Source: an uncultured Bacteroidales bacterium
GTDB lineage: Bacteria > Bacillota_I > Bacilli_A > ML615J-28 > CAG-698
Assembly (NCBI GenBank): GCA_964407835.1
Contig: CAYOXB010000004.1
Location: 1-60,575 of the forward strand
DNA length: 60,575 bases
Direction: 5' to 3'
The notes beneath the pieces were generated by a model. That model did no database searches. It had not been told where the DNA came from and saw only the letters and a program-made list of their open reading frames with translations. The translations under genes were made by a program, and so were the position numbers. Shown here piece after piece: positions 1 to 60,575 of this stretch. Position 1 is the first letter of the stretch. The number at the start of each line of letters is the position of its first letter.

Positions 1-201
1 GGAACAGAATCTGCAGCTGTAATTAAAGAAAGAGTTGAAAAAGCTCGACGTGAAGTAGATTTAGCTTATATGTATGACTATATTGTTGTAAATGATACAG
101 TAGAAAATGCAGCAGATAAAATAGTTGCTATAATTAGAGCAGAACACGCAACGGTTGAAAGAACAATGCGTAAATATAAAGAAATGTTAGGAGTAGAATA
201 A
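1..201 (+). CDS. gmk: Guanylate kinase, 3' partial (truncated by window start)
   Basis: Frame 1 reads GTESAAVIKERVEKARREVDLAYMYDYIVVNDTVENAADKIVAIIRAEH...*, matching the Gmk C-terminus (YDYIVVND); lies directly before rpoZ. Confidence 0.9.
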   Translation, partial: GTESAAVIKERVEKARREVDLAYMYDYIVVNDTVENAADKIVAIIRAEHATVERTMRKYKEMLGVE

Positions 202-444
202 ATGAGTGTTATACGAGATGGGATGAGATATCCATCAATAGATCAATTAGTTTCAAAAGCTCATTCTAAATACAAACTTGTAATTGGAGCAGCAAAAAGA
301 GCTAAAGATATTAATCTTACAAAAGACCATTTTGTGGAAAGACCATATAATACTAAGAGTATTGGAATTGCTCTTGAAGAAATATATTTAGATAAGATTA
401 AAATTGTTGATAAGAAAGAAGAAGAAGCATTCAATGAAGATTGA
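202..444 (+). CDS. rpoZ: RNA polymerase omega subunit
   Basis: YPSIDQL...SKYKLVIGAAKRAKDI...SIGIALEEI motif; gmk-rpoZ-priA order. Confidence 0.92.
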   Translation: MSVIRDGMRYPSIDQLVSKAHSKYKLVIGAAKRAKDINLTKDHFVERPYNTKSIGIALEEIYLDKIKIVDKKEEEAFNED

Positions 445-453
445 GTGTTTTTT
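427..453 (+). terminator. Intrinsic terminator overlapping the rpoZ stop
   Basis: GCATTCAAT-gaag-ATTGAGTGT stem with G-U pairs, followed by a T run. Confidence 0.55.
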
Positions 454-552
454 ATTACCTTTCTTTTTTTTTACTTATTTTTATGTTAAAATAGTAATAT
501 AAAGTAATTTAGAATAATACTACTAATATATTGTATAGAAGGAGGAACTAAA

Positions 553-2826
553 ATGTATGCGAAAATAATTGTAAACCTAGCGACAACTGAAGTTGATGAA
601 TTATATACTTATAAAGTTCCAGAACAACTAAAAAATGCTATTCATATTGGTAGTAGAGTATATATTGAGTTTGGATTTCAAAAAGTTTTAGGTTTTGTTT
701 TAGAACTTACTGATAAACTTGATTTTAAAGGTGAATTAAAAGAAATATTAGAAGTTATTGACTTCGAAAATGGTCTTAGTTTAGAACAAATTGAGCTTGC
801 TAAAAAGCTTGCATATGATTTAAATACCCCAACAATTTCAACTCTTAATTTAATGTATCCTAGTTTCATGCAAACAAAGTTAAACAAATCACTAATATGT
901 GTTAATTTTGAAGAACTTGATGCTGAGGTTGCTTTACTTTTTAAAGATAGTAAGAGCCTTTTAATAACTAATAAGTTATTAGAAAACTATAGCAAAATTA
1001 AAAAAGAAATAGATAGAGGCAATTTAGAGATTAAAACCAATATCTATACTTATGGTAAGAGAAAACAACTTAAATATTATTATCTAGTAGATAATAATTT
1101 TAAAGTGTTAAATAATAAAGAACTCGACCTTGTAGAATACTTAAGAAATAACGAAGAAGCAACTCTAGAAGAGTTGAAAGAAAATTTAGGTGTTAGCGAT
1201 AGTTTAATTAAAAAGTTAGAGACAAATGGAGTTATTAATTATACGTTAAGAGTACCAACAGAAAAGTATTTAAATAATGAACCAACTTATATTATTGAGC
1301 CTTCCACAACCTTAGAAATGTCTGAAAACAAGTTTTTTAAGCTTCAGGATAAACCTTATTTACTTTATTCTAATAATTATAAATTTAGAAACGAATTTAT
1401 TATTAAGGTTAGTGAGAGAATTATTAAAGAAGGTAAGCAAGTTTTAGTTATTACTCCAACTGTTTTAGAAAACATAAAGATTTATGATTTTATTAAAAAT
1501 GCATTACAAGCAAGAGTTTTAGCTTTTTCATCAAAATTATCAAATAGTGAATACTATTATAATTACAATCAATTAATAGATAATAATGTTGATCTTGTTG
1601 TTACAACAATGTCAGGATCTTTTCTTCCATTTAATAATCTAGGATTAGTAGTTGTTATTGATAGTGAAGATTCATACTATATTAATAGCCAATTTCCAAA
1701 GTATAATACTGTTGAGGTTGCTAAGTTTAGAGCCCATTATAATAATGCAAGACTAATACTTGCAACAGTTGCACCTAAAATAAGCGAATATTATCAATAT
1801 TTTTCAAATAAATACTCACTTATTTCTAGCCATGATAATCTAGGAACAAATAATATTGATTTGGTTAACATGAAAGAAGAAGTTTTAGATAACTTAATAA
1901 GTAGAAAGTTAAAAGAAGAGTTAACTAAAAACATAAATAATAATCAAATGAGTGTTTTAATCTTAAATAGCTTAGCTTATAGAAGATTAATTTTATGTAG
2001 TAAATGTGGAGAGATGTTAACTTGTCCAAACTGTAAGACTAATTTAGTTTATTCAAAAAACAAAAATAATTATAGTTGCTATAGTTGTAATTATCAAACC
2101 TCTAGACCAATATGTAGTTGTGGCTCTTCAAAATTTGATCACTATGGTTATGGTTTAGAACTTTTAAAGGAAGTATTAGAAAAAGAATATCCTAAAGTCA
2201 GAATAACTCAAGTTGATAGTGAGTCTTTAGTTACAGAAAATGATTATCAAAAGCTTTTAAGAGTTTTGAAAAACAAAGAAGTAGATATAATAATTGGAAC
2301 TTATCAAGTAGCTTCTTTAGTGAGCACAAATATTTCTTTAGTTGGGATTATTAATATTGATTTACTGTTAAATCAAAATGATTATAGAAGTAGCGAAGAA
2401 GTTTATTCTTTAATTACAAAGGCAAGATTAAATGAAAATGCTAAATTAATTATTCAAGGTTATAATTTAGAACATTATTCAATTATCAATGCAATTAATA
2501 ATAATTATGAAAACTTTTTTGAAAAAGAATTAGAAATGAGAAAAATGTTATCATATCCTCCATTTAATGAAATAAGTAGATTGTTAATTACTGGAGAATA
2601 TAAAGATATATATTATTTCTCAAATTATTTTAAAAAGATATTTTCAAGAATGACAAAAACACAAATTCTTGGACCTGTTTACTTATCTAGAATTAAAGGA
2701 ATTCAGTTAATTATTAAATACGAAGAATATGAAAAATTAGAACGTGTTATTAATGAAGTAGTGAAGAAGTTTGCAGATAAGAAAATATTAGTTAATTTTG
2801 AAAGATATCCATTAGGGTTTAATTAG
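553..2826 (+). CDS. priA: Primosomal protein N' (PriA) with degenerate helicase/ATPase motifs
   Basis: N-terminal 3'-DNA-binding region (YTYKVP...GSRVYIEFG), Cys-rich region (CSKC/CPNC/CYSC/CSC), C-terminal YPPF..ILGP, position between rpoZ and fmt. Walker A and DExH motifs are not conserved. Confidence 0.88.
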   Translation: MYAKIIVNLATTEVDELYTYKVPEQLKNAIHIGSRVYIEFGFQKVLGFVLELTDKLDFKGELKEILEVIDFENGLSLEQIELAKKLAYDLNTPTISTLNLMYPSFMQTKLNKSLICVNFEELDAEVALLFKDSKSLLITNKLLENYSKIKKEIDRGNLEIKTNIYTYGKRKQLKYYYLVDNNFKVLNNKELDLVEYLRNNEEATLEELKENLGVSDSLIKKLETNGVINYTLRVPTEKYLNNEPTYIIEPSTTLEMSENKFFKLQDKPYLLYSNNYKFRNEFIIKVSERIIKEGKQVLVITPTVLENIKIYDFIKNALQARVLAFSSKLSNSEYYYNYNQLIDNNVDLVVTTMSGSFLPFNNLGLVVVIDSEDSYYINSQFPKYNTVEVAKFRAHYNNARLILATVAPKISEYYQYFSNKYSLISSHDNLGTNNIDLVNMKEEVLDNLISRKLKEELTKNINNNQMSVLILNSLAYRRLILCSKCGEMLTCPNCKTNLVYSKNKNNYSCYSCNYQTSRPICSCGSSKFDHYGYGLELLKEVLEKEYPKVRITQVDSESLVTENDYQKLLRVLKNKEVDIIIGTYQVASLVSTNISLVGIINIDLLLNQNDYRSSEEVYSLITKARLNENAKLIIQGYNLEHYSIINAINNNYENFFEKELEMRKMLSYPPFNEISRLLITGEYKDIYYFSNYFKKIFSRMTKTQILGPVYLSRIKGIQLIIKYEEYEKLERVINEVVKKFADKKILVNFERYPLGFN

Positions 2827-2835
2827 AGGTAGAAG

Positions 2836-3771
2836 ATGAAAATAATTTTTATGGGAACACCTGAGTTTTCAGTTGAAATTTTAAAAGCACTTATGAAAAA
2901 CTATGAAGTAGTTTTAGTAATTACTCAACCAGATGCATATAACTATAGAAAGAAGGAGTATATTCCTACTCCTGTTAAAAAATATGCACTAGAAAATAGT
3001 TTAAAAGTTATGCAACCTGAAGAAATAAAAGAAGTTGAAAAACAAATTTTAAAAATAGATGTAGATTTAATAGTAAGTGCAGCTTATGGTCAATTTGTAT
3101 CGCAAAAAATAGTTAATCATCCAAAGCACAGAGCTATAAATGTTCATGGTTCGATTCTTCCTAAATATAGAGGAGGAGCACCAATTCAAAGAGCTATTAT
3201 GAATGGTGAAAAGGAAACTGGAGTTTCAATCATTTATATGGAAAAGAAAATGGATTCAGGAGATATTTTAAAAATATCCAAAATTCCAATTTTAGATGAA
3301 GATAATCAAGAAACTATTTTTAATAAACTAAGCATTCTTGGTAGTAAAGTTGTTGTGGAAGTAATTGAAGAATTAAAACAGGGAACTGCAAAAAGAGTTC
3401 CTCAAATAGAAGCAGAAGCTACTTTTGCTTATAATCTTAAAAAAGAAGATGAACTTATTGATTTTTCAAAAACAGCTCTAGAAGTCTTTAATCAAATAAG
3501 AGGATTAAATCCTAATCCTGGTGCTTATTTTAAAATGGATAAACAAAATATAAAAGTTTTTAATTCTGAAGTAGTAAATATGTTTACTAATAAAGAGTCT
3601 AGTATTATAATTGATATAACTAAGAAAAGTTTTATTGTTAGTTGTGGGAATAATACTGCAATAGCAATAACTGAAATTCAACTACCAGGTAAGAATAGAA
3701 TAAAAGTAAGTGATTTTCTTAATGGTAGGGGAAGAGAAATAGTTCAAATTAATAAGGAGATAAATAAATGA
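2836..3771 (+). CDS. fmt: Methionyl-tRNA formyltransferase
   Basis: MKIIFMGTPEF, TQPD, INVHGSILPKYRGGAPIQ, MDSGD motifs. Confidence 0.97.
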   Translation: MKIIFMGTPEFSVEILKALMKNYEVVLVITQPDAYNYRKKEYIPTPVKKYALENSLKVMQPEEIKEVEKQILKIDVDLIVSAAYGQFVSQKIVNHPKHRAINVHGSILPKYRGGAPIQRAIMNGEKETGVSIIYMEKKMDSGDILKISKIPILDEDNQETIFNKLSILGSKVVVEVIEELKQGTAKRVPQIEAEATFAYNLKKEDELIDFSKTALEVFNQIRGLNPNPGAYFKMDKQNIKVFNSEVVNMFTNKESSIIIDITKKSFIVSCGNNTAIAITEIQLPGKNRIKVSDFLNGRGREIVQINKEINK

Positions 3772-4319
3772 AACCTAAAATTATTTTTTCAAGAGATGAA
3801 ATGTTTCAAATGAATAGAGATATTCTTTTATCAAGAGGAGTAACTATTCAAGAGATTGCTGAAATTGCTTATGCTCAACAATCAAAATACAATCCTGATA
3901 TTTCAATGCAAGTATGTATTGAAAGTGTAGAAAAGATTCTAACATATAGAGATATTTTTCATCTTATACAATTAAGTGTAGAAATCGATCGTTTAACTGA
4001 AGAAGGAGTTTTTAGAAGCCCAATTCAAGAAATTATGAGAGCCGATCTAGGAATGTTTGGGATTGATGAAATATTTGGTCTAAATATTGCTGCAATGTAT
4101 GGAACAGTAGGTCAAACAAATTTTGGTGATATCGATGTTAATAAGCCTGGTGTTGTAAGAAGACTTAATGAAGAAGGCAAGGGAGAACAATGCCATACAT
4201 TTTTAGATGATGTTGTTGGAGCACTAGGTGCTGCAGCATCAACTAGAGTTGCCCAAATAGTTAGTGAAGATGAGTCTATTAAAGATCCTAACTATGAACC
4301 TATTAGATTTGATATTTAA
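3768..4319 (+). CDS. pgpA: Phosphatidylglycerophosphatase A family protein (YutG-like)
   Basis: FGIDEIFG, YGTVGQTNFG..D..KPG and TFLDDVVGALGAAA motifs; 4-bp overlap with fmt. Confidence 0.8.
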   Translation: MKPKIIFSRDEMFQMNRDILLSRGVTIQEIAEIAYAQQSKYNPDISMQVCIESVEKILTYRDIFHLIQLSVEIDRLTEEGVFRSPIQEIMRADLGMFGIDEIFGLNIAAMYGTVGQTNFGDIDVNKPGVVRRLNEEGKGEQCHTFLDDVVGALGAAASTRVAQIVSEDESIKDPNYEPIRFDI

Positions 4320-4327
4320 AGTTGCAA

Positions 4328-5257
4328 ATGGCTAAAATATATATCTGCCCTAATTGTAATGAATTACGCTTGCTTGATCTTTGCTTGAATTGTAATTGTA
4401 AAATTAAAACTAAAAAAAATATTTACTTTTTTCTTAAAAAAGTAAATACTTTTTTTAATTCAAGTAGTAACTATTATGAGCAAGAAAATAAAGAAATATT
4501 TTTAGTTATAAGTGAAGTAATTGAGTCAATAATGCCCCAAGGTAGAATTTTAGATCTTGGCTGTGGCGATGGTCGGTTAATTACTCCCTTAATTAAAGAT
4601 AACTATGATGTTATTGGTATGGATTTTTCTTTTAAAGTTTTAAAATCTTTTCAGAGTAAGCATAAATTTCACTCTAGAGATAACTACAAATTAATCTTAG
4701 CAGATGCTCATAAAATACCTTTAAAAGAAAATAGTGTTGATTTAGTTATTGCAAACAATCTATTTCATCTTTTAGAAAGTCCAGATGATGTAATTGCTGA
4801 AATTAAAAGAGTTTTAAATGAAGATGGTTATTTATTACAAATATCTAATAATATAACTAATGAATATTTTCACCAAGATAATAATTTTAATTTGTATTTT
4901 AAAATTATTAATTCATATAATAATTTTTATCAAGAAAGCTTAAAGAAATATAATTTAAAATTAAAGGAGCATAGCAATTTTAATATTTATAAATCTTTAC
5001 AAACAAACTTTAAGCTTAACAAAACTGTTCAAACTAAAACTATAATAGTAGAACATCATAAAAACATAAAAGATTTTTTTGCTCGCGAACTAAAACAGTT
5101 AGATTACTTAAAACAAGATATTCCAAAAAATATTAATCAAGCAATAATTAAGAATTTTTTAAAATATTTAAAAGAAAACAAGCTTTTAAATTTAGAAACT
5201 AGATTTAAAGAAAGTTTAAGTTTTATAATTGATTCTTATTCAAACATAAATAATTAA
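4328..5257 (+). CDS. Class I SAM-dependent methyltransferase with N-terminal Cys-rich (possible Zn) segment
   Basis: ILDLGCGDG motif I, GMDFS, ADAHKIPL..NSVDLV, LKRVL-like EIKRVLNEDG; CPNC..CLNC at the N-terminus. ATG 4328 preferred over TTG 4322. Confidence 0.8.
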   Translation: MAKIYICPNCNELRLLDLCLNCNCKIKTKKNIYFFLKKVNTFFNSSSNYYEQENKEIFLVISEVIESIMPQGRILDLGCGDGRLITPLIKDNYDVIGMDFSFKVLKSFQSKHKFHSRDNYKLILADAHKIPLKENSVDLVIANNLFHLLESPDDVIAEIKRVLNEDGYLLQISNNITNEYFHQDNNFNLYFKIINSYNNFYQESLKKYNLKLKEHSNFNIYKSLQTNFKLNKTVQTKTIIVEHHKNIKDFFARELKQLDYLKQDIPKNINQAIIKNFLKYLKENKLLNLETRFKESLSFIIDSYSNINN

Positions 5258-5465
5258 ACCCATTGTTTAGGTGTAAATAATGAGCTTTTAATATTTATGA
5301 CTATTTATTATATATTACTGGATTATAAAATTTAATAACAACGAAATTTAAAATTATAATTATATTGCCCAACGAATGTTTTTAAATATGTTATAATATT
5401 ATAGTTAAATTTGTAATAATACATAAAGGAAAATATAATTAAAATATTAGTATAGAGGAGAACAT

Positions 5466-7646
5466 ATGCATATAATTTTTTTATCTGTAATAGTTTTAGT
5501 GTTTTTAATAGTTAGCGGGTTAGTCATATTTAAGTTTCCTGAAAAAAAGACAATATATCTTAAGGTTTTATCAATTGCCTTGTTTTTTGTTTATCTCGTC
5601 AGGCTTTTTTCTTTTGATATGGTTAATCAAACTTTCAATTTATTTTATATAGATATCGATACACCAATAAATGCTAGCGATACGTGGTTATTTTCTCAAT
5701 TTCTTACTTTTAGTTTATTAATTATTAGGTGGTTTGGTGTTATAGTTGTAGGTTGGATAATTGTAAATATTATTCATCCTTTAAAAAAACTTAGCTTACT
5801 TATTGGTTTAATAGGCACTATTACATCACTACTTAGTATGGTTTTAATAAATTATCATTTAATTGCCTTCCAAAATAATTTGGATTTTAATTTAAGAACA
5901 ATACAGTTTATTATTGAGATTGGTTTAGTGCTTGCTATATCAGTTGTTTATTTAAAAGATGGACTTAAAGATTTAAAACTGTTTAAAGAGCCAAAAGAAC
6001 TATTGATATTTGCTTTAATTATTTTAGGTTCAATGTTTGCATTAATGCCACAACCAATTATCTATAATTTATTTGGTAATTATGGTGTAGTTCCTAAGAA
6101 ATTTAATGCGGAACATTTTGTTTTAATTTTACTACCTGTTGTTTTAATAATCGTTATATATCATTTAATGAAAAATAAAGATAAAGAACAAAAAGATGCG
6201 TTAATATTAATGATGGCAATCTCAGCAGTCTTTCAGTACTTCTATATGCGTAGACCTGGTTTTGCAGCCCTACCACTACATTTATGTAATACAGCGGTAA
6301 TCTTAATATTTTTTGGAGTCTTATTTAAAATTAAAAGTTTCTTCTATTTTTCTTATTTTGCTAATGTAATTGGAGCAATAGGAGGAATATTGCTACCAAA
6401 CTATAGTGCTGATTTTTATTCTTTTCAAGTAGTTCACTTTTTCTTTAATCATACTTATGCACTTATTATTCCGATATTAGCTGTTGCGCTTGGTGTTTTT
6501 GAAAAACCTAAGTTAAAATCAATGTATCAGGCTATAGCAGTATTTTCTGTTTACTTTATTGCAATGTTGTTTTTAAATGCTTGGTTTAATAATTATGCTC
6601 AAACGGATTATTTCTTCACTTATAGTGATTTTCTACCTGATATGTTTGGATTAATTAAACTAAGAAATAATTATATTGTATCGTTTGACATTAATGGATT
6701 AACATTTAAGTTTTTTTGGTTATTTCAAATGATATATTACTTTGTTTTTATTTTTTTGATGTTTGTTAGTTGGTATATATATGATGCTAGTTATCAAGCG
6801 GTAGCTCAAAATAGAGCCTTAAGAGCAAAACAAAAACAAATGAGAATAGATAAAAATTTATTATTAGTAGCACTTGATGGTAAGAGCTTACAAAATAGAA
6901 TGAATGAGGAATATAAAGATATGATTCAAATTATTAATTTTTCGAAAAGGTATGGGAAATCAAATAGGTATGCAGTTAAAAACTTTTCATTAGAAATTAA
7001 GGCTGGAGAAATATATGGATTTTTAGGACACAATGGTGCTGGAAAATCTACTACTATCAAAAGTATGGTAGGAATTCAGTCTATAACTGAGGGTGAAATG
7101 TATATAGATGGTTATTCAATTAAATCACAACCGATTGAAGCAAAGCTTAAAATTGGTTATGTATCTGATAACCATGCTGTTTATGAAAAACTTACTGGTA
7201 GAGAATATATTCATTATGTTTCAGAATTATATAAAATTGATAAAGAAACTAGGGATGAGCGTTTAAATAATTTACTTGAGATGTTGAACCTTGCTCATGC
7301 AATAGATAATGAAGTTAAATCATACTCACATGGTATGAAACAAAAGCTTGTTGTAATAGCTTCTTTAATTCATGAACCTTCAGTTTGGATATTAGATGAA
7401 CCACTTACTGGACTTGATCCTAGCTCATCATACCAAATTAAAGAGTTGATGAAAGAACATGCTAGAAAAGGTAATATTGTATTTTTCTCAAGTCATGTTA
7501 TTGAGGTTGTGGAAAAGGTTTGTACAAAAATAGCTGTAATTACAGAAGGTGAATTAACTGGGGTTTACGATGTAGAAGATTTAAAACAAAAAAATATTTC
7601 CTTAGAAACTTTGTACATGAAAGAAGAAGTTGAGAAGCAGGATTAA
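5466..7646 (+). CDS. YwaF/TMEM164-like multi-pass membrane domain fused to an ABC-2-type ATP-binding domain
   Basis: About 12 hydrophobic segments with LPLHLCN (aa 269-275) and HFFFNH (aa 324-329); C-terminal GHNGAGKST, YSHGMKQK, WILDE and SSH motifs intact; SD gagg before ATG. Confidence 0.8.
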   Translation: MHIIFLSVIVLVFLIVSGLVIFKFPEKKTIYLKVLSIALFFVYLVRLFSFDMVNQTFNLFYIDIDTPINASDTWLFSQFLTFSLLIIRWFGVIVVGWIIVNIIHPLKKLSLLIGLIGTITSLLSMVLINYHLIAFQNNLDFNLRTIQFIIEIGLVLAISVVYLKDGLKDLKLFKEPKELLIFALIILGSMFALMPQPIIYNLFGNYGVVPKKFNAEHFVLILLPVVLIIVIYHLMKNKDKEQKDALILMMAISAVFQYFYMRRPGFAALPLHLCNTAVILIFFGVLFKIKSFFYFSYFANVIGAIGGILLPNYSADFYSFQVVHFFFNHTYALIIPILAVALGVFEKPKLKSMYQAIAVFSVYFIAMLFLNAWFNNYAQTDYFFTYSDFLPDMFGLIKLRNNYIVSFDINGLTFKFFWLFQMIYYFVFIFLMFVSWYIYDASYQAVAQNRALRAKQKQMRIDKNLLLVALDGKSLQNRMNEEYKDMIQIINFSKRYGKSNRYAVKNFSLEIKAGEIYGFLGHNGAGKSTTIKSMVGIQSITEGEMYIDGYSIKSQPIEAKLKIGYVSDNHAVYEKLTGREYIHYVSELYKIDKETRDERLNNLLEMLNLAHAIDNEVKSYSHGMKQKLVVIASLIHEPSVWILDEPLTGLDPSSSYQIKELMKEHARKGNIVFFSSHVIEVVEKVCTKIAVITEGELTGVYDVEDLKQKNISLETLYMKEEVEKQD

Positions 7647-7648
7647 TT

Positions 7649-9259
7649 ATGTTTGCAAGGTTAAAGACTTTAGTTTTACTCCAGTTAAATAATAAATTTA
7701 AAAGATTTGAAAAAGGTTCAAAAAGATTATATGTGGCTATAGCAGTTAGTGCTGTTACTATTCTTATTGTAAGTGCAGTAGCAACCCTAGCAATATATGT
7801 AATAAAAAATATTTTCTTTTTGCCGGTTAACGAATTTTTCGCAATCTTTATTTTACTGTTAACGCAATTAATAAGTATTGTTACTGCTCTACTTGGTATA
7901 TCTAATGATTTATATCAAAGCAAGGACAACCAAATATTATTTCCTTTACCAGTAAAAAATGATGAAATATTTTTAAGTAAAATGATTGTTTATTATATTC
8001 AAGAGTTGCTTAGGAATATTTATATTTTAATTCCAATTTTAGTAGCACTTGGTTTTAATCAAGGAGCAGGATTTTTCTACTATTTGAATATTATCCCTAT
8101 ATCTTTGTTGTTACCGCTTATTTCCGTTTTTACGGCAACAATTTTATCGGTTCCTTTTGTGTATTTAAAAAACTTTTTGAAAAATCATAATATTATTAGT
8201 GCAATTCTTGCTGTTTTACTATTTGGAGTTGTATTTTATATCATTTATCAATTAGTTATTTTGATACCAGTACCGATTAGATTAGTTCAGTTATATAACA
8301 GGTTTATTATTGGGTTATCTTTGTTCATGCAAAATGTTGCTCAATATGGGTTTATATACAGATATATTGGTTATATTTTATACAGTATTAATTCTGGACT
8401 TAATTACTTATATGTTATTTTAATTACATTAAGCTTAGGATTATTAAATTATTTAATTGCCAAACCTTTATATTTTAATCTAATTTCAAGATCAAATGAA
8501 AATACAGTAAAAACACAAAAACATGTGAAGATACGTGAATCTAAAACGATGTTTATTACTTTTTTTAGGAAAGAATTAACGATTGCTAGAAGAAGTCCTA
8601 ATGAATTAATTGATGATTATGCGCTTTTAATGAGCCTTCCGGCAATTATGTTTGTTTTGAATTATATTTATATGGGGATGAATAGATCGAGTATTGGAAA
8701 TAGTTTAGTTTTAATTTTAAACGTCTTTATTGTTTTGTTAGTTGTTGCAGGATCAAATACAGCAGCAGCTACATCAATAACAAGAGAAGGTTATGAATTT
8801 ATCTTGTTTAAGACTGCTCCATATGATACTTCAAAGATGGCTTGGGCTAAGATGCTGTTTAATCTTCTTTTCACAACACTAGTAATAACAATAAGTTTTA
8901 TACTTTTTAGTTTTGCACTTCCGGTATTTCCGAAAATTGATATATTATTATTATTAATATTGACTATATTTGTAAATATTGGCCATATGCTATGGTCAAT
9001 GCAACTTGATATTTTAAATCCAAAATTATCAGAATATGCAACATCGGGAAGTTTAAGTTCAAATATAAATGTGAAGAAATCATTAACTATTGGAATAATA
9101 CTTTCTTTAGTATTTACAGTAGCAAGTGTAGTTTCTTTTGTTTTAATGGATAGACTTGGTTGGATCTTAATGTTAACTCTAGGTGCTTTATTTTTAGTTT
9201 ATCGCTTTATTAGCTTTAATAACTATTTAAAAGCATACTTTATCGAGATTGAGTACTAG
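7649..9259 (+). CDS. ABC-2-type transporter permease (multi-pass, 536 aa)
   Basis: Many TM segments in two halves (LYQSKDNQILFPLP; SITREG...LFKTAP); starts 2 bp after the ATPase fusion. Confidence 0.75.
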   Translation: MFARLKTLVLLQLNNKFKRFEKGSKRLYVAIAVSAVTILIVSAVATLAIYVIKNIFFLPVNEFFAIFILLLTQLISIVTALLGISNDLYQSKDNQILFPLPVKNDEIFLSKMIVYYIQELLRNIYILIPILVALGFNQGAGFFYYLNIIPISLLLPLISVFTATILSVPFVYLKNFLKNHNIISAILAVLLFGVVFYIIYQLVILIPVPIRLVQLYNRFIIGLSLFMQNVAQYGFIYRYIGYILYSINSGLNYLYVILITLSLGLLNYLIAKPLYFNLISRSNENTVKTQKHVKIRESKTMFITFFRKELTIARRSPNELIDDYALLMSLPAIMFVLNYIYMGMNRSSIGNSLVLILNVFIVLLVVAGSNTAAATSITREGYEFILFKTAPYDTSKMAWAKMLFNLLFTTLVITISFILFSFALPVFPKIDILLLLILTIFVNIGHMLWSMQLDILNPKLSEYATSGSLSSNINVKKSLTIGIILSLVFTVASVVSFVLMDRLGWILMLTLGALFLVYRFISFNNYLKAYFIEIEY

Positions 9260-9267
9260 GTGATATT

Positions 9268-9711
9268 ATGACGAAAAAAGGAATAGTACTAATTATATTT
9301 ATAGCAGCAATTATTTCAATATTAATAATAGCTGTATGGGGGACACTACCAGAAAACACTAATCTACCGCCAATTGATTATATTATCTTTACTGATTATG
9401 ATGATTTAAATGAAGACGGAGAAAAAAGAAAAGAGATAAGTAATATAGTCAATGAAACTTTACCAGTTTATTTACTAACTTATGAACTAGGACCCGAAGT
9501 TAATTATTCTCAATTAGTTGTTACTCTAAGTAATACTAAGATCACACACCAAGTTGATTTAGATAATAAACAAATTATAATTTATTACAGTATTGAAGAC
9601 ATTCAACAAAAAAATATTTTAACAGTTACAATAACTGATAAAAGAACTCAAAAAAGCGACACTATCAATCTATGGTTTGAGATTGATGATGTCATCATTA
9701 TCCCAGATTGA
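9268..9711 (+). CDS. Membrane-anchored hypothetical protein with a beta-rich ectodomain
   Basis: Single N-terminal hydrophobic helix followed by a polar domain; SD aggtga; 8 bp after the permease. Confidence 0.7.
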   Translation: MTKKGIVLIIFIAAIISILIIAVWGTLPENTNLPPIDYIIFTDYDDLNEDGEKRKEISNIVNETLPVYLLTYELGPEVNYSQLVVTLSNTKITHQVDLDNKQIIIYYSIEDIQQKNILTVTITDKRTQKSDTINLWFEIDDVIIIPD

Positions 9712-9726
9712 TAGAAAGGAAGAAAT

Positions 9727-12700
9727 ATGATAAAAAACAAAAGAATTTTATTATTATTTGTAGGGGTATTGATGTTACTAATAATGGCAGCATGTTCAAG
9801 AGATATCAAAGTTGTCTTTGAAGTAAATGGCGGAACTGCTATTACTGACTATATAGTTCCTCAAGGAACTATTATTGAAGAACCAACAATTAAAAGAACT
9901 GGTTATACATTCTTGGGTTGGTTTGAATCTAAAGAGTTTGAAGAAACATCAAGATTTACATTTGAAAATAAAGTTAATAGAAATTTAAAATTATATGCAA
10001 AGTGGCAAATTAATACTTATACCCTTAAGCTTACTCCTAATAATAGCGAGGTTATTGCTGATAGAAGTATAGAATTTGGTAAAGACATTAACTTGCCAAC
10101 ACTAACAAAGGAAGGTCATGGATTTGATGGATGGTATACTAATCCAGAATTTACTGGCCAAAAATTTACAGCAAGACAAATGCCAGCAGAAAATCTACAG
10201 TTATATGCAAAATGGAATATATTTGAATATTCGATTAGATTTTTTGTTGATGATGAAGTTTATGTTACAAAAACAGTAGAACACGGTAATGATTTATTAG
10301 ATGTTCCAGCTCCACCTGTAAAAGAAGGTAAAGTAAGAGCTTGGGATATAGTAGATTTTACTAATATTACTGAAGACTTAGATGTATTCTTAATAGAAGA
10401 AGATGCTTATTATACTGTTACAATAAAAGATGAATTTGGAACTATTTTTGAAACACTAACAGTAAAACATGGTGATAACTTTGTTCCTACTGTTACACCA
10501 ACTAAAGAAGGTTATACTTTTTTAGGTTATAATCCGGGAACTGATTTTGAAGTAAAAACTAATCTTGAAGTATTGGTTGTTTATGAAAGAATAGTATACA
10601 ATGTATTTTTTGTTAATCACTTAGGAACATTAATTAAAGAAGTAAAAGTTAATCACGGTGAAGATGCTCAAGCTCCAAGCTATAGTGCACCAGAAGGATA
10701 TAATTTTGATGGTTGGAGTGGAAGTTTTACAAATGTTAAGTCTAACTTAACTATTACTGCTACAATTTCTCCAAAAACTTATTTGCTTATATTAGATGCT
10801 GCTGGTGGTAAATTCTTAGACAATAATGAAGTTAAGACAATTGAAAAAGAATACCAAAGTAATGTAGGTATTCCAGAAACTCCGCATCGTCTTGGTTATC
10901 AATTTGGTGGTTGGTTTGAAAATGAAGAAGGAACTGGAACAGCTTATGTTTTCAGCCCAAGTTCATCAATGCCTCTTAATGGTCTTAAGTTATATGCGAA
11001 ATGGCATTCAATTAATTACACAATTACATATTTGAATTTAAATGGGATGGCTCACACTAATCCAACAACATTCAATATAACTTCCCCAACTATTATATTT
11101 AGTAACCCAACATCTAGAACGGGCTATACTTTTGTAGGTTGGTTTGATGAGTTAGTTGGCGGTAATCAAGTTATGGAATTAGAACATGCTTCAACAATAG
11201 GCAATATTATTCTATATGCAAGATGGGAAGCAATTAATTATTCGATTACTTATGTCTTAGAATCAGGTTTAACACATTCGAATCCAACATCGTTTACAAT
11301 TCAAACACCGCTTATCGTATTTACAAATCCTAGTCCAAAAACAGGCTATACATTTTTAGGTTGGTATAATGAAGCTGTAGGTGGTAGCAAAGTTGAATCT
11401 CTTCTTTTAGGCTCAACTGGAAATAAAACATTTTATGCTAGATGGCAAGCAAATACATATACTATTACATTTGATTTAGATGGTGGTGTAGGCCCAGCAA
11501 GTTTAGAAGTTACTTATGATGAAAACTTCACTCTAGGGGCAGCCTCAAAATTAGGTTATACATTTACTGGTTGGACATATTTAGGAAATTCATTTGGAGA
11601 TGGTAAATGGGAATTAACTGAAAATATTGTTTTAAAAGCAAATTATCAAGTAATTGATTATTCAATTAACTATAATAATTTAGAAGGCGTTTCTCATTCA
11701 AACCCAGCTACATATAATATAGAAACAGCAACTATTACACTTACAGATCCTAGTGCAAGAAATGGTTATACATTTGTTGGTTGGTTTGATTCTTTAGTGG
11801 GTGGAAATAAAATTGAAGAAATAGAAACGGCCTCAACTGGAGAAAAAGTTGTATTTGCTAGATGGGAAGTAGTTACTTACTTACTAACCTTTGATAATCT
11901 ACAAGGTACAACAGAAGGAAACCCAAATACTTATAATATAGAAACAGCAACATTTACTCTTACAGACCCTAATGCAAGACTAGGTTATACATTTACAGGC
12001 TGGTATACAGAACTTAGTGGTGGTAGTAAAGTTGAAGAAGTTCTTAAAGGTTCAACGGGGAATAAAATATTATATGCAAGATGGGAAGTAATTACTTATA
12101 CAATTTCTTATGGGAATTTAAACGGAGTAAGTCATTCAAATCCAACTACATTTAATATAGAATCTCCAACAATCACCTTTGTTAATCCAACTCCAAGGAC
12201 TGGTTTTACATTCTTAGGTTGGTATGATAATATTACAGGTGGTAATAAAGTTGAAGAAATTATCGCAGGTTCTACAGGTAGTAAAACTGTCTATGCAAGA
12301 TGGCAAGCAAATGAATATATTATTACTTATGATTTAGATGGTGGTATTGGACCAGAATCGTTAAATGTAGTATATAATTCTATGTTTACTTTAGGTGTAG
12401 CCTCAAAAGTAGGGTTTACATTCTCTGGTTGGTTATACCAAGGTGAACCATTTGAAAGTGGTCAATATACTTTTGATCATAGTATTACAGTTGTAGCAAA
12501 TTGGACAGTTTGGCCAAGAATCGAATTTGATTTTAAAGGTGGAAGTGGAACACAATATATTTCTCAAGCGCCTGGTACAGCTGTTAATGCTCCTACTAAT
12601 CCAGTAAGAGCTGGTTATACATTTGTTTACTGGTATGAACTTGATGAAGAAGTTGAATATGTGTTTACTATTATGCCAAATGAAGATATAACTCTATTAG

Positions 12701-15700
12701 CAAAATGGCAAGCTATCGATTATTCAATTAGTTATAATAATTTAGAAGGAACAACACATTCAAATCCTAACCTATATAATATAGAAACAGCAACAATTAC
12801 ACTTACAGACCCTAGTCTAAGAAGTGGTTATACATTTGTAGGTTGGTTTGATACTTTAACTGGTGGAAGTGAAGTAGATGAGATTGAACTTGGTTCGATG
12901 GGTAATCTTGATTTATATGCAAGATGGGAAGCAAAGACATATATTATTTACTATAATACAAATGGTGGGGATATTTTAGAAGATACTTTAGAAGTAACTT
13001 ATAATGAACCATTCACTTTAGCTTCAGCAACAAAGGTTGGTTTTACATTTGTTGGTTGGACTTATGAAGATGATCCATTTACTAGTGGTATATGGACATT
13101 TACTGAAAGTATTGTTATTAAGGCAGTTTATCAAATAATTTCTTACGATTTGGAATATGAGAATCTATTTGGTTCGACACATTCTAATTCTCTTAGTTAT
13201 AATGTGGAATCAGTAATAACTCTTACAGACCCAACAGCAAGAAATCATTATACATTTGTTGGTTGGTTTGATGCTTTAACAAGCGGAAATAAGATTGAAG
13301 AAATAGAATACGGTACTACTGGAAATCTCACATTATATGCAAGATGGGAAGCAGTAGAATACTCACTTACTTTTGATAATCTACAAGGAACAACACATAC
13401 AAATCCTAATTCATATAATATAGAAACAACAACAATTACTCTTACAGCACCAACTGCAAGAAGTGGTTATATATTTATAGGCTGGTATACACAAAATGTT
13501 GGTGGTACTAAGGTTGAAGCTATTGTTTTAGGTTCAACTGGAAATAAAGTATTATATGCAAGATGGAGTCCAATAAATTATTCAATTACTTATAGTAATT
13601 TAGAAGGAATGACTCATTCAAATCCTTCAACATATAATATAGAATCAATTATAATGCTTACTGATCCAAGTTTAAGAACTGGTTATACATTTGTTGGTTG
13701 GTTTGATAGTTTAACTGGTGGAAATAAGATTGAAGAAATTGAAGCTGGTTCAGCTGGAACTCTTACATTATATGCAAGATGGGAAGTTGTAGAATACTTA
13801 CTTGATTTTGAAAACTTACAAGGAACAGTTCATTCAAATCCTCTAACATATACAATCGAAGATGGATTTATACTTGAAGAACCAGGAATTAGAACTGGAT
13901 TTAGTTTCATTGGTTGGTTTGATGATGAAGATAGTGGTAGTAGAGTTTTAGAAGTAGTAGTAGGAACTACAGGCAATCTTACATTGTATGCAAGATGGGA
14001 AGTAGCTTATTATGATGTTTCTGGAACAGTTGTATTTGAAAAATATGATATATCTTTTGATCAAGAAGAAATAGAAGTAACAAAAACTACAGAATCAACT
14101 ACTAATTTCTTTATGAGTCAAATCTTACACGGAACTCAAATTTCCCCTATTATTAATTATCAAGGATATGTATTTGTTAGATTCGTGTATGATGGTGTAG
14201 AATATACAAATATAGAAGAATTAATTACAGTTGTTGGCAACATCCAAGCTGAGGACCTAACTATATATTATGATAGAATTATTTTAGAAGTTGCATTCAC
14301 TCAAAAAGTAGAAACAGGGGATGCATTCATAACTGAGATTAGATATGTATATTATAATGATGAATTATTGAATGTAAGTATTCCTCAATTTCTATATAGT
14401 CCTATTAATCAAACAGTAATGTGGGAAAGATCAGTATTTAAAAATATTATAATGACTACTGATGTTTCAGCAGTATATTATATTTATGGAAATCAAAGTA
14501 TTCGTTTTGTTGATGGGAATAGTATTATTTATATTGCTTCAGTACAAAATGCAGGTATTGGTGAAGATGAGAATACAATCTTTATAACTGAAGCTTCTCT
14601 TTTATGGGATTTAAAACGATCAGGTTATAAGTTTTTAGGTTGGTACTACCTTGATGGTGGTGTAGAGATTGCTTTAATTAAGGGAAGTTATAAATATAAT
14701 GATTTCCCATTAGTAGGAATAACAGAAATCTATACAAAATGGGAAGCTCTACCTAAATATAATAAGCCTGAAGTAACTGATGTAGAAGTTGATGAAGAAA
14801 ATGAAATAACAATTGAATGGACTCATGATTATGAAAGTCTTGATATTCCAACATTTGAATTTGTTATTAACCAAATTTTAGTTGATAGTTATATAACAGT
14901 AGTTTCTCAAGTAGGAAATACATTTACATTAACTATTTCATCAAGTTCAGCTGATTTTGAATTGTTTGCTGCTTTAGCTGATGTTGGAATGCATAGTGTT
15001 AGAGTTAGGGCAATTGGTGATGATGAGACAGTTGTTTCTAGTGACTTATCTGATACATTTATATTTGAAAAAGAATCTATTTACGATACTCCTCCAGAGG
15101 CAGTTAATGTTTATAACTACTTTATTATTGAAGAATATAAGGGTTCTAGTAGATATATTTTCTATACAAATATGACTTATCAATTTAATGATTCGTATAG
15201 TTTTGAAATTCTTACAGGAACTTCACTTGTTACACTAGAAAATGATTATACAATGAAGATGAATAATATTAGTGGTGAATTTAGGTTTAAACTAAATAAA
15301 CCAGGTCAACCTTCAGTAATATATGATGCTTTAATTATTAAAGATGTGAAACAATTTACTTATGGTAATAACTATCAAACATATTTAAGAGAAACAAATA
15401 TAGATAGCTCAAGCTATAAATTACAAGATGCTCCTTACTTTGTAGGAACAAAAAATCCATTTATGCTTGATATTAGACTATCTAATACTCGTGGTAATCA
15501 GATCTTATTGAGTGATGCTCATCTTAAATATGATTTCTATTTATTCAATGGGGCAGAATATGTTTTAATTCCTAAGAGTGAATTAGATGATCATGTTCAG
15601 ATGTTGCCAAATAATAAATTTGAATTTGAATCTGGTACTGAAGGAAATGAATATAAAATCGTTGTTCAACCTTTATACCAAGCAAGTAATATGTTTGTTG

Positions 15701-17136
15701 AAGAATTAGTATATGAAGTTAAGATTAATGATGGTTATAATGCGTTTTCTCATGCTGATTTAAAAGATTTATATTCTGATGAAAGTGTTAAGAAAATTAA
15801 TCTACACGCAAATATTACACCTATTCTTTCAAATGACCAACTAAATGCAGATGGCTCACCAAAGAATGTAAGAAATGGTAAAGGTAATGTTTATAGTAGA
15901 AATTATAGTTCTTCTAATCTAGATAATTTAGTAATTGAAGGTAACTTCATGACAATTAATGGTAGCAACCTACCTTACAGTAACGCAAGAAGTGGTTCTG
16001 GTAATGTAGGATATGCTGAGGCATTTGAAATTGTTAATGTACAAGTTGGAATATTCAATTATGATGTTTCAGGAAATGAAGATAATTTATTTACAATTAA
16101 CAATTTACAAATAATTGGAAATACTACTGTACCATCAGTTAACTTTGGTGGAACAGCTGAAGAAATTTTATTACAAGAACGCCTAATGAGTAGAAACTCT
16201 GGTGGTTATGTTGGCGTTATGATTTCAAATGGTTCAACAAACTTTACTAATATGCAAGTAAGATTTACAGTATTAGGATTTGATAATAATGCCTATGGTG
16301 AAGATGTAAAAATGACTTTAGATCATATTATAGTTGATGATATTTGGGCTAATGGTCTTTATGTATATGGTGGAAGTTGGACAAGCGTTAATAACTCGTT
16401 CTTTGGCCAAAGCGGTGGACCTGCTTTCCATATTGTTGATAGCCGTCAAGGTAGTGGACCAAGTAATATTAATACTCCAGTATTAGAGCTTAATAATACT
16501 GTTATTGAAAACTATATTTCTGGTGAAGAAGCATGGTTTAAAGCTTATGGTATGTCTAGTCTAGCTTTACAGTTAAAATCACAAATCAGCCAAGGTATAG
16601 CACCTACTGGTAGAGATATTATTAAATTAGTTACGCATCCAGTTACTGGTGTTCAAACAGAAATGTTGAATTTCATTTTATTAACTGAACCAAGTAACCT
16701 TGCTGTTGAAAAAGACGGTGAATCAAATACTATTGGTGCCTCAGAAGTTATAATTATAATTGATGGCAAAGTAATATATAGACCATTCTATTATTTATCA
16801 GTTCCTGATCCAAGAATAGACGATGGTAAATATGCTTTCCCAATAGGTTTATATAGTGATGTTAATGATTTTGCGCAACTAGCAACAGATATTGGAGCAT
16901 ACGCATTTGATCAGTATGGTCAAGTGTTAGCTGAAGCACAAATTGCTAATCTTGCAACACTTGCATCATTTTATAATATGACTGCAATAGAAGTAGTTAA
17001 TGCTTTAATGCTAGCAGGAGGGAATCCAGCTAATATGGTATTACCAACTGAAGGAATACCAAAATACTTTGAAGTGTTATCACCTCTTCCAGTTTTCCCT
17101 GATGGATTTGCTAATATTATTATGGGATTAGAATAA
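9727..17136 (+). CDS. Giant InlB B-repeat (Listeria-Bacteroides repeat) surface lipoprotein, 2469 aa
   Basis: Signal peptide with lipobox MAAC; about 20-22 repeats with GYTFxGW...LYAxW; FN3-like HSVRVRAIG segment; SD aaagga. Confidence 0.85.
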   Translation: MIKNKRILLLFVGVLMLLIMAACSRDIKVVFEVNGGTAITDYIVPQGTIIEEPTIKRTGYTFLGWFESKEFEETSRFTFENKVNRNLKLYAKWQINTYTLKLTPNNSEVIADRSIEFGKDINLPTLTKEGHGFDGWYTNPEFTGQKFTARQMPAENLQLYAKWNIFEYSIRFFVDDEVYVTKTVEHGNDLLDVPAPPVKEGKVRAWDIVDFTNITEDLDVFLIEEDAYYTVTIKDEFGTIFETLTVKHGDNFVPTVTPTKEGYTFLGYNPGTDFEVKTNLEVLVVYERIVYNVFFVNHLGTLIKEVKVNHGEDAQAPSYSAPEGYNFDGWSGSFTNVKSNLTITATISPKTYLLILDAAGGKFLDNNEVKTIEKEYQSNVGIPETPHRLGYQFGGWFENEEGTGTAYVFSPSSSMPLNGLKLYAKWHSINYTITYLNLNGMAHTNPTTFNITSPTIIFSNPTSRTGYTFVGWFDELVGGNQVMELEHASTIGNIILYARWEAINYSITYVLESGLTHSNPTSFTIQTPLIVFTNPSPKTGYTFLGWYNEAVGGSKVESLLLGSTGNKTFYARWQANTYTITFDLDGGVGPASLEVTYDENFTLGAASKLGYTFTGWTYLGNSFGDGKWELTENIVLKANYQVIDYSINYNNLEGVSHSNPATYNIETATITLTDPSARNGYTFVGWFDSLVGGNKIEEIETASTGEKVVFARWEVVTYLLTFDNLQGTTEGNPNTYNIETATFTLTDPNARLGYTFTGWYTELSGGSKVEEVLKGSTGNKILYARWEVITYTISYGNLNGVSHSNPTTFNIESPTITFVNPTPRTGFTFLGWYDNITGGNKVEEIIAGSTGSKTVYARWQANEYIITYDLDGGIGPESLNVVYNSMFTLGVASKVGFTFSGWLYQGEPFESGQYTFDHSITVVANWTVWPRIEFDFKGGSGTQYISQAPGTAVNAPTNPVRAGYTFVYWYELDEEVEYVFTIMPNEDITLLAKWQAIDYSISYNNLEGTTHSNPNLYNIETATITLTDPSLRSGYTFVGWFDTLTGGSEVDEIELGSMGNLDLYARWEAKTYIIYYNTNGGDILEDTLEVTYNEPFTLASATKVGFTFVGWTYEDDPFTSGIWTFTESIVIKAVYQIISYDLEYENLFGSTHSNSLSYNVESVITLTDPTARNHYTFVGWFDALTSGNKIEEIEYGTTGNLTLYARWEAVEYSLTFDNLQGTTHTNPNSYNIETTTITLTAPTARSGYIFIGWYTQNVGGTKVEAIVLGSTGNKVLYARWSPINYSITYSNLEGMTHSNPSTYNIESIIMLTDPSLRTGYTFVGWFDSLTGGNKIEEIEAGSAGTLTLYARWEVVEYLLDFENLQGTVHSNPLTYTIEDGFILEEPGIRTGFSFIGWFDDEDSGSRVLEVVVGTTGNLTLYARWEVAYYDVSGTVVFEKYDISFDQEEIEVTKTTESTTNFFMSQILHGTQISPIINYQGYVFVRFVYDGVEYTNIEELITVVGNIQAEDLTIYYDRIILEVAFTQKVETGDAFITEIRYVYYNDELLNVSIPQFLYSPINQTVMWERSVFKNIIMTTDVSAVYYIYGNQSIRFVDGNSIIYIASVQNAGIGEDENTIFITEASLLWDLKRSGYKFLGWYYLDGGVEIALIKGSYKYNDFPLVGITEIYTKWEALPKYNKPEVTDVEVDEENEITIEWTHDYESLDIPTFEFVINQILVDSYITVVSQVGNTFTLTISSSSADFELFAALADVGMHSVRVRAIGDDETVVSSDLSDTFIFEKESIYDTPPEAVNVYNYFIIEEYKGSSRYIFYTNMTYQFNDSYSFEILTGTSLVTLENDYTMKMNNISGEFRFKLNKPGQPSVIYDALIIKDVKQFTYGNNYQTYLRETNIDSSSYKLQDAPYFVGTKNPFMLDIRLSNTRGNQILLSDAHLKYDFYLFNGAEYVLIPKSELDDHVQMLPNNKFEFESGTEGNEYKIVVQPLYQASNMFVEELVYEVKINDGYNAFSHADLKDLYSDESVKKINLHANITPILSNDQLNADGSPKNVRNGKGNVYSRNYSSSNLDNLVIEGNFMTINGSNLPYSNARSGSGNVGYAEAFEIVNVQVGIFNYDVSGNEDNLFTINNLQIIGNTTVPSVNFGGTAEEILLQERLMSRNSGGYVGVMISNGSTNFTNMQVRFTVLGFDNNAYGEDVKMTLDHIIVDDIWANGLYVYGGSWTSVNNSFFGQSGGPAFHIVDSRQGSGPSNINTPVLELNNTVIENYISGEEAWFKAYGMSSLALQLKSQISQGIAPTGRDIIKLVTHPVTGVQTEMLNFILLTEPSNLAVEKDGESNTIGASEVIIIIDGKVIYRPFYYLSVPDPRIDDGKYAFPIGLYSDVNDFAQLATDIGAYAFDQYGQVLAEAQIANLATLASFYNMTAIEVVNALMLAGGNPANMVLPTEGIPKYFEVLSPLPVFPDGFANIIMGLE
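9811..14000 (+). repeat. Intragenic tandem InlB B-repeat array (about 20 units of roughly 65-75 aa)
   Basis: Recurring GYTFVGWFD..GG...LYARWE units with DNA-level near-identity (e.g. tataatatagaaacagcaac near 11715, 11933 and 12774); boundaries approximate. Confidence 0.85.
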
Positions 17137-17170
17137 AACATCTATAAAAACATATCTATAATTTAAAAAT

Positions 17171-17218
17171 AAAAAGTCTATATTTTCTCTTTTAAGCTTG
17201 GAATCTATAGACTTTTTT
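17171..17218 (+). terminator. Terminator-like hairpin after the giant lipoprotein gene
   Basis: AAAAAGTCTATA...TATAGACTTTTT inverted repeat with a long loop and T tract. Confidence 0.55.
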
Positions 17219-17239
17219 AATGCACCGTTTTGGTGCATT
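17219..17239. promoter_or_regulatory. Palindromic operator candidate upstream of the XRE gene
   Basis: Perfect AATGCACC-N5-GGTGCATT inverted repeat about 60 bp upstream of the ATG. Confidence 0.55.
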
Positions 17240-17297
17240 GAAATTTCTTGGTTTTTAAAAAGAATTGGAGTATTATATAATTAAGAGGGTGACTATT

Positions 17298-18182
17298 ATG
17301 AAGATAGGTGAAAAAATTAAAAGCTTTAGAATTAAAGCAAATATGACACAAAGTGAGCTTGCCTCAAAGTTAAATATTTCTAGACAAAGTATTTCAAAAT
17401 GGGAACAAGAAATAAACATACCAAGTTTAGAAATGATTAAAGAACTAGCAAGGATTTTCGATGTTAGTATATCAGAGTTTGTTGAAGATGAACCTGAGAT
17501 AAAAGTTATTAAAGAAGAAAAATATTTAAAGACTGCTCGTGTTTTGATAATGATTAGTGCAGCTCTTTGTTTTTTCATGATATTTTCTTCATTTGTAATT
17601 ATGAAAATAATGACTGATCAAGTTCCAATGCATTTTGATGCGGTGGGGAATATTACCCGATATGGTTCAAAATATGAAAGACTCATATTCATTGGTATTG
17701 TATTAATGTTTTTTGGAATGAGTTTACCTATTTATTTATTTTATAAAAAAAAGGATAGCTGTGATGCTAGTCCAGTTATTACAAGTTCAGTTTTATTGCT
17801 TGTGGAAATAGTTTTTATGATTGTTTTTCTTGCGAGTGGTTTTAGATATGCCAAAGATTTAAACAATGATTTAATTCCAACAATAATAAACTTATCTATT
17901 GTATTAATTATGACTATTAGTTTGTTTTCACTACCTATGTTTAATAGTAAAATTAATTATACTTTTGGTTTTAGAACTAAATTTACTATGAGTAGTGAAG
18001 AAGCATGGAATAAGATAAATTATTTTCAAGGAATTAGTGGATTAGTTTTTTCTTTTATTGCTTTTGTATTGTCGCTAATTATATTTAATAAAAATAGTAT
18101 CTATTTGCTATCACTTATATTTTTAAGTTTTATAATTTCTTTTATTTATCATGAAATACTTAGAAAGAAACAAGCTAATTAA
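17298..18182 (+). CDS. XRE-family HTH regulator fused to DUF1648/SdpI-like membrane domain
   Basis: MKIGEKIK..R....MTQSELASKLNISRQSISKWE HTH; DQVPMHFDAVGNITRYGSK (DUF1648); FGFRTKFTMSSEEAWNKIN (SdpI). ATG 17298 follows SD gagggtg. Confidence 0.8.
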   Translation: MKIGEKIKSFRIKANMTQSELASKLNISRQSISKWEQEINIPSLEMIKELARIFDVSISEFVEDEPEIKVIKEEKYLKTARVLIMISAALCFFMIFSSFVIMKIMTDQVPMHFDAVGNITRYGSKYERLIFIGIVLMFFGMSLPIYLFYKKKDSCDASPVITSSVLLLVEIVFMIVFLASGFRYAKDLNNDLIPTIINLSIVLIMTISLFSLPMFNSKINYTFGFRTKFTMSSEEAWNKINYFQGISGLVFSFIAFVLSLIIFNKNSIYLLSLIFLSFIISFIYHEILRKKQAN

Positions 18183-18213
18183 AAAACACTCTAGATTGAA
18201 CTAGAGTGTTTTT
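18182..18213. terminator. Bidirectional intrinsic terminator
   Basis: AAAAACACTCTAG-attgaa-CTAGAGTGTTTTT between convergent genes. Confidence 0.8.
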
Positions 18214-18223
18214 AATAGTTATA

Positions 18224-18880
18224 TTATTTTTTGAAATAACTATGAAATAGATCAAAGATTAATTTTGTTTCTTCACTATTTGCAAGAATTTCTGGATGCC
18301 ACTGGACTCCAATAATTGGAAGACTCTGATGTACATAAGCTTCTATTGTATTATCTTCAGCATATGCAATTACATCAAGTCCTTCAGCAGGTTTTTTAAC
18401 TGCTTGATGGTGATATGAATTAACTTCAATTGTTTCTTTAAAATTAATATGTTTATTTGGTAATACTTTCACAACATGTCCATTTGGTATGTCTGTATGA
18501 TCATCTCCAATATGTTGGTGTAATGAACCACCTAAGAATACATTAATAGATTGGTGTCCTCTACATATTCCAAGAATAGGTTTTTTTGTTTTTACAGCAT
18601 GTTCTACAACTGCTTTATCAAGTAAGTCTAGTTCAGGTTTAATACCTTCTGATAATCCTTCATTTTCTTCATTAAAATAGTTTGGATCTAAATCAGTTCC
18701 CCCAGTAATTAAGAAACCATCACATAGTGGTAGGATTTCTTCAATATCAGGGTTATTTGCAAGAAGAAGAATGACATTGAGTCCTCTATCTGTTAGTTGT
18801 TTTGCATAGCGTGTATTTACAAATTGTTTTTCAACGCCTTTTTCTGTCATAATTCTTGATGTGATTCCAATTAATTTCAT
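18224..18880 (-). CDS. Gamma-glutamyl-gamma-aminobutyrate hydrolase family (peptidase C26, class I glutamine amidotransferase-like)
   Basis: DGFLITGGTD, ILGICRGHQ, VNSYHHQAV, VQWHPE (Cys-His-Glu triad intact); start at 18880 follows SD aaggaga. Confidence 0.85.
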   Translation of the reverse strand: MKLIGITSRIMTEKGVEKQFVNTRYAKQLTDRGLNVILLLANNPDIEEILPLCDGFLITGGTDLDPNYFNEENEGLSEGIKPELDLLDKAVVEHAVKTKKPILGICRGHQSINVFLGGSLHQHIGDDHTDIPNGHVVKVLPNKHINFKETIEVNSYHHQAVKKPAEGLDVIAYAEDNTIEAYVHQSLPIIGVQWHPEILANSEETKLIFDLFHSYFKK

Positions 18881-19005
18881 AATAATCTCCTTTTTCAAAC
18901 TATCTAATTTTACTATATTTTAAGAAATAATTCAACTCTATTGTTTAAATCAAAAATTATTCATAGAAAATATAATTTATGGTATAATAATACTTGAGGT
19001 AATTT

Positions 19006-20211
19006 ATGGATACATTAAAAGAATTATATAAAATTGGACATGGACCTTCTAGTTCACATACAATGGGACCACAATATGCAGCTGAAGTATTTAAGAAGAA
19101 AAACCCTAAAGCAACTAAATATGTTGTGGAACTATATGGGTCTTTAGCTCTTACTGGTAAGGGACATTTAACAGATAAAATCTTATATGACACTCTTGGT
19201 AGAGAAAAAACTGAAGTTATTTTTAAACCAGAGTTATTTTATGAGTATCATCCTAATGGGATGAAGTTGTTTGCATATGAAAATGATAAATTAGTTGATG
19301 AATATTTAGTGTTTTCTGTTGGTGGTGGAACTCTTAAGGAACTTGATGAACCAAGAGAAGTTACAAAAGAACCATATTATAAACATAAATACATGGTTGA
19401 TATTTTAAAATATTGTGAAGAAAAAAATATATCTTTATATGATTATGTTTTGGAATCAGAAGATGAAGATATATTAGATTTCGCAAAGAAGATTGTAGTT
19501 GTTATGTTTGATAGTGTAGAAAGAGGGCTAAAAAAAGAAGGCCATCTACCAGGACCTTTAAAGATTAAAAGAAGAGCAAATGAAGTTTATAAAAAATACT
19601 TGGAAAATAAAGATTTCAATAGTTTAGTTTTTTCAGCTACTCTTGCAGTTAGTGAAGAAAATGCTAGTGGTGAGATTATTGTAACAACTCCAACTTGTGG
19701 AGCAAGTGGAGTTATGCCTGGAGTTTTATATACTTATTTTAAAACTGAAAAATATTCTATTGAAGAAATAGCAAAAGCTGTTTTAGTTGGTGGGTTAGTG
19801 GGTAATTTAGTTAAACATAATGCATCAATAAGCGGTGCAGAGGTTGGTTGTCAAGGTGAGGTTGGTACAGCTTGTTCAATGACTGCTGCGGCTTTAGCTT
19901 ATTTAAAAGGTGGAAGTAATAAACACATTGAATATGCTGCTGAGATTGCCTTAGAGCATCATTTGGGTTTGACTTGTGATCCTATTTTAGGATATGTACA
20001 AATACCTTGTATTGAAAGAAATGCGCTTTCCGCAAGAAGAGCAATAGATTCTTGTAATTTTGCACTTTTAACGGATGGTGAACATTATATAACTTTAGAT
20101 GATGTAATTAAATCATTAAAAGAAACAGGGAAGGATATTCATTCTAATTATCGTGAAACATCACTTGGAGGACTTGCAAAGATAAAACTTCCAACATATT
20201 ATGAACATTAA
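19006..20211 (+). CDS. sdaA: L-serine ammonia-lyase, Fe-S dependent, single chain
   Basis: YKIGHGPSSSHTMGP, VTTPTCGASG, GCQGEVG, LTCDP, IPCIERN, YRETSLGGLA. Confidence 0.9.
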   Translation: MDTLKELYKIGHGPSSSHTMGPQYAAEVFKKKNPKATKYVVELYGSLALTGKGHLTDKILYDTLGREKTEVIFKPELFYEYHPNGMKLFAYENDKLVDEYLVFSVGGGTLKELDEPREVTKEPYYKHKYMVDILKYCEEKNISLYDYVLESEDEDILDFAKKIVVVMFDSVERGLKKEGHLPGPLKIKRRANEVYKKYLENKDFNSLVFSATLAVSEENASGEIIVTTPTCGASGVMPGVLYTYFKTEKYSIEEIAKAVLVGGLVGNLVKHNASISGAEVGCQGEVGTACSMTAAALAYLKGGSNKHIEYAAEIALEHHLGLTCDPILGYVQIPCIERNALSARRAIDSCNFALLTDGEHYITLDDVIKSLKETGKDIHSNYRETSLGGLAKIKLPTYYEH

Positions 20212-20212
20212 A

Positions 20213-20237
20213 AAAACGAGCCTTAATGGCTCGTTTT
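20213..20237. terminator. Bidirectional intrinsic terminator
   Basis: AAAACGAGCC-ttaat-GGCTCGTTTT between convergent sdaA and coaD. Confidence 0.8.
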
Positions 20238-20727
20238 ATAGTTTTTCTCTTTCTTTGATAGTTTTTGCTATTTTTTCTGCTAGTCCTTTAGGAACATAGT
20301 TATCAATTGGTTTATTAAACAGAACTAGTTCTTTAATTGCGGAAGAAGACAAGAAAAGATTTGCAGCTGACGGGAATAAAATAAAAGTATCGATAGTATT
20401 ATCAATTGTATGATTAAATTGAAATAATGTTATTTCAGCTTGATAATCATAGATATTTCTCATTCCTCTTATAATTACTGAGCAGTTTCTTTCTCTTGCA
20501 TATTCAAGAACAAGTTGATTCGATGCTTCCACAACAGCATTTTTAATATGTTTTGTTGATTCTTTTAAAAGCTCAACTCTTTCTTCAGGGTTAAATATAT
20601 ATTTTTTGTTTGGATTAAGACTTACAAGAACATATACTTTATCAAATACTTTTGCTGCTCTTTCAATAATGTCTAAATGTCCGTTTGATACTGGATCAAA
20701 TGAACCAGGATATACTGCGATTTTCAT
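20236..20727 (-). CDS. coaD: Pantetheine-phosphate adenylyltransferase
   Basis: MKIAVYPGSFDPVSNGHLDII, IIRGMR, LSSSAIKE. Confidence 0.95.
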   Translation of the reverse strand: MKIAVYPGSFDPVSNGHLDIIERAAKVFDKVYVLVSLNPNKKYIFNPEERVELLKESTKHIKNAVVEASNQLVLEYARERNCSVIIRGMRNIYDYQAEITLFQFNHTIDNTIDTFILFPSAANLFLSSSAIKELVLFNKPIDNYVPKGLAEKIAKTIKEREKL

Positions 20728-20807
20728 AAAACACCTCTAAAATATTATACATTAATAAAGAGATAAAATCAATTTTTTTATTTCACTAGACTTGAAAATA
20801 ATTTAAC

Positions 20808-20836
20808 TTTACAATTTTCGGTATTTGGTGTATTAT
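20808..20836 (+). promoter_or_regulatory. Sigma-70-type promoter of the ABC gene
   Basis: TTTACA-17 bp-TATTAT upstream of SD gaggt and ATG 20862. Confidence 0.5.
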
Positions 20837-20861
20837 ATTTAAAAGGATTGAGGTAGCGATT

Positions 20862-22601
20862 ATGAAAACTAAAGAAATAATTAATCATGCTATATCTGAA
20901 AAAGTTTCTACATTTATTTACTATTTTGGGACTTTAATTATAGGTGCAACAACACAAATTTTTAGTATAATAATTATTCAAGACTTAGTTGACAGAGTAT
21001 TTATTACACCTACTGGTAGTGTTGATGGTTTTGGACTTTCAACAATGGTTACATTTTTTGTCCTGGCCTTGATTGTAAACTTTAGTATGAATTTACTTAG
21101 TAAACACTTTGCTTATAGTTTAGGAACTAAAGTTACTACAACTCTATCAAAAGCAGCATACTCTACAGCCCTAAGAGCTGAACTTGCTGATGTGAATAAA
21201 TTTAATAAAGAAGAACTTCTCGAAAGTATAACAAAAGACGCTTCCTATATCGGTGAGGTTTATATTGCTAAGAACTGGTATTTGTTTACTAGAAACACAG
21301 TTTATTTATTATCATTCTTTATTACAATGATGATTCTAAATCCTATTTTAGGTTTAATTTCTTTTGTAACTCTACCTTTATTTTATATGGCTGTTAGAAG
21401 CTATGATAAGCTATATTATAAATTTGCAACAAAAGCTGCAAAATCAAGTGAAAAAAGAGTAGAAGTAATTCAAGAAGATTTAAGTAATATCAAAACAATT
21501 AAACTTAGAAATGGAATTGATTTTTCAGAAGAGAAAATAATTGCATATAATAATAAATATAGAAAAACACAACAAAGCCAAGCGGCAATGAATGAAATTA
21601 AGGAACTTCGTTTATTCGACATAATACTTGGAACTGTTTTAGCAGTTTTAATAGGGATTGGTGGTTATCAATCTACTAGAGGAGATGCGATAGTTGGAAC
21701 AATTGTTGCTTTTATGTTAATGACTCCTATTATATATACATTATTAAAACAGTTAATGTATAATAATATCTTGCCTTCGTTTATTTCAGAAGAATTAAAA
21801 TCACTAGATAAAATATTCAATGTTAGATCAGAATTTAGAGCTGAACCAATTAATTCTCTTGATGAAATAAAAACATTAAAATTTGAGAATGTATTTTATG
21901 AATATTATAATGTTAGATTAGAAAATATAAGTTTTGATCTTAAGAGCGGAGAAAAATTAGCTGTTTTATTTGTAGATAATAATAATGATAGGGCTATGTT
22001 TGAATTGATTACTAAGCTTGCAAAACCTAAGGATGGTTTTATTGTAATTAACAATATTGATTACAATCGTCTTAATACACAATTTATAAGATCAATCTTC
22101 ACTGTAGTATCTAAAGAAAGAGATGTTTTCTCAAATACTATTCAAAACAATATTATCTTCCCTCTTGCATTTGATGAATATAAATATAATGATGCACTTA
22201 ATAAGAGTGGTTTAAAAGATATGCTTGCCTTTATGGAAGAAAGGGATCAAACATTTATTAAAAACGATGATTCTTTAAATAATGAACTAAGACATAGAAT
22301 TGTCTATGCAAATGCTTTTTATAAAGACTCTAAAATATTTGTAATTAATGAAATTGAATCTAGCTTAGATCCAAGAATAGAAGAATCAATTACAAAAGAA
22401 ATATTTGAATTGAAAAATAAAATTACTATTATTTTAACTGATAGAAATTATAGTGCTTTAAAATGCGATAAGGTTTTAGTATTAGGTAAAAATGAAGTTT
22501 TAGAATATGGGAAAGTAACTGAACTTCTAAATAATAAAGCTTCGCTATTTAATACATTAATTAAAAAAGTAAAATCAACAAAAAGCGCGAAATCATCTTA
22601 G
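20862..22601 (+). CDS. ABC exporter (TMD+NBD fusion) with degenerate nucleotide-binding motifs
   Basis: ABC membrane domain followed by an NBD-like region (LKFENVFY...NISFDLKSGEKLA, SSLD); Walker A, signature, Walker B and H-loop all altered. Confidence 0.75.
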   Translation: MKTKEIINHAISEKVSTFIYYFGTLIIGATTQIFSIIIIQDLVDRVFITPTGSVDGFGLSTMVTFFVLALIVNFSMNLLSKHFAYSLGTKVTTTLSKAAYSTALRAELADVNKFNKEELLESITKDASYIGEVYIAKNWYLFTRNTVYLLSFFITMMILNPILGLISFVTLPLFYMAVRSYDKLYYKFATKAAKSSEKRVEVIQEDLSNIKTIKLRNGIDFSEEKIIAYNNKYRKTQQSQAAMNEIKELRLFDIILGTVLAVLIGIGGYQSTRGDAIVGTIVAFMLMTPIIYTLLKQLMYNNILPSFISEELKSLDKIFNVRSEFRAEPINSLDEIKTLKFENVFYEYYNVRLENISFDLKSGEKLAVLFVDNNNDRAMFELITKLAKPKDGFIVINNIDYNRLNTQFIRSIFTVVSKERDVFSNTIQNNIIFPLAFDEYKYNDALNKSGLKDMLAFMEERDQTFIKNDDSLNNELRHRIVYANAFYKDSKIFVINEIESSLDPRIEESITKEIFELKNKITIILTDRNYSALKCDKVLVLGKNEVLEYGKVTELLNNKASLFNTLIKKVKSTKSAKSS

Positions 22602-22617
22602 CGCTTTTTTAAAGAAA

Positions 22618-24075
22618 ATGGAGATTTCAATGAATAAACAAGAAATACGTACAAGATTTGCCCCTAGCCCAACAGGCTTTATGCATGTTGGTAATTTAAG
22701 ATCTGCTTTATATGCCTATCTTTTCGCAAAACAAAATGAAGGGAAGTTCATTTTAAGGATTGAAGATACAGATCTTGAAAGATATGTAGAAGGTGCAGTA
22801 GAAGTAATTTATTCAACACTTGATCAAGCTGGGATAAAGTTTGATGAAGGACCTAAAGAAGGTGGTAATTACGGGCCATATGTACAAAGTGAAAGAAAAG
22901 AAATATATAAGAAGTATGCTGAAGAGCTAATTAAAACTAAAGTAGGTTATTATTGCTTTTGTGATAAAGAACGCTTAAATAGTTTAAAAGATGAAGGCAT
23001 AACTAAATACGATAAGCATTGTCTTCATTTATCAGCTGAAGAAGTACAGAAAAATTTAGACAGTGGTATGCCATATGTAATTCGTCAAAATATGCCAACA
23101 ACAGGCACAAGTGAATTTGAAGATTTAGTTTTTGGGAAAATTACAATTGAAAACAAAGAACTTGAAGATCATGTTTTACTTAAATCTGATGGAATGCCTA
23201 CTTATAATTTCGCAAATGTAATTGATGACCATTTAATGGGCATAACTCATGTAATTAGAGGAAATGAATATTTAAGTTCAACTCCCAAATATAATTTACT
23301 GTATGTTGCATATGGTTGGGATATACCAAAGTATATGCATCTTACGCCAATTATGAAAGATGAAACAAGAAAGTTAAGTAAAAGACATGGCGATGCTAAT
23401 TTTGATGACTTTATTAATAAAGGTTATTTACCTGAAGCAATAGTGAACTATATAGCTCTTTTAGGTTGGAGCCCAAAAGGCGAAGAAGAGAAATTTACAA
23501 TGGCAGAATTAATTGAAAAGTTTTCTGTCAGTGGACTTTCAAAATCTCCTTCAATTTTTGATGAGAAAAAAATGAGATGGCTTAACGGGGAATATATAAA
23601 GGAATTAAGTTTTGAAGAATTTATGAAGTATGCACTTCCATATTTTGAATCTTCAAGTATAAAAGATAGATATGATTACAATAAGTTTGGTTTAATCTTA
23701 CAATCAAGAATTGAAATATTTAGTGAGATTATTGAAAAAGTTAAGTTTATTGATGTGTTTGAAAAAATAGATCCTAATCTATATGACCATAAGAAGTTTA
23801 AACTAGATAGTAGTATTGCAAAAGAGATAATTGAAAATACTATTAAAGACTGGGAAGGGATGAAAGATTGGAATGATGACAATCTTCATTTGCAAATAAA
23901 AGAACTCGCAACTAAGTTAGAGTTAAAAGCAGGTGGAGTTTATACTGCTTTAAGAATTGCAATTTCTTCTCAAACTGTAACTCCTGGTGGGGTTGTGGAA
24001 ATTGCTAGTATTCTAGGTAAAAATGAAAGTTTAAGACGAATCAAACAAAGCTATGAATGGTTAAAACAGGAGTAG
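22618..24075 (+). CDS. gltX: Glutamate--tRNA ligase
   Basis: RTRFAPSPTGFMHVGN, LRIEDTD, HVIRG.E, KLSKRHG; true start may be ATG 22630. Confidence 0.96.
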   Translation: MEISMNKQEIRTRFAPSPTGFMHVGNLRSALYAYLFAKQNEGKFILRIEDTDLERYVEGAVEVIYSTLDQAGIKFDEGPKEGGNYGPYVQSERKEIYKKYAEELIKTKVGYYCFCDKERLNSLKDEGITKYDKHCLHLSAEEVQKNLDSGMPYVIRQNMPTTGTSEFEDLVFGKITIENKELEDHVLLKSDGMPTYNFANVIDDHLMGITHVIRGNEYLSSTPKYNLLYVAYGWDIPKYMHLTPIMKDETRKLSKRHGDANFDDFINKGYLPEAIVNYIALLGWSPKGEEEKFTMAELIEKFSVSGLSKSPSIFDEKKMRWLNGEYIKELSFEEFMKYALPYFESSSIKDRYDYNKFGLILQSRIEIFSEIIEKVKFIDVFEKIDPNLYDHKKFKLDSSIAKEIIENTIKDWEGMKDWNDDNLHLQIKELATKLELKAGGVYTALRIAISSQTVTPGGVVEIASILGKNESLRRIKQSYEWLKQE

Positions 24076-24087
24076 TTATAAGAAAAG

Positions 24088-25242
24088 GTGAAACAAATGA
24101 AGAGATTTTTTACATCAGAATCAGTTACTGAAGGACATCCTGATAAAGTATGTGATCAAATTGCTGATTCTATATTAGATAAAATATTAGAAGATGATCC
24201 CCATGCAAAAGTTGCTTGTGAAGTAGTTGCTACTACTGGCTTAGTTTTAGTAATGGGAGAAATCACTACAACTACATATTGTGATATTCAAAAAATTGTT
24301 CGTGAGACTGTTAAAGAAATAGGTTATGACCGTGGTAAGATTGGTTTTGATGCGGAAAACCTAGCTGTTTTAGTTAGCTTAGATGAACAATCTCCAGATA
24401 TAGCTATGGGTGTTAGAGATGGAGAAGGTGCAGGAGATCAAGGTTTAATGTTTGGTTTTGCAAACCGAGATACTTTAGAATTAATGCCACTACCTATTTC
24501 ATTAAGTCATAAACTAACAAAAAGACTTGCTGATGTTAGAAAATCTGGTAATGCTGATTTTCTAAGACCTGATGGTAAAGCTCAAGTTACTGTTGAATAT
24601 GAAAACCTAGAAGTTAAAAGAATCGATAGTGTTGTAATTTCAACTCAACATAGTGAACAAGTAACAACAGAAGAACTATATAAAGTAGTTGTAGAAGAAG
24701 TTATCAAAAAAGTTCTTCCAAATGAACTTTTAGATATGAATACAAAGATCTTTATTAACCCTACTGGTAAATTTAATATTGGTGGGCCTAAGGGAGATTC
24801 TGGTTTAACTGGAAGAAAGATTATTGTTGATACTTATGGTGGGTTTGCAAGGCATGGTGGTGGAGCATTCAGTGGTAAAGATCCAACAAAAGTAGATCGA
24901 AGTGCAGCTTATATGGCTAGATACATAGCTAAGAACTTAGTTGCAGCTGGAGTAAGTGATTCAATTGAAATTGGTCTTTCTTATATTATAGGAGTAAGTG
25001 AACCATCATCGATTATGGTTAATACCTTTGGTACATCTAAACTAAATGAAGAAGAAATTGCAAATTTAATTAGAGCTAACTTCGAACTTACACCAAAAGC
25101 AATTATTGAAAAGCTTGATTTAAGAAAACCAATCTATAAACAAGTATCATGTTATGGCCATTTTGGTAGACCTGATTTGGATTTATCTTGGGAAAGACTT
25201 GATAGTGTAGATAAAATTAAAAAATATTTAAAGGAATTATAA
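24088..25242 (+). CDS. metK: S-adenosylmethionine synthetase
   Basis: [46 protein letters not shown]; start may be ATG 24097. Confidence 0.97.
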
Positions 25243-25257
25243 TATAATTCTTGAAAT

Positions 25258-25288
25258 AAAACACTCTAGTAAAAGTTAGAGTGTTTTT
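25258..25288 (+). terminator. Intrinsic terminator after metK
   Basis: AAAACACTCTA-N-TAGAGTGTTTT stem plus T tract; arms identical to the 18183-18213 hairpin. Confidence 0.8.
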
Positions 25289-25384
25289 GTTTATTTGAGT
25301 TTTATAAAAAGTATATTTGTTTATATTCTTAAATCAATTTACCTTTAGATTTTTATAAAAGATATGGTAGAAAATAATGATTTA

Positions 25385-25411
25385 TGCTATAATAAATTGT
25401 AAACGCATACA
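25385..25411 (+). promoter_or_regulatory. Extended -10 promoter with cre-like (CcpA/LacI-family) site at the transcription start
   Basis: TG-c-TATAAT at 25385-25393; TGTAAACGCATACA at 25398-25411 matches 13 of 14 positions of TGWAANCGNTNWCA. Confidence 0.6.
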
Positions 25412-25482
25412 TTGGTGAATAAAATTTAGAGGAGGATTAATTTAAGCTAGCCAATGTTTAAAGCTTAAATTGAAAAAACTAT

Positions 25483-28400
25483 ATGCAAAAAAACAATAAG
25501 ATCATTTTTTTAATTTTAATGTTTTTCTTGTTTGTTGGACTTGTAAGTTGTACTAAAGAAGTAAGCTTAAAGTTCGCTAAAGAAGAAATTGAGATTGTTG
25601 TTGGTGAAGAAAAAGAATTAGATTTGACTGTTGTTGGTGAGGATGTAATTCTTGAATGGACATCATCTGACTTTAGTATTGCAACTGTTGACCAGGATGG
25701 TAAAGTTGTAGGTGTTAAAGTAGGTGAAGTAACCATTACAGTAACCGCAAAGGACACCGATGCTAAGGCAACTATTACAGTAATTGTAAAAGCTAAGCCT
25801 GAAGTTGTCCCTACTGGTGTAATTGTTATGAATATTCCTGATGAAGTAAAAGTTGGGGATGTGGTAACATTATCAGTTACAGTTTTACCAGAAGGTGCTA
25901 GTCAAGAAGTAGTTTGGTCATCTTCAAATCCTGCTGTAGCTACAGTAGATGCAACAGGTAAGGTAAGTTTTCTAGCAGTAGGTGAAGTTGTAATAACTGC
26001 AGCATCTAAAGCAAAACTTACTGTTAAACGAGATGTTCCATTTTCTGTTCAAATACCAGATCCAACTGAAGTTGTAATTTCTTCAAAGACTGGTTTATAT
26101 GAAGTTTTATTAAGTGCAACTTTACAAATGGAAGCAACTGTTCATCCAGATTTAGCTGATCAAACTGTAATTTGGAGTGTAAATGATAGCAATATCGCTA
26201 CAATTACTGAAGCTGGGTTATTACAACCTAAACAAGTAGGAACTGTTATTGTAAGTGCAACTTCAGCTGTTGATGATGAAGTTTTTGGAACAAAAACAAT
26301 TACTATTTTACGACCACCAGGAACTAGTTTAGAATTAACTGCTCCTTATAAAGTTCTTCAAATTGAAGAAGAAATGCAATTAGTTACTAGAATACTTCCT
26401 GAACTTGCTGATCAAGAAGTTATATTCGCTTCTACAAACTCTGATGTTTTAACTGTAGATTCTACAGGTAAAGTAGTAGCAGTAGCTGTAGGAACAGCGA
26501 CTATTACAGCAACAGCAAAGACAAATCCAAATGTTGGTAAAGCAGTATTAGTTACTGTTGTTGAAAAGGTTGCTGAAGTTGATCATGATAATTATTATGT
26601 TTCTGCAGGAGTTAAGAATCTAAGTCGTTACGAAAAATTTGTTCACGATTCAGAAGATTACTATGTGGGAATTAATGCATTTGCAGACTTTGATGAAATT
26701 GATAGTTTAGAAGAAGGAACAACTATTTTTGTTGGTGAAGGTATTTATATTGGTAGTTTAGTAATCAATAAAGATAATGTATCTATTATTTCTGAAAATG
26801 AACTTAAAGATCCAAATAAAGTAGTATTTGAGAAACAAGCAGTATTACAAGGTAAATTTACTCTAGCTGCAGATGTTAAAAATGTTAGATTTGCTGGTCT
26901 TTCATTTACAAATACTGGTAGAATTGAAAATGTATCTACACTTGACGGATTTACATTTGAGAATAACTTTATTTATGCTACACAACCTGCAGGAAAGGTT
27001 TGGGCTCCAGGTAGAGATTATAATTTAACTGGCTTTATTACTCTTTGGAAAATGCAACAAAAAGTAGACAATATCGTTATTGAAAACAATAAATTTGAAA
27101 ATGTTCCAGAAGTAGTTATTATGATTGGTAACACTGATGGTGTATCAATTAAAAACAATACATTTACTAATTTTGGACAAGATGCTATTAGAATGGATGG
27201 CGGACATAACTATAATGAAACTACAATTACAGGTAATAGATTTGTAAATGATGAAGTTTCAGGAACAAATGCAATTTATTTTAGATCACTTGGTGTAAAT
27301 GCGACTGCAGATAATCGCCATATGATTGAAATTGCAGATAACTATTTTGAAAATATTGGAACAGACCAAGATTATAGTGGAGCTATTAGTGCTCAAGGCT
27401 ATCAAGAATGGGGTGTAACAATTAATATTCATCATAATGAATTCGTTAGTTGTTATGATTATATTTGGCTAAGAAACAATGCAACTGCTGCAAACCATGC
27501 AGCAAATTCTTGGGTGGCAAATATTAACTTTAATGTTTTCTTAGGATTACCTGAAAATTATTACTTTAGAAGTAAGAATGGTACTACTGATACAGAAGAA
27601 ACTAACCCTACTCTTGCAAACTTAGATGCTAACTTCTTTGGCGATCTAGATGGAAATCAAATTGATTTAACTGATGAAGATATTTTAGCTTTATTCATTG
27701 ATGTTGCAAGCTTAAATTATTCATTTACATCAATTGAAGCAATGACTGCTTTATTTGTTGATTTAGCATGGGAAGGCAAAGCTGATCAAGAAGAAATACT
27801 ATATGATGGAATGTTATTATCTTATGGAAAAACTGCATTCTCAAAAATTATGGATGCTTTGGAAGCAGTAGAGCCTAGGGGAATCATTATTGTACTTCCT
27901 GGTGAATATGATGAAGAAGTTGAAATTACAAAACCTGTAAATATGATGACTCTAAACTCTAACTTCAATCCAGTAGAAGATGATTCAAGATTCTTAGATC
28001 TTGCTGAAACTAGTACTGTTATTACTAAAGTATGGTATTTAAATAATGTAAGCAATGTAACTATTAAAGGATTTACATTTACTGGTGAAGCAAGAGTGCG
28101 TCAATATGGAGCAGAAAACTCTGCTGGTTTAAGAGGATTTGTATTTGAAAATAACTATGCTCATGATACAAATGCTCCAACAATCGCGTGGAAGCAAACA
28201 GCTTATGCAAGTTATGGTATATCTACAAAATATGATACTACAATGCCAGGGTTCTTAAGTTTAGCTCAATTTGCATCTTGGATGTATGATTTTAAAATTA
28301 TTAATAATAAATTTAGTAATGTATTAGACACTAATATCGTATTAATATGTACTAGTGGTGTAACAATTACTGGTAATGAATTTATCGGCTCAGATAGGGA

Positions 28401-30102
28401 TGCTATTAGAGTTGACTATTCTACAGTTCATGGAGTATTTAATATTAAAAATAACCATTTTGAAGATATTAAATATAATGGCTTCTACGTAAGATCATAT
28501 GTAGTTGCTCATAGTCCAATTGTATTCAATATTGAAGGCAATGTATTCAAAAACATTGGTGAAGCAGGAAAAACTGAAACTCCTGCATCTACAAGAATTG
28601 GTGCAATTGCAACTGCTGGATATGGCGAAACAAATAGCGCAACTTTCAATATTCGTTTCAACCATTTTGAAGATAACGTTAATTATATTACCCTAAGAGC
28701 TAATGTAACTGATGTTGATACATGGGCAACAAAACCTCATGAATGGAAAGCAATTATTGAATATAACTCATTCATCGATGCTGATGAAGTAACAAATTAC
28801 TTCATTAATGCTGCTAATGCAGCAGATACTGCGCAAACAAATGTTAATAATGTTGTGTTTGATAATAACTTCTATGGTAAAGATGCTGATACAAAAGCTG
28901 ATATTCTACCAAGTCAATTTGATATTTATGATGAAGAAAATAGTAACTTAACTGTTTATGAAACATTAGAAGAATTACTAGAAGCTATTGCAACTTATAA
29001 TGAATTTATTAAACCTATCTATGTAGACCCTGCTCTTGCAGACTTAGAAGATGACGATCCAGTAATGTATAATGGGATTGAACTCAAATATGGAGTTAGT
29101 GCATTTAGTAATCTTGCAGATGCTGTTGATGCAGCAGAAGCAGGTAAAATAATTATCCTTGCTCCTGGTTTACATCAAGCAGGTAATGTTAATGTAGTAG
29201 TAGACAATCTAACACTTGTAGGACCTAATAAGGGTATTAATCCAATTACAGGAACTAGAGCAGAAGAAGCTATTATCGAAGCTAAAGTTATTATCGGTGA
29301 AGGTGTTAAAAACTTCGAAGTTAATGGTATAACACTTAACTATAAAAACACTGGTAGCTATTTTATTGCTCATGCAAATGGTAAAATGGACGGATTTAAA
29401 TTCCTTTATAATATAATCGAAGGTTCACAAGGTGGTGGCGATGCAGCTCCACTTCGTTTCTTCCAAGGTAGTGCAGCTGTTGGTAATAAAAACTTTAATA
29501 TAAGTTTCAATATTATTAGAAATGTTGGTGCTGATAGAGGAATTAGAATTGCTCATATTGAAAACTTCCATGTGGAAGGAAACTTATTTGAAAAACTTAC
29601 AACTGATGCTATTCGTCTTAATGATAATAGTGGAAGTGTAACTGGTGAGTTTTATTTGATCAATAATACGTTTAAAGATATTGGTCAATTTGCAGTTTTC
29701 CAAGGTGCAACTAGTATAGAGAAAATGGTATTTACAGGAAATACATTTGATAATATGGGTACACATTACTCTGGTGGTGCTTTAAGTATTAGAGCACTTA
29801 CTCTACCTGCTGCTGGAACTGAAATTTTAATTGCTAATAATACATTTAAAGATAGTCAATCAGCAATTAGAATTGATCATGCTCTAGCTGCACAAGCTGC
29901 TAATATTGTTATTGAGAATAATGAATTCTTTGCTACATATGCATACATATATAATAATACTTTAGCTGGTGAAGTATCTACATTGTTCAAACTTAATAAT
30001 AAAGTTTACGATGCAGGTGGCGAATTATTAGACCTTGAAGAGCTTACAACTGGAGCTTCTCCAATGATTAAAAATGCATTTGTTGGAGATGCGTTTGAAT
30101 AA
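25483..30102 (+). CDS. Surface lipoprotein with four Big_2 Ig-like domains and three right-handed beta-helix (pectin lyase-like) modules
   Basis: Lipobox LVSC; four W(T/S)SS...ATVD..G.V....G...IT repeats; three modules each opening with AF...(D)A....I....G.(Y/H); repeated I.I.NN.F rungs. Confidence 0.8.
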   Translation: MQKNNKIIFLILMFFLFVGLVSCTKEVSLKFAKEEIEIVVGEEKELDLTVVGEDVILEWTSSDFSIATVDQDGKVVGVKVGEVTITVTAKDTDAKATITVIVKAKPEVVPTGVIVMNIPDEVKVGDVVTLSVTVLPEGASQEVVWSSSNPAVATVDATGKVSFLAVGEVVITAASKAKLTVKRDVPFSVQIPDPTEVVISSKTGLYEVLLSATLQMEATVHPDLADQTVIWSVNDSNIATITEAGLLQPKQVGTVIVSATSAVDDEVFGTKTITILRPPGTSLELTAPYKVLQIEEEMQLVTRILPELADQEVIFASTNSDVLTVDSTGKVVAVAVGTATITATAKTNPNVGKAVLVTVVEKVAEVDHDNYYVSAGVKNLSRYEKFVHDSEDYYVGINAFADFDEIDSLEEGTTIFVGEGIYIGSLVINKDNVSIISENELKDPNKVVFEKQAVLQGKFTLAADVKNVRFAGLSFTNTGRIENVSTLDGFTFENNFIYATQPAGKVWAPGRDYNLTGFITLWKMQQKVDNIVIENNKFENVPEVVIMIGNTDGVSIKNNTFTNFGQDAIRMDGGHNYNETTITGNRFVNDEVSGTNAIYFRSLGVNATADNRHMIEIADNYFENIGTDQDYSGAISAQGYQEWGVTINIHHNEFVSCYDYIWLRNNATAANHAANSWVANINFNVFLGLPENYYFRSKNGTTDTEETNPTLANLDANFFGDLDGNQIDLTDEDILALFIDVASLNYSFTSIEAMTALFVDLAWEGKADQEEILYDGMLLSYGKTAFSKIMDALEAVEPRGIIIVLPGEYDEEVEITKPVNMMTLNSNFNPVEDDSRFLDLAETSTVITKVWYLNNVSNVTIKGFTFTGEARVRQYGAENSAGLRGFVFENNYAHDTNAPTIAWKQTAYASYGISTKYDTTMPGFLSLAQFASWMYDFKIINNKFSNVLDTNIVLICTSGVTITGNEFIGSDRDAIRVDYSTVHGVFNIKNNHFEDIKYNGFYVRSYVVAHSPIVFNIEGNVFKNIGEAGKTETPASTRIGAIATAGYGETNSATFNIRFNHFEDNVNYITLRANVTDVDTWATKPHEWKAIIEYNSFIDADEVTNYFINAANAADTAQTNVNNVVFDNNFYGKDADTKADILPSQFDIYDEENSNLTVYETLEELLEAIATYNEFIKPIYVDPALADLEDDDPVMYNGIELKYGVSAFSNLADAVDAAEAGKIIILAPGLHQAGNVNVVVDNLTLVGPNKGINPITGTRAEEAIIEAKVIIGEGVKNFEVNGITLNYKNTGSYFIAHANGKMDGFKFLYNIIEGSQGGGDAAPLRFFQGSAAVGNKNFNISFNIIRNVGADRGIRIAHIENFHVEGNLFEKLTTDAIRLNDNSGSVTGEFYLINNTFKDIGQFAVFQGATSIEKMVFTGNTFDNMGTHYSGGALSIRALTLPAAGTEILIANNTFKDSQSAIRIDHALAAQAANIVIENNEFFATYAYIYNNTLAGEVSTLFKLNNKVYDAGGELLDLEELTTGASPMIKNAFVGDAFE

Positions 30103-30132
30103 AAATTTGAAATAAAATTTTAGTTTTAAAAT

Positions 30133-30168
30133 AAAAGAACTATAGATTTACTTCTATAGTTCTTTTTT
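30133..30168. terminator. Bidirectional intrinsic terminator
   Basis: AAAAGAACTATAGA-tttact-TCTATAGTTCTTTT. Confidence 0.8.
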
Positions 30169-31086
30169 CATACCTTGATAAAGGTTATTTATTTTCATAT
30201 ATTTATCTATTTCATTCATTACTACAAGTTTTTTTAAGCTCCAAAGAGGTTCAATTAGTTCATCTTTTGGAGCGTCTCCTGTAAGCCTGTGAATGATAAT
30301 ATTAGCATTTAAGAGAGTGATTTGCTTTGAAGTTATGGAAACATACTCATCTAAAGTGAGTATTTTAAAGGGTTTAGTTAAGTAAATATTTCCTAGTGGT
30401 GTCTTATTTAAAATAAATAAAGAATGGATTTTAAGACCCTGAATATCTTGTGTATTTAAAAACATTACTGTCTCTAACATCATTTCTGGTGTTTCATTAG
30501 GTAGACCATTTATAATGTGGGTAATAACTTCAAGTTTAGCTTCTCTTAGTTTTTTTACGGCTTGTTTAAAATCAGCTAAAGTATAGCATAAATTTAAATA
30601 TTCCATAGTTTCTGAGTGGATTGTTTGCAGTCCCAGTTCAACCCAAACAGGTATTTTATTATTTAGCTCTTTTAAATATTCAATAATTTGATCATCTAAA
30701 CAATCGGGTCTTGTTCCAATTGAAAGAGCTACTATATTTGGATCTAAGTGAATAGCATAATCAAAAAGAGTTTTAAGCTTTTCTAGGGGAGCGTAAGTAT
30801 TTGTATTAGCTTGGAAGTAAATAATATATTTGCCGTTTTTCCATTTCTTTGCCATTATTTCTTTTTGGGTATTGAATTGTTTTAGTAGATCATCTTTTGG
30901 ATTACCTGCAAACTCACCACTTCCTTTTGCACTACAAAAGATACAACCACCAAAGCCTTTTGAACCATCCCTATTCGGGCATGTAAAGTTACCATTTAAG
31001 GATATTTTAAAAACTTTAGAATTATATTTAGTTTTTAAGTATTGATTTAAGCTATTATATTTATGCTGTTTTGAAAAATAATTCAT
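30154..31086 (-). CDS. TIGR01212-type (YhcC/YtqA-like) radical SAM protein
   Basis: FTCPNRDGSKGFGGCIFC, YFQANTNTY, IGTRPDC, VELGLQT, HIINGLP, IHRLTGD. Confidence 0.88.
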   Translation of the reverse strand: MNYFSKQHKYNSLNQYLKTKYNSKVFKISLNGNFTCPNRDGSKGFGGCIFCSAKGSGEFAGNPKDDLLKQFNTQKEIMAKKWKNGKYIIYFQANTNTYAPLEKLKTLFDYAIHLDPNIVALSIGTRPDCLDDQIIEYLKELNNKIPVWVELGLQTIHSETMEYLNLCYTLADFKQAVKKLREAKLEVITHIINGLPNETPEMMLETVMFLNTQDIQGLKIHSLFILNKTPLGNIYLTKPFKILTLDEYVSITSKQITLLNANIIIHRLTGDAPKDELIEPLWSLKKLVVMNEIDKYMKINNLYQGMKKEL

Positions 31087-31183
31087 TTGAAGTTCCTACA
31101 CTTGTTATTTTATTATTATATATTAGCCTAATTAAGTAGTAATATCAAGTTGTAATGTATTTAATATAAAAAAATTATAAAAA

Positions 31184-31212
31184 TTGCTATTGTTTTAAAA
31201 ATGATGTATAAT
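31184..31212 (+). promoter_or_regulatory. Sigma-70-type promoter of the ncRNA
   Basis: TTGCTA (31184-31189)-17 bp-TATAAT (31207-31212), placing +1 near 31219. Confidence 0.7.
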
Positions 31213-31218
31213 TAAATT

Positions 31219-31387
31219 GCCTGGGGAGTTCGGGTTTTTATATAATTGCGGACCCAACAAATCTGATTTAGGAAGTTGAGGCATATTTAAGAGTGAACGC
31301 TTACTTGTAAGAATCCCAATAATATGCAAAAAGAGACTACCACCCTGTGAAAACGAGGTTTCACATTGTAATATCGGCTTCCTGGGT
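31219..31387 (+). ncRNA. ssrS: Probable 6S RNA
   Basis: GC-richer ORF-free island with its own promoter and terminator. 5' CCTGGGGAGTTCG pairs with 3' CGGCTTCCTGGG; GGACC pairs with GGTTT; there is an unpaired central region; GGaAGTT/GACTaCC and GCATATT/AATATGC form the apical stem. Folded by eye, no covariance model run. Confidence 0.72.
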
Positions 31388-31407
31388 TAAATTAAAAACA
31401 AGAAATT

Positions 31408-31442
31408 AAGACATTCTAGTTATTAACTAGGATGTCTTTTTA
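31408..31442 (+). terminator. Intrinsic terminator of the ncRNA
   Basis: AGACATTCTAGT-tatta-ACTAGGATGTCT followed by a T tract. Confidence 0.8.
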
Positions 31443-31514
31443 TCTAGTGTAAAAGAATAGGTTTAAACTATTTTTATTATTTTTGGTAATATTGTCGCTT
31501 TGGGCACTTTAGAC

Positions 31515-31543
31515 TTGAAAGCGCTTCGCTAATGGTATATAAT
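31515..31543 (+). promoter_or_regulatory. Promoter of the glutamate mutase operon with an overlapping LacI/cre-like site
   Basis: TTGAAA-17 bp-TATAAT; TGAAAGCGCTTC overlaps the -35 and spacer. Confidence 0.6.
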
Positions 31544-31578
31544 AATATATGTAATTTGTAGAAAAATCGGAGGATAAT

Positions 31579-31992
31579 GTGGATACAATAGTTATTGGTG
31601 TAATCGGAGCTGATGTACACGCAGTAGGAAATAAAATAATTGATTATACTCTAACAAGAGAAGGCTTTAATGTTGTTAATGTTGGGGTATTATCTACTCA
31701 AGAAGACTTTATTAATGCTGCAATAGAAACTAACGCAAAAATGATTCTTGTTTCATCTTTATATGGCCATGGGGAGATTGATTGCCGTGGTATGAGAGAA
31801 AAATGTATTGAGGCTGGACTTGATGATATTCTTTTATATGTTGGTGGTAATATTGTTGTTGGAAAACAAGAGTTTTCTGATGTAGAAATGAGATTTAAGA
31901 AAATGGGATTTGATCGTGTTTTCCCTCCAGGAACAACGATTGATTCTGTTATTGAAATAATAAAACAGGATTTAGAAAACCTTAGTGACTAA
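31579..31992 (+). CDS. glmS: Glutamate (methylaspartate) mutase S subunit, B12-binding
   Basis: [11 protein letters not shown] (DxHxxG), [17 protein letters not shown]; GTG start after SD ggagga. Also called mamA/mutS; not the glucosamine synthase. Confidence 0.93.
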
Positions 31993-33382
31993 ATCTTTAA
32001 AGACTAATTATTTATTAGTTGATATAGGTTCAACCTATACGAAACTAACAGCAGTTAATTTAGAAGAAGAAGATATTATTGCTACTAGTCAAGCACATAC
32101 AACTATTTTGGATGATGTTCATTTAGGTTATCAAGAAGCATTGGATTTACTTTTAAAAGATTTACCAAAAGATGTAGTGTTTGAAAAGATTTTTGCTTGT
32201 TCATCTGCTGCAGGTGGCTTAAAGATGGCAGCAATAGGACTTGTTGAAGAATTAACTGTTGAAGCAGCTAAAAGAGTTTGCCTTAATTCTGGTGGGAAGG
32301 TCGATTTAATTTTTTCTCACTACCTAACAAAATCAGATATAGAAAAAATTAAAGATGGTAAAATTGATATTATTCTTTTGGCTGGTGGAACTGATGGTGG
32401 AAATAGCGAAGTAGTTATTCATAATTTAGGAATGCTTGCAAGAGCAGGAGTAAAAATTCCTATTATTTATGCTGGTAATAAATCAGCACAAGATGAAGTT
32501 TTAGAAATATTTGAAGAATATAAACTAAATGGTCATATATGTGCCAATGTAATGCCGAAGCTCAATGAACTTAATATAGATCCTGCTAAGGAAGTTATTA
32601 AGAAAATATTTTTAGAAAATATTATTGAAGCTAAAGGTATTAAAGTTTTCTCAAAGAAAATTAATGGTGATTTACTACCTACGCCACAAGTAGTATTAAA
32701 AGCTATTGAGCTTTTAAGTGTTGGTTATTTAGGTGAAGTTGGATTTGGAGATAGTGTTTTAATTGATATAGGTGGTGCAACTACTGATATTTATTCGATT
32801 TCTAAAGGACTTCCAAAAACACCAAATACAATAGTTCAAGGCTTAGAGGAACCTTTTGCGAAGAGGACAGTAGAAGGAGACCTTGGAATGCGCTATTCTG
32901 CTGGTGGAATAGTTGATAGTCTAAATAAAGAAAGCTTAGAAAAATATAAACTAGCTGGAATTGATTTAGTAAGAGCAGCGGAGTTTCGTTTAAATAATGT
33001 TGAATTTATTCCAAACTCTAGTGAAGAGAAAAAGATAGATACTGTACTTGCAAAGATAAGTGCAGATACAGCCTTTTCTAGACATGTAGGAACTACTGAG
33101 GCTATGTATACTCCGGTTGGAGTTATATATGCTCAAAGAGGTAAGGACCTAAGTGAGACAAAAACAATAATTGGTACTGGTGGAGTTATTATTAAAAATG
33201 ACGAACCAGTTGAAATATTAAAAGAGATTCAAACTAATCTAAATAAACCATTAGAACTTAGACCAAAGGATGCTAACTTTTATTTAGATAGTGATTATAT
33301 TCTTTCCGCAATGGGACTTTTAAGTTTTGAAGAACCAATGCTCGCTTTAAAAATAATGAAAAAGAGAATTAAGAGAATTTAG
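31985..33382 (+). CDS. glmL: Glutamate mutase reactivating factor (GlmL/MutL-type, actin-like ATPase)
   Basis: [43 protein letters not shown]. Confidence 0.9.
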
Positions 33383-33384
33383 AT

Positions 33385-34842
33385 ATGGAACTAAGAAATA
33401 AAAAATGGACTGAAGAACAATTTTTAAAAGAAAGAGAAAAGGTCTTAGCTACTTGGCCAACTGGCCAGTCACCACTGCTTAATTTAGATATAGCTGTTGA
33501 AAGACTTAAAAAGATTCCAGCAGAGAAAAACTTTGCTATTCAGCTCAACCTTGCAAAAGAAGATGGAAGAACACAAATTCAACCACGAGCAGGTGTTGCT
33601 GTTTTAGATGATCATATAGAATTACTCCAGCATTTACAAAATGCGGGGGCTGATTTCCTTCCTTCCACAATCGACTCCTATACGCGTCAAAACCGTTATC
33701 AAGAAGCAGAAAATGGAATAAATGAAAGTATTAAGTTTAAGAGAAGTTTACTTAATGGTTTTCCAGCTGTTAACTACGGAGTTGAAGGTTGTGGAAAAGT
33801 CCTAGATGCTGTAAGTGTACCGCTACAAGCAAGACATGGAACACCGGACTCTAGACTTTTAGCGGAAATTATTCACGCTGCTGGTTGGACTTCTAATGAA
33901 GGTGGAGCACTTAGTTATAATGTTCCCTATGCAAAAGCTGTGTCTATTGAAGATACAATTAAGTATTGGCAGTATTGTGATCGTTTAGTTGGCTATTATG
34001 AGGAAAGAGGGGTTAAAATAAACCGTGAACCTTTTGGCCCGCTAACTGGAACTTTAGTTCCTCCAGTAATTTCTAATACTGTTGCAATTATTGAAACACT
34101 ACTTGCTGCAGAGCAAGGAGTTAAAAATATAACTGTTGGTTATGGGCAGGGCGGAAACTTAATTCAAGATGTTGCTGCTGTTAATGCACTAAGAGACCAA
34201 ACAGAAGAGTACTTAGAAAAATACGGATACAAGGATATGGAAATATCAACTGTATTCCACCAATGGATGGGTGGTTTTCCTGCTGATGAAGCGAGTGCTC
34301 TAGGTTTAATATCAATGGCTTCAACTGTTGCTGCTTTAAGTAAGGCTACTAAAATGATTACAAAGACTCCATATGAGTCTATTGGTGTGCCTACAAAAGA
34401 AGCAAATGCAATGGGAATAAAAGCATCTAAATTTGTTGTAACACTTCTTCGTGATCAAAAGTATGAAGAAAGTGCTAAGTATAAAGAAGAATATAACCAA
34501 ATCAAAAAAGAGGTTAATTCTATAATGGATCATATCTTTATTTTGGGTGAAGGTGATTTGGCTGTTGGGACAGTTAAAGCTTTTGACCAAGGAATTCTAG
34601 ATGTGCCTTTTGCACCTAGTAGATATAATGCGGGTAAGGTTCTTCCTGCTAGAGATATTGATGGTTGTATAAGAATCTTAGAATTTGGAAATATTGGCTT
34701 TAGCGAAGAAATAAAAGAATTTCATCGTAAGAAAATATTAGAACGTGCAAAATCAGAAGGTAGAGAAGTTTCATTCCAATTAACTGTTGATGATGTATAT
34801 GCTGTTAGTAATGGTAAATTAATTGGAAATTCAAATAAATAA
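33385..34842 (+). CDS. glmE: Glutamate (methylaspartate) mutase E subunit
   Basis: [60 protein letters not shown]. Confidence 0.95.
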
Positions 34843-34863
34843 TTAAAGAAAGAGAATTAAAAA

Positions 34864-36111
34864 ATGAAAATTGTAGATGTTATTTTATCAAAATCCTATA
34901 CTGGATTTTACTTTGATGATCAAAAAGCGATTAAAGCTGGAGCTAGCCAAGACGGTTTAGTGTATTTAGGAAAACCAATGACTGAAGGTTTTACTCAAAT
35001 TAGAATGCCTGGTGAGGCTATTTCTATTCAACTTGTTTTAGAAGATGGGTTAGTTGCTAAAGGAGACTGTGCAGCTGTACAATATAGTGGTGCAGGTGGA
35101 AGAGATCCTTTATTTTTAGCTGATGACTTCATTCCATTTATTGAAAAGAATTTAGTTCCGCTTTTAATTGGAGAAGATGTAAAAGATTTTAGAAAGTTAG
35201 CTGAAAAATACGATAATTTAGTTGTTGATGGGAAAAAACTTCATACAGCTATTCGCTATGGTGTTACTCAAGCATTACTTAGTGCAACAAGTTTAGTTAA
35301 AAGAAAAACAATGGCTGAAGTTGTACGAGAAGAATATAATATAAAAGATGACAAGTATGAAGCAGTTGATGTATTTACCCAAAGCGGTGATGATCGTTAT
35401 TTGAATGCTGATAAAATGATTTTAAAAGAAGTAGATGTACTTCCTCATGCTTTAATTAATCATGTGGAAACAAAATTAGGTCAACAAGGTGAAATTTTAG
35501 TTGCCTATGTAGAAAAATTAAATAAAAGAGTTAGAAGCTTAAGAAGTAATCCTAACTATATGCCAATTTTCCATATCGATGTTTATGGAACTGTTGGAAT
35601 AATCTTTGATAATAATGTTAGAAAAATTGTTGATTACTTTAAAATTTTAGAAGAAGCTGCAAAACCATTTAAACTAAGAATTGAAGGTCCAGTTGATGAT
35701 GGTACAAAAGAAGGTACAATGGCTCTTTTAAGAGATATTACTGCACTTTTAGATAAAGAAGGAGTTAATGTTGAAGTTGTTGCTGATGAATGGTGTAACA
35801 ATTTAGAAGACATTAAATACTTTGCAGATAACAGAGCTGGTCATATGCTCCAAATCAAAACTCCTGACTTAGGTGGAGTTAATAATACTATTGAAGCAAT
35901 TATGTACTGTAATGAAAAGAAAATTGGTGCTTATTGCGGTGGCACTTGTAATGAAACAAATATTTCAACTGAAATATCTGTTAACCTGGCTATAGGTGCA
36001 AAAGCTAAGCAAATACTAGGTAAACCAGGTATGGGTGTTGATGAAGCGATTATGCTTGTAAGAAACGAGATGAACCGCGTCTTAGCTATAGCAAACAAAA
36101 GAGGAAAGTAA
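34864..36111 (+). CDS. mal: Methylaspartate ammonia-lyase (beta-methylaspartase)
   Basis: GFYFDDQKAI, GDCAAVQYSGAGGRDPLF, HTAIRYG, LPHALIN, HIDVYG, VADEWCN, QIKTPDLG, GGTCNET. Confidence 0.95.
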   Translation: MKIVDVILSKSYTGFYFDDQKAIKAGASQDGLVYLGKPMTEGFTQIRMPGEAISIQLVLEDGLVAKGDCAAVQYSGAGGRDPLFLADDFIPFIEKNLVPLLIGEDVKDFRKLAEKYDNLVVDGKKLHTAIRYGVTQALLSATSLVKRKTMAEVVREEYNIKDDKYEAVDVFTQSGDDRYLNADKMILKEVDVLPHALINHVETKLGQQGEILVAYVEKLNKRVRSLRSNPNYMPIFHIDVYGTVGIIFDNNVRKIVDYFKILEEAAKPFKLRIEGPVDDGTKEGTMALLRDITALLDKEGVNVEVVADEWCNNLEDIKYFADNRAGHMLQIKTPDLGGVNNTIEAIMYCNEKKIGAYCGGTCNETNISTEISVNLAIGAKAKQILGKPGMGVDEAIMLVRNEMNRVLAIANKRGK

Positions 36112-36112
36112 A

Positions 36113-36370
36113 ATGAAGATTGGCGTTTGTGGCAGCTTAGAATCAAATGATTGCTTAATTACTGTAGAAGAAAGCGATAAACTAGAAATTATAATTGAAA
36201 GTATTGTTTATGATTTCTTTGCTGAACAAATTGAAGATGTAATAAAAAACACCTTAATAGAGCAAGGAATTGCTCAAATTAAGGTTTTTTGTAATGATAA
36301 GGGTGCACTTGATTATACGATTAAATCAAGGCTAGAAGTAGCAATTAAAAGAATGAGGGAGCAAGTATGA
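36113..36370 (+). CDS. citD: Citrate-lyase-type acyl carrier protein (gamma subunit)
   Basis: CGSLESND (prosthetic-group Ser) and DKGALDYTIKSRL. Confidence 0.9.
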   Translation: MKIGVCGSLESNDCLITVEESDKLEIIIESIVYDFFAEQIEDVIKNTLIEQGIAQIKVFCNDKGALDYTIKSRLEVAIKRMREQV

Positions 36371-37209
36371 GAAGATCACTATTATTCATTCCTGCAAATA
36401 ATCCAGGAATGATGCAAAATGCAAAACTTTTCAATGCCGATAGTATTATTTTTGATCTCGAAGATGCAATTAGTATGAGTGAAAAAGATAGTGCTAGAAG
36501 TATTTTAAAAAACTATTTAAACACTTATGACTTTAACTTTGAAGTTATCGTTAGAGTTAATGATCTTGACTCAGTTTATTTCTTAAAAGATTTAAATGAA
36601 ATAGTTCTTCCTAGTCTTGATACTATAATGCTACCTAAGGCTAGAGCAAGTCACTTTAAAAAATTAGATGAAATACTAACAAAACTAGAAACTGAGAAAA
36701 AATTAAAAAAGAAAATTAAAGTTATTCCGATTGTTGAGCTTGCTATATCAGTTTTAGAAATAGAAGAAATAGCAAAAGCAAAACGAGTTGATGGTATTTT
36801 ACTTGGTGCTGAGGACCTATCTAGTGATATGGAGTTTGAAAGAACTCTAAAAGGTGATGAGATATTTTACCCAAGAACTAGACTTGCTTATGTTGCTAGA
36901 GCATATGGTATAGATGCAATTGACACTCCATTTACTAATGTTAGAGATAATGATGGTTTAGTTAAAGATGCAACATATGCAAAATCTCTTGGTTTACAGG
37001 CAAAAGCTGCAATTCATCCAAATCAAGTTAGATTTATTAATGAAGTATTTTCACCATCTAAAAAACAAATTGAATTTGCTTTAAAAGTTGAACTTGCTTC
37101 TAAAAATAATAAAGGTGCATTTAGTCTTGATGGGCAAATGATCGATAAACCGATAATTGAAAGAAATAAAAAGATTCTTGAAAAAGCAAGAAAGTTTGAT
37201 TTGCTATGA
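36367..37209 (+). CDS. citE: Citrate/citramalate-lyase-type beta subunit (acyl-CoA lyase)
   Basis: RRSLLFIPANNP, FDLEDA, VRVN, LGAEDL, AIDTP, AIHPNQ; ATGA overlap with citD. Confidence 0.9.
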   Translation: MRRSLLFIPANNPGMMQNAKLFNADSIIFDLEDAISMSEKDSARSILKNYLNTYDFNFEVIVRVNDLDSVYFLKDLNEIVLPSLDTIMLPKARASHFKKLDEILTKLETEKKLKKKIKVIPIVELAISVLEIEEIAKAKRVDGILLGAEDLSSDMEFERTLKGDEIFYPRTRLAYVARAYGIDAIDTPFTNVRDNDGLVKDATYAKSLGLQAKAAIHPNQVRFINEVFSPSKKQIEFALKVELASKNNKGAFSLDGQMIDKPIIERNKKILEKARKFDLL

Positions 37210-38699
37210 TGAAATTACCAAAAGGTTTTAAAGGATTTACAACAAGCGAAGCTTATAAGCAAATAGAATATAAAAAAGTTGCTACTATTGAAGCTAGCAA
37301 TAAAGACAATAAGGTTTTAAAAAGTATTAGTGAAGCATTTGATAAGCTAAAAATTGTAGATGGAATGACTTTGTCTTTCCACCATCACTTAAGAAATGGT
37401 GATTTTGTCTTAAACTATTGTTTAGCGGAAATAAAAAAAAGAAATTTAAAAAACATTACTTTAGCACCTAGTTCAATCTTTCCTGTACACGAAGCTTTAA
37501 GTGAACTCATAATTAATAAAAATGTTACAACGATTTATACTAACTATTTAAATGGTAGTGTTGCAAATACAATTAATGATGGTTTTCTAGAAGGTTTACT
37601 TATTATGGATACTCACGGGGGAAGAAGTGTAGCAATCGAGGCTGGAGAAATTGTAATTGATGTAGCTTTTATTGCAACTCCTACAGCTGATAAACTTGGC
37701 AATGGCCACGGCAGAAGTGGTAAAAGCGCATGTGGGTCTTTAGGATATGCTATTCCTGATATGTTATACGCGAAGAGTAAAGTAGTAGTAACTGATAATT
37801 TAGTTGATAGTGTAGAAAACCCTGAAATAAAAGATAAATATATTGATTATGTTGTAGAGATTGAAGCAATTGGAGACCAACAAAGAATAGTTAGCGGTAC
37901 TACGAAAATTACAACTGATCCAATTGGTTTAAGGATTGCAGAAGATACAGCAAAACTAATTAATGAACTTGGCTTAATAAAAAATGGGTTTTCAATGCAA
38001 ACTGGTGCAGGGGGGACGTCCCTTGCAGTTAGCGATTTTATTAAAAAAATAATGAAAGAGCAAAATGTAAAGGCTAAATTTGCAAGTGGTGGTATAACTG
38101 GCTATTTTGTAGATATGCTTGAAGAACATTTAGTTGAAGATTTATATGATGTTCAATGTTTTGATTTAGCTGCTGTTAAAAGTTTAGAAAAAAACAAAAA
38201 TCATCATGCAATTAGTGCTTTTGATTATGCTAATCCCTATCATGATCCAGTTGTAAATAAACTTGATTTAGTTATTTTGGGAGCTACTGAAATTGATTTA
38301 AACTTCAATGTCAATGTAACTACAGGATCAAATGGAATTATTATGGGTGGAAGTGGTGGTCATGCAGATACAGCACATGGTGCTGGAGTAAGTATAATTG
38401 TTAGTCCTTTAATTAAGACAAGAATTCCAATCATTAAAGATAGAGTTACTACAATAACTACACCTGGTGAAGATATTGATGTATTTGTAACTGAATATGG
38501 AATTGCAATTAATCCAAAAAGAAAAGATTTACTAAAAAAGATAAAAAATACAAAACTTAAAATAAAAACTATTGAAGAACTCTATAATGAAGCTCATGAT
38601 ATAACATCAATTCCTAAAAAACTAATAAAAACCGATAAAGTAATTGGTTTAGTTAGGTATAGGGATATGAGCATTATCGATTGTATTTATAAAAAGTAG
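37206..38699 (+). CDS. citF: Citrate/citramalate-lyase-type alpha subunit (CoA/ACP transferase)
   Basis: SFHHHLRNGD, THGGR, CGSLGY, QTGAGG, DVQCFD, GGSGGHADTA. Confidence 0.92.
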   Translation: MMKLPKGFKGFTTSEAYKQIEYKKVATIEASNKDNKVLKSISEAFDKLKIVDGMTLSFHHHLRNGDFVLNYCLAEIKKRNLKNITLAPSSIFPVHEALSELIINKNVTTIYTNYLNGSVANTINDGFLEGLLIMDTHGGRSVAIEAGEIVIDVAFIATPTADKLGNGHGRSGKSACGSLGYAIPDMLYAKSKVVVTDNLVDSVENPEIKDKYIDYVVEIEAIGDQQRIVSGTTKITTDPIGLRIAEDTAKLINELGLIKNGFSMQTGAGGTSLAVSDFIKKIMKEQNVKAKFASGGITGYFVDMLEEHLVEDLYDVQCFDLAAVKSLEKNKNHHAISAFDYANPYHDPVVNKLDLVILGATEIDLNFNVNVTTGSNGIIMGGSGGHADTAHGAGVSIIVSPLIKTRIPIIKDRVTTITTPGEDIDVFVTEYGIAINPKRKDLLKKIKNTKLKIKTIEELYNEAHDITSIPKKLIKTDKVIGLVRYRDMSIIDCIYKK

Positions 38700-38706
38700 G
38701 TAGAAT

Positions 38707-39675
38707 ATGGAATTTAAACTAGCTTTACTAGATTCTGAAAAAGAATTAATAAAAGAATTTTTAAATAAATTTTCACTTAGCTATGATCAAGATATTGATT
38801 ATAGCTTATATGTCGTTATTGACGAGAAAATTATTGGAACAATTTCTGCTAGTTTAAATATAATAAAAGCTTTTGCGGTTGATTTAGATTATCGTGGAAG
38901 TCTTGCAAGTACATTAATAAGTAGAGCAATTAATGAACTTTATAGAAGGGGTTATACGTTTTACCAAGTATATACAACACCTAATAATAAAGCTATGTTT
39001 GAAGCGATGAATTTCTATGAAATTATATCTTCAGAAAATGTAAGTTTACTAGAATCTAAAAATAGAGATATTATGGCTGAGTTAATTAGACTTAAAGATA
39101 AATATAAAGTAAATAGTAGTGATGTTGCTGCAATTGTAATGAATTGTAATCCTTTCACAAACGGTCATTTATATTTAATAACTGAAGCTAGTAAAAAACA
39201 TGAACAAGTTATTGTTTTTTTACTAGAAGAAGAAAAATCGATGTTTAGTTTTGCTTCTAGGTATGAGATGGTTTTAAAAGGTGTAGCTAGTCTAGATAAT
39301 GTTGTAGTAATACCTTCTAGTAATTATTTAATCTCAAGCCTTACTTTTCCAACTTACTTTCTAAAACAAGAAGACGAGAAAACATTTGAAGAAGCTAAAC
39401 TTGATGCTTTAATTTTTGAAAAATACTTTATTCCGATATTCAATATTAAAAAAAGATATCTTGGCAGTGAAGAAGATATCGTTACTAGTAAATATAATAA
39501 AGTTTTAAAAGAATATTTTGGTGATTTTATTGAAATAATTCCAAGAATTAAAAATAATGATAAATATATAAGTGCATCAATTGTAAGAAAGTATTTAGAA
39601 AACAAGGAATTTGAAAAGATTAAAGAAATAGTTCCTCTTACAACATATAGTTTTTTGAAGAGTAAATATGAATAA
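38707..39675 (+). CDS. citC: [Citrate lyase] ligase (acetate:SH-lyase ligase)
   Basis: N-terminal GNAT-like region; IVMNCNPFTNGHLYL, YLISSLTFPTYFLK, ISASIVR. Confidence 0.9.
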   Translation: MEFKLALLDSEKELIKEFLNKFSLSYDQDIDYSLYVVIDEKIIGTISASLNIIKAFAVDLDYRGSLASTLISRAINELYRRGYTFYQVYTTPNNKAMFEAMNFYEIISSENVSLLESKNRDIMAELIRLKDKYKVNSSDVAAIVMNCNPFTNGHLYLITEASKKHEQVIVFLLEEEKSMFSFASRYEMVLKGVASLDNVVVIPSSNYLISSLTFPTYFLKQEDEKTFEEAKLDALIFEKYFIPIFNIKKRYLGSEEDIVTSKYNKVLKEYFGDFIEIIPRIKNNDKYISASIVRKYLENKEFEKIKEIVPLTTYSFLKSKYE

Positions 39676-40924
39676 AGAAATCTTAATAGCAAGAGAACAA
39701 AGAAGTAAGCATATTCTTGAAGAATCAAGAAGTAATAAAGTTATTGTTATTAAAGCAAATATTGCTGGGGAAAATAAAAACTTATATTATAGTTCATTAA
39801 TTATTAAAACATTTCTAAAAGAAATAAAGAAGAGAATAGAATATAATGAAGTTGAACATTATTCAAGTTTAGATGGTAATTATTATTTAGTTACACTTTC
39901 TGGAAATTTAAAAGAAATTAAAAGAGTTTTAATAGACTTAGAAGACAATCATTTACTTGGAAGACTAGTTGACCTTGATTTATATTATGAAGGTAAGCAA
40001 ATTTCACGTAGAGACCTTGGAAATAGTTTTAGAAAATGTTTAATATGTAGTGATGATGCTATAATTTGTATGAAAACAAATAAACATAGTTTAGCTGAGG
40101 TCTTAAACAAAAGTGAACTCTTAGTTCATAACTATTTAAGTGAAATTATAACTACAAATTTAATTGAAGCTATTACCCTCGAAGCATCATTAGATCCTAA
40201 ATTTGGTCTTGTTACCAAGACCTCAAAAGGGTCACACTCGGATATGGACTTTGATTTACTTATGAAATCAAGAGACATAATAGTTCCTGATTTAGGTAGG
40301 ATGTTCTTTTTTGGAATAAATAATAACTTAGATGAAGCGTTCAAACTTAGCCGCAAACTTGGTATTTCTACAGAAGAAAGAATGTTTATGGTAACAAATG
40401 GTGTTAATACATATAAGGGTTTAATATTTCTACTTGGTATTGTTCTTACAACAATGGGTTATTTATTTAAAAATAAAAAACTAAGTTTATATGAAAGCAT
40501 AAAAGAACTTGGTAGGAATTTAGTAGCTGAACTAGATAGTGATTTAAATACATTTGGTGGTTATGCTTATAAAGAATATGGCTTTTTAGGTATAAGGGGC
40601 GAAGTTGCTAGTGGCCTAGTGAGCTTAAGAGATGTTACTAGAGATCTAAATAGCTTTAGTGATGAAGAATTAACTCTAGCTTTGATTAAGTTAATTGGGG
40701 CAAGTGAAGATACTGTATTACTAAGGCGCTCAGGTAGTTTGGGAAAATATGAGTTTTATAAAAACTTAGTAGTTAACATTAAAGAATATAATCTAGAAAA
40801 AATAGAAGAAGTAACTAGAATTTGTGTTGAAAACAATATTAGTTTTGGCGGAAGTGCAGATTTACTAGCAACTGCTATATTTATTAAACTAATGGAAAAG
40901 GATTTGGTTATAAAATATGGATAA
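39668..40924 (+). CDS. citXG: Fused holo-ACP synthase CitX / triphosphoribosyl-dephospho-CoA synthase CitG
   Basis: N-half: LIAREQR...LEDNHLLGRLVDLD...RKCLIC (CitX). C-half: PKFGLV...GSHSDMD, NTYKGLIF, GIRGE, SFGGSADLL (CitG). Confidence 0.88.
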   Translation: MNKEILIAREQRSKHILEESRSNKVIVIKANIAGENKNLYYSSLIIKTFLKEIKKRIEYNEVEHYSSLDGNYYLVTLSGNLKEIKRVLIDLEDNHLLGRLVDLDLYYEGKQISRRDLGNSFRKCLICSDDAIICMKTNKHSLAEVLNKSELLVHNYLSEIITTNLIEAITLEASLDPKFGLVTKTSKGSHSDMDFDLLMKSRDIIVPDLGRMFFFGINNNLDEAFKLSRKLGISTEERMFMVTNGVNTYKGLIFLLGIVLTTMGYLFKNKKLSLYESIKELGRNLVAELDSDLNTFGGYAYKEYGFLGIRGEVASGLVSLRDVTRDLNSFSDEELTLALIKLIGASEDTVLLRRSGSLGKYEFYKNLVVNIKEYNLEKIEEVTRICVENNISFGGSADLLATAIFIKLMEKDLVIKYG

Positions 40925-41693
40925 AAGACCAATTGGTGTATTTGATTCGGGAATTGGTGGAGTTAATGTTTTAAAAAGTTTAATAGAAGAGTTTCCTCAT
41001 GAAGACTTTATATATGTTGCAGATACTCTAAATGTACCTTATGGAACTAAATCAGCAAATGAAATTAAAAACTTAGTTGATAGAATTACTAAGTATTTAA
41101 TGAGTAATAATGCAAAGGCAATTGTTATTGCTTGTAATACAGCAACTACGCAAGCTGAACATTTATTTAATTTAGATAATTTAGTAGTTCTTGGTGTTAT
41201 TAAGCCAACAGCAGAAGATGCTTTAAAAAATTCAAAAAACATTTGTGTTCTAGCAACTAATGCAACAATTAAAGCAGGTGTATATCAAAATATTTTCCTT
41301 AAAGAAGGTAAAAATGTATTTCCTATTATGGGAAGTGAACTTGTCGATGCAATTGAAGCTGGCGAGATTGACAATGAATTATCCCATACATTAGTATATA
41401 ATCATTTAAAAGATTTAGTGAATGAAAAAATAGATACTATTGTACTGGGGTGTACTCATTTTGCTTTATATGAAAGAGAAGTAAAAAGTGTTTTAAAAGA
41501 TGCAAGAGTTGTTAATTCTGGCAAACCTACCAGTAAAGAATTAAGAAAAGTTTTAAGCAGAAAGAATTTACTTAATAAGAGTAAAGAAAAAGGAAGAGTT
41601 GACTTAAAGACAACTCTAGATAAAGAAAAGTTTGAAAAACAAATAGCAATATTTGATTTAAAATATAATAGTGTAGAAAAAATTAATATTTAA
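40917..41693 (+). CDS. murI: Glutamate racemase (catalytic motifs intact)
   Basis: IGVFDSGIGG, PYG, IACNTAT (Cys73), VLGCTHF; 8-bp overlap with citXG. Confidence 0.93.
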   Translation: MDKRPIGVFDSGIGGVNVLKSLIEEFPHEDFIYVADTLNVPYGTKSANEIKNLVDRITKYLMSNNAKAIVIACNTATTQAEHLFNLDNLVVLGVIKPTAEDALKNSKNICVLATNATIKAGVYQNIFLKEGKNVFPIMGSELVDAIEAGEIDNELSHTLVYNHLKDLVNEKIDTIVLGCTHFALYEREVKSVLKDARVVNSGKPTSKELRKVLSRKNLLNKSKEKGRVDLKTTLDKEKFEKQIAIFDLKYNSVEKINI

Positions 41694-41718
41694 AAAGAGC
41701 AGAAGTCTGCTCTTTTTT
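41692..41718. terminator. Bidirectional intrinsic terminator
   Basis: AAAAAGAGCAG-aagt-CTGCTCTTTTT between murI and the convergent hydratase genes. Confidence 0.85.
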
Positions 41719-42268
41719 ACTTTCTATTTGTATATTTACTTATACCTTCGCTTAATAAGTCATTTCCATGACTATCATAGGTTACAAAAGCTGTGAAATC
41801 TTCAACTTCAAGTTTATGGATTGCCTCAGCTCCAAGTTCAGGATAAGCAACAACTTCAGCTTTTTTGATTGATTTACTTATTAATGCTGCAGCACCGCCA
41901 ATAGCTGATAAATAAAGACCACCGTATTTTTTAAGTAATTCTTTAAATTCATCATCTCTTGGTCCTTTACCGATTGAAACTTTTATACCTTCTTTCATCA
42001 GGGCTTCTGCATATGGGTCCATTCGATAACTAGATGTTGGTCCAGCTGAGCCTATTGCTTGATGAGGTTTTGCGGGTGAAGGCCCTACATAGTAAATAAT
42101 AGTGTTTTGTGTTTCTATAGGTAGTTTTTCACCACTTGCTATTGTTTCAACCATTTTTTTATGGGCCGCATCTCTAGCGGTGTAAATTGTTCCTGTTATT
42201 GAAACTGTATCTCCTGCTTTTAGTTTCTTTATTTGTTCATCTGTAATTGGTGTTGTAAGTTTTATCAT
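41717..42268 (-). CDS. Class I fumarate hydratase / tartrate dehydratase family, beta subunit (candidate mesaconase)
   Basis: GTIYTARDAAH, IYYVGPSP, GPTSSYRM, IGKG, GGAAAL, EAIHKLEVEDF; ATG 42268 preferred (SD aggtga). Confidence 0.88.
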   Translation of the reverse strand: MIKLTTPITDEQIKKLKAGDTVSITGTIYTARDAAHKKMVETIASGEKLPIETQNTIIYYVGPSPAKPHQAIGSAGPTSSYRMDPYAEALMKEGIKVSIGKGPRDDEFKELLKKYGGLYLSAIGGAAALISKSIKKAEVVAYPELGAEAIHKLEVEDFTAFVTYDSHGNDLLSEGISKYTNRK

Positions 42269-42277
42269 AGTTATCAC

Positions 42278-43123
42278 CTAAATTGTAATTTCTTTATGTC
42301 TAGCAGCATGACACTGGATGTTTATTGCAACAGGAAGACTTGCAATATGGCATGGATAGGAGTTAACTTTAACTGCTAGAGCAGTTGTAGTTCCACCAAA
42401 CCCCATTGGTCCTACACCTAGATCATTTATTTCTTTTAGTAATTCTCTTTCAAGCTCGCGGTCTAACGGATTAGCTGCTTCATCATTAATTGGTCTAAAG
42501 ATAGCCTCTTTCGCAATTATAGCTGCTTTTTCTAGATTTCCGCCTATACCAATTCCTACTATTAATGGTGGACATGGTTTACCACCAGCACTAAAAATAG
42601 TATCAAGGACTAGTTTTTTAACTCCTTCTTTGCCATCTGCAGGAATTAGCATCTTCACAAGTGACATGTTTTCACTACCACCACCCTTAGGTGCAACTGA
42701 AATTCTTAGTTTATCACCTTCAGTTATTGATGTGTGAATAATAGCCGGGGTATTATCTTTTGTATTTATTCTTTCAAGCGGATGATTTACAACTGATTTA
42801 CGTAAATATCCTTCTGAGTAAGCTTCTCTAACTCCTTGATTAATTGCATCATAAATATTACCTTCGAAAATAATTTGATTACCAATTTCGATAAAAATAA
42901 CAACAATTCCAGTATCTTGACACATTGGTACGAATTCTCTTCTAGCAATTAAATCATTTTCTTCAATTTGTTTTAAGACTGTTTTACCTATTGAAGACTT
43001 TTCATCCTTAATGGCTTCTCTAATTTTTGTTAGAACATCTTCATCTAAATTATAGTTAGCATCTAATAATAGATCTTTAACTGCTTTTGTTACTTCATTT
43101 AAATTTAACTTTCGCATATTCAT
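42278..43123 (-). CDS. Class I fumarate hydratase / tartrate dehydratase family, alpha (Fe-S) subunit (candidate mesaconase)
   Basis: PMCQDTG, LRKSVV, NTKDNTP, KGGGSEN, KPCPP, GPMGFGG, CHIASLPVAINIQCHAARH. Confidence 0.9.
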   Translation of the reverse strand: MNMRKLNLNEVTKAVKDLLLDANYNLDEDVLTKIREAIKDEKSSIGKTVLKQIEENDLIARREFVPMCQDTGIVVIFIEIGNQIIFEGNIYDAINQGVREAYSEGYLRKSVVNHPLERINTKDNTPAIIHTSITEGDKLRISVAPKGGGSENMSLVKMLIPADGKEGVKKLVLDTIFSAGGKPCPPLIVGIGIGGNLEKAAIIAKEAIFRPINDEAANPLDRELERELLKEINDLGVGPMGFGGTTTALAVKVNSYPCHIASLPVAINIQCHAARHKEITI

Positions 43124-43418
43124 CTCCCAAATAAATTCTAATTACATTATATCACTTTTTGGTAGTTTATGTAATAACAAACTTCTTTATCTTCTTTTAC
43201 TACTTTTTAAGCCTAAATTTAAGTTTATAGGGCTTTTAAATTGGGATGTAAAATTAGTCATGCTTACTATTAAAAACGCTTCAAGGGCAATTTTAAGCCT
43301 TATTATTAGATTATAGAGCTAGTAGTTAAGAATAATAAACAATAAAACATTTTCTTAAAAAAATATGATAGCAGAAATAATAATCTTATGGTAAAATATA
43401 ATAAGTGAGGTAGTAATA

Positions 43419-44219
43419 ATGATTAAAAAAGCGATTGGGATTTTAGATAGTGGCTTTGGAGGTACTTTCATTTTGGAAGAACTTGCAAAGTACTATAAAA
43501 ATGAAAGATTTATTTATTTAAATGATTTAAAGCATTATCCATTTTATAATCGTCCTGAAGGTGATGCTCTTAATATTATTAAAAGTCATATTGATTTACT
43601 TCTGAAAGAAGATATTAAATTATTAATTGTTTTAAGTGATATTATTGTAGATATTGCTTTTGATTATTTACAAGAATTTAATATTCAAGTAATTAATATT
43701 GTAGATTTGCTTATTAATTATGTAAATAAAAACTATGAAAACAAAAATATTTGTCTTTTTGGGAAAACTGAAGTAATTGAAGCTAATCTATATCAAAAGA
43801 ATTTTAAGTATAATAGGCTTTATAATATTCCAAGTGAAGATTTAGAGTTATTTATCTTACAAAAGCAAACTAAAACATCACAATCTTTTAAAGCTGTTCA
43901 AGTAGCATTTAATCAAGTAAGAAAGAGATCAATTGATTGTATTGTTGCTTCTAGTCCTTATTTAATTGAGCTTAATACTGAATTAAAAGAACATTTGGAG
44001 TTTAATGAAATAACAAATTTAAAAGATATCATTATAGAAGATATTAACGAAAGAAGATATTTCCTTAATCCTAAGGGTAGGGGAAGTATTAATATTTTAA
44101 GTAATTTAGAAAAAAAAGAGTTTAGTAAACTCATTAAGTTTAAAAAACTTAAATATGATTATATAGATATTGAATATGACCAAAGGAAAAAAAGAGCAAA
44201 ACTTAATAAAGGTTTATAG
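43419..44219 (+). CDS. Glutamate racemase-like protein lacking both catalytic cysteines
   Basis: IGILDSGFGG and YP retained; ACNT replaced by LSDI and GCTH by SSPY; ORF is full length. Confidence 0.8.
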   Translation: MIKKAIGILDSGFGGTFILEELAKYYKNERFIYLNDLKHYPFYNRPEGDALNIIKSHIDLLLKEDIKLLIVLSDIIVDIAFDYLQEFNIQVINIVDLLINYVNKNYENKNICLFGKTEVIEANLYQKNFKYNRLYNIPSEDLELFILQKQTKTSQSFKAVQVAFNQVRKRSIDCIVASSPYLIELNTELKEHLEFNEITNLKDIIIEDINERRYFLNPKGRGSINILSNLEKKEFSKLIKFKKLKYDYIDIEYDQRKKRAKLNKGL

Positions 44220-44228
44220 ATTAAATAA

Positions 44229-44260
44229 AAAACCCATCTTAGTGAATAGTGATGGGTTTT
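44229..44260. terminator. Bidirectional intrinsic terminator
   Basis: AAAACCCATC...GATGGGTTTT between convergent genes. Confidence 0.75.
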
Positions 44261-44262
44261 AA

Positions 44263-44862
44263 TTATTTATAAATGATGTAATTCCAATCAGGATTAGCAT
44301 AATCTCTAATATTGGAATTTTCAAAAAATGGAAAGTGCTCTTCAGAAATTGGTTCGATTTCGCGCCATTCGCTCCATGGGTTACCACTATGGGTAAGTGG
44401 GCTATTCACAAACCAGTTACTAGTGGTATAGGCACTATTTGCGATGAAATAACGACCATTTGCAGTTACTACAGAATTAACTCTATAGTTTTTGTTTGCT
44501 TGCCACTCAAGTTCAATAGAAACAAATGCCCAAAGTGGGGGATTGTTTGAATCTGGTAGGCCGTGATAAGCTGGATTATATTCTGGGGATGTAGAAATAT
44601 ATAAATCATCTTCGAATTTAAATATTTGTCCTTCAGGAACAACTTGATTAATATTTTCTTCTTCAACCCATATATCCAAATCATAGTCGTCATAGATTGG
44701 AGGTGTAGTTTCTTCTTGATAATTCCAATCACCAATTGTAATTGATTTAGGCGGTAGAGATGAATTATTTAAGCTATCCGTATCCCAAAAAGCATAAGTT
44801 ACTCCAGATAAGCAAATTATGAATGTTATAATTGTAAATAGATATAATGCAAATCTTTTCAT
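44263..44862 (-). CDS. Secreted protein with SipW-cognate-like signal peptide and CBM5/12-like segment
   Basis: ...SGVTYAFWD...ITIGDW at the N-terminus; EWQANKNYRVNSVVTANGRYFIA resembles the W..Y..G..V...G..Y chitin-binding module. Confidence 0.55.
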   Translation of the reverse strand: MKRFALYLFTIITFIICLSGVTYAFWDTDSLNNSSLPPKSITIGDWNYQEETTPPIYDDYDLDIWVEEENINQVVPEGQIFKFEDDLYISTSPEYNPAYHGLPDSNNPPLWAFVSIELEWQANKNYRVNSVVTANGRYFIANSAYTTSNWFVNSPLTHSGNPWSEWREIEPISEEHFPFFENSNIRDYANPDWNYIIYK

Positions 44863-44936
44863 AACTTGCCTCCTTTTTTAAAACTATTTACTATTATACA
44901 ATAATTCATCCAAAAATGCTAGTTATATAATTTTAA

Positions 44937-44958
44937 AAAGCCAAGATAACTTGGCTTT
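44937..44958 (-). terminator. Intrinsic terminator of the lipoprotein gene
   Basis: AAAGCCAAG-ataa-CTTGGCTTT, with a T tract on the minus strand. Confidence 0.7.
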
Positions 44959-44963
44959 AAGTT

Positions 44964-45368
44964 TTACTTCTTTGCAGCATTTCCGTTAAATGCATTGACC
45001 ATCTCAGTTGGGTTTAAACCAATTGGGATTAAAAGACAATTGCCTCTAACTAATTCGCTTTTTTGTAGGTCTTTTACTAATCCTTTTAATGTTGAAGATT
45101 CTTCTAATTGTTTATTTAATTCTTTCGTAGATTGGAATTCTAAAACAACAGCAACGTTAAGTCCTTTTGTGAATACATGTGGTGTAACTTTGACATCATC
45201 TTCTTCAAATTCAGCAAGTAAAGGTTTAACAAGATCGTTTACTTTTTCGCTGTATTTATAATCAGCTTTTTCAAAATCTGATTTTACAGAATTAAAACTA
45301 CTACAACCAGCAAGAAGAACTAAACTAAATACTAAAGCTATAACAGCTAAAAATCTAAATTTCTTCAT
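44964..45368 (-). CDS. Small lipoprotein of unknown function
   Basis: MKKFRFLAVIALVFSLVLLAGC lipobox; SD ggagg before ATG 45368. Confidence 0.75.
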   Translation of the reverse strand: MKKFRFLAVIALVFSLVLLAGCSSFNSVKSDFEKADYKYSEKVNDLVKPLLAEFEEDDVKVTPHVFTKGLNVAVVLEFQSTKELNKQLEESSTLKGLVKDLQKSELVRGNCLLIPIGLNPTEMVNAFNGNAAKK

Positions 45369-45505
45369 TTTTATTCCTCCTTTATACAATTCATTATATA
45401 CCTTAATAGCAAGTATTGCAATGGTGTTTTACTATTAAAATTGATTCTTACTTGTAATTATTGTTTTATATAGTATAATAATATTAATATAATGAGGAAT
45501 GAATA

Positions 45506-46945
45506 ATGGAAGATAAATTGCTTTTAAAACAACAAAAAAAGCAAAGGTTAATATTAGAAAATAAAAACCTTGGTTTAAGTATATTATGGTTGGCGTTGCC
45601 AATCTTTTTAAGTAATTTTATGAAGTCATTTAATGATTTAATTGATCTTTATTTTGTTACGAATTTAACAGATCCTGAGTTTGTTGTTTCCGCAACAACT
45701 GCTCTAAATCTTCCAAACCCAGTTATTTCGATAACTTTATCTATAGCTGGGGGATTTATGACAGCAGGAGCAGCAATGATTGCTCAGTATCTAGGTGCAA
45801 AGCAAAAGGCTAGTGCAAATAAAATAGCAGGACAGTTATTGATTTTGTGTTTGGGTGCTGGAGCTATTATGGGTGGCGTTCTTTATATATTTACCCCAGC
45901 GATTATGAAAGCAATGGGAGCAGAAGGCTTATCACTTGAATATATGATTGCCTATGTTAGAATAAGGTCTTTAGAGATGGTTCCTTTATTTGCTTTCTAT
46001 GCTTTTCAAGCTACTAGAACTGCAAGTGGTGATACGACTACTCCATTTTTACTTAATATTGTAATGATTATTGTAAATATAGTTTTCACATATTATTTTA
46101 TGAAATATCTTAATATGGGAATAAGAGGGGCTGCTTGGGGAACATTTCTAGGTAATCTAATTATAATGCCTGTGTTTTTAGTTTTAATGTTTAAGAAAAA
46201 TGATAGATTTGTAACTATTACAGCTAAGGATATTCAAGTAGACACGAAAGAAATTAATAGAATATTTAAACTTTCCTGGCCTGTTGCCTTTTCTCAAGCT
46301 CTAACATCTTTAGGATTTTTAATTTTAAACACAATGATTCTTTCATATGGGGAGGCGACTGTAAATGCCTTTGGGGTTGGAAATAGAATAAATTCGATGG
46401 TTTTAATGCCAGCAATGGGTATTGGAAGTATTGTCGCCACCTTTGTAGCTCAAAATATTGGGGCTAATAATATCCCAAGAGCAAGAAAATCAGTTAGAGC
46501 AGCGATGATTATGTCCATTGCAACAGCAATTATTGGAGCTGCTATATTATTTCCAATTAGAAAACAATTAATCGGGATATTTTTAGATGAACAACCTGAA
46601 GCACTTGCTTTAAGTATTGAATATTTATTCTTCCTCCTAGCAAGTCTACCGCTTATGAGTATTTTCCAAGTTTATATGGGAACATACCAAGGAAGTGGTG
46701 AGACGAAATATAGCTTAGTTCTTTCAATGCTTAGACTTTGGGCGATGAGAATTCCACTTGTCTTACTTTTCAAAAATGTATTTGACCTACCAGCATCAAG
46801 CCTTTGGTATGCTATGACAATATCTAATTTTGGGGCAGCGTTTGTTGGGATAATTCTGTATAAGAAATGTGATTTTGAACCTAAGATTATTCGAAGTGGT
46901 CAAAGTTTAGAGGATAGCAATGAAGAAGTTGTTAATCCAGCCTAA
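45506..46945 (+). CDS. MATE family efflux transporter
   Basis: LALP...DLYFV, IAQYLGA, GDTTTP, GIRGAAWGT, AFGVGNRI, QNIGA; about 12 TM segments. Confidence 0.92.
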   Translation: MEDKLLLKQQKKQRLILENKNLGLSILWLALPIFLSNFMKSFNDLIDLYFVTNLTDPEFVVSATTALNLPNPVISITLSIAGGFMTAGAAMIAQYLGAKQKASANKIAGQLLILCLGAGAIMGGVLYIFTPAIMKAMGAEGLSLEYMIAYVRIRSLEMVPLFAFYAFQATRTASGDTTTPFLLNIVMIIVNIVFTYYFMKYLNMGIRGAAWGTFLGNLIIMPVFLVLMFKKNDRFVTITAKDIQVDTKEINRIFKLSWPVAFSQALTSLGFLILNTMILSYGEATVNAFGVGNRINSMVLMPAMGIGSIVATFVAQNIGANNIPRARKSVRAAMIMSIATAIIGAAILFPIRKQLIGIFLDEQPEALALSIEYLFFLLASLPLMSIFQVYMGTYQGSGETKYSLVLSMLRLWAMRIPLVLLFKNVFDLPASSLWYAMTISNFGAAFVGIILYKKCDFEPKIIRSGQSLEDSNEEVVNPA

Positions 46946-47846
46946 ATATAGCATAAGTGGTGTTGTCTCAAGAAGGAAGTATGAAGAATATAAAGAGATC
47001 AAGAAGAAGGACTTAGAGAAATACCCTTGGTTTAAATCTATCTTAGTCTTTGCCTTTCCACTTTCCGGTGAAGCTGTTAGAAACATTCGTTATTTAGGTG
47101 CTAGATATACATATGGTGAGGATTATCATAGAGTTGTTAGTAGTGAACTTGAAAAGATAGCAAAAGAGCTAAACTTAAACAAATATAAAGTTTTTACTGA
47201 TATTAGTATTTTAGATGAAAAAATATGTGCTTATTTAGCTGGCCTTGGTTGGTATGGTAAAAACAATTTAATAATTACCAATGAATTTGGTTCAAATATT
47301 GCAATTGGTGAGATTATTACTGATGAGGAGTTTGAAGAAAATACTATTTTAATGGATTCTTTATGTGGGGATTGTAGGTTATGTATTGATGCTTGTCCTA
47401 CAAAAGCCCTAACTAATCCTGGTTTTATTAAAGAAAGATGTCTATCTTATCTAACTCAGTATATATCTAGTGATTATGAACTTTATAATAAGGTTTTAAA
47501 ATATGCAGTTGGTTGTGATATTTGCCAAATAGCTTGCCCATATAATAAGGTTAGCTATTCATATGATAATAGATTTAGTTTCAATGATAAGTCTATTATT
47601 ACTTTAGATATTTTAAGTAAGCTAGATAATAATTCTTTTTTAGAATATTATGACAATAAATCATTTACTTGGATTGGTTATTTAAAGATGCTTAGAAATA
47701 TTCTTACATTAGAAGTAAATAATAAAAACATTACATCAATTGAACTAGAAAAATATCAAAAAAAACATAGGGATGTTAAGTGGTTTTATGACCATATTGA
47801 GTATTTGAAAACAAGAGTGAAGGAAAATAGTTATGGGAACAATTAA
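46920..47846 (+). CDS. queG: Epoxyqueuosine reductase (cobalamin and Fe-S dependent)
   Basis: ARYTYGEDYH, AGLGWYGKN, CGDCRLCIDACPT, RCLSY, GCDICQIACPYN; lies upstream of trmL. Confidence 0.85.
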   Translation: MKKLLIQPKYSISGVVSRRKYEEYKEIKKKDLEKYPWFKSILVFAFPLSGEAVRNIRYLGARYTYGEDYHRVVSSELEKIAKELNLNKYKVFTDISILDEKICAYLAGLGWYGKNNLIITNEFGSNIAIGEIITDEEFEENTILMDSLCGDCRLCIDACPTKALTNPGFIKERCLSYLTQYISSDYELYNKVLKYAVGCDICQIACPYNKVSYSYDNRFSFNDKSIITLDILSKLDNNSFLEYYDNKSFTWIGYLKMLRNILTLEVNNKNITSIELEKYQKKHRDVKWFYDHIEYLKTRVKENSYGNN

Positions 47847-48360
47847 TCTAGTTTTATATGCACCTGAAATTCCGCATAATACAGGTAATATTATGAGAAC
47901 TTGTCTTGCAACTAATTGTATTCTTCATTTAATTGAACCACTTGGCTTTAGTTTAGATGAAAAAGCAATTAAAAGAAGTGGTGCTAATTATGATTTTGTT
48001 AGTGATTTTAAGTATTTTAGATATAAGGACTTAAGTGAGTTTTTTGAGAAAAATAATGATGGTGAGTTTTACTACCTAACAAGATATGGTGAACATGACT
48101 TGTTTTCAGTAAACACAGTAGATGAGAATAAGAATTATTACTTTATTTTAGGTAGTGAATCAAGTGGCCTACCCTATGATTTATTAAAAGAAAACATCGA
48201 TAGGACAATTAGACTTCCAATGACTGATAAAGTAAGATCACTTAATTTAAGTAATTGTGCAGCAATTATAATTTATGAAGCGCTTCGTCAACAAAGTTTT
48301 AAAGGCTTAGAGAAGCACGAACCGAGTATTTATAAAGGTTCAGATTTTTTAAAAAAGTAA
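47833..48360 (+). CDS. trmL: tRNA (cytidine/uridine-2'-O)-methyltransferase, SPOUT family
   Basis: VLYAPEIPHNTGNIMRTC, LIEPLGF, GSESSGLP, RSLNLSN. Confidence 0.93.
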   Translation: MGTINLVLYAPEIPHNTGNIMRTCLATNCILHLIEPLGFSLDEKAIKRSGANYDFVSDFKYFRYKDLSEFFEKNNDGEFYYLTRYGEHDLFSVNTVDENKNYYFILGSESSGLPYDLLKENIDRTIRLPMTDKVRSLNLSNCAAIIIYEALRQQSFKGLEKHEPSIYKGSDFLKK

Positions 48361-48376
48361 CACTTGATTATTAAAG

Positions 48377-48403
48377 AAACACTTGATTTTTTCAAGTGTT
48401 TTT
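48377..48403 (+). terminator. Intrinsic terminator after trmL
   Basis: AAACACTTGA-ttttt-TCAAGTGTTT followed by T. Confidence 0.75.
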
Positions 48404-48496
48404 AAATTTAAAAAAATATTTTTCTTATAATACTTGATTTTTTTGAAATATGGTATAATAGAGGTGATATAAATATATGAAAGAGAGGATAAGATT

Positions 48497-50128
48497 TTGA
48501 AAAAGTTCTTTTTGTTTGTATCGCTATTTGTAATAGCATTTGTACTCGTTGGCTGTACGGGTGGTAGTTCTCTAAAAATTAATTCTGAGTTAATTAACGC
48601 AAATGTACAAGAAACTGAGGAGTTGTTGGCTCCACGAAACAAAATTATTGTTTCTGACTTAAAAGATTATACGATAATAAACCAATCATATCTCAATCAA
48701 GGCATACTTGTTGTACGAGATGATGAAAATAAAACTGGAGTTTGGTCAGTTATGACTGGAAAACTATTATTCCCACTTGAAGAACAAGCAAGTTTCTACA
48801 TGTTTTATGTTAGTTATATAGGGCTTTATATTGAAAGAGAATCATTTGATGGAGCTTTGACGCTTTATGATATAAATGGAAATGTTTCACTTAATAAAAA
48901 TGACTATTATACTTATAATATTACTGGAAGTAGAGAAGCAATTTATGATGATAATTATAATTTTTTGAGATATGATTATTTTGAAGAAGTTAGTTATCTA
49001 ACTCAAGATAAATTCGACAATGGAATTACTGAATCAACTGTAAAAAAATTCAAGATTAATGTGGAAACAAAAACTAAAGAAGTTGTGGAGGCAGTTGAGG
49101 TTGAGGATGTATTTAATGATCCAACAAATCAATATCCACTAGATGCGTTTAATTTAAAGGGATACTACTTTAAGATTATTGAAGACCATTTCTATGTGTA
49201 TGATAAAAACGATAAGTTTGTATCTAATTTCTATTTTAATGAATCATCAACCCTATCATCATTTACTGCAGATGGACATTTAATCTACCAAAGAGAATAT
49301 TTACTACCTTCCACAAGTGAAGATTATGATTTTGCTGCTGGTGGTGATAAATACAAACTAATGTCTTATTCTATAAATATTCTTAAAGGAACTGAAAAAG
49401 CCTTAAAACTTGATTATATAGTTCACTATAATAACCCTTTTAAAGACGCTAAAGGAAATTACAAGTATACATATGCTGTAATTGAAAAGATTGAAAATAA
49501 AATGTTATCTGGAAAAGAGTTAATTGTAATTTTAGATAATAAAGGTAATATCGTTGCTACACCTGGAGTATTTTATATTCCTGATTTAGTTAAATTAAAT
49601 GATTCGTACTATTATGATTCAAATAATTCTTATATTGTAAGTAGTAACTTAGATCCAGTTGTCAAACTTGGAAGTTCTCATGCATTGCTTAGAGAATTAG
49701 AATTATTTGTTGTTTGGAAAAATGGCTCTTATGGAGCAATTAACTATGAAGGTAAAGTTGTAATTCCATTTGAGTACTCAAGTATTTCAAATGAATCATA
49801 TGATGGAAGAGTATTTGCTGTTCATAATGATGGTACTCGTTATACATTTGATAAAGATGGAGTTAGAGGGACTATTTATAGTGGTGCACAACCACTTAGT
49901 CTAGGATTATTGTTCCACTCAGAATATGATGATGATGACGGTGTATATAAAGCACGTATTAGAGATTATAACAATAGTGTAAAACTCGGATTTGATTTTG
50001 ATTCACCAACATCAATTATCTTCTATACTATTTCTAATATTTATGGACAATATAAGTATTTCAAATATGTATATGATGCAAAAGATTATGTTGTTGTAAT
50101 TGATACTACATATGTAAAATCTGAATAG
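48497..50128 (+). CDS. Beta-rich lipoprotein with WG-repeat-like segments
   Basis: TTG start, MKK...VLVGC lipobox; KNGSYGAINYEGKVVIPFEY resembles a WG beta repeat. Confidence 0.7.
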   Translation: MKKFFLFVSLFVIAFVLVGCTGGSSLKINSELINANVQETEELLAPRNKIIVSDLKDYTIINQSYLNQGILVVRDDENKTGVWSVMTGKLLFPLEEQASFYMFYVSYIGLYIERESFDGALTLYDINGNVSLNKNDYYTYNITGSREAIYDDNYNFLRYDYFEEVSYLTQDKFDNGITESTVKKFKINVETKTKEVVEAVEVEDVFNDPTNQYPLDAFNLKGYYFKIIEDHFYVYDKNDKFVSNFYFNESSTLSSFTADGHLIYQREYLLPSTSEDYDFAAGGDKYKLMSYSINILKGTEKALKLDYIVHYNNPFKDAKGNYKYTYAVIEKIENKMLSGKELIVILDNKGNIVATPGVFYIPDLVKLNDSYYYDSNNSYIVSSNLDPVVKLGSSHALLRELELFVVWKNGSYGAINYEGKVVIPFEYSSISNESYDGRVFAVHNDGTRYTFDKDGVRGTIYSGAQPLSLGLLFHSEYDDDDGVYKARIRDYNNSVKLGFDFDSPTSIIFYTISNIYGQYKYFKYVYDAKDYVVVIDTTYVKSE

Positions 50129-50136
50129 AATAACTA

Positions 50137-50180
50137 AAGTGACTAGCAGATCATTTGATCATAGCTAGTCACTTTTTTTT
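50137..50180 (+). terminator. Intrinsic terminator
   Basis: AAAGTGACTAGC...GCTAGTCACTTT followed by a T tract. Confidence 0.85.
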
Positions 50181-50246
50181 AAATATTCTTGAGAATAAGT
50201 TAATATATGCTATAATATATTAAAGAAAAGAAAGCGGAGGTAAATT

Positions 50247-51125
50247 ATGAAACAATATTTGGATTTTTTAGAACATATTTTGGAAAAAGGTTCAGAAAAA
50301 GCGGATAGGACTAATACTGGGACTATTTCCACGTTTGGGTATCAAATGAGATTTGATTTAAATGAAGGTTTTCCTTTGCTTACTACAAAAAGGGTTCATT
50401 TGAAATCTATTATTCATGAATTATTATGGTTTATTAGTGGTGAAACTAATATTAAGTATTTAGTTGATAATGATGTTAGGATTTGGAATGAATGGCCATA
50501 TGAAAAATATAAGAAATCATCTTATTATTTAGGTGAGAGTTTAGAAGAGTTTGTGGAGAAGGTAAAGAATGATAATCAGTTTGCGAAAAAATGGGGAGAT
50601 TTAGGCCCTGTTTATGGTTACCAATGGCGTAATTTTGAAGGTAAAGATGGAGCAGTTGATCAACTAGCTAATGTTATTAATCTAATTAAGACTAATCCTG
50701 ATTCAAGAAGATTAATAGTAAATGCTTGGCATGCAGCATATATTGATAAAATGGCTCTACCACCTTGTCATATGATGTTTCAATTTTATGTAAGAGATAA
50801 TAAACTATCTTGTCAACTATATCAAAGAAGTGCAGATGCATTTTTAGGTGTGCCTTTTAATATTGCATCATATTCTCTTCTTACAATGATGGTTGCAAAA
50901 GTATGTGGGCTTGAACTTGGTGAGTTTGTTCATACGCTTGGTGATTCTCATATTTATTCAAATCATATGGATCAAGTTAAATTACAACTTTCTAGAGAAC
51001 CTAGAGCGCTTCCAAAGATGATTATCCATGGTAATCAAAAAACTATTAATGATTTTAGTTATAGTAATTTTGAACTAGTTGATTATAATCCTCATAAAGG
51101 TATTAAGGGAGTAGTTGCAGTATGA
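50247..51125 (+). CDS. thyA: Thymidylate synthase
   Basis: [50 protein letters not shown]. Confidence 0.97.
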
Positions 51126-51601
51126 TTTCTATAATGGTTGCAATTGCTAACAACAATGTTATAGGCTATAATAACGACCTTCCTTGGCATTATAAGAAAG
51201 ATTTAAAGTATTTTAAAGAAGTAACAACAAATCATAAGGTTGTAATGGGTAGAAAAACTTTCAATTCTATTATTGATCGTAATTCTAAACCGCTCCCACT
51301 TCGTGAAAATATTGTAGTAACTAGAAATACTGATTTTTCATATCCTGGAGTTATGGTTGTTAATGATTTTAAAAAATATATGGAAAGCTTACAAAGTTTA
51401 GAAGAAGAAGTATTTATTATTGGTGGTAATGAGATATTTACTGAGAGTATTAACTATGCAGATAGACTCTATATCACTCATATAAATAAAGACTATCAAG
51501 GAGATGTATTTTTCCCTTCATATAATAAAGAAGATTTTAAACTTATAAAAAAAGAAGATGATGGTATTTTATCATTTTGTGTATATGAAAGGGTTAAATA
51601 A
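51122..51601 (+). CDS. folA: Dihydrofolate reductase
   Basis: [38 protein letters not shown]; overlaps thyA. Confidence 0.95.
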
Positions 51602-52458
51602 TGGGAGTTCTTTTAACTTTTATAGTATTATCTGTTTTAACAACATCAGCTTATATTTATTTTGTTGAATATTTAGGAAATGGAATTTTATACTATACAA
51701 TGCCACTTATGTTCATTGCTAGTTTTATTGTTTTGTTCATTGTTTTTATTTTAATTCTTTGGGTTTTACTCTTATTTAATAAAAAAGATGGAGTTAATAA
51801 ATTCTTTTACTTTTTTTCAGGACAAGTTGCTGAGGCAGTAAGAATATTTTTTAGAATTAAAATTATTCGTGAAGACTATGATAAAATTCCTAAGGATACA
51901 AGGTTTATGTTTGTATCTAACCATCAATCAATCTTTGATCCAATAGCTTTAGTTGGAGAATTAAAAAAACAACGTCTAACATATATAATGAAAGATGGTG
52001 TTATGAAAATACCTTTTGCTGGTAGATGGCTTAAAGCTTCAGGATTTTTCCCGCTTGATAGAAATAATGACCGCAACGCTCTTAAAACTATTCTAAGTGC
52101 TAGTAAGCAGCTACAATTAGGTTATCCTGTAGCAGCATTTCCTGAGGGCACTAGAAGTAAAACTACTAATATTAATGATTTTAAAAGTGGAGTTTTTAAA
52201 ATAGCAGAACGGGCTAAAGCGCCAATTGTTGTTGCAACAATTGATAATTTCTTTTCTGTTAAAGAAAGATTTCCTTGGAGAAGAACTAAAGTAGTTGTAA
52301 GAATTTGTAAGGTTTTAGAATATTTAGAATATGAGAATCTAACAACTAATCAAATTAGTGAAATTATTAGAAATACTATGCTTGAAAATCAAAAAGATTT
52401 AAGAGAAAAGTATTCATTTATTGAATATAGACCAGTAGGTGAAAAAGGTGTGATTTAA
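51601..52458 (+). CDS. plsC: 1-acyl-sn-glycerol-3-phosphate acyltransferase
   Basis: SNHQSIFD (NHxxxxD), FPLDR, FPEGTRS; two N-terminal TM helices. Confidence 0.88.
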   Translation: MGVLLTFIVLSVLTTSAYIYFVEYLGNGILYYTMPLMFIASFIVLFIVFILILWVLLLFNKKDGVNKFFYFFSGQVAEAVRIFFRIKIIREDYDKIPKDTRFMFVSNHQSIFDPIALVGELKKQRLTYIMKDGVMKIPFAGRWLKASGFFPLDRNNDRNALKTILSASKQLQLGYPVAAFPEGTRSKTTNINDFKSGVFKIAERAKAPIVVATIDNFFSVKERFPWRRTKVVVRICKVLEYLEYENLTTNQISEIIRNTMLENQKDLREKYSFIEYRPVGEKGVI

Positions 52459-52470
52459 AACCACACCTTT
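52444..52470. terminator. Bidirectional terminator-like hairpin
   Basis: AAAGGTGTG...CACACCTTT between convergent genes. Confidence 0.65.
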
Positions 52471-52473
52471 GTT

Positions 52474-54549
52474 TTATTCTATAACATAAATAATATTTTT
52501 TGTTACTCTGTGGAATACTTCTTCAGAGTATTTATAATTTACAACACTTAGGGCTGAGTCGTGAACTAAGAGGAATCTTCCATTTGCAGTTATTTCATAA
52601 CCTTTAATGGCGATTAAATGGCCTCCAGTTGTATAAGGACCCATATCACCTGTTACACTCCAAGAAACTGGGCCAACTGTAGCTAAGTGGTAGAGTAATT
52701 CCTCAAAAGAATATATTCTTTTTACATATGAATTGGCTCCATATCCTCCCATACCGACAGTATTGAAAATCCAGTTACCAAAGATATTTGAACCATAGTC
52801 TTTTAATTTAATTGCAACTTCACGGTGAGGATATACATCATCAAATGTATAACCTTTATGCATTAAAAGCATTGTTGCGCTAGTTGGAGAACAAATAGAT
52901 GGTCCAATATCTGGAACTATGTATTGATTTAGGGCTGGCATTGTATATTCAACTCTTTTTGGAATATTAGTTATATCTACTGGATATTCATAGTTTGGAA
53001 TAACTAGTGATGCACTAACTAAGGATAATTTAGGCGATGTTGCATTCACAGTAGTTCTTTTTAGAACTACTTTATATTGATAGGCATCAGCTGTTCTGTT
53101 ATTTGAAATGAATAAAACATCGTTTGTAATATAAGCTAAGCTATCGCTTTGGCTAAATGTTTTGTTTTGTAAGCCAAGGCCAAAACTACCATAGTCAAAA
53201 TACATACTCCACTGACCATTTACTCTAACTCTAACTAAGATATTGGCAGTTGCATCAACACTAGAAGTAGAAGCCCATGTGCCAAGGAGCCAAGTAAAGT
53301 AATTTGTTCTAATGACTGGGGATTGATATGACCCCAGTGTATAACCATTTTCAAGAACTAAACGGTCTCCTTCTAAAACTACATTTGAGAAGAATGCTGG
53401 ATTAAAATCATAGGCATAATCTACAAATAGATGTTTATTCATAAAGTCATCTAGACCTTCGTTTGTTTCCACAAGCACAAAGTAATCAACTGAGTACGTT
53501 ACACTACCACTTGTAAGTGTAATAGTTAATTTAACTTCTTGTTCGTTTTCACTTAAATAAACATTACCTGAAGGAGTAATAACTTTATCATTACTACTTG
53601 TCCAAGTTGCAGTTACAAAATTATCGAATTCAGTAGGTAAATATAAAGACATACTAATTTTTTCAGGAATAGTAAAACTATCTAGGGCAAGTTGAAATCT
53701 TTCTTCATTTGGCATTTGTAATGCTATAACATCAAATGTTTTTTCTTTAACTTTCCCTTTGTAGATAAATACGCCTGAAATTGTAACTAGTGTACTTGCT
53801 TCTGGATATCTGAACTTACCAGCTTCAGTTATAAGTGAAGTATTTGAACTTGACCAAGAAATGGCAACTCCACCTATTTTAGCTGGTAGATATAAGTCTT
53901 CAGTAGTTTCTAGTGGTAAATTAAAATTTGCAACAGTTTTATCTAGAATTTCTTGATCAGGTACACCTAAAACTGTAATAGTTTTAAAAGTTGGGAAATT
54001 ATAGTTTTTACCAGCAATTTCTAAATTTAGACTTAAGGTAACTTCTGTATTTGAAGAAGTTAAACCAACAATTCCGTTATTTGAAATAGTTGAAGGTTGG
54101 CTTGAAGTCCAAGTAAGAATTCCTGTATATGATAAATATTCAAATTTTGTTGGAAGAAGGATATTTTCACTTGTAGAGGACGGGATATTAATTTCTTCTA
54201 AAAGAAGGCTTTTAACTTCATCTTCCTTAAGTGCATGTAGTACAAAATGAGCGACTTCAGTTGTTTTTTGGTCTTTGTAAGTAGCGCTTATAGTTGCAGA
54301 AACATTGAGTTCCAAAAAAACTTTGGATACTTTTCCTTGATTTGATAAATATTCTTGGTCATTACTTACAAAGTCAATAACGTAGTCTTTTCTTTTATAG
54401 TTAAAAGCACTTGGAATATCTAAATCATTATCTAGTTCATAGGGAAGAGTAGCAATAAATTCGCCTAGTACTTCATTTATATTTACATTATTACAAGCTA
54501 TTAGGAAAAATCCTAATAAAGCTGTAATTATAAATTTTAATTTTTTCAT
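52474..54549 (-). CDS. Lipoprotein with tandem Ig-like repeats and C-terminal peptidase C39-like domain
   Basis: Lipobox LIAC; repeated LP......WTSS....I...G.V units; SICSPTS (Cys), GGHLIAIKG (His), VHDS (Asp). Confidence 0.75.
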   Translation of the reverse strand: MKKLKFIITALLGFFLIACNNVNINEVLGEFIATLPYELDNDLDIPSAFNYKRKDYVIDFVSNDQEYLSNQGKVSKVFLELNVSATISATYKDQKTTEVAHFVLHALKEDEVKSLLLEEINIPSSTSENILLPTKFEYLSYTGILTWTSSQPSTISNNGIVGLTSSNTEVTLSLNLEIAGKNYNFPTFKTITVLGVPDQEILDKTVANFNLPLETTEDLYLPAKIGGVAISWSSSNTSLITEAGKFRYPEASTLVTISGVFIYKGKVKEKTFDVIALQMPNEERFQLALDSFTIPEKISMSLYLPTEFDNFVTATWTSSNDKVITPSGNVYLSENEQEVKLTITLTSGSVTYSVDYFVLVETNEGLDDFMNKHLFVDYAYDFNPAFFSNVVLEGDRLVLENGYTLGSYQSPVIRTNYFTWLLGTWASTSSVDATANILVRVRVNGQWSMYFDYGSFGLGLQNKTFSQSDSLAYITNDVLFISNNRTADAYQYKVVLKRTTVNATSPKLSLVSASLVIPNYEYPVDITNIPKRVEYTMPALNQYIVPDIGPSICSPTSATMLLMHKGYTFDDVYPHREVAIKLKDYGSNIFGNWIFNTVGMGGYGANSYVKRIYSFEELLYHLATVGPVSWSVTGDMGPYTTGGHLIAIKGYEITANGRFLLVHDSALSVVNYKYSEEVFHRVTKNIIYVIE

Positions 54550-54626
54550 TGTTATACCTCATAATTTTTCAATCTTTTATATTATAGCATAAATCAACAA
54601 AAAATAAAAACCAATTTTTAATTGGT

Positions 54627-55199
54627 TTAATCGAGTGGGTCTATATTATATTTTATAATTGAAATCTTATTATTTTTAACTTCAAAATAGCTAAGTGAAG
54701 AGTTTTTTAAAAGGCTTCTAAAATTAAAACTAGTATCTAGTTGAGTAATTATTGATTTAATAAACTGAGCATGGGAGAAAGCTAATACTTTTTTACCCTT
54801 GAATTTCTTTTCAAGTTCAAAAAGAGCATTTAGTGAGCGTTTGTTTAGATTTTCTTCTGTTTCCATTCCTGGTATATTATCTGTAAATATTTTATCATAA
54901 GTAACTTTATCTAGTACTCTACCTTCAAAAGTTCCAAAATCTCTTTCTTGGAAGTTTTTATCTAAAATGATTTCCTTTTTGAAGTTAAGAATCTCTTTAA
55001 TTACTTCTCCAGTTTGAACTGCTCTTTTTAGAGGACTTGATACAAAGACATCCCAAGCAGGATCTAGTTGTTTTAAGTAATTTCCTGCTCTTTTTGCTTG
55101 AGCTATTCCTGTTTCGTTCAGTTCATTATCAGTTATACCTTGGAGTAGGCTTTGTTTATTCCAGTCAGTTTGACCGTGTCTTATAAGACAAATTATCAT
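54627..55199 (-). CDS. Histidine phosphatase (phosphoglycerate mutase-like) family protein
   Basis: LIRHGQTDWN, SSPLKRA, ERDFG.FEG, FSH. Confidence 0.9.
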   Translation of the reverse strand: MIICLIRHGQTDWNKQSLLQGITDNELNETGIAQAKRAGNYLKQLDPAWDVFVSSPLKRAVQTGEVIKEILNFKKEIILDKNFQERDFGTFEGRVLDKVTYDKIFTDNIPGMETEENLNKRSLNALFELEKKFKGKKVLAFSHAQFIKSIITQLDTSFNFRSLLKNSSLSYFEVKNNKISIIKYNIDPLD

Positions 55200-55227
55200 A
55201 TTAATGTCATCCTTTGCTATTTTTTAA

Positions 55228-55260
55228 ATTATAGCATATTTAGTTGGTATATGCTATAAT
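55228..55260. promoter_or_regulatory. Back-to-back divergent extended -10 promoters
   Basis: ATTATAGCATAT-N9-ATATGCTATAAT, i.e. TGCTATAAT on both strands, between divergent genes. Confidence 0.55.
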
Positions 55261-55287
55261 GGGATAGTAAAAAAGAGGTGATAACGT

Positions 55288-56589
55288 TTGCGTATCGTTG
55301 ATTTAATTATTAAAAAGAAAATGAATGAAGAACTCACAAAAGAAGAAATATATTATTTGATTGATAGCTATGTGAAAGATGAAATGCCTGATTATCAAAT
55401 GAGTGCATTATTAATGGCTATTAATTTAAATGGACTTAGTGAAGAAGAACAAGTAAATCTCACTTATGCAATGCTTGAAAGTGGAGAGCAAATTGATCTT
55501 TCTAAGGTTAAAGGAATTAAGGTAGATAAGCATTCTACTGGTGGAGTTGGCGATAAAACAACTTTAGTTGTAGCTCCAATAATTGCTAGTTTTGGAATTG
55601 TAATGGCTAAAATGAGTGGAAGAGGCTTAGGCCATACTGGTGGAACTTTAGATAAATTAGAATCCATTCCAGGTTTTCAAATAAATTTAAGCCAAGATGA
55701 GTTTATCAAACAAATAAATGATATTAAATTATCTGTTGTTGGTCAAACTTTAAATATTGTTCCAGCAGATAAGAAATTATATGCTCTTAGAGATGTAACT
55801 GGAACTGTTGAATCGGTTGGTTTAATTGCTTCATCAATTATGAGTAAAAAATTAGCTAGTGGAGCTGATTATATTTTACTTGATGTAAAGGTTGGCGATG
55901 GAGCCTTTATGAAAGATTTAGATGATGCTAGAGAACTAGCTAGTGCAATGGTTGCAATTGGCCTTAAAGCTGGAAGAAATACAGTTGCAATGCTAACTGA
56001 TATGGATCAACCTTTAGGTGAGGCTGTTGGAAATAGCTTAGAAGTAATAGAAGCTATTGAAACACTAAAAGGAAAAGGGCCAGAGGACTTTAAAACTCTT
56101 TGCTTTGAAATTTCTGCTGAGATTTTACTTCTTACAAAATATTCTAAGACAAAAGAAGAAGCTCTTAAATTAATTGAAAATAGTATTACTAGTGGAGCTG
56201 CCCTATATAAGTTAATGGAAATGATAGCTTATCAAGGTGGTAATGCTAATATTATTCATGATTATAAACTTCTACCAACTGCAAAATATGAGTTTTCTAT
56301 TAAAAGTGCTTTAGAAGGTTATGTAAAGAAAATCCACACTTTAGAAATTGGTAATGCTGCAATGATTTTAGGAGCTGGAAGAAAGACTAAAGATGATAAT
56401 ATTGATCTTGCTGTTGGCTTAAGGGTTTTAAAGAAAGTTGGAGACTTTATAAATAAAGGTGATATACTTGCGAAGGTATATGCAAATACTTCAAATATAG
56501 ATGAAGTAGAAGAAATTATTATTAAAGCATTTGAATTAACTAATGATGAGGTTCAAAAAAATACACTAATACTAGATATTATTGCTTAA
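55288..56589 (+). CDS. pdp: Pyrimidine-nucleoside (thymidine) phosphorylase
   Basis: DKHSTGGVGDK, KMSGRGLGHTGGTLDKLESIPGF, LYALRDVT, SIMSKK, LDVKVGDGAFMK. Confidence 0.96.
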   Translation: MRIVDLIIKKKMNEELTKEEIYYLIDSYVKDEMPDYQMSALLMAINLNGLSEEEQVNLTYAMLESGEQIDLSKVKGIKVDKHSTGGVGDKTTLVVAPIIASFGIVMAKMSGRGLGHTGGTLDKLESIPGFQINLSQDEFIKQINDIKLSVVGQTLNIVPADKKLYALRDVTGTVESVGLIASSIMSKKLASGADYILLDVKVGDGAFMKDLDDARELASAMVAIGLKAGRNTVAMLTDMDQPLGEAVGNSLEVIEAIETLKGKGPEDFKTLCFEISAEILLLTKYSKTKEEALKLIENSITSGAALYKLMEMIAYQGGNANIIHDYKLLPTAKYEFSIKSALEGYVKKIHTLEIGNAAMILGAGRKTKDDNIDLAVGLRVLKKVGDFINKGDILAKVYANTSNIDEVEEIIIKAFELTNDEVQKNTLILDIIA

Positions 56590-56603
56590 AGAGGTGAGGA
56601 CAA

Positions 56604-58343
56604 ATGTTTAAAGAACTTAGTTGGTTCTTTAAAAAAGAATGGTTTAAATACATATTAGTTTTAGTATTTACACTAATCTATACAGTTGCGCTAACAATTA
56701 CTCCTAAAATATTAGGAGATATTGTTGAGCACATAACAAATACTACTCTAACAAAGGAGTATGCTTTTTCAGTTGTTGCAATGTTAGTTGCAATAGCTTT
56801 GGTTATTTACTTTTCATCAGTTTTGAAAAGTAAGGTACTTGGTACGATTAACCATAAACTATTTTTTGATTTAAAAAGTAGATTCATTCGAAGTGTATTC
56901 AAACAAGATGGTGATTTCTTTGAAGAATATCACTCAGGAGATTTGATTTCTAGAGCTACTGGGGATACTAATATGATTTCAAGGGTTGCAACTCATATGT
57001 TGTTTAACTTAGTTGATACGATTGTTACTCTAGTTGTTGCTTTTGTTGCAATGATTGGCTTAAATGTGCAATTAACATTGTATTCTATTATTCCTCTACC
57101 TTTAATATTTTTTATTGTTCTTTATTTAAGACCTAAAATAATGGCGAACTGGAAACAAGTTAGAAAAGAAGTTAGTCACTTAAATGATTTAGTTATGGAA
57201 AGTGTTACTCATGTTAAGCTTGTTAGAGGCTTTGTGAAGGAAGAAGAAGATGAACAAAAACTAAGCGATAAAGCTGATACAGTTTATAAAACTGCTAGAA
57301 AATCAGTTGTTATGCAGTCTGTCTTTATGCCTGCTTTTAGAATGATTACTTTAATCTCCCAAGGAATAGCGCTTGGGCTTGGTGCATATTTAATAATGCA
57401 TCAAAGAGGCTTTACAGTAGGTAATTTAGTTTCATTTAATTTATATTTGGGAATGTTTGCGGGTCCTTTGTTTAGACTTGGAAACCAAATTACTTTCTTA
57501 TCGCAAAGCAAGGTTTCATTTGATAGAGTTAATGCTGTTTTAAATGCAGTTCCAACTATTTTAGATGAAGAAGAGGCAATTATATTAGAAGATTTAAAAG
57601 ATATTGAGTTTAAACATTTAAGTTTTAAATATCCTCTTGATGAACAATATACATTAGAAGATATATCCTTTAAACTCAAAAAAGGACAAACTTTGGGAGT
57701 TGTTGGTAAAACTGGAAGTGGAAAAACTACGCTTTTGAGGCAACTTCTTAGATTATATGTTTTTGATAAAGGTAGTATTTATTTAAATAACTTACCAATT
57801 ACTCTATATAAAAAAGAAAGTATAAGAAAGAGTGTAGCTTATGTTCCTCAAGAACATGTATTGTTTTCTAGAACTGTTCTTAAAAACTTAGAACTTGGTT
57901 TTAGTGATGATTCTGATCTATCTATTGAAGGAGCTATTCAAATGGCTGACTTTGAAAAAGATTTAGAGTTTTTGACTGACGGAATTGAAACGATTGTTGG
58001 GGAGTTTGGAGTTACTTTAAGTGGTGGCCAAAAACAAAGGTTGTCTATTGCTAGAGCTTTCTTGAAAAACAGTGAAATATTGATTTTAGATGATTCTTTA
58101 TCTGCAGTTGATGGAGTAACTGAAGCTAATATTATTAAGAGTTTAAAGTCATATCGAAAAGGTAAGACTAATATTATATCTTCCCATAGACTTTCTGCAG
58201 TTGAACATGCTGATGAGATTATTGTTCTTGAAAAGGGTAAGATTGTGGAAAAAGGAACACATCAAGAATTAATAGATAATAAAAAATGGTATTTTGAGCA
58301 ATATTTGATCCAACAAATGGAGGATCACGATGAAGAAAAATAA
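56604..58343 (+). CDS. Heterodimeric ABC exporter subunit 1 (YheI-like)
   Basis: TMD plus GKTGSGKT, LSGGQKQR, ILDD (non-canonical Walker B), SHR. Confidence 0.9.
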   Translation: MFKELSWFFKKEWFKYILVLVFTLIYTVALTITPKILGDIVEHITNTTLTKEYAFSVVAMLVAIALVIYFSSVLKSKVLGTINHKLFFDLKSRFIRSVFKQDGDFFEEYHSGDLISRATGDTNMISRVATHMLFNLVDTIVTLVVAFVAMIGLNVQLTLYSIIPLPLIFFIVLYLRPKIMANWKQVRKEVSHLNDLVMESVTHVKLVRGFVKEEEDEQKLSDKADTVYKTARKSVVMQSVFMPAFRMITLISQGIALGLGAYLIMHQRGFTVGNLVSFNLYLGMFAGPLFRLGNQITFLSQSKVSFDRVNAVLNAVPTILDEEEAIILEDLKDIEFKHLSFKYPLDEQYTLEDISFKLKKGQTLGVVGKTGSGKTTLLRQLLRLYVFDKGSIYLNNLPITLYKKESIRKSVAYVPQEHVLFSRTVLKNLELGFSDDSDLSIEGAIQMADFEKDLEFLTDGIETIVGEFGVTLSGGQKQRLSIARAFLKNSEILILDDSLSAVDGVTEANIIKSLKSYRKGKTNIISSHRLSAVEHADEIIVLEKGKIVEKGTHQELIDNKKWYFEQYLIQQMEDHDEEK

Positions 58344-60375
58344 CAAGAAACAAAAATACTACATAACAACAAAAGAAATATTTAAACGAGTATTTAAATA
58401 TGCTATGAAGAGTAAGTTATTGCTCATTACTTCTTTACTAGCTTTACTTGTTTATTCTGTCTTTGATATTGTTCAACCATTAATAATTAAAAGGGTTATT
58501 GATGATGAACTTGCAGGTGTTCAAACAACTTGGGTTGAAGTTTTAGCTGAAGATGATGATGTTGCTATTTTTAATGGTAGATATTTCGTAAAACAAGATA
58601 GCGATAATTCTATTGTTGGAGATGAATTTTCAATTAGATATTTTGATGATGATTATTACTTAATTACTGGTAAAATAAGTAGTAAAGATGTAATTCAAAA
58701 AGTTAATGAAGCTAAAGATGAAATAGTCTTACAACCAGTTGAAGGCGATGAATATACTAGAGATGTTATTCACCTTGATAAAGAAGGCTTATATGATTTT
58801 TATAAACCTTCGATTAATCCAATTACTTTGATGATTATTTATTATGCTATTATTTCAATTATTATTATTATTGCTAGATATATTCAAAATGTTACTTTTA
58901 GAGCAAGTGCGATGAAATTAACTTTGGATATGCGTAAGAGTGCCTTTGAGAAGATTAACCGCTTACCTGTTGCTTATTTTTCAAATGAGCCAAAGGGTAA
59001 GATAGTAACAAAGATAATTTATGATAGTGAGGGTGTAGAAGGACTTTATGAAGTTGTCTTCTATACAATTTCTGCTATTGTATCTTTAGTTATGATTTAC
59101 GTTGGGTTTTTCTATTTAGATTATAGGCTTGCTCTATATACTCTTCTAGCATTTCCATTAATCTATATTTGGATGAGATTTTACCGTAGAGCTGTTAATA
59201 AGTATAATCATCAAATTAGAGAAATGAATTCTAAAATTAATGGAACCTTAGCGGAGTTTGTAAATACAGCTTCAATTATTCAAGTATTCAATAAAGAAGA
59301 AAAGATGGCAAATGAATATGATGAATTATTGCAAGATAACTATGATACTAAAATAAAACATCTTAAATTGAATACATTTTATGGATTTAATTTACTAAGT
59401 TTAATTAGAAGAATAGTTGTTGCTGCGATTATTATTTATTTTAGCTTGCAATATTTCTCGCCAACTGCAATTGTAGTTGGAACAACTATCTATGTTTATA
59501 TTGAATATTTAGAAAAAATAATGGGACCTATTAATGAAATATTTAATAATCTTAATGCTTTAGAAGATTCGCTAGTATCATCTTCAAGAATATTTGAATT
59601 CTTAGATGAAGAAGAAGATACTGGAATTGGTGAGATTACAAATGTTAGATTTAAAGGTGATATTAGCTTTCATGATTTAAGGTTTAAATACGATAAAGAT
59701 AATTATGTTTTAAAAGGAATTAACTTTAATGTAAAAGAAGGTAGTTTTATTGGAATTGTTGGAGCTACTGGAAGTGGTAAATCAACATTGATTAGTCTAA
59801 TTGAACGCTACTATGACCTAGAAGAAGGACAAATCCTCTTCGATGGTGTAAATTATCACGAATATTCAAAACAAGATATAAGAAACAATATTGGTTTAAT
59901 TCTTCAAGATCCTTCAATATTTGAAGGAACAATTAAAAGCAATGTTACTTTTGGTATTGAAGCAAGTGATGAGCAAGTAATATCAATTCTTCTTAAAATT
60001 GGTGCTGATAAGTTTGTAAATGATTATCCTAATGGAATTCATTCTAAAGTTGCCTATATGGGTGAAAACTTATCCACTGGTGAAAAACAGTTAATAGCTT
60101 TTGCAAGAATTTTACTTCGTAATCCTGCAATTGTAGTTTTAGATGAAGCTACTGCTAATATAGATACGGAAACAGAAATGCTAATTCAAAATGCACTTAC
60201 TGTTTTAGCTGAAAAAAGAACTACATTTGTTGTTGCTCACCGTCTTTCCACAATCAAAAATGCCGATACTATTTATGTAATGGATGATGGTAGGATTGTA
60301 GAAAGTGGAACTCATAATGATTTATATAAAATTGAAAATGGTATATACAAAGCAATGTATGATGCCTTAAGCTAA
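58330..60375 (+). CDS. Heterodimeric ABC exporter subunit 2 (YheH-like, large extracytoplasmic loop)
   Basis: GATGSGKS, LSTGEKQ (degenerate signature), VLDEAT, VAHRL; overlaps the partner gene. Confidence 0.9.
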   Translation: MKKNNKKQKYYITTKEIFKRVFKYAMKSKLLLITSLLALLVYSVFDIVQPLIIKRVIDDELAGVQTTWVEVLAEDDDVAIFNGRYFVKQDSDNSIVGDEFSIRYFDDDYYLITGKISSKDVIQKVNEAKDEIVLQPVEGDEYTRDVIHLDKEGLYDFYKPSINPITLMIIYYAIISIIIIIARYIQNVTFRASAMKLTLDMRKSAFEKINRLPVAYFSNEPKGKIVTKIIYDSEGVEGLYEVVFYTISAIVSLVMIYVGFFYLDYRLALYTLLAFPLIYIWMRFYRRAVNKYNHQIREMNSKINGTLAEFVNTASIIQVFNKEEKMANEYDELLQDNYDTKIKHLKLNTFYGFNLLSLIRRIVVAAIIIYFSLQYFSPTAIVVGTTIYVYIEYLEKIMGPINEIFNNLNALEDSLVSSSRIFEFLDEEEDTGIGEITNVRFKGDISFHDLRFKYDKDNYVLKGINFNVKEGSFIGIVGATGSGKSTLISLIERYYDLEEGQILFDGVNYHEYSKQDIRNNIGLILQDPSIFEGTIKSNVTFGIEASDEQVISILLKIGADKFVNDYPNGIHSKVAYMGENLSTGEKQLIAFARILLRNPAIVVLDEATANIDTETEMLIQNALTVLAEKRTTFVVAHRLSTIKNADTIYVMDDGRIVESGTHNDLYKIENGIYKAMYDALS

Positions 60376-60400
60376 AAGAGTTGTTTACCAACTCTTTTTT
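60375..60400 (+). terminator. Intrinsic terminator
   Basis: AAAAGAGTTG-tttac-CAACTCTTTT followed by T. Confidence 0.85.
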
Positions 60401-60523
60401 TATAAACATTATAATTAAAATAATACAAATAAATTAATTAAAATTAAAAATTACTAAATCATAAAAATGTATAGTTTTATTATTTAACCTTAGTAAACGA
60501 CTTTCTTTGGGAATAATATAAGC

Positions 60524-60575
60524 TAAAAAAGTCATTTTCGTGTGTAATATCAAAATAAAAAAGTCATTTTCGTGT
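60524..60575. repeat. Two identical 20-bp direct repeats at a 32-bp period, cut by the window end
   Basis: TAAAAAAGTCATTTTCGTGT at 60524-60543 and 60556-60575. Confidence 0.9.

Follow-up and report, generated by a model that had tools for sequence, protein, structure and literature searches.

What could a membrane domain of the intramembrane acyltransferase type do when it is joined to an ABC ATPase in one polypeptide? This question is raised by g1, which was read from the sequence as a single ATG-to-stop open reading frame of 726 aa in the window, i.e. the whole stretch of 60,575 nucleotides that was analysed. The preliminary description knew of no characterised example of such a fusion and none was found in the literature, nor was a described function or experiment found there for any member of the bacterial branch. 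As the preferred reading, with a probability of roughly 0.45, g1 and the three genes behind it (g2–g4) may encode an ATP-coupled machine for acyl transfer or remodelling in the outer leaflet that is tied to its own surface lipoprotein. From its N-terminus, g1 itself runs through an extension of 6 helices, the 7-helix TMEM164/YwaF domain and a long stalk helix to the ABC-2/ABCA-type ATPase, four parts in all. Its features are:

5466 to 7646, + strand: g1, fusion protein of a 13-TM membrane module and an ABC ATPase (open reading frame, domain matches, model)
5466 to 6065, + strand: N-terminal extension, aa 1-200, with six predicted TM helices (model helices)
6102 to 6785, + strand: TMEM164/YwaF-type (ATGY superfamily) 7-helix domain, aa 213-440 (PF14808, model helices)
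6285 to 6287, + strand: codon TGT of Cys274 in LPLHLCN, candidate acyl-accepting nucleophile (conservation)
6450 to 6452, + strand: codon CAT of His329, candidate catalytic base or metal ligand (conservation)
6717 to 6875, + strand: last TM helix running on as a cytoplasmic stalk of ~30 residues, aa 418-470, then linker to the ATPase (both models)
6921 to 7646, + strand: ABC-2/ABCA-type nucleotide-binding domain, aa 486-726 (PF00005)

The AlphaFold2 model of g1 had a mean pLDDT of 91.2, and two models spanned pLDDT 91–94. A transmembrane region of about 480 aa had initially been described as one enzyme-like unit. It does hold a real TMEM164-like domain, whereas aa 1-200 are a separate extension with model helices at 2-23, 25-47, 78-103, 107-136, 143-174 and 176-192. 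No Pfam match was obtained for this extension, and similarity to the TMEM164 domain was undetectable (hhalign probability 1.2%), so that no duplication was seen between the two. The extension is specific to the family of g1. At the other end of the membrane module, the helix 418-470 was unbroken in both models, and the region 441-485 that leads to the ATPase contains 9 Lys/Arg.

The architecture of g1 was found in 118 protein clusters, and all 77 species-representative genomes that could be evaluated had the fused form. The carriers belong to the Acholeplasmatales, Izemoplasmatales, Erysipelotrichaceae and Christensenellales-like Clostridia; 458 carrier genomes were counted. Given the 118 clusters and the 77 genomes, which come from independent assemblies, the covalent joining of membrane domain and ATPase is as first described and no assembly artefact. 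The probability that the fusion is due to an assembly error or a frameshift, or that it is a meaningless chance juxtaposition, is close to nil, also in view of the high-confidence helix that crosses the junction in the model. One homologue, P0075 (L006), looks split in a way that would suit an artefact, but its contig has a coverage of about 1.2 and many broken genes, and it was rejected as a natural split gene. Clean split forms with overlapping stop and start codons were observed in two independent samples. Two separate reading frames had been named beforehand as a finding that would speak against the fusion; they were seen in distant relatives only, in which membrane part and ATPase are encoded by adjacent overlapping genes followed by the same permease (L009/L010, L011). 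Such a split into neighbouring genes points to a functional link of both parts in the Rosetta-stone sense and is no refutation. The N-terminal extension is present in the split forms, too. The 13-TM module also stands alone without an ABC neighbour (L094) and in unrelated contexts, and the enzyme should thus in principle be independent of ATP, a point against the preferred reading. The stand-alone form P0204/L094 did not match the profile of the N-terminal extension.

The assignment of the membrane part to the YwaF/TMEM164 type held. PF14808 (TMEM164) from Pfam matched aa 213-438 with 72.4 bits (cut-off 25; E 4.8e-20) at profile positions 2-215 of 217. With the NCBIfam model TIGR02206, 'TMEM164-related integral membrane acyltransferase', 63 bits were reached at positions 4-178 of 222, which is under the curated cut-off of 75; the domain therefore represents a divergent branch and no typical YwaF. 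Homologues of g1 are listed in databases as 'YwaF family protein'. The domain resembles human TMEM164, a member of the ATGY superfamily (AIG1/ADTRP, TMEM164, GPC1, YwaF, YpjA), in matching PF14808 over the whole profile and in its seven helices (215-235, 240-260, 273-287, 290-309, 320-341, 350-374 and 418-440 in the model), the third of which carries a Cys at its beginning and the fifth a His. A conserved Gly about 30 residues past the Cys and an Asn or His directly after it are also shared. Unlike in human TMEM164, it is preceded by the 200-aa six-helix extension and followed by the ABC ATPase. With bacterial YwaF/TP0381 (TIGR02206; former Pfam PF09529), the LPLHLC-type motif and the dyad are held in common. 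Classical YwaF proteins are short and occur as stand-alone membrane proteins for which no function has been described; the branch of g1 has the N-terminal extension in addition, and its cassette members also the ATPase.

LPLHLCN corresponds to residues 269-275 and HFFFNH to residues 324-329. Cys274, His329, His217 and His272 were unchanged across 105 fused homologues with full-length identities down to ~34%. In a wider set clustered at 50% that included unfused forms, Cys was found at position 274 in 137 and His at position 329 in 138 of 143 representatives having a residue there, and Cys or His was missing in four or five fused representatives. Cys274 had originally been paired with His324 or His329; of these, His329 is as invariant as the Cys, while His324 is variable among homologues and was rejected as an active-site residue. 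The Arg pair 262-263 was likewise discarded as a head-group binder, being conserved in close relatives only. In the model, Cys274 lies on the third and His329 on the fifth helix of the 7-helix domain, i.e. on core helices 2 and 4, and g1 thus carries the mark of the ATGY superfamily, a nucleophile on core helix 2 and an invariant His on core helix 4. Judged by helix position and spacing (55 residues as compared to 58) and not by alignment, Cys274 probably corresponds to C123 and His329 to H181 of human TMEM164. In its conservation, the pair resembles a catalytic dyad, and it can be considered as candidate active site. Foldseek with the membrane module alone returned no PDB match with E below 0.9, and when the TMEM164 domain, as single sequence and as profile, was searched against PDB chains, only chance matches were obtained and the human structure 9LW1 was not returned.

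In human TMEM164, the equivalent Cys is the acyl-thioester nucleophile, and one His and a metal site take part as well; the enzyme is a CoA-free phospholipid-to-lysophospholipid transacylase (PMC12830759; bioRxiv 10.1101/2022.07.06.498872). The same dyad geometry occurs in hydrolases and transferases of the superfamily (bioRxiv 10.1101/2022.07.06.498872), and sequence by itself is indecisive between the two. An AIG1/ADTRP-like hydrolase that strips acyl chains from a lipid or from the anchor of the g4 protein, e.g. for shedding this giant protein, with the transporter disposing of the products, is nevertheless quite improbable, as the characterised Cys-nucleophile members TMEM164 and GPC1 are transferases and the hydrolase branch uses Thr (bioRxiv 10.1101/2022.07.06.498872).

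The C-terminal part was matched by ABC_tran (PF00005, Pfam) on aa 504-647 with E 4.8e-27. The best-scoring subfamily model was drrA (TIGR01188) with 200 bits, which is under its curated cut-off of 312 and places the domain outside that subfamily. ABCA3, ABCA7, ABCA4 and ABCA1 were the closest PDB chains by sequence. The earlier statement that all motifs are intact applies to Walker A (G521-T529), the signature YSHGMKQK at 620-627 (S621-G623), Walker B with the catalytic residue (D644-E645), the D-loop (L650-D651) and the H-loop (H677), all invariant in 105 homologues. It does not apply to the Q-loop, where an alignment to ABCA3 revealed Asp568 in place of Gln, and this Asp was invariant in the 105 homologues as well. 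By its sequence, the domain looks like a functional ATPase of the ABC-2 type. It resembles ABC-2/ABCA-type systems (type V; DrrAB, ABCA1/3/4/7), where it scores best, also in having a separate polytopic permease encoded alongside. It differs from them in that it is no soluble stand-alone subunit, in the Asp of its Q-loop and in a permease from the uncharacterised PF16949/PF09847 families. Many members of the ABC-2/ABCA class handle lipids or lipid-linked molecules.

In a Foldseek search with the full model, in which the ATPase dominated the matches, the top fold match was the EcsA chain of 9a6w with a TM-score of 0.89. EcsAB and RasP of Bacillus subtilis are a precedent for an ABC ATPase that works with an intramembrane enzyme. 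The resemblance to EcsA is structural only, with an identity of 26%, and g2 had no match to PF05975 of EcsB but to PF16949 or PF09847 instead. Furthermore, RasP is an associated metalloprotease, whereas the enzyme part of g1 is an acyl-enzyme domain and is fused.

Since the ATPase is cytoplasmic, the C-terminus of g1 is placed inside. Lys and Arg were counted 27 times in the 98 residues of predicted-inside loops and 7 times in the 123 residues of predicted-outside loops. Together, the cytoplasmic C-terminus and this bias predict that LPLHLCN and His217 are located where their helices end on the outside, and the Cys/His site would lie on the outer-leaflet side of the membrane. The portal of human TMEM164 is predicted to face the cytosol (bioRxiv 10.1101/2022.07.06.498872). 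The predicted orientation of the site in g1 is opposite to this, which counts against the preferred reading.

g1 opens an operon of four genes that is uncharacterised and conserved across Mycoplasmatota and Bacillota. Downstream of g1, it comprises:

7649 to 9259, + strand: g2, 536-aa polytopic membrane protein, presumed permease partner (PF16949/PF09847 matches)
9268 to 9711, + strand: g3, 147 aa, N-terminal TM anchor and outside domain of ~110 aa (sequence)
9727 to 17136, + strand: g4, 2469-aa surface lipoprotein with Flg_new repeats (lipobox, sequence)
15064 to 17133, + strand: conserved module at the C-terminus of g4, aa ~1780-2469 (about 650 aa), beta-helix-like (shared among loci)
17215 to 17243, + strand: terminator-like hairpin closing the operon (13-bp stem and T-rich tail, 79 nt past the g4 stop codon)

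The genes are separated by gaps of 2-15 nt, the shortest being that between the g1 stop codon and the start of g2 (2 nt). Promoter-like matches in the region were at chance level (86 found, 79.8 expected). g2 follows g1 in 71 of 72 evaluable genomes and is presumably its 12-TM permease partner. Its Pfam match to PF16949 (ABC_tran_2) is weak, though above the cut-off in L003, and its counterparts in L004/L006 match PF09847 (12TM_1). With hhalign, no internal two-fold repeat was shown in g2 (probability 0.07%), and a pseudo-dimeric permease is therefore not claimed from the sequence. An open reading frame of 110-230 aa is present at the g3 position in 54 of 61 loci. In L063, L076, L081 and L089, g3 and the large protein are fused into one chain, and this suggests that the two form a physical complex at the membrane.

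The g4 protein has a signal peptide with the lipobox LIMAAC, whose Cys23 is encoded at nt 9793-9795. A large downstream open reading frame was found in 57 of 60 loci, with surface-protein lengths of 700-3300 aa, and 53 of these 57 proteins have a lipobox (46 by strict pattern and 7 by eye). Most surface proteins of wall-less bacteria are lipoproteins, so that the presence of a lipobox says little in them. Four loci encode a large protein with a g3-type TM anchor and no lipobox; a lipoprotein anchor can thus not be the universal substrate. The C-terminal module of g4 is common to the large proteins of all first six loci and was detected in 37 of the 57 large frames, 15 of the 20 others being cut by the end of the locus. 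It showed weak matches to Pectate_lyase_5/Beta_helix in Pfam and none in PDB and NCBIfam, and its profile retrieved only 25 proteins, unnamed or termed 'InlB B-repeat'.

This composition of the cassette bears on two further explanations. In a general lipid remodelling or repair system, which would be akin in function to the LplT-Aas pair for lysophospholipids, the transporter would flip or extract a lysolipid or glycolipid, the tethered domain would re-acylate or transacylate it, and the surface-protein genes would be co-transcribed passengers. The similarity of the ATPase to the ABCA lipid transporters, the activity of TMEM164 itself as a phospholipid-to-lysophospholipid transacylase and the stand-alone 13-TM homologues in unrelated contexts are in line with such a system. 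It is still rather unlikely: the upstream genes are different in every locus, while g3 and the C-terminal module of g4 accompany g1 and g2 across two phyla, which is hard to explain for passengers. Mechanotransmission as in FtsEX, LolCDE or MacB, by which ATP hydrolysis alters the conformation, release or activity of g3-g4 and the YwaF-type module is mainly a membrane anchor or regulatory sensor, would suit the constant presence of extracytoplasmic proteins in the cassette, the occasional fusion of g3 to g4 and the fold match to EcsA, which was modelled with the intramembrane protease RasP (9a6w). The permease sequence, however, is devoid of a large MacB/FtsX-type extracytoplasmic domain, and a near-universal Cys/His dyad would not be expected in a purely structural anchor. 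This explanation is considered unlikely.

According to the preferred reading of an ATP-coupled acyl-transfer or remodelling machine, g1 would supply the ATPase of an ABC-2/ABCA-type transporter and bear, covalently joined, a catalytically competent TMEM164/YwaF acyl-enzyme domain at its N-terminal side. It would act with the 12-TM permease, the small single-pass protein and the giant lipid-anchored protein as one envelope machine. The nucleotide-binding domains would pair two g1 chains on the permease, which would be driven by ATP binding and hydrolysis, and the stalk helix would shift the tethered 13-TM enzyme module. At the outer-leaflet helix ends, Cys274 and His329 may be aided by His217, His272, Asn275, Asn300 and Gly303. 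An acyl chain would pass from a membrane lipid to a thioester on Cys274 and from there to an outer-leaflet acceptor, acyl-CoA and acyl-ACP being absent from this side. As acceptor, the anchor lipid on the lipoprotein of the cassette or a lipid delivered or removed by the transporter would be most likely. Lnt (apolipoprotein N-acyltransferase), which uses a Cys thioester to acylate lipoproteins from a phospholipid on the outward side of the membrane, and LplT-Aas, in which a lipid transporter is coupled to an acyltransferase for lysophospholipid repair, may serve as functional analogies only; their folds and families are unrelated to g1 and neither uses an ABC ATPase.

A more specific version, a dedicated ATP-powered acylation machine, is possible though doubtful. 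Here, the ABC part would position or extract the diacylglyceryl anchor of the giant lipoprotein or clear the lysolipid by-product, and the Cys/His domain would then add an acyl chain at the outer face or exchange one there. If true, wall-less and related bacteria would have in it an Lnt-independent route to surface proteins that are extra-acylated and firmly anchored. Lnt-independent N-acylation has been reported in Acholeplasma laidlawii. The idea that g1 is the missing lipoprotein N-acyltransferase of this species was unsupported, as no homologue from it was present among the named homologues or the best 80 genome loci.

If the coupling is real, g1 would be the first known ABC motor in fixed union with an intramembrane acyl-enzyme. 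A first functional handle would also be gained on the bacterial YwaF/TMEM164 branch, on the PF16949/12TM_1 permeases and on the widespread giant surface proteins of mostly uncultured Acholeplasmatales, Izemoplasmatales and gut Clostridia. Two wider questions are touched by the locus, namely, the movement of acyl chains on the outward side of the membrane, where activated acyl donors are absent, and the retention of very large proteins on a wall-less cell. The idea is testable because a cultured carrier exists with Acholeplasma oculi ATCC 27350, whose homologue of g1 is annotated as EcsA.

The window has a G+C content of about 28%, its long open reading frames fit the standard bacterial code and its nearest relatives are Acholeplasmataceae. 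The fusion protein g1, consisting of a membrane module and an ABC ATPase, is encoded by the first of four genes (g1-g4) that are separated by gaps of 2, 8 and 15 nt and closed by a 13-bp hairpin with a T tail. This cassette and its upstream neighbours are listed here:

3768-4319, + strand: PgpA/CobZ-like phosphatase, upstream of the cassette
4322-5257, + strand: SAM methyltransferase starting with TTG, its N-terminal segment Cys-rich and zinc-ribbon-like, upstream of the cassette
5466-7646, + strand: g1, 726 aa, with a Shine-Dalgarno-like AGAGGAG upstream of the start
7649-9259, + strand: g2, presumed permease, 536-aa polytopic protein related to PF16949 'ABC_tran_2' and PF09847 '12TM_1'
9268-9711, + strand: g3, N-terminal TM anchor and outside domain of ~110 aa, sequence poorly conserved
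9727-17136, + strand: g4, 2469-aa lipoprotein (LIMAAC, Cys23) with Flg_new repeats and a C-terminal module of ~650 aa

Coordinates, motifs and residue numbers of g1 in the preliminary description were all found to be right when the reading frame was re-read. The YwaF/TMEM164-type membrane domain proposed there was borne out by Pfam: TMEM164 (PF14808) matched residues 213-438 over nearly the full profile with 72.4 bits (E 4.8e-20; cut-off 25 bits), and ABC_tran matched residues 504-647. In NCBIfam, TIGR02206 'TMEM164-related integral membrane acyltransferase' reached 63 bits, below its cut-off of 75, and drrA/ABC-2 was the top-scoring subfamily for the ATPase, yet below cut-off. Both parts are of known kinds, namely a domain of the ATGY superfamily, which includes human TMEM164 and bacterial YwaF, and an ABC-2/ABCA-type ATPase. 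The architecture itself is no discovery because databases already contain and name such proteins. A 13-TM acyl-enzyme module fused to an ATPase within a conserved four-gene surface-lipoprotein cassette was not found described in the literature and databases searched; what is new here is that the cassette is conserved, that split and fused versions are related and that the active site is predicted to face outward.

The membrane part of g1 as sole query matched 118 clusters, nearly all of 710-795 aa with PF14808 and PF00005, under the names 'YwaF family protein', 'ATP-binding cassette domain-containing protein' and 'ABC-2 type transport system ATP-binding protein'; the Acholeplasma oculi homologue is named 'EcsA'. 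A scan of one genome per species gave 458 loci encoding a relative. The best 80 of these came from Acholeplasmataceae, Izemoplasmatales, Erysipelotrichaceae, Bacilli MAGs and Clostridia MAGs (Scatosoma, Christensenella, Caccopulliclostridium), with two cultured carriers, A. oculi ATCC 27350 and Ca. Izemoplasma sp. B36. In all 77 judgeable loci among these 80, the gene was fused. The fusion is real and old, and that it is an artefact is extremely improbable.

An exhaustive profile search yielded 907 representatives at E ≤ 1e-3. The best 150 fell into two size classes of ~700-830 aa and ~450-500 aa, the latter with the TMEM164 domain at ~200-450, and most, not all, of those checked against a profile of the N-terminal extension carried it. 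True split forms occur among the short class. In L009/L010, homologous loci from two samples, the 13-TM protein (476 aa) and the ATPase (295 aa) have separate genes, the first overlapping the start of the second by 8 nt; this ATPase carries the same family motifs as g1 and is followed by the same permease. L011 is arranged likewise. Stand-alone 13-TM YwaF-like proteins with no ABC neighbour were found in L092 (1766-4048), adjoining transposase fragments, and in L094 (1402-2742), amid unrelated housekeeping genes; the L094 protein did not match the extension profile. Given these split and stand-alone forms, the enzyme module is a unit of its own, first recruited to an ABC ATPase and later fused with it.

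The AlphaFold2 model of g1, for which an alignment of 105 sequences was used, showed a mean pLDDT of 91.2 over the full length and 93.7 for residues 1-470 (pTM 0.91). It contains 13 membrane helices and the following parts:

Residues 1-200: N-terminal extension, six membrane helices
Residues 215-440: TMEM164-type domain, seven membrane helices
~30 residues, to residue 470: cytoplasmic stalk prolonging the last membrane helix, then a short linker
Residues 486-726: ATPase, joined via the short linker

The extension matched no Pfam family, and hhalign detected no similarity between it and the TMEM164 domain of g1 (probability 1.2%). Since the ATPase must be cytoplasmic, the N-terminus is placed outside and the C-terminus inside. 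Lys and Arg make up 27 of 98 loop residues predicted inside versus 7 of 123 predicted outside, which fits the positive-inside rule. With this topology, LPLHLCN (269-275) and His217 would lie at outer helix ends and His329 about nine residues in from the outside. The active site of g1 is thus predicted to face outward, opposite to the portal of human TMEM164, which is predicted to face the cytosol.

In human TMEM164, Cys123 is the acyl-thioester nucleophile, a metal ion is ringed by His181, His124 and Glu106, and Gly155 leaves space for the acyl chain (PMC12830759); the dyad is carried by core helices 2 and 4 (bioRxiv 10.1101/2022.07.06.498872). The seven-helix domain of g1 has its Cys on the third and its His on the fifth helix, corresponding to core helices 2 and 4, with a spacing of 55 residues versus 58 in the human protein. 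Judged by position and spacing, Cys274/His329 would be the equivalent of the human dyad. That it serves hydrolysis instead of transfer is considered very unlikely. Gly303, 29 residues past Cys274, is invariant. Among 105 full-length fused homologues, whose identity over the whole protein goes as low as about 34%, His217, Pro270, His272, Leu273, Cys274, His329 and several prolines and glycines are invariant, and Asn275, Asn300 and Asn328 nearly so. In a second set of 149 representatives clustered at 50% identity, unfused relatives included, Cys274 was retained in 137 of the 143 having a residue at that position and His329 in 138/143, with His or Gln at position 272 and Asn or His at 275. His324, previously also proposed for the active site, was variable at this level and is no longer considered part of it. 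In four or five fused representatives, another residue stands in place of the Cys or the His; these may be inactive pseudo-enzymes or alignment errors. Replacements within the representatives P0119-P0266 were Tyr, Ser, Thr or Pro for Cys274 and Gln, Gly, Asn or Ile for His329. A mechanotransmitter akin to FtsEX/LolCDE, in which the YwaF module would be mainly structural, appears quite improbable.

The ABC motifs had been described as intact. This held for Walker A, the signature YSHGMKQK, Walker B with the catalytic Glu645, the D-loop and His677, all invariant in the 105 homologues, but not for the Q-loop, whose Gln is replaced by an invariant Asp568 (alignment to ABCA3). The top PDB sequence matches of the ATPase were the lipid-transporting ABCA3, ABCA7, ABCA4 and ABCA1 (whole-sequence E 1e-62 to 1e-55), followed by TM_1403 and TM0544 of Thermotoga and by NosF. 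By fold, its best match was the EcsA chain as it appears in an integrative model of EcsA-RasP (TM-score 0.89, 26% identity).

Downstream of g1, gene order is conserved: g2 comes next in 71/72 loci, a g3-sized ORF follows in 54/61 and a large ORF occupies the g4 position in 57/60. Upstream neighbours differ in every locus compared, and the phosphatase and methyltransferase are not kept beside the cassette elsewhere. The C-terminal module of g4 recurs in the large downstream proteins, those of the most distant loci included, and was detected in 37 of the 57; the other 20 comprise 15 cut by the locus end and five with a second large ORF. Apart from weak matches of the pectate-lyase-like/beta-helix kind, nothing was found for it in PDB or NCBIfam or among named proteins. 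The literature search found no paper describing a function for YwaF, PF16949, PF09847 or TIGR02206. A lipobox was present in 46/57 large proteins by a strict pattern and in seven more by eye. In the remaining four, all from loci of Clostridia MAGs (L063, L076, L081, L089), the lipobox is missing and the protein with the g4 module is joined to a g3-type TM anchor, a fusion suggesting that g3 and g4 belong to a single surface structure. P0114, the most abundant of the gut-type clusters with 854 member sequences, is represented by locus L004, in which a small HTH regulator and another giant protein, of Flg_new/LRR type, are encoded just ahead of the cassette (1-7756).

An acyl-enzyme domain and an ABC ATPase, both apparently active, are thus encoded on one chain or by adjacent genes, and they are consistently accompanied by a single permease family and a single surface-protein family. 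Two g1 chains may sit on the permease, and ATP-driven motion would reach the permease and, via the stalk helix, the enzyme module. Cys274 would accept an acyl chain from an outer-leaflet membrane lipid and pass it to an acceptor there, preferably the lipid anchor of the lipoprotein encoded in the cassette itself or, as second choice, a lysolipid or glycolipid moved by the transporter. Such an ATP-coupled outer-leaflet acyl-transfer machine is assigned a probability of roughly 0.45; the version with the lipoprotein anchor as acceptor is by itself unlikely. Enzyme modules existing alone, the four loci without a lipobox and the few fused proteins without the dyad count against the model, as does the lipobox being the default anchor in wall-less bacteria. 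So does A. laidlawii, a species with reported Lnt-independent N-acylation, in which the family was not seen among named homologues and the best 80 of 458 loci. General lipid remodelling, a rival reading, is likewise unlikely.

Elsewhere in the window, the gene right after the cassette terminator (17265-18182, +) encodes a membrane-bound regulator that combines HTH_3 with DUF1648 and SdpI-like TM domains and that may control the cassette or have nothing to do with it. A 579-aa ABC half-transporter (20862-22601, +) combines a normal ABC_membrane domain with a degenerate nucleotide-binding domain without Walker A (LAVLFVDNNNDRAM) or LSGGQ and with VINE as Walker B, and no partner gene adjoins it. 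A second large lipoprotein (25483-30102, +; 1539 aa, lipobox LVSC) carries Big_2 repeats and a right-handed beta-helix and did not match the profile of the g4 C-terminal module. Finally, a 691-aa protein (52474-54549, -) combines an atrophied Ig domain (aBig_2) with a Peptidase_C39-like domain.

Follow-up and report, generated by a model that had tools for sequence, protein, structure and literature searches.

We found that the window, a 60,575-nucleotide stretch of DNA, very probably carries a native and intact operon for B12-dependent glutamate catabolism by the methylaspartate route, the host being an Acholeplasmataceae-type bacterium, uncultured and low in GC, in which TGA is a stop codon. 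The cluster comprises 12 intact genes at positions 31579–43123 (ORF coordinates checked), with all 12 assignments backed by NCBIfam and Pfam; ten lie on the + strand in the order glmS-glmL-glmE-mal-citD-citE-citF-citC-citXG-murI, and two, encoding a class I Fe-S hydro-lyase, on the − strand. From glmS to murI the successive spacings are −8, 2, 21, 1, −4, −4, 7, −8 and −8 bp, so that the overlaps or gaps of at most 21 bp described in an initial annotation of this DNA hold at exact ORF coordinates. The convergent junction between murI and the hydro-lyase pair measures 23 bp, and the two genes of that pair abut (0 bp). The locus is organised like an operon, with closely packed genes, one promoter-like site and one terminator common to both units.

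The first four genes, all on the + strand, encode glutamate mutase, its accessory protein and methylaspartase. GlmS, the B12-binding sigma subunit of the mutase (31579..31992), scores 220 bits against NF002612 (cut-off 110) and 210 bits against TIGR01501, matches PDB 1BE1/1CCW (E = 9e-58), and contains the DxHxxG motif in the form DVHAVG. It is followed by glmL (also mutL; 31985..33382), for the mutase accessory/reactivating protein (NF040745, 578 bits, cut-off 475; PF13941), and by glmE (33385..34842), for the catalytic epsilon subunit (TIGR01503, 748 bits, cut-off 390), residues 1-482 of which match chain B of PDB 1CCW/1CB7 (E = 1e-217) and which keeps R66, R100, R149, E171, Y177 and Y181. 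The product of mal (34864..36111), 3-methylaspartate ammonia-lyase, scores 575 bits against TIGR01502 (cut-off 286), matches PDB 1KCZ (E = 2e-172) and retains Q172, H194, D238, E273, D307, Q329, K331, T360 and C361. The matches of glutamate mutase and methylaspartase to solved structures extend over nearly the full length of the proteins, and the catalytic residues of GlmS, GlmE and Mal agree with those in the C. cochlearium and C. tetanomorphum structures.

Five lyase genes and murI continue the + strand unit. The citD-like gene for the acyl-carrier subunit of a (citra)malate lyase (36113..36370) scores 75.6 bits against TIGR01608 (cut-off 63.5), and Ser11 of CitD, within an LES motif, is invariant across 60 orthologues. 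The citE-like beta subunit, an acyl-ACP lyase (36367..37209; PF03328, 164 bits), reaches 243 bits against TIGR01588, whose cut-off is 443, and is thus no equivalog of citrate lyase beta; its relatives in the PDB are lyases of the malyl-CoA and citramalyl-CoA type, and it is probably a citramalyl-ACP lyase. The citF-like alpha subunit, an acetyl-ACP:carboxylate transferase (37206..38699; TIGR01584, 554 bits, cut-off 501), matches PDB 2HJ0 (E = 2e-130), and the citC-like ligase, which acetylates the thiol of the ACP prosthetic group (38707..39675; PF08218, 199 bits), scores 236 bits against TIGR00124, under the cut-off of 262. That CitE and CitC fall below the citrate-lyase equivalog cut-offs is to be expected of a related but distinct lyase, and we infer that the CitDEF lyase is specific for citramalate. 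A citX-citG fusion (39668..40924; PF03802 at residues 3-155, PF01874 at residues 165-406) scores 108 bits against TIGR03124 in its citX part (cut-off 105) and 162 bits against the citrate-lyase equivalog model in its CitG part (cut-off 272); it is predicted to make triphosphoribosyl-dephospho-CoA and attach it to the ACP. The operon's last gene, murI (40917..41693), encodes a glutamate racemase (TIGR00067, 188 bits, cut-off 147) with both catalytic cysteine motifs, ACNTA at Cys73 and GCTH at Cys179.

On the − strand lie mesB (41717..42277; NF005310, 251 bits, cut-off 238; PF05683) and mesA (42278..43123; NF004885, 406 bits, cut-off 276; PF05681), encoding the beta and alpha subunits of the hydro-lyase, a putative mesaconase. 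MesA matches PDB 7XKY (E = 2e-63), its Cys68, Cys184 and Cys271 are invariant across 28 orthologues, and mesAB adjoins the cluster in about 27 other loci; the “fumarase pair” of the initial annotation is best read as a mesaconase (MesAB) of putative hydratase specificity. The annotated arrangement, a convergent class I fumarase pair with one terminator, is recovered: the entire convergent gap is occupied by a palindromic hairpin resembling a bidirectional intrinsic terminator (41692..41717, both strands; AAAAAGAGCAGAAGTCTGCTCTTTTT), with an 11-bp stem between an A-run and a T-run. This hairpin is real as a sequence feature and could be read as a terminator on either strand, common to both convergent units. 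Upstream of glmS, which starts with GTG and is preceded by a GGAGGA ribosome-binding site, lies a strong sigma-70-like candidate operon promoter, TTGAAA-17-TATAAT (31515..31543, + strand; 11/12 consensus matches), and a candidate mesAB promoter, ATTACA-18-TATAAT with an extended TG, lies at 43146..43175 on the − strand; both are identified by consensus match only.

As had been proposed, the window encodes an intact candidate enzyme for every step of the methylaspartate route. Conserved catalytic and cofactor residues, together with the family-model and PDB matches, favour a functional pathway. In the pathway we envisage, MurI would convert D-glutamate into the L-glutamate pool, and GlmS and GlmE with adenosylcobalamin would rearrange (S)-glutamate to (2S,3S)-3-methylaspartate, with GlmL keeping the mutase active. 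Mal would then remove ammonia to give mesaconate, which the convergently encoded, two-subunit Fe-S hydro-lyase MesAB would hydrate to (S)-citramalate, and an ACP-dependent CitD/CitE/CitF complex, primed by CitX-CitG and acetylated by CitC, would cleave citramalate to pyruvate and acetate. We infer that the pathway runs in the catabolic direction, and pyruvate would be taken onward to ATP by genes outside the window. No adenosyltransferase, corrinoid transporter or cobalamin riboswitch was found in the 60-kb window, so the B12 supply of the predicted pathway is unproven; beside the cluster, no obvious glutamate transporter was found.

Two other readings of these genes deserve consideration. If citDEFC-XG encoded a genuine citrate lyase and mesAB no more than a fumarase, the region would unite citrate and fumarate metabolism with a glutamate route that is incomplete; CitD, CitF and CitX do lie above citrate-lyase model cut-offs, the NCBIfam name of the pair is fumarate hydratase, and class I fumarases are promiscuous (PMC4682846). 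We nevertheless consider this very unlikely, given that CitE, CitC and CitG all fall short of their equivalog cut-offs, that the lyase genes show translational coupling to mal and lie alongside glmSLE-mal in about 50 loci, in several orders, and that oxaloacetate decarboxylase and citrate carrier genes were not found nearby. The true citrate lyase of E. coli, moreover, is reported to lack citramalate lyase activity (PMC4682846), and the two activities are therefore distinct. Glutamate mutase, methylaspartase and mesaconase are all reversible, and the pathway might instead run backwards, forming glutamate out of pyruvate and acetate, in a host without a TCA cycle. Mollicutes-type genomes mostly lack a route to 2-oxoglutarate, and the operon's murI could in that case provide D-glutamate. 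We find this extremely unlikely, however, as we know of no precedent for a pathway of this kind running in reverse, the lyase equilibrium at physiological concentrations lies toward cleavage, the same cluster is catabolic in Clostridia, and in some relatives a gamma-glutamyltranspeptidase, which releases glutamate, is linked to the cluster.

The host assignment rests on several properties of the window. Its GC content is about 29%, tryptophan is encoded by TGG, and, among the best 120 matches to the housekeeping protein GltX, all named sequences are labelled “Bacilli bacterium” or “Acholeplasmataceae bacterium”, on which grounds we rejected a Clostridia-type backbone; it is worth noting that these taxonomic labels, attached to MAGs, are submitter-assigned. 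Backbone gene order is also common to the window and one relative labelled “Bacilli”/“Acholeplasmataceae”. The earlier characterisation of the genome as Mollicutes-like therefore stands in so far as the host is Acholeplasma/Izemoplasma-like, with TGA as stop and corresponding GltX and GlmE relatives, but the host is not Mycoplasma-like. The host could alternatively be a low-GC member of the Bacilli with a thin peptidoglycan wall rather than a wall-less “Mollicute”, as the presence of an intact MurI that retains its two catalytic cysteines and the label of the nearest relatives (“Bacilli bacterium”, nothing finer) might indicate. We think this rather unlikely: several near GlmE and GltX relatives carry Acholeplasmataceae or Mollicutes labels, the large surface proteins have lipoprotein signal peptides without a C-terminal LPXTG sorting signal, and no further mur, PBP or sortase gene was found in the 60 kb, a small sample of the genome. 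Were the host walled, MurI would be needed for building the wall no less than for catabolism and the “Mollicutes” framing would weaken, while the pathway assignment would be unaffected.

An intact operon native to this Acholeplasmataceae-type host also has to be weighed against a foreign origin, whether artefactual or biological. The sources of its identical proteins place the window in a metagenome assembly, and a clostridial operon might have been mis-joined to a Mollicutes-type backbone. This is almost certainly not the case: a Logan contig from SRR25904991 covers metK, a surface-protein gene, mnmL and the genes from glmS to citC, with protein identities of 98-100%, the order from glmE to trmL is identical in contigs of SRR8925713 and SRR25904989, and composition is uniform along the window. 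A chimeric contig was accordingly rejected, since both cluster junctions recur in independent assemblies of other sequencing runs. Recent horizontal gain from Clostridia or Fusobacteria has in its favour that the pathway is classically clostridial (PMC8473912) and that GlmE sequences labelled Christensenellaceae/Clostridia, 70-73% identical to that of the window, are nested among Bacilli/Mollicutes-labelled sequences, with weak deep support. This nesting makes some kind of ancient between-class transfer likely, judging from the tree; a recent one is very improbable. Codon usage in the cluster equals that of the remaining window (r = 0.995), GC3 likewise matches, contrary to the unusual composition initially claimed, and no mobile-element genes were found flanking the cluster. 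The closest GlmE sequences (87-91% identical) belong to genomes of a like kind, those of the named nearest relatives being labelled Acholeplasmataceae or Bacilli, and in a neighbour-joining tree the window's GlmE groups with L003 and L002 at 100% bootstrap, whereas GlmE of cultured Clostridium (64-66% identical to the window) splits off at 100%. The layout of murI followed directly by convergent mesBA occurs only in the window's group (L010, partly L006, and its own strain, L085/L086), convergent or divergent mesBA being found also in L011, L019, L045 and L051, and the cluster adjoins mnmL and is close to metK in the window and in four Izemoplasmatales loci.

The pathway itself is, as the initial annotation acknowledged, known: the published glutamate-fermentation cluster comprises GlmS, GlmE, MutL, Mal, MesAB, CitDEF, CitCXG and MurI (PMC4682846, Kronen & Berg 2015), and the gene set of the window, murI included, is identical to that of Clostridium tetanomorphum, C. 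tetani and other Firmicutes (PMC4682846, Fig. 4). The window differs from the Clostridium cluster in its Acholeplasmataceae-type Bacilli host, in the fusion of citX and citG, in having no adjacent GntR regulator gene, and in the position of mesAB, which is encoded outside the operon on the other strand, beyond the terminator common to both units, rather than between mal and citD (as in Clostridium, L067). With the CitCDEFXG system of Klebsiella and E. coli it shares the ACP (gamma), transferase (alpha), lyase (beta), ligase and prosthetic-group enzymes, including the conserved prosthetic-group serine of the ACP in CitD, but its beta subunit, ligase and CitG score well under the equivalog cut-offs, its context is glutamate catabolism and its predicted substrate is (S)-citramalate. 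The glm-mal-fumD locus of E. coli O157:H7 likewise links mutase and methylaspartase to a mesaconase of the class I fumarase type (PMC4682846); there the mesaconase is the single-chain FumD, citramalate-cleaving activity was not detected and the fate of (S)-citramalate is unclear (PMC4682846), whereas in the window the putative mesaconase has two subunits and the lyase system is complete.

Among cultured organisms, Mariniplasma anaerobium, Peloplasma aerotolerans and Xianfuyuplasma coldseepsis share low GC and TGA as stop with the window. Published descriptions of Acholeplasmataceae/Izemoplasmatales centre on sugar and nucleic-acid fermentation, and in those of these cultured species we found no mention of glutamate mutase, the methylaspartate pathway or B12; P. 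aerotolerans, the only free-living relative in culture with growth data that we found, did not grow on glutamate (PMC11122141), a comparison of growth data and not of gene content. Genomes with Acholeplasmataceae, Izemoplasmatales or Mariniplasma labels that carry the cluster number in the dozens. Of the 80 related loci, about 50 combine glmSLE, mal, citD, citE and citF in the same order, and most of these 50 also have citC and/or citXG; among the other loci, many are truncated at a contig edge. The unusual host context initially proposed thus holds for the Acholeplasma-type host, but a cluster so widespread in environmental genomes with Acholeplasmataceae/Izemoplasmatales labels is a feature of the lineage and not a one-genome oddity. 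The cultured species named above come from anoxic habitats and are reported to have pyruvate:ferredoxin oxidoreductase, Rnf and hydrogenase modules (PMC11122141); such modules, if present in the window's organism too, could carry pyruvate onward. What is new is therefore the host lineage for a known pathway: the cluster is ordinary, and its native host context mildly new.

The ten genes glmS, glmL, glmE, mal, citD, citE, citF, citC, citXG and murI lie on the forward strand between 31579 and 41693, with spacings in the ORF listing of -8, 2, 21, 1, -4, -4, 7, -8 and -8 bp. The reading frames are exactly those of the initial annotation, and the spacings agree with its description of overlaps or gaps of 21 bp or less from glmS to murI; the position of glmL between glmS and glmE is confirmed, and no cluster gene is truncated or interrupted. 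A candidate promoter (TTGAAA-17-TATAAT, 31515-31543, forward strand) lies upstream of the GTG start of glmS, which has a GGAGGA ribosome-binding site ahead of it. On the reverse strand, the Fe-S hydro-lyase pair mesBA (41717-42277 and 42278-43123) converges on murI, leaving 23 bp to its stop codon, and AAAAAGAGCAGAAGTCTGCTCTTTTT at 41692-41717 occupies the whole of this gap. The sequence folds into a hairpin with an 11-pair stem, preceded by an A-run and followed by a T-run, and therefore has the form of an intrinsic terminator in either direction; as a sequence feature, the proposed single terminator shared by the two convergent units is borne out by this hairpin.

The enzymes that open the route from glutamate are well matched by curated family models and by structures. 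GlmS scores 220 bits against NF002612 (cut-off 110), also passes TIGR01501, and keeps the base-off/His-on DxHxxG cobalamin motif (DVHAVG, aligned to DCHAVG of PDB 1BE1), while GlmL reaches 578 bits against NF040745 (cut-off 475). GlmE, at 748 bits against TIGR01503 (cut-off 390), aligns end to end with the C. cochlearium glutamate mutase (1CCW/1CB7, E = 1e-217), and R66, R100, R149, E171, Y177 and Y181, which include the substrate-binding arginine triad and Glu171, are conserved relative to chain B of 1CCW. Methylaspartase (Mal) scores 575 bits against TIGR01502 (cut-off 286) and aligns with 1KCZ at E = 2e-172, keeping Q172, H194, D238, E273, D307, Q329, K331, T360 and C361; the Mg2+ ligands and the catalytic Lys331 and His194 are thus present in this alignment.

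The genes that follow mal encode an intact CitD, CitE, CitF, CitC and CitX-CitG set, translationally coupled to it, which by name would be a citrate lyase and its accessory proteins. Tested against the citrate (pro-3S)-lyase equivalog models, CitD (TIGR01608, 76 bits, cut-off 63.5, with the LES serine kept), CitF (TIGR01584, 554 bits, cut-off 501) and CitX pass, and the remaining components fall below: CitE, a PF03328 protein, scores 243 bits against TIGR01588 (cut-off 443), the CitC-type ligase 236 bits against TIGR00124 (cut-off 262), and CitG, fused to CitX (PF03802 and PF01874), 162 bits (cut-off 272). We consider a true citrate lyase unlikely, as not all subunits reach the curated scores, and the sub-threshold values of CitE, CitC and CitG fit a related but distinct lyase, for which (S)-citramalate specificity is predicted from these scores together with the gene context. 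The hydro-lyase beta and alpha subunits match NF005310 (251 bits; PF05683) and NF004885 (406 bits; PF05681), and three cysteines of the alpha subunit are invariant in 28 orthologues; we read the pair, MesAB, as a putative mesaconase of the oxygen-sensitive two-subunit type linked to the cluster, with a predicted specificity for mesaconate. MurI passes TIGR00067 (188 bits, cut-off 147) and keeps both catalytic cysteines.

This gene set is that of the glutamate-fermentation cluster published for Clostridia and other Firmicutes, in which Kronen and Berg list GlmS, GlmE, MutL/GlmL, Mal, MesAB, CitDEF, CitCXG and even MurI, and in which the “citrate lyase” genes are regarded as a putative citramalate lyase (PMC4682846); the reaction sequence and energetics of the pathway are covered in Buckel's review (PMC8473912). 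About 50 of 80 related loci keep glmSLE, mal, citD, citE and citF in the order seen here, most of these about 50 also with citC and/or citXG, and the hydro-lyase pair is adjacent to the cluster in about 27 of the 80. Family matches and conserved gene order in related loci thus provide a candidate gene for every enzymatic step, and the initial claim that each step is encoded holds at the level of family models, residues and locus comparison, with an intact candidate for each; substrate specificities and flux we infer from the gene set and its conservation.

The composition and reading of the contig bear on which organism carries this pathway. GC content is 24-34% throughout, about 95% of the window is coding, and reading frames as long as 2469 aa stay open under translation table 11. 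Five genes stop on TGA, four of which (fmt, citD, citE and thyA) run to the end of their family models or close to it, and GlmE has five tryptophans conserved in the clostridial enzyme, all of them encoded by TGG. Together, the long open reading frames, TGA stops and TGG tryptophans indicate the code of Acholeplasma and Izemoplasma, in which TGA is a stop, unlike that of Mycoplasma and Spiroplasma. The housekeeping protein GltX (22618-24075) has relatives of 68-80% identity, and wherever a source is named among its best 120 matches the name is “Bacilli bacterium” or “Acholeplasmataceae bacterium”; one such relative has the same backbone order (fmt, pgpA, methyltransferase, C26 peptidase, sdaA, coaD, ABC transporter, gltX and, further on, metK). 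The nearest named GlmE matches, at 70-91% identity, likewise belong to genomes labelled Bacilli, Acholeplasmataceae or Mollicutes bacterium. The Rfam scan found no rRNA genes in the window, and standard marker genes are too few in 60 kb for placement; an uncultured Acholeplasmataceae-type bacterium is largely supported as the host by the sequence features at hand. The order in question, Acholeplasmatales, counts as Mollicutes at NCBI and falls in the class Bacilli in GTDB. Some records of related loci carry labels at odds with their low GC content or with where they fall in the GlmE tree (L010, CAYPLR010000001.1, as well as L022, L029 and L063; the labels concerned are Bacteroidales, Staphylococcaceae, Coprobacillus and Subdoligranulum), which calls for caution with taxon names on public genomes carrying close homologues.

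A clostridial pathway found in such a host could have been acquired recently or joined to the contig in assembly. GC content, GC3 and codon usage led us to reject recent horizontal transfer: the cluster genes have GC3 values of 0.11-0.21, inside the range of the flanking genes (0.11-0.23), and synonymous codon usage in the cluster and in the rest of the window correlates at r = 0.995. The closest matches to GlmE are in genomes labelled Bacilli bacterium SO_2016_LW2_86 (91%), Acholeplasmataceae AS08sgBPME_462 (87%) and Mollicutes bacterium Phil14 (75%), with many further sources labelled Acholeplasmataceae, Izemoplasmatales or Mariniplasma, and GlmE of cultured Clostridium is only 64-66% identical. 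The cluster is present in an uncultured Mariniplasma (L045). In a neighbour-joining tree the window forms a clade with the related loci L003 and L002 at 100% bootstrap, and Clostridium sensu stricto separates from it with the same support; deeper branching is poorly supported, with 26-67% for how the window relates to gut sequences labelled Christensenellaceae. A chimeric contig is rejected as well, both junctions being reproduced by independent assemblies: a contig from SRR25904991 covers metK to citC, and the stretch from glmE to trmL is covered by contigs from SRR8925713 and SRR25904989. All three runs have contigs encoding proteins identical to those of the window. Neither a Clostridia-type contig nor a chimera, both raised in the initial annotation, therefore accounts for the presence of the cluster here. 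An exact-sequence look-up of MesA gave no match because gene callers had used a shorter start.

Gene layout is consistent with a native cluster. The arrangement of murI followed directly by convergent mesBA recurs in L010 and partly in L006; L085 and L086, independent contigs of the window's own strain, have it too. Convergent or divergent mesBA are also found in four further related loci (L011, L019, L045 and L051). Clostridium- and Christensenellaceae-labelled loci have mesAB co-directional with the operon. The window and L003 both have mnmL directly beside the cluster. Four Izemoplasmatales loci have mnmL on its other side, no more than about 1.3 kb away (less than 100 bp in three), one of them with metK directly upstream. 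This linkage to mnmL and metK suggests that the cluster has long been resident in this branch of the tree.

A pathway of this kind depends on corrinoid supply, and genes nearby offer partial hints. The Rfam scan found no cobalamin riboswitch in the window or seven related loci, where its matches were only 6S RNA, T-box leaders and tRNAs. Within the 60-kb window there is no adenosyltransferase (PduO/CobA homologue) and no recognisable corrinoid or glutamate transporter, and tblastn of five proteins taken from relatives' flanks (PduO, a multi-pass membrane protein, GGT, a DctM-like transporter and a Na/H-exchanger-family protein) gave no match in it. Nor is an extra transporter or regulator universally linked to the cluster, no flanking-ORF family occurring in more than 4 of the 38 loci labelled Bacilli or Mollicutes. 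Four loci labelled Izemoplasmatales, Bacillales or Bacillota carry an adenosyltransferase gene: in three, one for a PduO-type cobalamin adenosyltransferase (PF01923, E = 4e-39) immediately precedes glmS (L013 7547-8095; L047 5671-6183; L060 5063-5554), and in the fourth a PduO homologue lies about 8.6 kb downstream of glmE (L052 20055-20573). Epoxyqueuosine reductase is a cobalamin-dependent enzyme, and a QueG-like gene (46920-47846, forward strand; PF08331, QueG_DUF1730, plus a 4Fe-4S double-cluster domain; TIGR00276 174 bits, cut-off 200) stands 4 kb downstream of the cluster and is followed by trmL; given that dependence, it is a hint that the organism handles corrinoids, and it may encode another corrinoid enzyme close to the cluster. 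In three other loci the gene directly upstream of glmS encodes about 178 aa, apparently a multi-pass membrane protein without a Pfam match (L014 7520-8056; L017 4367-4876; L022 7526-7978); in size and hydrophobicity it would be compatible with a substrate-binding (S) component of an ECF transporter, possibly for corrinoids. Many Bacilli- or Christensenellaceae-labelled loci have gamma-glutamyltranspeptidase genes, often in two copies, and a DctM/CitMHS-like transporter after the cluster (L020 17653-21372; also L022, L035, L018, L025, L026, L028 and L064), which suggests release of glutamate from gamma-glutamyl compounds.

The window has several further features. A C26 (gamma-glutamyl hydrolase-type) peptidase (18224-18898, reverse strand) and a fused alpha/beta L-serine dehydratase (19006-20211, forward strand) are further hints of amino-acid catabolism feeding pyruvate and glutamate. 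Divergent from and beside mesA, a second, divergent glutamate-racemase-like gene (43419-44219, forward strand; 61 bits, below cut-off) has lost both catalytic cysteines, with LSD and ASSP replacing ACNTA and GCTH; its retention in L010 (44% identity) and in L085 and L086 points to a maintained pseudo-enzyme or a new function. Between mnmL and glmS lies a 6S RNA gene (RF00013, 49 bits; 31215-31392, forward strand) with its own promoter-like site (31184-31212) and terminator (31408-31438), and L003, the closest relative, has two tandem copies at the same place (7654-7831 and 7890-8067). Very large surface lipoproteins are predicted at 9727-17136, 25483-30102 and 48497-50128 (forward) and 52474-54549 (reverse): one of 2469 aa carries 17 Listeria-Bacteroides repeats, another of 1539 aa Big_2 domains and a beta-helix, and another, 691 aa long, combines aBig_2 domains with a C39-like peptidase domain. 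All of them begin with a lipobox-type signal peptide, and none ends in an LPXTG motif. In these 60 kb murI is present; lipoproteins lacking LPXTG are compatible with a wall-less cell and do not prove it. The 726-aa product of 5466-7646 (forward strand) is unusual in joining a TMEM164-family membrane domain to an ABC ATPase domain, and the two proteins after it (7649-9259 and 9268-9711) have no confident family match.

Standard annotation plainly recognises the cluster genes, and dozens of public genomes have them. No description of the methylaspartate pathway in Acholeplasma, Tenericutes, Mollicutes or Izemoplasma/Izimaplasma was found in the searchable full-text literature, so its extension to these hosts appears undescribed there. 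The environmental Tenericutes genomic surveys and isolate descriptions examined mention neither glutamate mutase nor B12, and Peloplasma aerotolerans did not grow on glutamate (PMC11122141). The cluster, textbook in content, intact and native, is best classed as a new host lineage for a known pathway, whose well-established biochemistry is unaffected. Classical Mollicutes are sugar, arginine or urea fermenters, and a native, intact radical-B12 amino-acid pathway in the Acholeplasma/Izemoplasma branch would broaden the group's known metabolism, make these organisms depend on community-supplied corrinoids, and point to a combination of glutamate and B12 for the selective enrichment of uncultured members. 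We propose only tentatively the wider reading that free-living environmental Acholeplasmatales/Izemoplasmatales have an old, vertically kept and widespread B12-dependent glutamate fermentation that extends, via the operon racemase, to D-glutamate set free from the walls of dead bacteria. Were it true, “minimal” wall-less bacteria would be corrinoid-dependent amino-acid fermenters recycling dead bacterial biomass in anoxic habitats, a role absent from present descriptions of the group.

Follow-up and report, generated by a model that had tools for sequence, protein, structure and literature searches.

The five adjacent genes citD, citE, citF, citC and citXG very probably encode an ACP-dependent (S)-citramalate lyase (EC 4.1.3.22 type) and the enzymes that mature it. 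We read them in this way because the glutamate-fermentation operon that carries them, within the 60,575-nucleotide stretch of DNA that was analysed (the window), misses only the cleavage of citramalate; without a CitDEF enzyme, the surrounding pathway would halt at that compound. A number of arguments favour the proposal of the initial annotation that citramalate, rather than citrate, is the substrate. First, the cit genes are operonic with those of glutamate mutase and methylaspartase. Second, a mesaconase-type fumarase is encoded beside them. Third, the synteny is found across three phyla. Fourth, the cluster holds no other candidate for the cleavage. The gene assignment itself, which had been implied to be new, has a precedent: Kronen and Berg (2015) already listed CitDEF and CitCXG as a putative citramalate lyase in Clostridium tetanomorphum, C. 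tetani, and others, and credited the designation of the putative mesaconase of C. tetani to Boiangiu et al. (2005) (PMC4682846). Because the same reading of clostridial clusters was thus published in 2015, the window copy is an ordinary one: it adds a member, found in an Acholeplasma-like bioreactor bacterium, to a known putative gene set. In the searchable literature we found no experimental tie of the CitDEF/CitCXG genes to citramalate lyase, including any assay of a cloned member.

Gene organisation and predicted mechanism

Ten co-directional genes on the forward strand, separated by -8 to +21 bp, make up one operon in the order glmS-glmL-glmE-mal-citD-citE-citF-citC-citXG-murI. The region's best promoter-like site (sigma-70-like, TTGAAA-17-TATAAT, 31515-31543, forward strand), matching 11 of the 12 consensus positions and recognised by this match alone, lies 36 bp 5' of glmS. 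All four genes of the first part score above their NCBIfam equivalog cut-offs: glmS, for the B12-binding subunit S of methylaspartate (glutamate) mutase (31579-31992; NF002612, 220.3 bits against a cut-off of 110); glmL, for the accessory or reactivating protein of the mutase (31985-33382; NF040745, 577.8 against 475); glmE, for its subunit E (33385-34842; TIGR01503, 748.3 against 390.1); and mal, for methylaspartate ammonia-lyase (34864-36111; TIGR01502, 575.2 against 286.15). The spacing of 1 bp between mal and citD, reported in the initial annotation, is exact, with the mal TAA at 36109-36111, a single A at 36112 and the citD ATG at 36113.

The lyase genes follow with junctions of -4 (citD/citE), -4 (citE/citF), +7 (citF/citC) and -8 bp (citC/citXG). 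They encode the acyl carrier (gamma) subunit of the CitD type (36113-36370, 85 aa; PF06857, 81 bits; TIGR01608, 75.6 against a cut-off of 63.5); the beta subunit of the CitE type, a predicted citramalyl-S-ACP lyase (36367-37209, 280 aa; PF03328, 164 bits), which fails TIGR01588 with 243 against 443.4; the alpha subunit of the CitF type, a predicted acetyl-S-ACP:citramalate ACP-transferase (37206-38699, 497 aa; PF04223, 522.7 bits; TIGR01584, 554.1 against 501.45); a CitC-type ligase predicted to acetylate the holo-ACP thiol (38707-39675, 322 aa; PF08218, 199 bits; TIGR00124, 236.1, slightly under the cut-off of 262.1); and a fusion of holo-ACP synthase (CitX) and triphosphoribosyl-dephospho-CoA synthase (CitG) (39668-40924, 418 aa; PF03802 at residues 3-155 and PF01874 at residues 165-406). 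By these family profiles, all parts of the ACP-type CitDEF architecture, i.e., the gamma, beta, and alpha subunits and the maturation enzymes, are present at the locus, and CitF also matches the solved structures 2HJ0 (E-value 2e-130) and 1XR4 (7e-122). The maturation proteins CitC, CitX, and CitG each exceed the Pfam cut-offs; of their NCBIfam equivalog cut-offs, only that for CitX is reached (108.4 against 105.25), and CitC, as given above, and CitG (162.1 against 272.3) score too low. The operon ends with murI, for a glutamate racemase (40917-41693, forward strand; TIGR00067, 187.9 against 146.65), which shares 8 bp with citXG. A mesaconase-type fumarase pair converges on the operon from the other side: mesB (41717-42277, reverse strand; NF005310, 250.9 against 238) and mesA (42278-43123, reverse strand; NF004885, 406.5 against 276) encode the beta and alpha subunits of a class I Fe-S hydro-lyase, the putative mesaconase. 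Between murI and mesB, an 11-pair hairpin followed by a T-run (41692-41717), found by pattern matching alone, is probably a two-way terminator.

Transcription of the lyase genes with the pathway genes is suggested by metatranscriptome contigs from three runs that span the mal-citD junction (X8, 34863-36350, with 0 mismatches; X19, 35713-36239; X20, 35835-36192), at low depth and from RNA libraries, which can carry DNA. In runs X8 and X19, the depth of RNA contigs is 0 at 31000-31450, 5' of the promoter-like site.

In the proposed route, GlmS and GlmE, with GlmL, would convert L-glutamate into methylaspartate, Mal would turn this into mesaconate and MesAB would yield (S)-citramalate. To ready the lyase, the CitG half of CitXG would make 2'-(5''-triphosphoribosyl)-3'-dephospho-CoA, the CitX half would move this prosthetic-group precursor onto Ser11 of CitD, and CitC would acetylate the thiol with acetate and ATP. 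CitF would then swap the acetyl group for citramalate, with release of acetate, and CitE would split citramalyl-S-ACP into pyruvate and regenerated acetyl-S-ACP. We infer the substrate and each chemical step, the steps by analogy with citrate lyase and with the purified enzyme of C. tetanomorphum.

The single ORF for CitX and CitG noted initially is well founded, since it aligns with the separate CitX (residues 3-157) and CitG (residues 168-411) of Enterococcus faecium, and two independent Logan assemblies, L089 and L090, contain the identical 418-aa ORF. As a mark of citramalate lyase it does not hold, because the two proteins are fused in citrate-context loci too. In addition, the citrate-lyase cluster of Oenococcus oeni codes for a CitXG protein, and citXG is listed alongside other cit genes in Limosilactobacillus fermentum. 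Among mal-linked loci, 19 have the fusion and nine have separate genes.

Conserved synteny and phylogeny

We compared the 80 species loci whose CitF is most similar to that of the window (49-64% identity): glmSLE/mal lies within 10 kb in 50 of them, and in 42 of the 58 that have at least 6 kb of upstream sequence. The order in the mal-linked loci is glmS-glmL-glmE-mal-(mesA-mesB)-citD-citE-citF-(citC-citX-citG), and its recurrence in 50 of these 80 loci shows that the arrangement is not a matter of chance. These loci belong to Bacillota (31), Mycoplasmatota (14), and Fusobacteriota (4). Loci of the Clostridium type place mesAB after mal and before citD, so that the order of the genes is that of the pathway.

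The window CitF falls in a clade of 26 sequences and the window CitE in one of 24, all of them from loci that are mal-linked or too short. In the concatenated tree, 51 of the 52 mal-linked entries stand on one side of a branch, and the classical citrate lyases of Klebsiella, Escherichia coli, and Enterococcus lie outside the clade of the window (support 100/98). Inside the mal-linked clade there is a nested citrate-linked subclade with a CitAB-type two-component system and a 2HCT transporter (Providencia, Salmonella, Megasphaera, and a Veillonellaceae MAG), which is sister to the mal-linked Negativicutes, to whose enzymes its CitE proteins are about 62-65% identical. The phylogeny does not part the two substrates cleanly, and sequence alone does not settle which of them is used.

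Functional residues and alternative substrates

The residues expected of a working lyase are in place. Ser11 of CitD, in GSLES, is where the prosthetic group is predicted to attach, and the motif G(S/T)(L/I)ES is aligned in nine of nine CitD sequences, including those of K. pneumoniae and Enterococcus. Of 83 CitE sequences, 82 have the catalytic Arg63, all have Glu124 and 82 have Asp150; the last two residues correspond in the alignment to Glu112 and Asp138, the Mg ligands of Rv2498c. Leu145 and Pro188 of CitE align with Met133 and Val181 of Rv2498c, which contact the methyl group of citramalyl-CoA; Met133 touches the 3-methyl group of bound (S)-citramalyl-CoA, and Rv2498c leaves citryl-CoA uncleaved (PMC6689899). 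Classical citrate lyases carry Ala in place of Leu145. Within the main clade, Leu145 marks the mal-type state; we rejected it as a general rule, because Ala or Ser takes its place in the mal-linked Sporomusa, Pelosinus, and Methylomusa, and the signature is clade-specific.

Three other positions vary with context; no signature, Leu145 included, told citramalate-specific from citrate-specific subunits in every case. CitF 241 is Gly in mal-linked enzymes, including that of the window, and Gln or Glu in citrate-linked ones, with citrate-type Gln in three mal-linked relatives of the Acholeplasmataceae. CitF 431 is Arg in 51 of 56 mal-linked enzymes (46 of 51 in the main clade and five of five in Negativicutes) and Tyr, Trp, His, Val, or Ile in citrate-linked ones; here the window CitF has Tyr, as do citrate-linked relatives. 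CitE 252 is Phe in the window, Phe or Ala in mal-linked enzymes and Ile or Val in nine of nine citrate-linked ones. It is conceivable, though less likely than not, that the specificity of CitDEF switched at least twice: once from citrate to citramalate, at the origin of the mal-linked clade, and once back to citrate, in the nested subclade with CitAB and the 2HCT transporter, with CitF 241, CitF 431, and CitE 252 changing in parallel with context. If these three positions are real determinants, they would provide the first sequence rule telling EC 4.1.3.22 from EC 4.1.3.6, and the mixed Gly241 and Tyr431 of the window would mark a relaxed or intermediate specificity.

The mixed state bears on the alternative that the complex takes both (S)-citramalate and citrate, its specificity being loose or easily switched, and that the operon context reveals just the main physiological substrate. 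The close relation between the nested citrate-linked subclade and the mal-linked Negativicutes fits this, as do Tyr431 in the window CitF and Gln241 in the three Acholeplasmataceae relatives. Moreover, Dimroth, Buckel and co-workers reportedly obtained, in 1977, active hybrids from subunits of citramalate lyase and citrate lyase. We nevertheless regard a dual substrate as unlikely: the window lacks genes for citrate uptake and oxaloacetate handling; extracts of E. coli with active citrate lyase had no citramalate lyase activity, so that the two specificities are distinct (PMC4682846); and Rv2498c, with a bulky residue at the equivalent of Leu145, does not cleave citryl-CoA. Together, these three observations suggest that such enzymes really discriminate between citrate and citramalate.

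It is very improbable that the genes encode a genuine citrate (pro-3S)-lyase (EC 4.1.3.6) that merely adjoins glutamate genes, even though CitF, CitD, and the CitX domain exceed the NCBIfam citrate-lyase cut-offs and automatic pipelines give orthologues that name. As had been anticipated, these labels appear to be misleading: in the orthologous cluster of Peptoclostridium acidaminophilum, PGAP calls four of the five genes citrate lyase and CitE a 'CoA ester lyase', and the JGI name for close relatives of the window CitE is 'citrate lyase subunit beta'. Against a citrate lyase stand the single base between mal and citD, the RNA contigs crossing that junction, the synteny kept in 50 species loci of three phyla, and an encoded pathway that would end at citramalate. 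As stated initially for the cluster, there is no citrate transporter, CitA/CitB regulator or oxaloacetate decarboxylase; this extends to the entire 60.6-kb window by Pfam or NCBIfam scans of approximately 40 ORFs along it, and tblastn searches with CitA, CitB, CitS, and OadGAB of Klebsiella and with CitM of E. faecium and its 2HCT transporter gave no match. The CitE score, far under the citE cut-off, also points away from citrate lyase, but this failure is not diagnostic, because clear citrate-context CitE proteins fail as well (315 for the locus L069 and 305 for Formivibrio citricus).

Least credible of all is that the lyase uses another 2-hydroxy dicarboxylate, or is mainly synthetic, and that some enzyme encoded elsewhere cleaves citramalate: CitE-family enzymes are promiscuous, with functions that cannot be read from sequence (PMC6689899), and enterobacteria have an unrelated two-subunit citramalate lyase, CmlAB (preprint 10.64898/2026.01.16.699985), but the cluster contains no CmlA/CmlB pair, all ten operon genes falling in other families, the two unassigned ORFs just 3' of it (44263-44862 and 44964-45389) match no solved structure in the PDB, the full set of CitC, CitX, and CitG is co-transcribed with pathway genes, and the Clostridium-type gene order, with mesAB between mal and citD, tracks the pathway.

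Comparison with known systems

The citramalate lyase of C. tetanomorphum (EC 4.1.3.22), reportedly the enzyme treated by Buckel and Bobi in 1976, is an ACP-containing complex of three subunits on the pattern of citrate lyase; in the window, the adjacent citD, citE and citF, whose stop and start codons overlap, would encode such a complex. Clusters of glm and mal genes in C. tetanomorphum, C. tetani, C. carboxidivorans, Blautia hansenii, and others (PMC4682846, Fig. 4) have in common with the window the set GlmS, MutL/GlmL, GlmE, Mal, CitDEF, CitCXG, MurI, and MesAB, and the same pathway logic. The window CitE and CitF group with those of mal-linked loci in Clostridium, Blautia, and Fusobacteriaceae. 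The differences are fourfold: 1) the host is an uncultured Acholeplasma-like bacterium (Mycoplasmatota or Bacilli) from bioreactors and wastewater; 2) mesAB is convergent and downstream of the operon, not between mal and citD; 3) CitX and CitG form a single protein here but two proteins in nine mal-linked loci, including those of Clostridium cadaveris, C. liquoris, and Desulfosporosinus; and 4) CitF has Tyr431 in place of the usual Arg of mal-linked enzymes.

With the citrate lyases (EC 4.1.3.6) of K. pneumoniae, E. coli, Enterococcus, and lactic acid bacteria, the system shares the three-subunit architecture, the ACP serine motif, the three maturation activities and the Pfam families. Identity to the classical enzymes is 34-37% for CitE and 43-45% for CitF, the pocket motif of CitE is LLGAEDL...F in the window and A(L/I)GAEDY...T in classical citrate lyases, and the window cit genes are not linked to CitS/2HCT, CitAB, OadGAB, or CitM. 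The (S)-citramalyl-CoA lyases Rv2498c of Mycobacterium tuberculosis (6AQ4), human CLYBL (5VXC), and RipC of Yersinia (3QLL) have the fold and the Mg ligands in common with CitE (phmmer E-values of 1e-26 to 1e-32), and the position that contacts the methyl group is bulky and hydrophobic in all of them: Met133 in Rv2498c, Val in CLYBL, Ile in RipC, and Leu145 in the window CitE. These lyases act on CoA thioesters without ACP, a CitF partner, or CitC, CitX, and CitG, whereas the window CitE is part of a CitD-CitF gene set. Finally, CmlAB, from Raoultella planticola and enterobacterial methylaspartate operons, where its two genes are translationally coupled, has the same role, ending the methylaspartate route by converting citramalate into pyruvate and acetate (preprint 10.64898/2026.01.16.699985); its proteins are unrelated to CitDEF, which would fill that place in the window cluster.

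Gene organisation and expression

The initial annotation described five cit genes next to mal, and this description is confirmed. The ORF map and family scans give citD (85 aa), citE (280 aa), citF (497 aa) and citC (322 aa), followed by a 418-aa ORF, all at 36113-40924 on the forward strand, with junctions from citD through this last ORF of -4, -4, +7 and -8 bp. The mal gene (34864-36111, plus strand; above the NCBIfam equivalog cut-off) ends with a TAA at 36109-36111 and is indeed separated by a single base from the citD start at 36113. The genes upstream of citD on the same strand (glmS, glmL, glmE and mal) all score well over their NCBIfam equivalog cut-offs, and immediately ahead of glmS is the region's best promoter-like site (31515-31543). 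Downstream, an apparently intact glutamate racemase gene, murI (40917-41693), overlaps citXG by 8 bp and closes the catabolic operon. Converging on this operon from the minus strand is a class I Fe-S fumarase alpha/beta pair (41717-43123), with a hairpin and T-run (41692-41717) between murI and the fumarase genes. Beyond these is a second, very weak racemase-like ORF (43419-44219; 61 bits with TIGR00067, for a cut-off of 146.65). Two very large ORFs lie upstream of the cluster, at 25483-30102 (1539 aa, no NCBIfam match) and 9727-17136 (2469 aa).

The 418-aa ORF encodes CitX (PF03802) at residues 3-155 and CitG (PF01874) at residues 165-406, and over its full length it aligns with CitX and CitG of Enterococcus faecium, which are separate proteins. 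It is also called as one ORF in two independent public assemblies (loci L089 and L090), and the joining of CitX to CitG is no assembly artefact. The proposed lack of citrate genes holds across the whole window, where family scans of about 40 ORFs revealed no citrate-related gene; tblastn with CitA, CitB, CitS and OadGAB of Klebsiella, and with CitM and the 2HCT transporter of Enterococcus, gave no match there either. Nor does the window contain genes resembling CmlAB, the different, two-subunit citramalate lyase used by enterobacterial clusters (preprint 10.64898/2026.01.16.699985).

The nearest relatives of the window CitE carry Acholeplasmataceae or Bacilli MAG names, and the stretch is present in metagenomes of bioreactors, wastewater and anaerobic digesters. 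The literature searched yielded no paper pairing methylaspartate or glutamate mutase with Acholeplasma in a relevant way. Three metatranscriptomic runs gave assembled contigs along the operon, at low depth, and in each run the mal-citD junction is crossed (X8, 34863-36350, with no mismatch; X19, 35713-36239; X20, 35835-36192); neither X8 nor X19 has any depth upstream of the promoter. These assembled contigs may include DNA carried over, and those spanning the junction are support for co-transcription, not proof of it.

Conserved synteny

The CitF family is small: at E <= 1e-30, 1.84 billion proteins yield 213 representative clusters. Using a query alignment of 13 CitF sequences and one genome per species, we compared the best 80 CitF loci (49-64% identity). 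Glutamate mutase or methylaspartase genes lie at most 10 kb away in 50 of these 80, and in 42 when only the 58 loci whose upstream sequence is 6 kb or longer are counted; the remaining loci of the best 80 are mostly on contigs too short to tell. The loci linked to mal in this way belong to Bacillota (31), Mycoplasmatota (14) and Fusobacteriota (4). They share the order glmS-glmL-glmE-mal-(mesA-mesB)-citD-citE-citF-(citC-citX-citG), and Clostridium-type loci place the mesaconase genes between mal and citD, which is the order of the pathway.

Some loci depart from this arrangement. The mal-linked Negativicutes Sporomusa, Pelosinus and Methylomusa have, between mal and citD, a conserved ORF that lacks a Pfam match and is about 300-313 aa long (L092:8749-9690, L093:8690-9595, L097:8658-9593, L099:8520-9452), and their clusters contain citC and lack citX and citG. 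In Veillonella spp., citE (321 aa) and citF (515 aa) lie side by side (L074:8947-11449; also L077, L078, L080-L082), with citD, citC, citX and citG all undetected within 10 kb and neither mal nor citrate genes close by; the pocket motif of this CitE is of the citrate type (ALGAEDY...T). A Rhizobium leguminosarum plasmid (L086:8001-9527) has a lone citF, without citD or citE; its neighbours encode a CaiB/BaiF CoA-transferase, a LysR regulator and a fumarate hydratase.

Candidate markers of the substrate

A number of features were considered as markers of the substrate. First, failure against TIGR01588, the citE equivalog profile, was rejected as a sign of citramalate: CitE proteins of a citrate-context subclade nested among the mal-linked ones (see below) fall under its cut-off of 443.4, just as mal-linked CitE proteins do (window CitE 243, mal-linked 243-347, the citrate-linked locus L069 315, Formivibrio citricus 305 bits). 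Second, the CitX-CitG fusion was discarded because it occurs in both contexts. Among mal-linked loci the two are fused in 19 (and probably in 2 more) and separate in 9. They are also fused in L050, L058, L069, L095 and L098; in Oenococcus oeni, the citrate-lyase cluster has a gene for a CitXG protein, and in Limosilactobacillus fermentum the listed cit genes include citXG. Third, an adjoining malic-enzyme gene (L050, L058, L064, L065) proved ambiguous as a marker of citrate context; these four loci have no citrate transporter, and the mal-linked Sporomusa cluster also contains malic enzyme. One of them, from Clostridium thailandense (L065:4020-8790), reads malic enzyme, citD, a truncated 188-aa citE-like ORF, citF and a second citE-like gene, which is full-length (296 aa) and divergent (33% identity).

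Fourth, Leu145 and Pro188 of the window CitE align with Met133 and Val181 of Rv2498c, the free-CoA (S)-citramalyl-CoA lyase of M. tuberculosis. In its complex with (S)-citramalyl-CoA these two residues contact the methyl group of the substrate, and the enzyme does not cleave citryl-CoA (PMC6689899). In a first sample, position 145 was bulky in 50/52 mal-linked CitE and Ala in 4/4 classical citrate lyases, an association that amounts to about one evolutionary change. As a discriminator of methyl from carboxymethyl the position failed, with Ala or Ser in mal-linked Sporomusa, Pelosinus, Methylomusa, L099 and L051, and the rule is clade-specific.

Three other positions follow context in both independent contrasts, among many columns screened, and are only leads to possible determinants. 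CitF 241 is Gly in mal-linked and Gln/Glu in citrate-linked loci, with three Acholeplasmataceae as exceptions; CitF 431 is Arg in 51/56 mal-linked and Tyr, Trp, His, Val or Ile in 9/9 citrate-linked loci; CitE 252 is Phe/Ala in the former and Ile/Val in the latter. To our knowledge, no ligand-bound structure of CitF exists. The window is of the mal type at CitF 241 and CitE 252, but has Tyr at CitF 431 (citF, 37206-38699), where it reads VTEYGIA against VTERGIA in 46/51 mal-linked relatives. The citrate-linked enzymes of Providencia, Salmonella and Megasphaera also have Tyr here, and among mal-linked loci only L029 does.

Phylogeny of CitE and CitF

The expectation that trees of CitE and CitF would divide by context stood in part: most mal-linked rows group together, but no clean split was found, and the label requires two changes on the tree. 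The window CitF and CitE fall in starred clades of 26 and 24 rows, respectively, which hold only mal-linked or too-short loci, mostly from Acholeplasmataceae and Izemoplasmatales. In the concatenated tree, 51/52 mal-linked rows lie on one side of a branch, and by the AU test a single clade of mal-linked rows remains compatible with the data (p = 0.224). In the careful tree, the mal-linked clade has a support of 100/100 and the classical citrate lyases lie outside it (100/98).

Nested inside the mal-linked clade is a subclade with genomic links to a two-component system of the CitAB type and to a 2HCT transporter, from Providencia, Salmonella, Megasphaera and a Veillonellaceae MAG (citE at L094 10001-10876, L095 10001-10855, L096 5202-6077 and L069 8373-9230). 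PGAP names these CitE proteins 'CoA ester lyase'. Formivibrio citricus joins them, and its locus showed no CitAB-type or 2HCT genes. Their sister group is the mal-linked Negativicutes (Sporomusa, Pelosinus, Methylomusa, L051). The nested citrate-linked lyases are a second kind, apart from the classical citrate lyases, and suggest that the substrate was reversed. Because a citrate-linked subclade is nested within the mal-linked clade, it is gene context, not tree position, that identifies the substrate.

Discussion

Gene context supports the proposal that these genes encode a citramalate lyase, and citramalate is very probably the physiological substrate. The idea is not new, having been in print since 2015: Kronen and Berg (PLoS One 2015, PMC4682846) reported the same cluster in Clostridium tetanomorphum, C. 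tetani, C. carboxidivorans, Blautia hansenii and others, and their cluster figure includes MurI and MesAB.

Drawing on the analogy with citrate lyase and on the citramalate lyase purified from C. tetanomorphum (Buckel and Bobi 1976, as cited in PMC4682846 and PMC8473912), we infer a substrate and a series of steps for the genes and residues observed. CitG would make the precursor of the prosthetic group, and CitX would put it on Ser11 of CitD, whose motif is conserved. After acetylation by CitC, CitF would swap the acetyl for a citramalyl group, and CitE, in which Arg63 and the Mg ligands Glu124 and Asp150 are conserved, would cleave citramalyl-S-ACP into pyruvate and acetyl-S-ACP.

The literature searched contained neither an assay of a cloned CitDEF-type citramalate lyase nor an experimentally verified gene for this enzyme (EC 4.1.3.22). 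Pipelines therefore put 'citrate lyase' names on the step that ends the methylaspartate pathway, which makes glutamate-fermenting anaerobes resemble citrate users in metabolic reconstructions. The present locus, from an Acholeplasma-like bacterium of digesters, is a further expressed copy in which citD, citE, citF, citC and citXG all lie in one operon, an arrangement that would suit heterologous expression. Its value lies in confirmation and in a caution: a tree, an equivalog score or a CitXG fusion alone cannot call the substrate. The true citrate-lyase loci of Klebsiella, E. faecium and Melissococcus differ from it in carrying CitS/2HCT, CitAB, OadGAB or CitM together with a citE of equivalog grade.

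Follow-up and report, generated by a model that had tools for sequence, protein, structure and literature searches.

A glutamate racemase gene coupled to a glutamate fermentation operon in an Acholeplasma-like lineage

The methylaspartate operon and its terminal racemase gene

The analyzed stretch of DNA, referred to here as the window (60,575 nucleotides), contains ten co-oriented ORFs that span positions 31579-41693 of the forward strand and are arranged in the order glmSLE-mal-citDEFC-XG-murI, which corresponds to the methylaspartate pathway. The first four genes encode (i) the B12-binding subunit S of glutamate (methylaspartate) mutase (glmS, 31579-31992), (ii) the mutase accessory protein (glmL, 31985-33382), (iii) the catalytic subunit E of the mutase (glmE, 33385-34842), and (iv) methylaspartate ammonia-lyase (mal, 34864-36111). 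All four products score above the respective NCBIfam equivalog cut-offs (NF002612, 220 bits against 110; NF040745, 577.8 against 475; TIGR01503, 748 against 390; TIGR01502, 575 against 286). They are followed by citD-, citE-, citF-, and citC-like genes for an ACP-dependent lyase and an acetylating ligase (36113-39675), and by citXG (39668-40924), a citX-citG fusion for the synthesis and attachment of the lyase prosthetic group; these genes were assigned using NCBIfam and Pfam. CitD and CitF pass their cut-offs (75.6 bits against 63.5 and 554 against 501, respectively), CitE reaches only 243 bits against the cut-off of 443 for the citE of citrate lyase, and CitC 236 bits against 262. The gene context suggests that the citDEF-like lyase is an (S)-citramalate lyase.

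The tenth and final gene of the operon, murI (40917-41693), encodes an intact glutamate racemase of 258 amino acids. Its ATG is located inside the final codons of citXG and the stop codon of citXG lies within murI, the two ORFs (39668-40924 and 40917-41693) having an overlap of 8 nt, ATGGATAA. At its other end, murI stops 0-2 nt from a terminator-like hairpin (41692-41717; 11 pairs, 4 GC, with a T-run), which also closes the convergent hydratase genes. The original prediction had described murI as overlapping citXG by 8 nt and as the last gene before the terminator, and the analysis agrees with it on both counts.

A sigma-70-like promoter, TTGAAA-17-TATAAT, is found on the forward strand at 31515-31543, 36 nt 5' of glmS. 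With 11 of 12 matches it is the best site in the interval 31050-43500, and it is presumed to be the single promoter of the ten-gene operon. The scan upstream of murI revealed no site comparable to it. An internal murI promoter was considered and rejected, as its best candidate (9 of 12 matches, 40794-40821) is no better than expected by chance in AT-rich DNA, where 56 promoter-like sites were found and 61.7 were expected.

Matches to the window stretch were found in bioreactor, wastewater, digester, and manure metagenomes, and the operon is covered by metatranscriptome contigs from digester and wastewater samples. Two of these contigs (40751-41010 and 40841-41022, 0-1 mismatch) span the citXG/murI junction; they are assembled contigs of low depth, for which DNA carry-over is possible. 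The contigs and the overlap support murI as a transcribed and translationally coupled member of a catabolic glutamate operon.

Two further features of the murI neighborhood are relevant to the pathway. On the reverse strand, the convergent genes at 41717-43123 encode a two-subunit class I fumarase-type Fe-S hydro-lyase (NF005310, 250.9 bits against 238; NF004885, 406.5 against 276). This pair, which remains beside the operon in the loci of relatives, is a candidate mesaconase for the missing step of the pathway. On the forward strand, a paralogue of the racemase is encoded at 43419-44219 (23% identity to MurI), in which VLSD and ASSP replace ACNT and GCTH. Since the paralogue lacks both catalytic cysteines, it cannot supply racemase activity or substitute for MurI.

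The identity of the murI product was assessed using protein family models, alignments, and structure comparison. MurI scores 187.9 bits with TIGR00067, the NCBIfam model of glutamate racemase (cut-off 146.65), and 72.1 with PF01177 of Pfam (cut-off 31), and falls below the cut-off of the narrower PRK00865 sub-models (188 against 328). The motifs FDSGIGG, PYG, ACNTA, and GCTHF are present, and both catalytic cysteines are kept. Residues D10, S11, P41-Y42-G43, C73-N74-T75, E147, and C179-T180-H181 are invariant across an alignment of 119 homologues, in which the family of the window's MurI has GCTHF(G/A)L where GCTHYP is usual. The catalytic residues C73, C179, D10, S11, E147, and H181 align with those of 2gzm and 1b73, and a phmmer search against solved structures retrieved glutamate racemases only (e.g., 2gzm, 142.7 bits). 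For the AlphaFold model (pLDDT 96.2), the best 48 fold matches in PDB are all glutamate racemases (TM 0.79-0.94), and the fold matches D-glutamate complexes. The best explanation of the sequence and the model is a normal cofactor-independent glutamate racemase that is predicted to be active. An intact murI had been claimed originally, and the score above the TIGR00067 cut-off, the two cysteines, and the MurI fold at a TM of about 0.9 bear this out. An alternative identity as an aspartate or other racemase was rejected, because the corresponding models give much weaker scores (58 and 55 bits) and glutamate racemases occupy the top 48 places among the fold matches.

Genomic contexts of murI in related loci

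MurI proteins with 59, 52, 51, 49, and 49% identity to that of the window are all encoded by the terminal genes of glmSLE-mal-citDEFC-XG operons. The citXG stop and the murI start abut or overlap, by 0, 8, 11, 14, or 32 nt, in each of 12 related loci, whose MurI proteins share 41-59% identity with that of the window. A metagenome scan with a GlmE alignment yielded 80 glm loci; 42 of them were informative, as their sequence covers citXG and extends 800 bp or more past it. In seven of these 42 loci murI is present, with an offset of -1 to +17 nt relative to the citXG match, and no MurI-like sequence occurs anywhere in the locus in the other 35. The operons with murI group together in a single cluster of the GlmE tree (SH-aLRT 94); a single change suffices to explain their distribution, and none of 500 label shuffles was as low as the one change observed. 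The citXG-murI coupling is more than chance. Taken together, the conservation and the tree indicate that the linkage is old, maintained, and lineage-specific, and that it does not extend to glm operons in general. The survey of murI linkage to glm operons that had been proposed with the original prediction places the linkage in a single clade of these operons. A MurI search of genome contigs gave a single match, at an unrelated Bacteroidota locus with 32% identity, and a plasmid search with the whole cluster gave none.

A second architecture is observed in the expanded loci L018-L021, whose MurI proteins are 40-45% identical to the window's. In these loci citXG is followed, in order, by genes for a lipoprotein gamma-glutamyltransferase (GGT; TIGR00066, 442 bits against 358), a DctM-like transporter, two AstE/AspA-type zinc hydrolases, DUF6305 lipoproteins, and a 1250-aa surface lipoprotein, and then by murI and the hydratase pair. 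Past the hydratase pair there are pgsB, pgsC, and the gene for a TIGR04332 polyglutamate-system protein (in L018, 310.7 bits against 222.7, 117.6 against 96.45, and 321.8 against 100, respectively), a two-component system, and a PduO-type adenosyltransferase. The final gene of the pgs system and murI share 8 nt in L021. Judged by its composition, the segment between citXG and murI resembles a route leading gamma-glutamyl polymers from outside the cell to its inside. The layout of the loci ties this racemase family both to the breakdown of such polymers, by the surface GGT, and to their synthesis; polyglutamate synthesis is the classical anabolic use of D-glutamate. PgsB and PgsC encoded together with the racemase are found above the cut-offs only in L018-L021. 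A tblastn search of the 60-kb window for polyglutamate or GGT genes found none, and their presence there was rejected. The original prediction had named poly-gamma-glutamate as a possible source of D-glutamate; the surface lipoproteins of relatives that cleave gamma-glutamyl bonds fit this idea, whereas pgsB-pgsC next to murI speaks for anabolic use.

In a third architecture, the lone murI of the P0033/P0043 clade (47-48% MurI identity) has a promoter-like site to itself and directly follows IndA (- strand). The flank of this gene, comprising ParA, HIGH_NTase1, an endonuclease, and IndA, is the same as that 5' of glmS in L026, L033, L015, L055, and L081, and in L022 the upstream flank extends further to AlaS, RuvX, and DUF1292. 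On the MurI tree, the clade is nested among the operon-type sequences. The common upstream flank suggests that nine genes were lost (less likely, inserted) between IndA and murI, with murI left intact. The intact lone gene implies that murI in this clade is also selected independently of adjacent glm genes, and the operon-independent role may be general salvage of D-glutamate, polyglutamate synthesis, or a thin wall. As a separate observation, the close relatives L007 and L015 have a Coat_F gene beside the cluster, which hints at spore remnants.

Host envelope and possible roles of the racemase

The glutamyl-tRNA synthetase GltX of the window is 78% identical to a protein from a 'Bacilli bacterium' MAG and 71-72% identical to proteins from 'Acholeplasmataceae bacterium' MAGs. 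The one indication from which a wall-less host may be inferred is this Acholeplasmataceae-like affinity of GltX. Five large or secreted window proteins bear signals, all with a lipobox and none with LPXTG, and these lipoproteins together with the GltX affinity fit, and do not prove, a Mollicutes-type envelope. Pfam and/or NCBIfam scans of all 45 ORFs with 100 aa or more in the 60-kb window detected no peptidoglycan synthesis genes, which agrees with the original observation that cell-wall genes are missing nearby.

Acholeplasmatales are regarded in the literature as peptidoglycan-deficient. A combination of thin-walled species with wall-less ones has been predicted for this order, with mur genes retained in 40-60% of Anaeroplasmataceae genomes (PMC10868615), and both mraY and murG occur in 75% of the 'bioreactor group' Tenericutes (PMC7301438); the published mur genes in these two groups argue against the premise of a wall-less host. 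With respect to ecology, 13C-labelled dead bacterial cells in manure slurry were assimilated predominantly by free-living Acholeplasma (PMC4628116).

We consider the best explanation, somewhat more probable than its negation, to be a catabolic or salvage role, in which the racemase is co-produced with the methylaspartate pathway and makes D-glutamate usable. According to this explanation, (i) the cell would acquire D-glutamate from the peptidoglycan stem peptides and poly-gamma-glutamate of decaying bacterial biomass, (ii) MurI, produced solely alongside the methylaspartate pathway enzymes, would equilibrate the glutamate pool, so that D-glutamate could be fermented or otherwise used as L-glutamate, and (iii) glutamate mutase, methylaspartase, mesaconase, and citramalate lyase would act in succession to yield pyruvate and acetate. 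Glutamate mutase is specific for (S)-glutamate (PMC8473912), and since it takes only the L form, equilibration of the glutamate pool would be the role for which MurI was selected in the operon. A gene whose wall enzyme is in constant demand would be ill-placed at the end of an inducible catabolic operon if it had no promoter of its own, which also points to catabolism. We infer the net flux from D to L, the source of D-glutamate, and the absent cell wall. Glutamate racemase is reversible, and thus the direction of flux is unreadable from sequence. A D-glutamate transporter or a gamma-D-glutamyl peptidase was not found in the window's operon.

Physiology and ecology fit the catabolic reading. 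In Fusobacterium varium, D-glutamate is reportedly racemised and then fermented via the methylaspartate pathway, as described by Ramezani et al. in 2011 (a study cited in PMC8473912); this precedent goes together with the assimilation of necromass by Acholeplasma. A catabolic racemase had been the core of the original prediction, and what stands of it is a conserved, coupled, and transcribed racemase gene in a glutamate operon. Exclusivity does not stand: the clade with the lone murI and the pgs neighbors in relatives argue against a purely catabolic role.

A reading that includes wall loss is possible, and we offer it tentatively, as falling short of an even chance. Having lost peptidoglycan, Acholeplasma-like necromass feeders would have kept murI and reassigned its product from wall building to the first step of an economy of D- and L-glutamate. 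Gamma-glutamyl polymers and the wall peptides of other bacteria would be stripped at the surface by GGT and zinc-hydrolase lipoproteins, MurI would convert D-glutamate to L-glutamate, and the co-translated methylaspartate pathway would ferment the latter. If true, MurI would be the first glutamate racemase known to be dedicated to catabolism and integrated into a fermentation operon, and murI a case of a cell-wall gene that outlives the loss of the wall via a switch of function.

Among the rival explanations, the one that survives best is a housekeeping murI working from L to D, which would provide D-glutamate for thin peptidoglycan or for a poly-gamma-D/L-glutamate capsule via pgsBC-type genes elsewhere in the genome. 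The position at the operon end would then be a historical accident or a way to tap the glutamate-rich state. An intact lone murI is kept at the same chromosomal site by a whole clade of relatives without glm genes, yet the window's murI has no promoter of its own, and in every locus of the operon clade the gene is translationally coupled to the catabolic operon. Likewise, pgsB, pgsC, and the TIGR04332 gene adjoin murI in other relatives, with the 8-nt overlap in L021, whereas the 60-kb window has no pgs, ggt, or wall gene. The mur genes reported for some Acholeplasmatales and bioreactor Tenericutes (PMC10868615, PMC7301438) and the hint of spore remnants given by Coat_F beside the cluster in L007 and L015 are compatible with a wall; against this, the nearest named relatives of the host, judged by GltX, appear to be Acholeplasmataceae, and the five signal-bearing window proteins are lipoproteins without LPXTG, as in Mollicutes. 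On balance, we regard the housekeeping explanation as rather unlikely.

A two-way poly-gamma-glutamate economy appears improbable. The polymer would be made as a capsule or store and degraded by surface GGT, its glutamate would be fermented, and MurI would join the D and L pools, with the window's genome retaining just the fermentation end of the polyglutamate system. The expanded loci L018-L021 do unite the glm and cit genes, GGT, AstE-like lipoproteins, the transporter, murI, the hydratase, and pgsB/pgsC/TIGR04332, along with the two-component system and the PduO-type adenosyltransferase, but these extra genes are absent from the window and from the 10-kb flanks of closer relatives. The least probable explanation, which we hold to be very doubtful, is another substrate (e.g., an epimer of 3-methylaspartate) or moonlighting, for instance as a gyrase inhibitor: GCTHF(G/A)L in place of the usual GCTHYP and the action of MurI on gyrase documented in other bacteria (PMC1635304) would be in its favor, but none of the residues for glutamate binding and catalysis varies, the protein scores above the TIGR00067 equivalog cut-off, the fold matches D-glutamate complexes, and no intermediate of the pathway requires racemisation.

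The catabolic or salvage role of an operon-encoded racemase would have consequences beyond this locus. The wall peptides and polyglutamate slime of dead bacterial biomass contain a large pool of D-glutamate, and, to our knowledge, few anaerobic routes of D-glutamate utilization are known at the gene level. A racemase wired into the operon would (i) mark the recyclers of this pool in digesters and wastewater, (ii) explain a 'cell-wall' gene in reduced, possibly wall-less bacteria, and (iii) warn annotators and those who predict phenotypes that peptidoglycan synthesis should not be deduced from murI alone.

Comparison with known systems

Two components of the proposed system are known already, namely the ordinary MurI enzyme and the physiology of D-glutamate fermentation, for which there is one experimental precedent. 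Literature searches revealed no report of a link between murI and glm operons or between Acholeplasma and the methylaspartate pathway. Within the searchable literature, both the conserved translational coupling of murI into a glutamate fermentation operon in an Acholeplasma-like lineage and the extension of the murI operon to a GGT/pgs super-cluster appear to be undescribed.

The window's MurI resembles the MurI/RacE proteins of Firmicutes (B. anthracis RacE2, 2gzm; B. subtilis RacE, 1zuw) in the fold, the two-cysteine mechanism, and the substrate-binding residues. It differs from them in that it is only ~31% identical, has GCTHF in place of their GCTHYP, and is encoded by the terminal, overlapped gene of a fermentation operon and not by a housekeeping gene. 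The gene clusters of Clostridium tetanomorphum and C. tetani (PMC8473912) have the same set and order of genes for glutamate mutase, methylaspartase, and the citDEF-like lyase. In comparison with these clusters, the window's unit additionally includes citC, the citXG fusion, and murI, and its host is Acholeplasma-like.

The proposed physiology is like that of F. varium, where racemisation of D-glutamate reportedly precedes its fermentation through glutamate mutase and methylaspartase. F. varium has a cell wall, and we know of no description of genetic coupling between murI and glm in this species. In the window, by contrast, the racemase is built into the operon; of the 42 surveyed glm loci, 35 from other lineages have no adjacent murI. 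Finally, the clusters of the relatives, but not the window, unite a racemase, PgsB, PgsC, and GGT, as known from racE, pgsBCA, and ggt of B. subtilis. The Bacillus racE, pgs, and ggt genes are scattered over the genome and unlinked to a glutamate fermentation pathway, and in the clusters of the relatives the TIGR04332 protein replaces PgsA.

Expanded loci of a possible polyglutamate system

Several modules are joined in super-clusters of about 20 kb in the related loci L018 (1-19457), L019, L020, and L021. These super-clusters contain a lipoprotein gamma-glutamyltransferase (GGT), a DctM-like transporter, two AstE/AspA-type hydrolases, DUF6305 lipoproteins, and an aBig_2 lipoprotein of ~1250 aa; the remaining genes are the glm and cit genes, murI, the hydratase pair, pgsB-pgsC-TIGR04332, a two-component system, and a PduO adenosyltransferase. 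Each super-cluster looks like one locus for polyglutamate synthesis, degradation, and fermentation. Another variant of this expanded architecture is seen in the metagenome loci L030 and L059 in tblastn matches with coverage of 50% or more: glmS, glmE, and mal are followed directly by GGT, DctM, and AstE-like genes, and neither glmL nor cit genes were detected between these genes at this coverage.

In the window, a Peptidase_C26/class I amidotransferase-type gamma-glutamyl hydrolase family protein (18224-18898, minus strand, 163.7 bits), encoded 13 kb upstream of the glm operon, could release glutamate from gamma-glutamyl compounds. The window also encodes a 691-aa lipoprotein (52474-54549, minus strand) with aBig_2 and Peptidase_C39_2 domains; its aBig_2 part weakly resembles, at 34% identity across 71 aa, the surface lipoprotein of 1258 aa found in the GGT clusters of the relatives.

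Lone-murI, higher-GC, and flanking-gene variants

A lone murI directly behind IndA, the minus-strand gene of the upstream flank, was found in L022 (8950-10792) and in the P0033 locus (GCA_016648615.1). Its chromosomal site is that of the whole glm operon in other relatives; nine genes are missing there, murI is intact, and it has its own putative promoter (TTGAGG/TATAAT-like). The metagenome contig LFRM01233386.1 (L055) has a G+C content of 50%, yet its gene order, from glm through citXG, murI, and the hydratase genes to the dead paralogue, is unchanged, with identities of 44% for MurI and 41% for the dead paralogue; either it comes from a different lineage of higher GC, or the block as a whole has been transferred.

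In two close relatives, a minus-strand gene of the spore coat protein F family (Coat_F) adjoins the cluster (L007, 13273-13527; L015, 13307-13561), and it is absent from the corresponding position of the window. This gene may be a sporulation leftover in a lineage that supposedly lacks a wall.

Possible substrate of the CitE-like subunit

The CitE-like subunit of the window (36367-37209) scores 243 bits, far under the citrate-lyase beta cut-off of 443, and also matches RipC of itaconate degradation (181.6). These scores are consistent with a non-citrate substrate, namely citramalate.

Follow-up and report, generated by a model that had tools for sequence, protein, structure and literature searches.

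What could be the role of a second glutamate racemase gene whose product appears to have lost the active site of the enzyme, and does the location of this gene next to a complete glutamate-fermentation cluster help in understanding that role? The question is raised by murIL (racemase-dead glutamate racemase paralog), an open reading frame of 266 aa that starts with ATG and occupies positions 43419..44219 on the forward strand of the window, that is, of the whole 60,575-nucleotide stretch of DNA that was analysed. The initial annotation had taken MurIL for a pseudoenzyme retained as a candidate sensor or regulator linked to the glutamate cluster. Of these two propositions, the first is borne out and the second finds no support: we conclude with confidence that MurIL is a folded, selected MurI paralog that is not a racemase and acts through new residues of its C-terminal domain, and, with the same confidence, that its function is independent of the glutamate-fermentation (glm) cluster.

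The murIL gene and its neighborhood

The full-length murIL frame is preceded by the Shine-Dalgarno sequence GAGGT (43407..43411, forward strand), read directly from the sequence 7 nt 5' of the ATG, as had been reported. A promoter is predicted at 43368..43397 on the same strand, with the extended -10 element TGGTAAAAT (43389-43397) and a weak -35 element about 17 nt upstream of it; a consensus promoter scanner does not single out this promoter, and the block TGnTAnAAT is the best-conserved stretch in an alignment of the fumA/murIL intergenic regions from 11 loci, with TTGAAG upstream in most of them. The terminator that had been noticed downstream of the gene is there as well, in the form of a terminator-like hairpin (44229..44260) that is common to murIL and the convergent gene at 44263..44862 (reverse strand) and is followed by the U-run UUUUAAUU. 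A simple consensus terminator scan yielded no match 3' of murIL; the hairpin was revealed by folding (minimum free energy of -13.3 kcal/mol, z-score of -3.58, and none of 200 shuffled sequences equally stable).

On its 5' side, murIL is indeed divergent from the fumarase genes, which form a class I Fe-S fumarate hydratase/mesaconase-type pair (41717..43123, reverse strand; PF05681 and PF05683) consisting of the beta subunit (41717..42277) and the alpha subunit (42278..43123) and scoring above the cut-offs of NF004885 and NF005310. Beyond this pair lies the methylaspartate-pathway cluster glmS-glmL-glmE-mal-citD-citE-citF-citC-citXG, identified with Pfam (31579..40924, forward strand, with citD at 36113..36370). 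The final gene of this glm-mal-cit operon, overlapping citXG by 8 bp, is a canonical glutamate racemase gene, murI (40917..41693, forward strand), the product of which passes the family models (72 bits for PF01177; 188 bits for TIGR00067, with a cut-off of 146.65) and retains all catalytic residues in the alignment. This murI is the probable parent paralog of murIL. On the 3' side, Pfam matches and synteny across the murIL loci collected in this work (L001-L029) delineate a block, at 45506..48360 on the forward strand, that encodes a MatE transporter, a QueG-like epoxyqueuosine reductase and a SpoU-family methyltransferase.

A racemase fold with a dismantled active site

The relationship between MurIL and the MurI of the window is readily detectable with BLASTP (23% identity, E-value of 1e-17), and the alignment runs without a gap across the first ~120 residues, farther than the 75 for which colinearity had been claimed. 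The profile models of the family fail to recognise MurIL: Pfam gives no match at E<=1, so that the gathering score of PF01177, which the MurI of the window passes, is not reached, and the TIGR00067 score of 61.1 bits is below the cut-off that the same MurI clears. The AlphaFold2 model of MurIL, built on 29 orthologs, is of high confidence (pLDDT of 91.1, pTM of 0.88), and in a Foldseek comparison with the PDB its best 48 matches are all glutamate racemases (TM-scores of 0.69-0.83, 13-22% identity); a profile search of PDB sequences likewise returned MurI matches only. By both the model and Foldseek, the protein has the two-domain Asp/Glu racemase fold, and no part of the chain lies outside the MurI fold except a short helix at the C-terminus.

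What has become of the catalytic site within this fold? In B. subtilis numbering, the two acid/base catalysts of MurI are Cys-74 and Cys-185 (PMC8142540). In MurIL, the ACNTAT motif of MurI is replaced by LSDIIV, with Cys73 changed to Ser, Asn to Asp and Thr to Ile, and GCTH is replaced by SSPY (178-181), in which the second cysteine is Ser179; both substitutions are exactly those described in the initial annotation. The same is true of the DSGxGG motif, which is present in the window protein as DSGFGG at residues 10-15, with the qualification that it is peculiar to this protein, the consensus of the family being LDxGxEG. The damage to the active site extends well beyond the two cysteines, as can be seen when 54 sequences of the family clade (51 fully dead ones plus the transitional P0053, P0054 and P0057) are aligned with 13 canonical MurI. 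The first cysteine (73), present in all 13 canonical proteins, is Ser in 37 members of the clade, Asn in 11, Gly in two and Ala in one, and remains Cys in three; the second (179), again universal in the canonical set, is Ser in 31, Asp in six, Thr in five and Glu in four, with other residues elsewhere and Cys in one. Asn74 (12/13 canonical) has become Asp in 40/54, and Thr75 (12/13) is variable. At each of the remaining positions the canonical residue is found in 13/13 sequences: the two threonines of ATxxT have given way to Lys (29) or Arg (16) at position 114 and to Ile (33) or Val (16) at position 117, Glu147 shows no preference, Thr180 is replaced by Pro in 33/54, and His181 by Tyr (21), Asn (12) or Phe (8). 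The pair of catalytic cysteines is not a feature of MurIL or, as a rule, of the family clade, and the auxiliary residues (Asn-Thr, the ATxxT pair, Glu and Thr-His) are all replaced in MurIL.

Only Asp10 (54/54) and Tyr42 (48/54) of the old pocket survive in the clade. Averaged over the 14 ancestral functional sites, the entropy is 1.83 bits, compared with 2.03 bits for all columns; being this close to the average of the alignment, these sites have been released from constraint rather than retuned. Judging by this pattern of replacements, MurIL is predicted to be incapable of racemising glutamate. Given the retention of Asp10 and Tyr42, and the Lys or Arg at position 114 in most members, the remodelled pocket might still hold a small ligand. 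A salt bridge between Asp74 and Lys/Arg114 that would fill the old pocket was considered and rejected, as these positions show, by inspection, no clean covariation across the extended family.

New constraints on the C-terminal domain

The loss of the ancestral constraints is accompanied by the appearance of new ones. Sixteen positions qualify as family-specific in the sense that conservation within the dead family reaches 88% or more and canonical MurI has either another residue there or no conserved one; 15 of these positions are located within residues 107-191, in the C-terminal domain, N35 being the exception. They include, in addition to N35, E107, K109, N110, N123, K127, Y131, L134, Y135, K152, T153, F157, E188 and E191, plus flanking residues, and account for the motifs YEQKN, NLYQKNFKYNRLYN, KTSxSF and TExxE. 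In the AlphaFold2 model, these residues either precede or begin the strands 110-115 and 133-138, or belong to the loop after helix 117-122, or are found at the start of helix 154-163 and in the final turns of helix 180-192. The active site of a parallel alpha/beta domain is formed where the strands end on their C-terminal side, so that most of the family-specific residues should face the opposite edge of the domain. The order of the secondary structure elements therefore predicts a conserved patch on the C-terminal domain, along the edge that faces away from the old active site. The basic C-terminal tail DQRKKRAKLNKGL is restricted to the subclade of the window protein.

Distribution, selection and origin of the family

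A word-index search detected 30 orthologs of MurIL, with 37-54% identity, in MAGs of Acholeplasmatales and 'Bacilli', and an exhaustive profile search of 1.84 billion representatives yielded 30 clusters at E<=1e-30, beyond which the weaker scores grade into ordinary MurI; overall, there are about 30 murIL clusters at 50% identity from Acholeplasmatales/Mollicutes/"Bacilli" MAGs. A scan of species-representative genomes found nine murIL loci, in MAGs assigned to Acholeplasmataceae, Acholeplasmatales, Tenericutes, Mollicutes, Bacilli and Bacillales. Two loci among the species representatives carry the label Bacteroidales and are probably mis-binned. All named matches of the family come from Acholeplasmatales/Mollicutes/Bacilli MAGs. 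A further metagenome scan with the high-GC subset gave only two loci, which belonged to the AT-rich type, and a word-index search with P0050, the protein of a 60% GC organism, found P0058 as the sole match.

The murIL frame is intact in all 20 loci that were checked. In L002/L015, the pair with the least saturation (dS of 0.59), the NG86 dN/dS of murIL is 0.10, to be compared with 0.11 for sir2, 0.10 for queG, 0.085 for thyA, 0.055 for spoU and 0.05 for fumA; in the three pairs that allowed neighboring genes to be compared as well, the values for murIL range from 0.10 to 0.19, and they rise to ~0.22 where dS is near-saturated. Purifying selection on murIL is thus on a par with that on its neighbors. 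Between distant genomes, the identity of murIL (37-60%) tracks that of murI (47-56%), citXG and queG. Neither a disrupted frame nor neutral evolution is thus in evidence, and the claim that the pseudoenzyme is retained holds; the orthologs carry substitutions of the same kind. The linkage of orthologs to the glm genes that had been expected along with these substitutions does not hold: among the distinct contexts examined, only those of the window, L001, L004 and L025 have glm, methylaspartase or citEF genes within 10 kb.

As to the origin of the family, the direct tandem arrangement of murI and murIL in L012, with a spacer of 9 nt, and the W..KY.Y-type C-terminal ending that is shared with murI, most clearly in L004, L006 and L012, suggest a tandem duplication. 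In a neighbor-joining tree (Kimura distances, 254 columns, 100 bootstraps; a simple method for sequences this divergent), 97/100 bootstraps recover the fully dead family as monophyletic, and 100/100 the clade that also includes P0057 and P0053/P0054, with a ladder-like branching order that leads from P0057, which has all catalytic residues, through P0053/P0054, in which only the first cysteine is kept, to the fully dead family. P0057 and P0053 are found in a different context, upstream of an inorganic pyrophosphatase gene. Since the catalytically complete P0057 already carries YQKN..., KT..SF and LKTE..E, the family motifs seem, from these sequences, to predate the loss of catalysis, in keeping with a second, non-catalytic role that was sub-functionalised. 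Under this scenario, tandem duplication of murI would have produced an active second isozyme that acquired the family motifs, and catalysis would have been lost subsequently.

Genomic context of murIL

The 30 murIL loci that we collected and annotated by tblastn with the window proteins display five types of context. In type A (the window, L001, L004 and L025), the order is glm-mal-cit-citXG-murI, then fumBA on the opposite strand and murIL. In type B (L002, L010, L016 and L018-L020), degV, an unknown 744-aa protein and citXG are followed by the oppositely oriented fumBA and murIL, with no glm, mal, citEF or murI genes within 10 kb; L015, in which fumBA on the opposite strand is followed by murIL and sir2-matE-queG-spoU, is type-B-like, the contig ending inside fumB. 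Type C (L006 and L021) combines psuG on the opposite strand with citXG-murI, the opposite-strand fumBA and murIL-sir2-queG-spoU, type D (L012) the opposite-strand psuG with murI-murIL-sir2-spoU, and type E (L008) the opposite-strand psuG with murIL, an 87-aa ORF, spoU and thyA. The site beside the glutamate-fermentation cluster is, then, one variant of a variable upstream metabolic island.

On the downstream side, the arrangement is constant: murIL is always upstream of, and on the same strand as, the sirtuin/queG/SpoU block. A sir2 gene is located directly downstream of murIL in 11 loci (L002, L004, L006, L012, L015, L020, L021, L022, L024, L027 and L028), which span 25-60% GC and whose MurIL is as little as 28% identical to that of the window. 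The start and stop of the two genes overlap in L002, L006, L021, L022 and L024, the overlap amounting to 8 bp in L024 (P0050, 60% GC), where fumA lies on the opposite strand ahead of murIL; the gap is 0-18 nt in L012, L020, L027 (P0040, 44% GC, with sir2 abutting murIL) and L028 (P0058, with the order murIL-sir2-spoU); and in L004 a 192-aa ORF separates the two. In the window, L001, L008, L010 and L019, sir2 is not adjacent to murIL; in the window its slot is taken by two small genes on the minus strand that match no known family, and no sir2 is found anywhere in the 60 kb. The sir2 product is an NAD-dependent protein deacylase of the CobB type that scores above the cut-off of NF001752. An anti-phage role of the kind associated with SIR2 was considered for the murIL-sir2 pair and rejected, because this deacylase is a housekeeping one and PADLOC returned no meaningful defence-model match for either MurIL or the adjacent sir2.

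What does MurIL do?

An explanation that appears to accommodate these findings is that murIL encodes a lineage-restricted, non-racemising pseudoenzyme of the MurI fold, characteristic of uncultured Acholeplasmatales-like bacteria, that would use the new conserved patch of its C-terminal domain to bind a macromolecular partner. We consider this the best reading of the data and would assign it a probability of roughly 60%; a pseudoenzyme that only binds is the most likely nature of MurIL. As for the partner, the single best guess would be the translationally coupled CobB-type deacylase, and we would rank the candidates in the order CobB-type deacylase, active MurI in a heteromer, gyrase, and the divergent Fe-S hydro-lyase. 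The deacylase gene is a phylogenetically broad same-strand neighbor, missing from this position in five lineages, that of the window included; gene order may stay conserved among related genomes of small size without functional coupling. Active MurI and DNA gyrase are close seconds as candidate partners.

The first alternative to be weighed is that MurIL is a regulatory component of a heteromer with active MurI, tuning the interconversion of D- and L-glutamate. In most species MurI forms dimers, and it is common for a dead paralog to regulate its active relative; MurIL derives from murI and fully retains its fold, the two genes are in tandem in L012, and murI is located within 2 kb of murIL in types A and C. 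This proximity, however, could be just a relic of the duplication, and in the six type-B loci, as well as in L008, there is no murI within 10 kb. We regard the heteromer as possible but rather unlikely.

The second line of thought is that a non-catalytic role of the MurI fold has passed to MurIL. Inhibition of gyrase, the sole activity of this kind documented for MurI, is known for the proteins of E. coli, B. subtilis (YrpC), M. tuberculosis and M. smegmatis, and for the M. tuberculosis protein, which binds GyrA, inhibition and racemisation are uncoupled (PMC10886550; PMC1635304). In its general form, this idea would make MurIL a natural separation-of-function racemase, a dead paralog that holds a non-catalytic role, be it gyrase modulation or partnership with CobB, via the new patch; we would hold this only tentatively, the odds being clearly against it, but, if true, the patch would mark the long-unknown interaction surface of the moonlighting MurI proteins. 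In the narrower form, with the gyrase-modulating activity parcelled out to MurIL as a dedicated factor, it gains some plausibility from the presence of YQKN..., KT..SF and TE..E in the catalytically complete P0057, such that a second function could precede the loss of catalysis, and from the persistence of the half-dead P0053/P0054 in another context. Against it, none of the loci shows linkage to gyrA or gyrB, and no gyrase-binding determinant of MurI is known that could be matched in sequence (PMC10886550). A dedicated gyrase modulator accordingly strikes us as distinctly unlikely.

Could the fold have been recruited for a new reaction instead? The Asp/Glu racemase superfamily includes enzymes that are not racemases, and the invariant polar residues D10, E107, N110, N123, Q126, K152, T153, E188 and E191 could, in principle, form a site; furthermore, fumAB is divergently arranged next to murIL in 14 loci, including L024 from the 60% GC organism. 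MurIL might then be a new enzyme or accessory factor acting with the class I Fe-S hydro-lyase, for example, as an isomerase of C4/C5 dicarboxylates. This suggestion, which we find highly doubtful, has to contend with the variability in the MurIL family (S/N/G/A and S/D/T/E) of the two positions that hold the acid/base in all known members of the superfamily, with the presence of murIL but no nearby fumAB in L008 and L012, and with the fact that fumAB and murIL, being divergent, are not co-transcribed.

The proposal that accompanied the initial annotation, namely, that MurIL is a sensor of glutamate, mesaconate or citramalate, or a regulator, dedicated to the methylaspartate (glm) cluster, fares worse and now appears very improbable. 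In its favor are the fact that in the window, as in L001, L004 and L025, murIL borders a complete glm-mal-cit-murI plus fumAB cluster, the retention of Asp10 and Tyr42 of the glutamate pocket, and the lack of a classical transcription factor in the cluster, an earlier observation that stands: no DNA-binding domain is found in the ORFs of 30154..43123, nor in the six ORFs scanned downstream (44263..50125). Nevertheless, MurIL itself has no recognisable DNA-binding domain in Pfam or NCBIfam, and the rest of the glutamate-contacting positions are unconstrained in the family, which argues against a glutamate sensor that uses the ancestral site. Nor is there a conserved palindrome in the divergent intergenic region: a shared operator or regulon motif was sought in 11 fumA/murIL intergenic regions and discarded, as these show only the extended -10 elements of the two promoters. 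A search for Rfam riboswitches and leaders in the 41600-45600 segment of the window and in six ortholog loci gave only sub-threshold matches, two of them at terminator hairpins in the window. At least nine loci (types B-E) have murIL but lack glmS/L/E, methylaspartase and citE/F within 10 kb; murIL being present with or without adjacent glutamate-fermentation genes, it is not a dedicated regulator of that cluster. The glm clusters are known from Clostridium and E. coli O157 (PMC4682846), and, with the named matches of the family confined to the MAGs listed above, these clusters appear to work without murIL. The window's glutamate-fermentation cluster is thereby deprived of its sole candidate 'regulator'.

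Finally, the idea that murIL is a decaying duplicate, a pseudogene in progress, which would be prompted by the loss of every catalytic residue and of recognition by Pfam, is refuted by the 20 intact frames, the low dN/dS values, the 16 new near-invariant positions, the confidently modelled fold and the conservation of the promoter element and the Shine-Dalgarno sequence.

Comparison with known systems and implications

On the sequence evidence, the murIL family is a pseudoenzyme branch of MurI that belongs with the Asp/Glu racemases by its fold and fails the catalytic-residue requirements of MurI. A literature search produced no description of a MurI pseudoenzyme, of the murIL family or of a pseudoenzyme in the Asp/Glu racemase superfamily, and nothing on MurI in Acholeplasma or on a connection between MurI and sirtuins. 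In the databases, members of the family are listed as hypothetical proteins, and JGI calls some of them glutamate racemase; the members so labelled almost certainly are not glutamate racemases, and murIL proteins should not carry this annotation, which could falsely suggest D-glutamate or peptidoglycan metabolism in Mollicutes-like MAGs.

The broader interest of the family has to do with MurI itself, which is an antibiotic target. That the MurI fold is kept under selection without the active site shows that it can be put to a non-enzymatic use on which selection acts, and murIL offers a clean natural case of separation of function in a fold that is a drug target and whose moonlighting activity is poorly understood, together with a short list of candidate interface residues. 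The structural basis of the catalysis-independent activity of MurI on gyrase is not known (PMC10886550).

The closest known relatives are the glutamate racemases MurI/RacE (EC 5.1.1.3; PF01177, TIGR00067), such as RacE1 and RacE2 of B. anthracis (2dwu and 2gzm) and RacE of B. subtilis (1zuw). MurIL, which probably descends from the murI of its own lineage, has the same two-domain fold (TM-score up to 0.83), equal length and a colinear alignment in which Asp10, Tyr33, Asp36 and Tyr42 are kept. It differs from these enzymes in that both catalytic cysteines, plus Asn, Thr, Thr, Glu, Thr and His, are replaced and unconstrained, in falling under the thresholds of the family models, and in the addition of the 16 conserved positions that are concentrated (15/16) in the C-terminal domain. 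B. subtilis YrpC and the mycobacterial MurI are instructive in another respect: as with MurIL, a second MurI copy is present per genome, and these proteins demonstrate that the MurI fold can have a catalysis-free function (PMC10886550; PMC1635304). Unlike MurIL, to judge from its sequence, they are active racemases. With pseudoenzyme paralogs in general, dead copies that serve as regulators or scaffolds, MurIL shares the kept fold, the lost catalytic residues, purifying selection and the new conserved positions.

Glutamate fermentation and a suggested role for MurI

[quoted passage not shown] Judged by its relatives, the host of this pathway is an Acholeplasmatales-like genome, and peptidoglycan is expected to be missing from such a lineage. 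The translational coupling of the canonical murI to citXG, which it overlaps by 8 bp, in a lineage of this kind suggests that MurI channels scavenged D-glutamate into fermentation. In the short intergenic region between the convergent murI and fumB (41663-41736), sub-threshold matches to an sRNA model are found on both strands; the most probable reading of this region is a bidirectional terminator hairpin. Also on the plus strand of the window are two very large ORFs, of 2469 aa (9727-17136) and 1539 aa (25483-30102).

Divergence and genomic context of the dead paralog

In murIL, the racemase-dead paralog of MurI, residues 251-266 (44169-44216) form a Lys/Arg-rich C-terminal helix, DQRKKRAKLNKGL, which takes the form RKxRxKKxK in the closest relatives and is confined to the window's subclade within the murIL family. 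Outside the dead family proper stand 'transitional' MurI relatives. One of these, P0057 (L023:327-1052), combines the motifs of the dead family with the full set of catalytic residues, and in P0053 (L030:1678-2451) and P0054 the first Cys is the sole catalytic residue kept; an inorganic pyrophosphatase gene lies downstream of both P0057 and P0053. These proteins may be signs that MurI has decayed, independently or step by step, in related lineages.

The site that holds the sirtuin gene in most relatives is occupied in the window by two small genes on the minus strand, 44263-44862 and 44964-45389, neither with a Pfam match; one encodes an N-terminal hydrophobic segment and the other a lipoprotein-like LAGC motif. 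Elsewhere, a 192-aa ORF lies between murIL and sir2 (L004:10782-11360) and an 87-aa ORF between murIL and the SpoU methylase gene (L008:10989-11252), both on the murIL strand and both without a family match.

Two loci with fumBA and murIL, L015 (CAYQUB010000045.1) and L016 (CAZYFI010000043.1), come from MAGs deposited as 'uncultured Bacteroidales'. Their gene order is that of the Acholeplasmatales/Bacilli MAG loci; in L015, murIL is followed by sir2, matE, queG, spoU and thyA, and the L016 contig ends just past murIL. These contigs are probably binning errors.

A candidate enzyme in the type-B loci

In the type-B loci (L010:4837-7071; also L002, L016, L018, L019 and L020), the place held in the window by the glm and cit lyase genes is occupied by a gene for a conserved protein of ~744 aa, which has no match in Pfam or NCBIfam. 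Its identity is 65-76% among the type-B MAGs where compared, with a dN/dS of 0.06. Immediately downstream there is always citXG, the prosthetic-group synthase/transferase gene, and the ~744-aa protein is a candidate for a new enzyme requiring the 2'-(5''-phosphoribosyl)-3'-dephospho-CoA prosthetic group.
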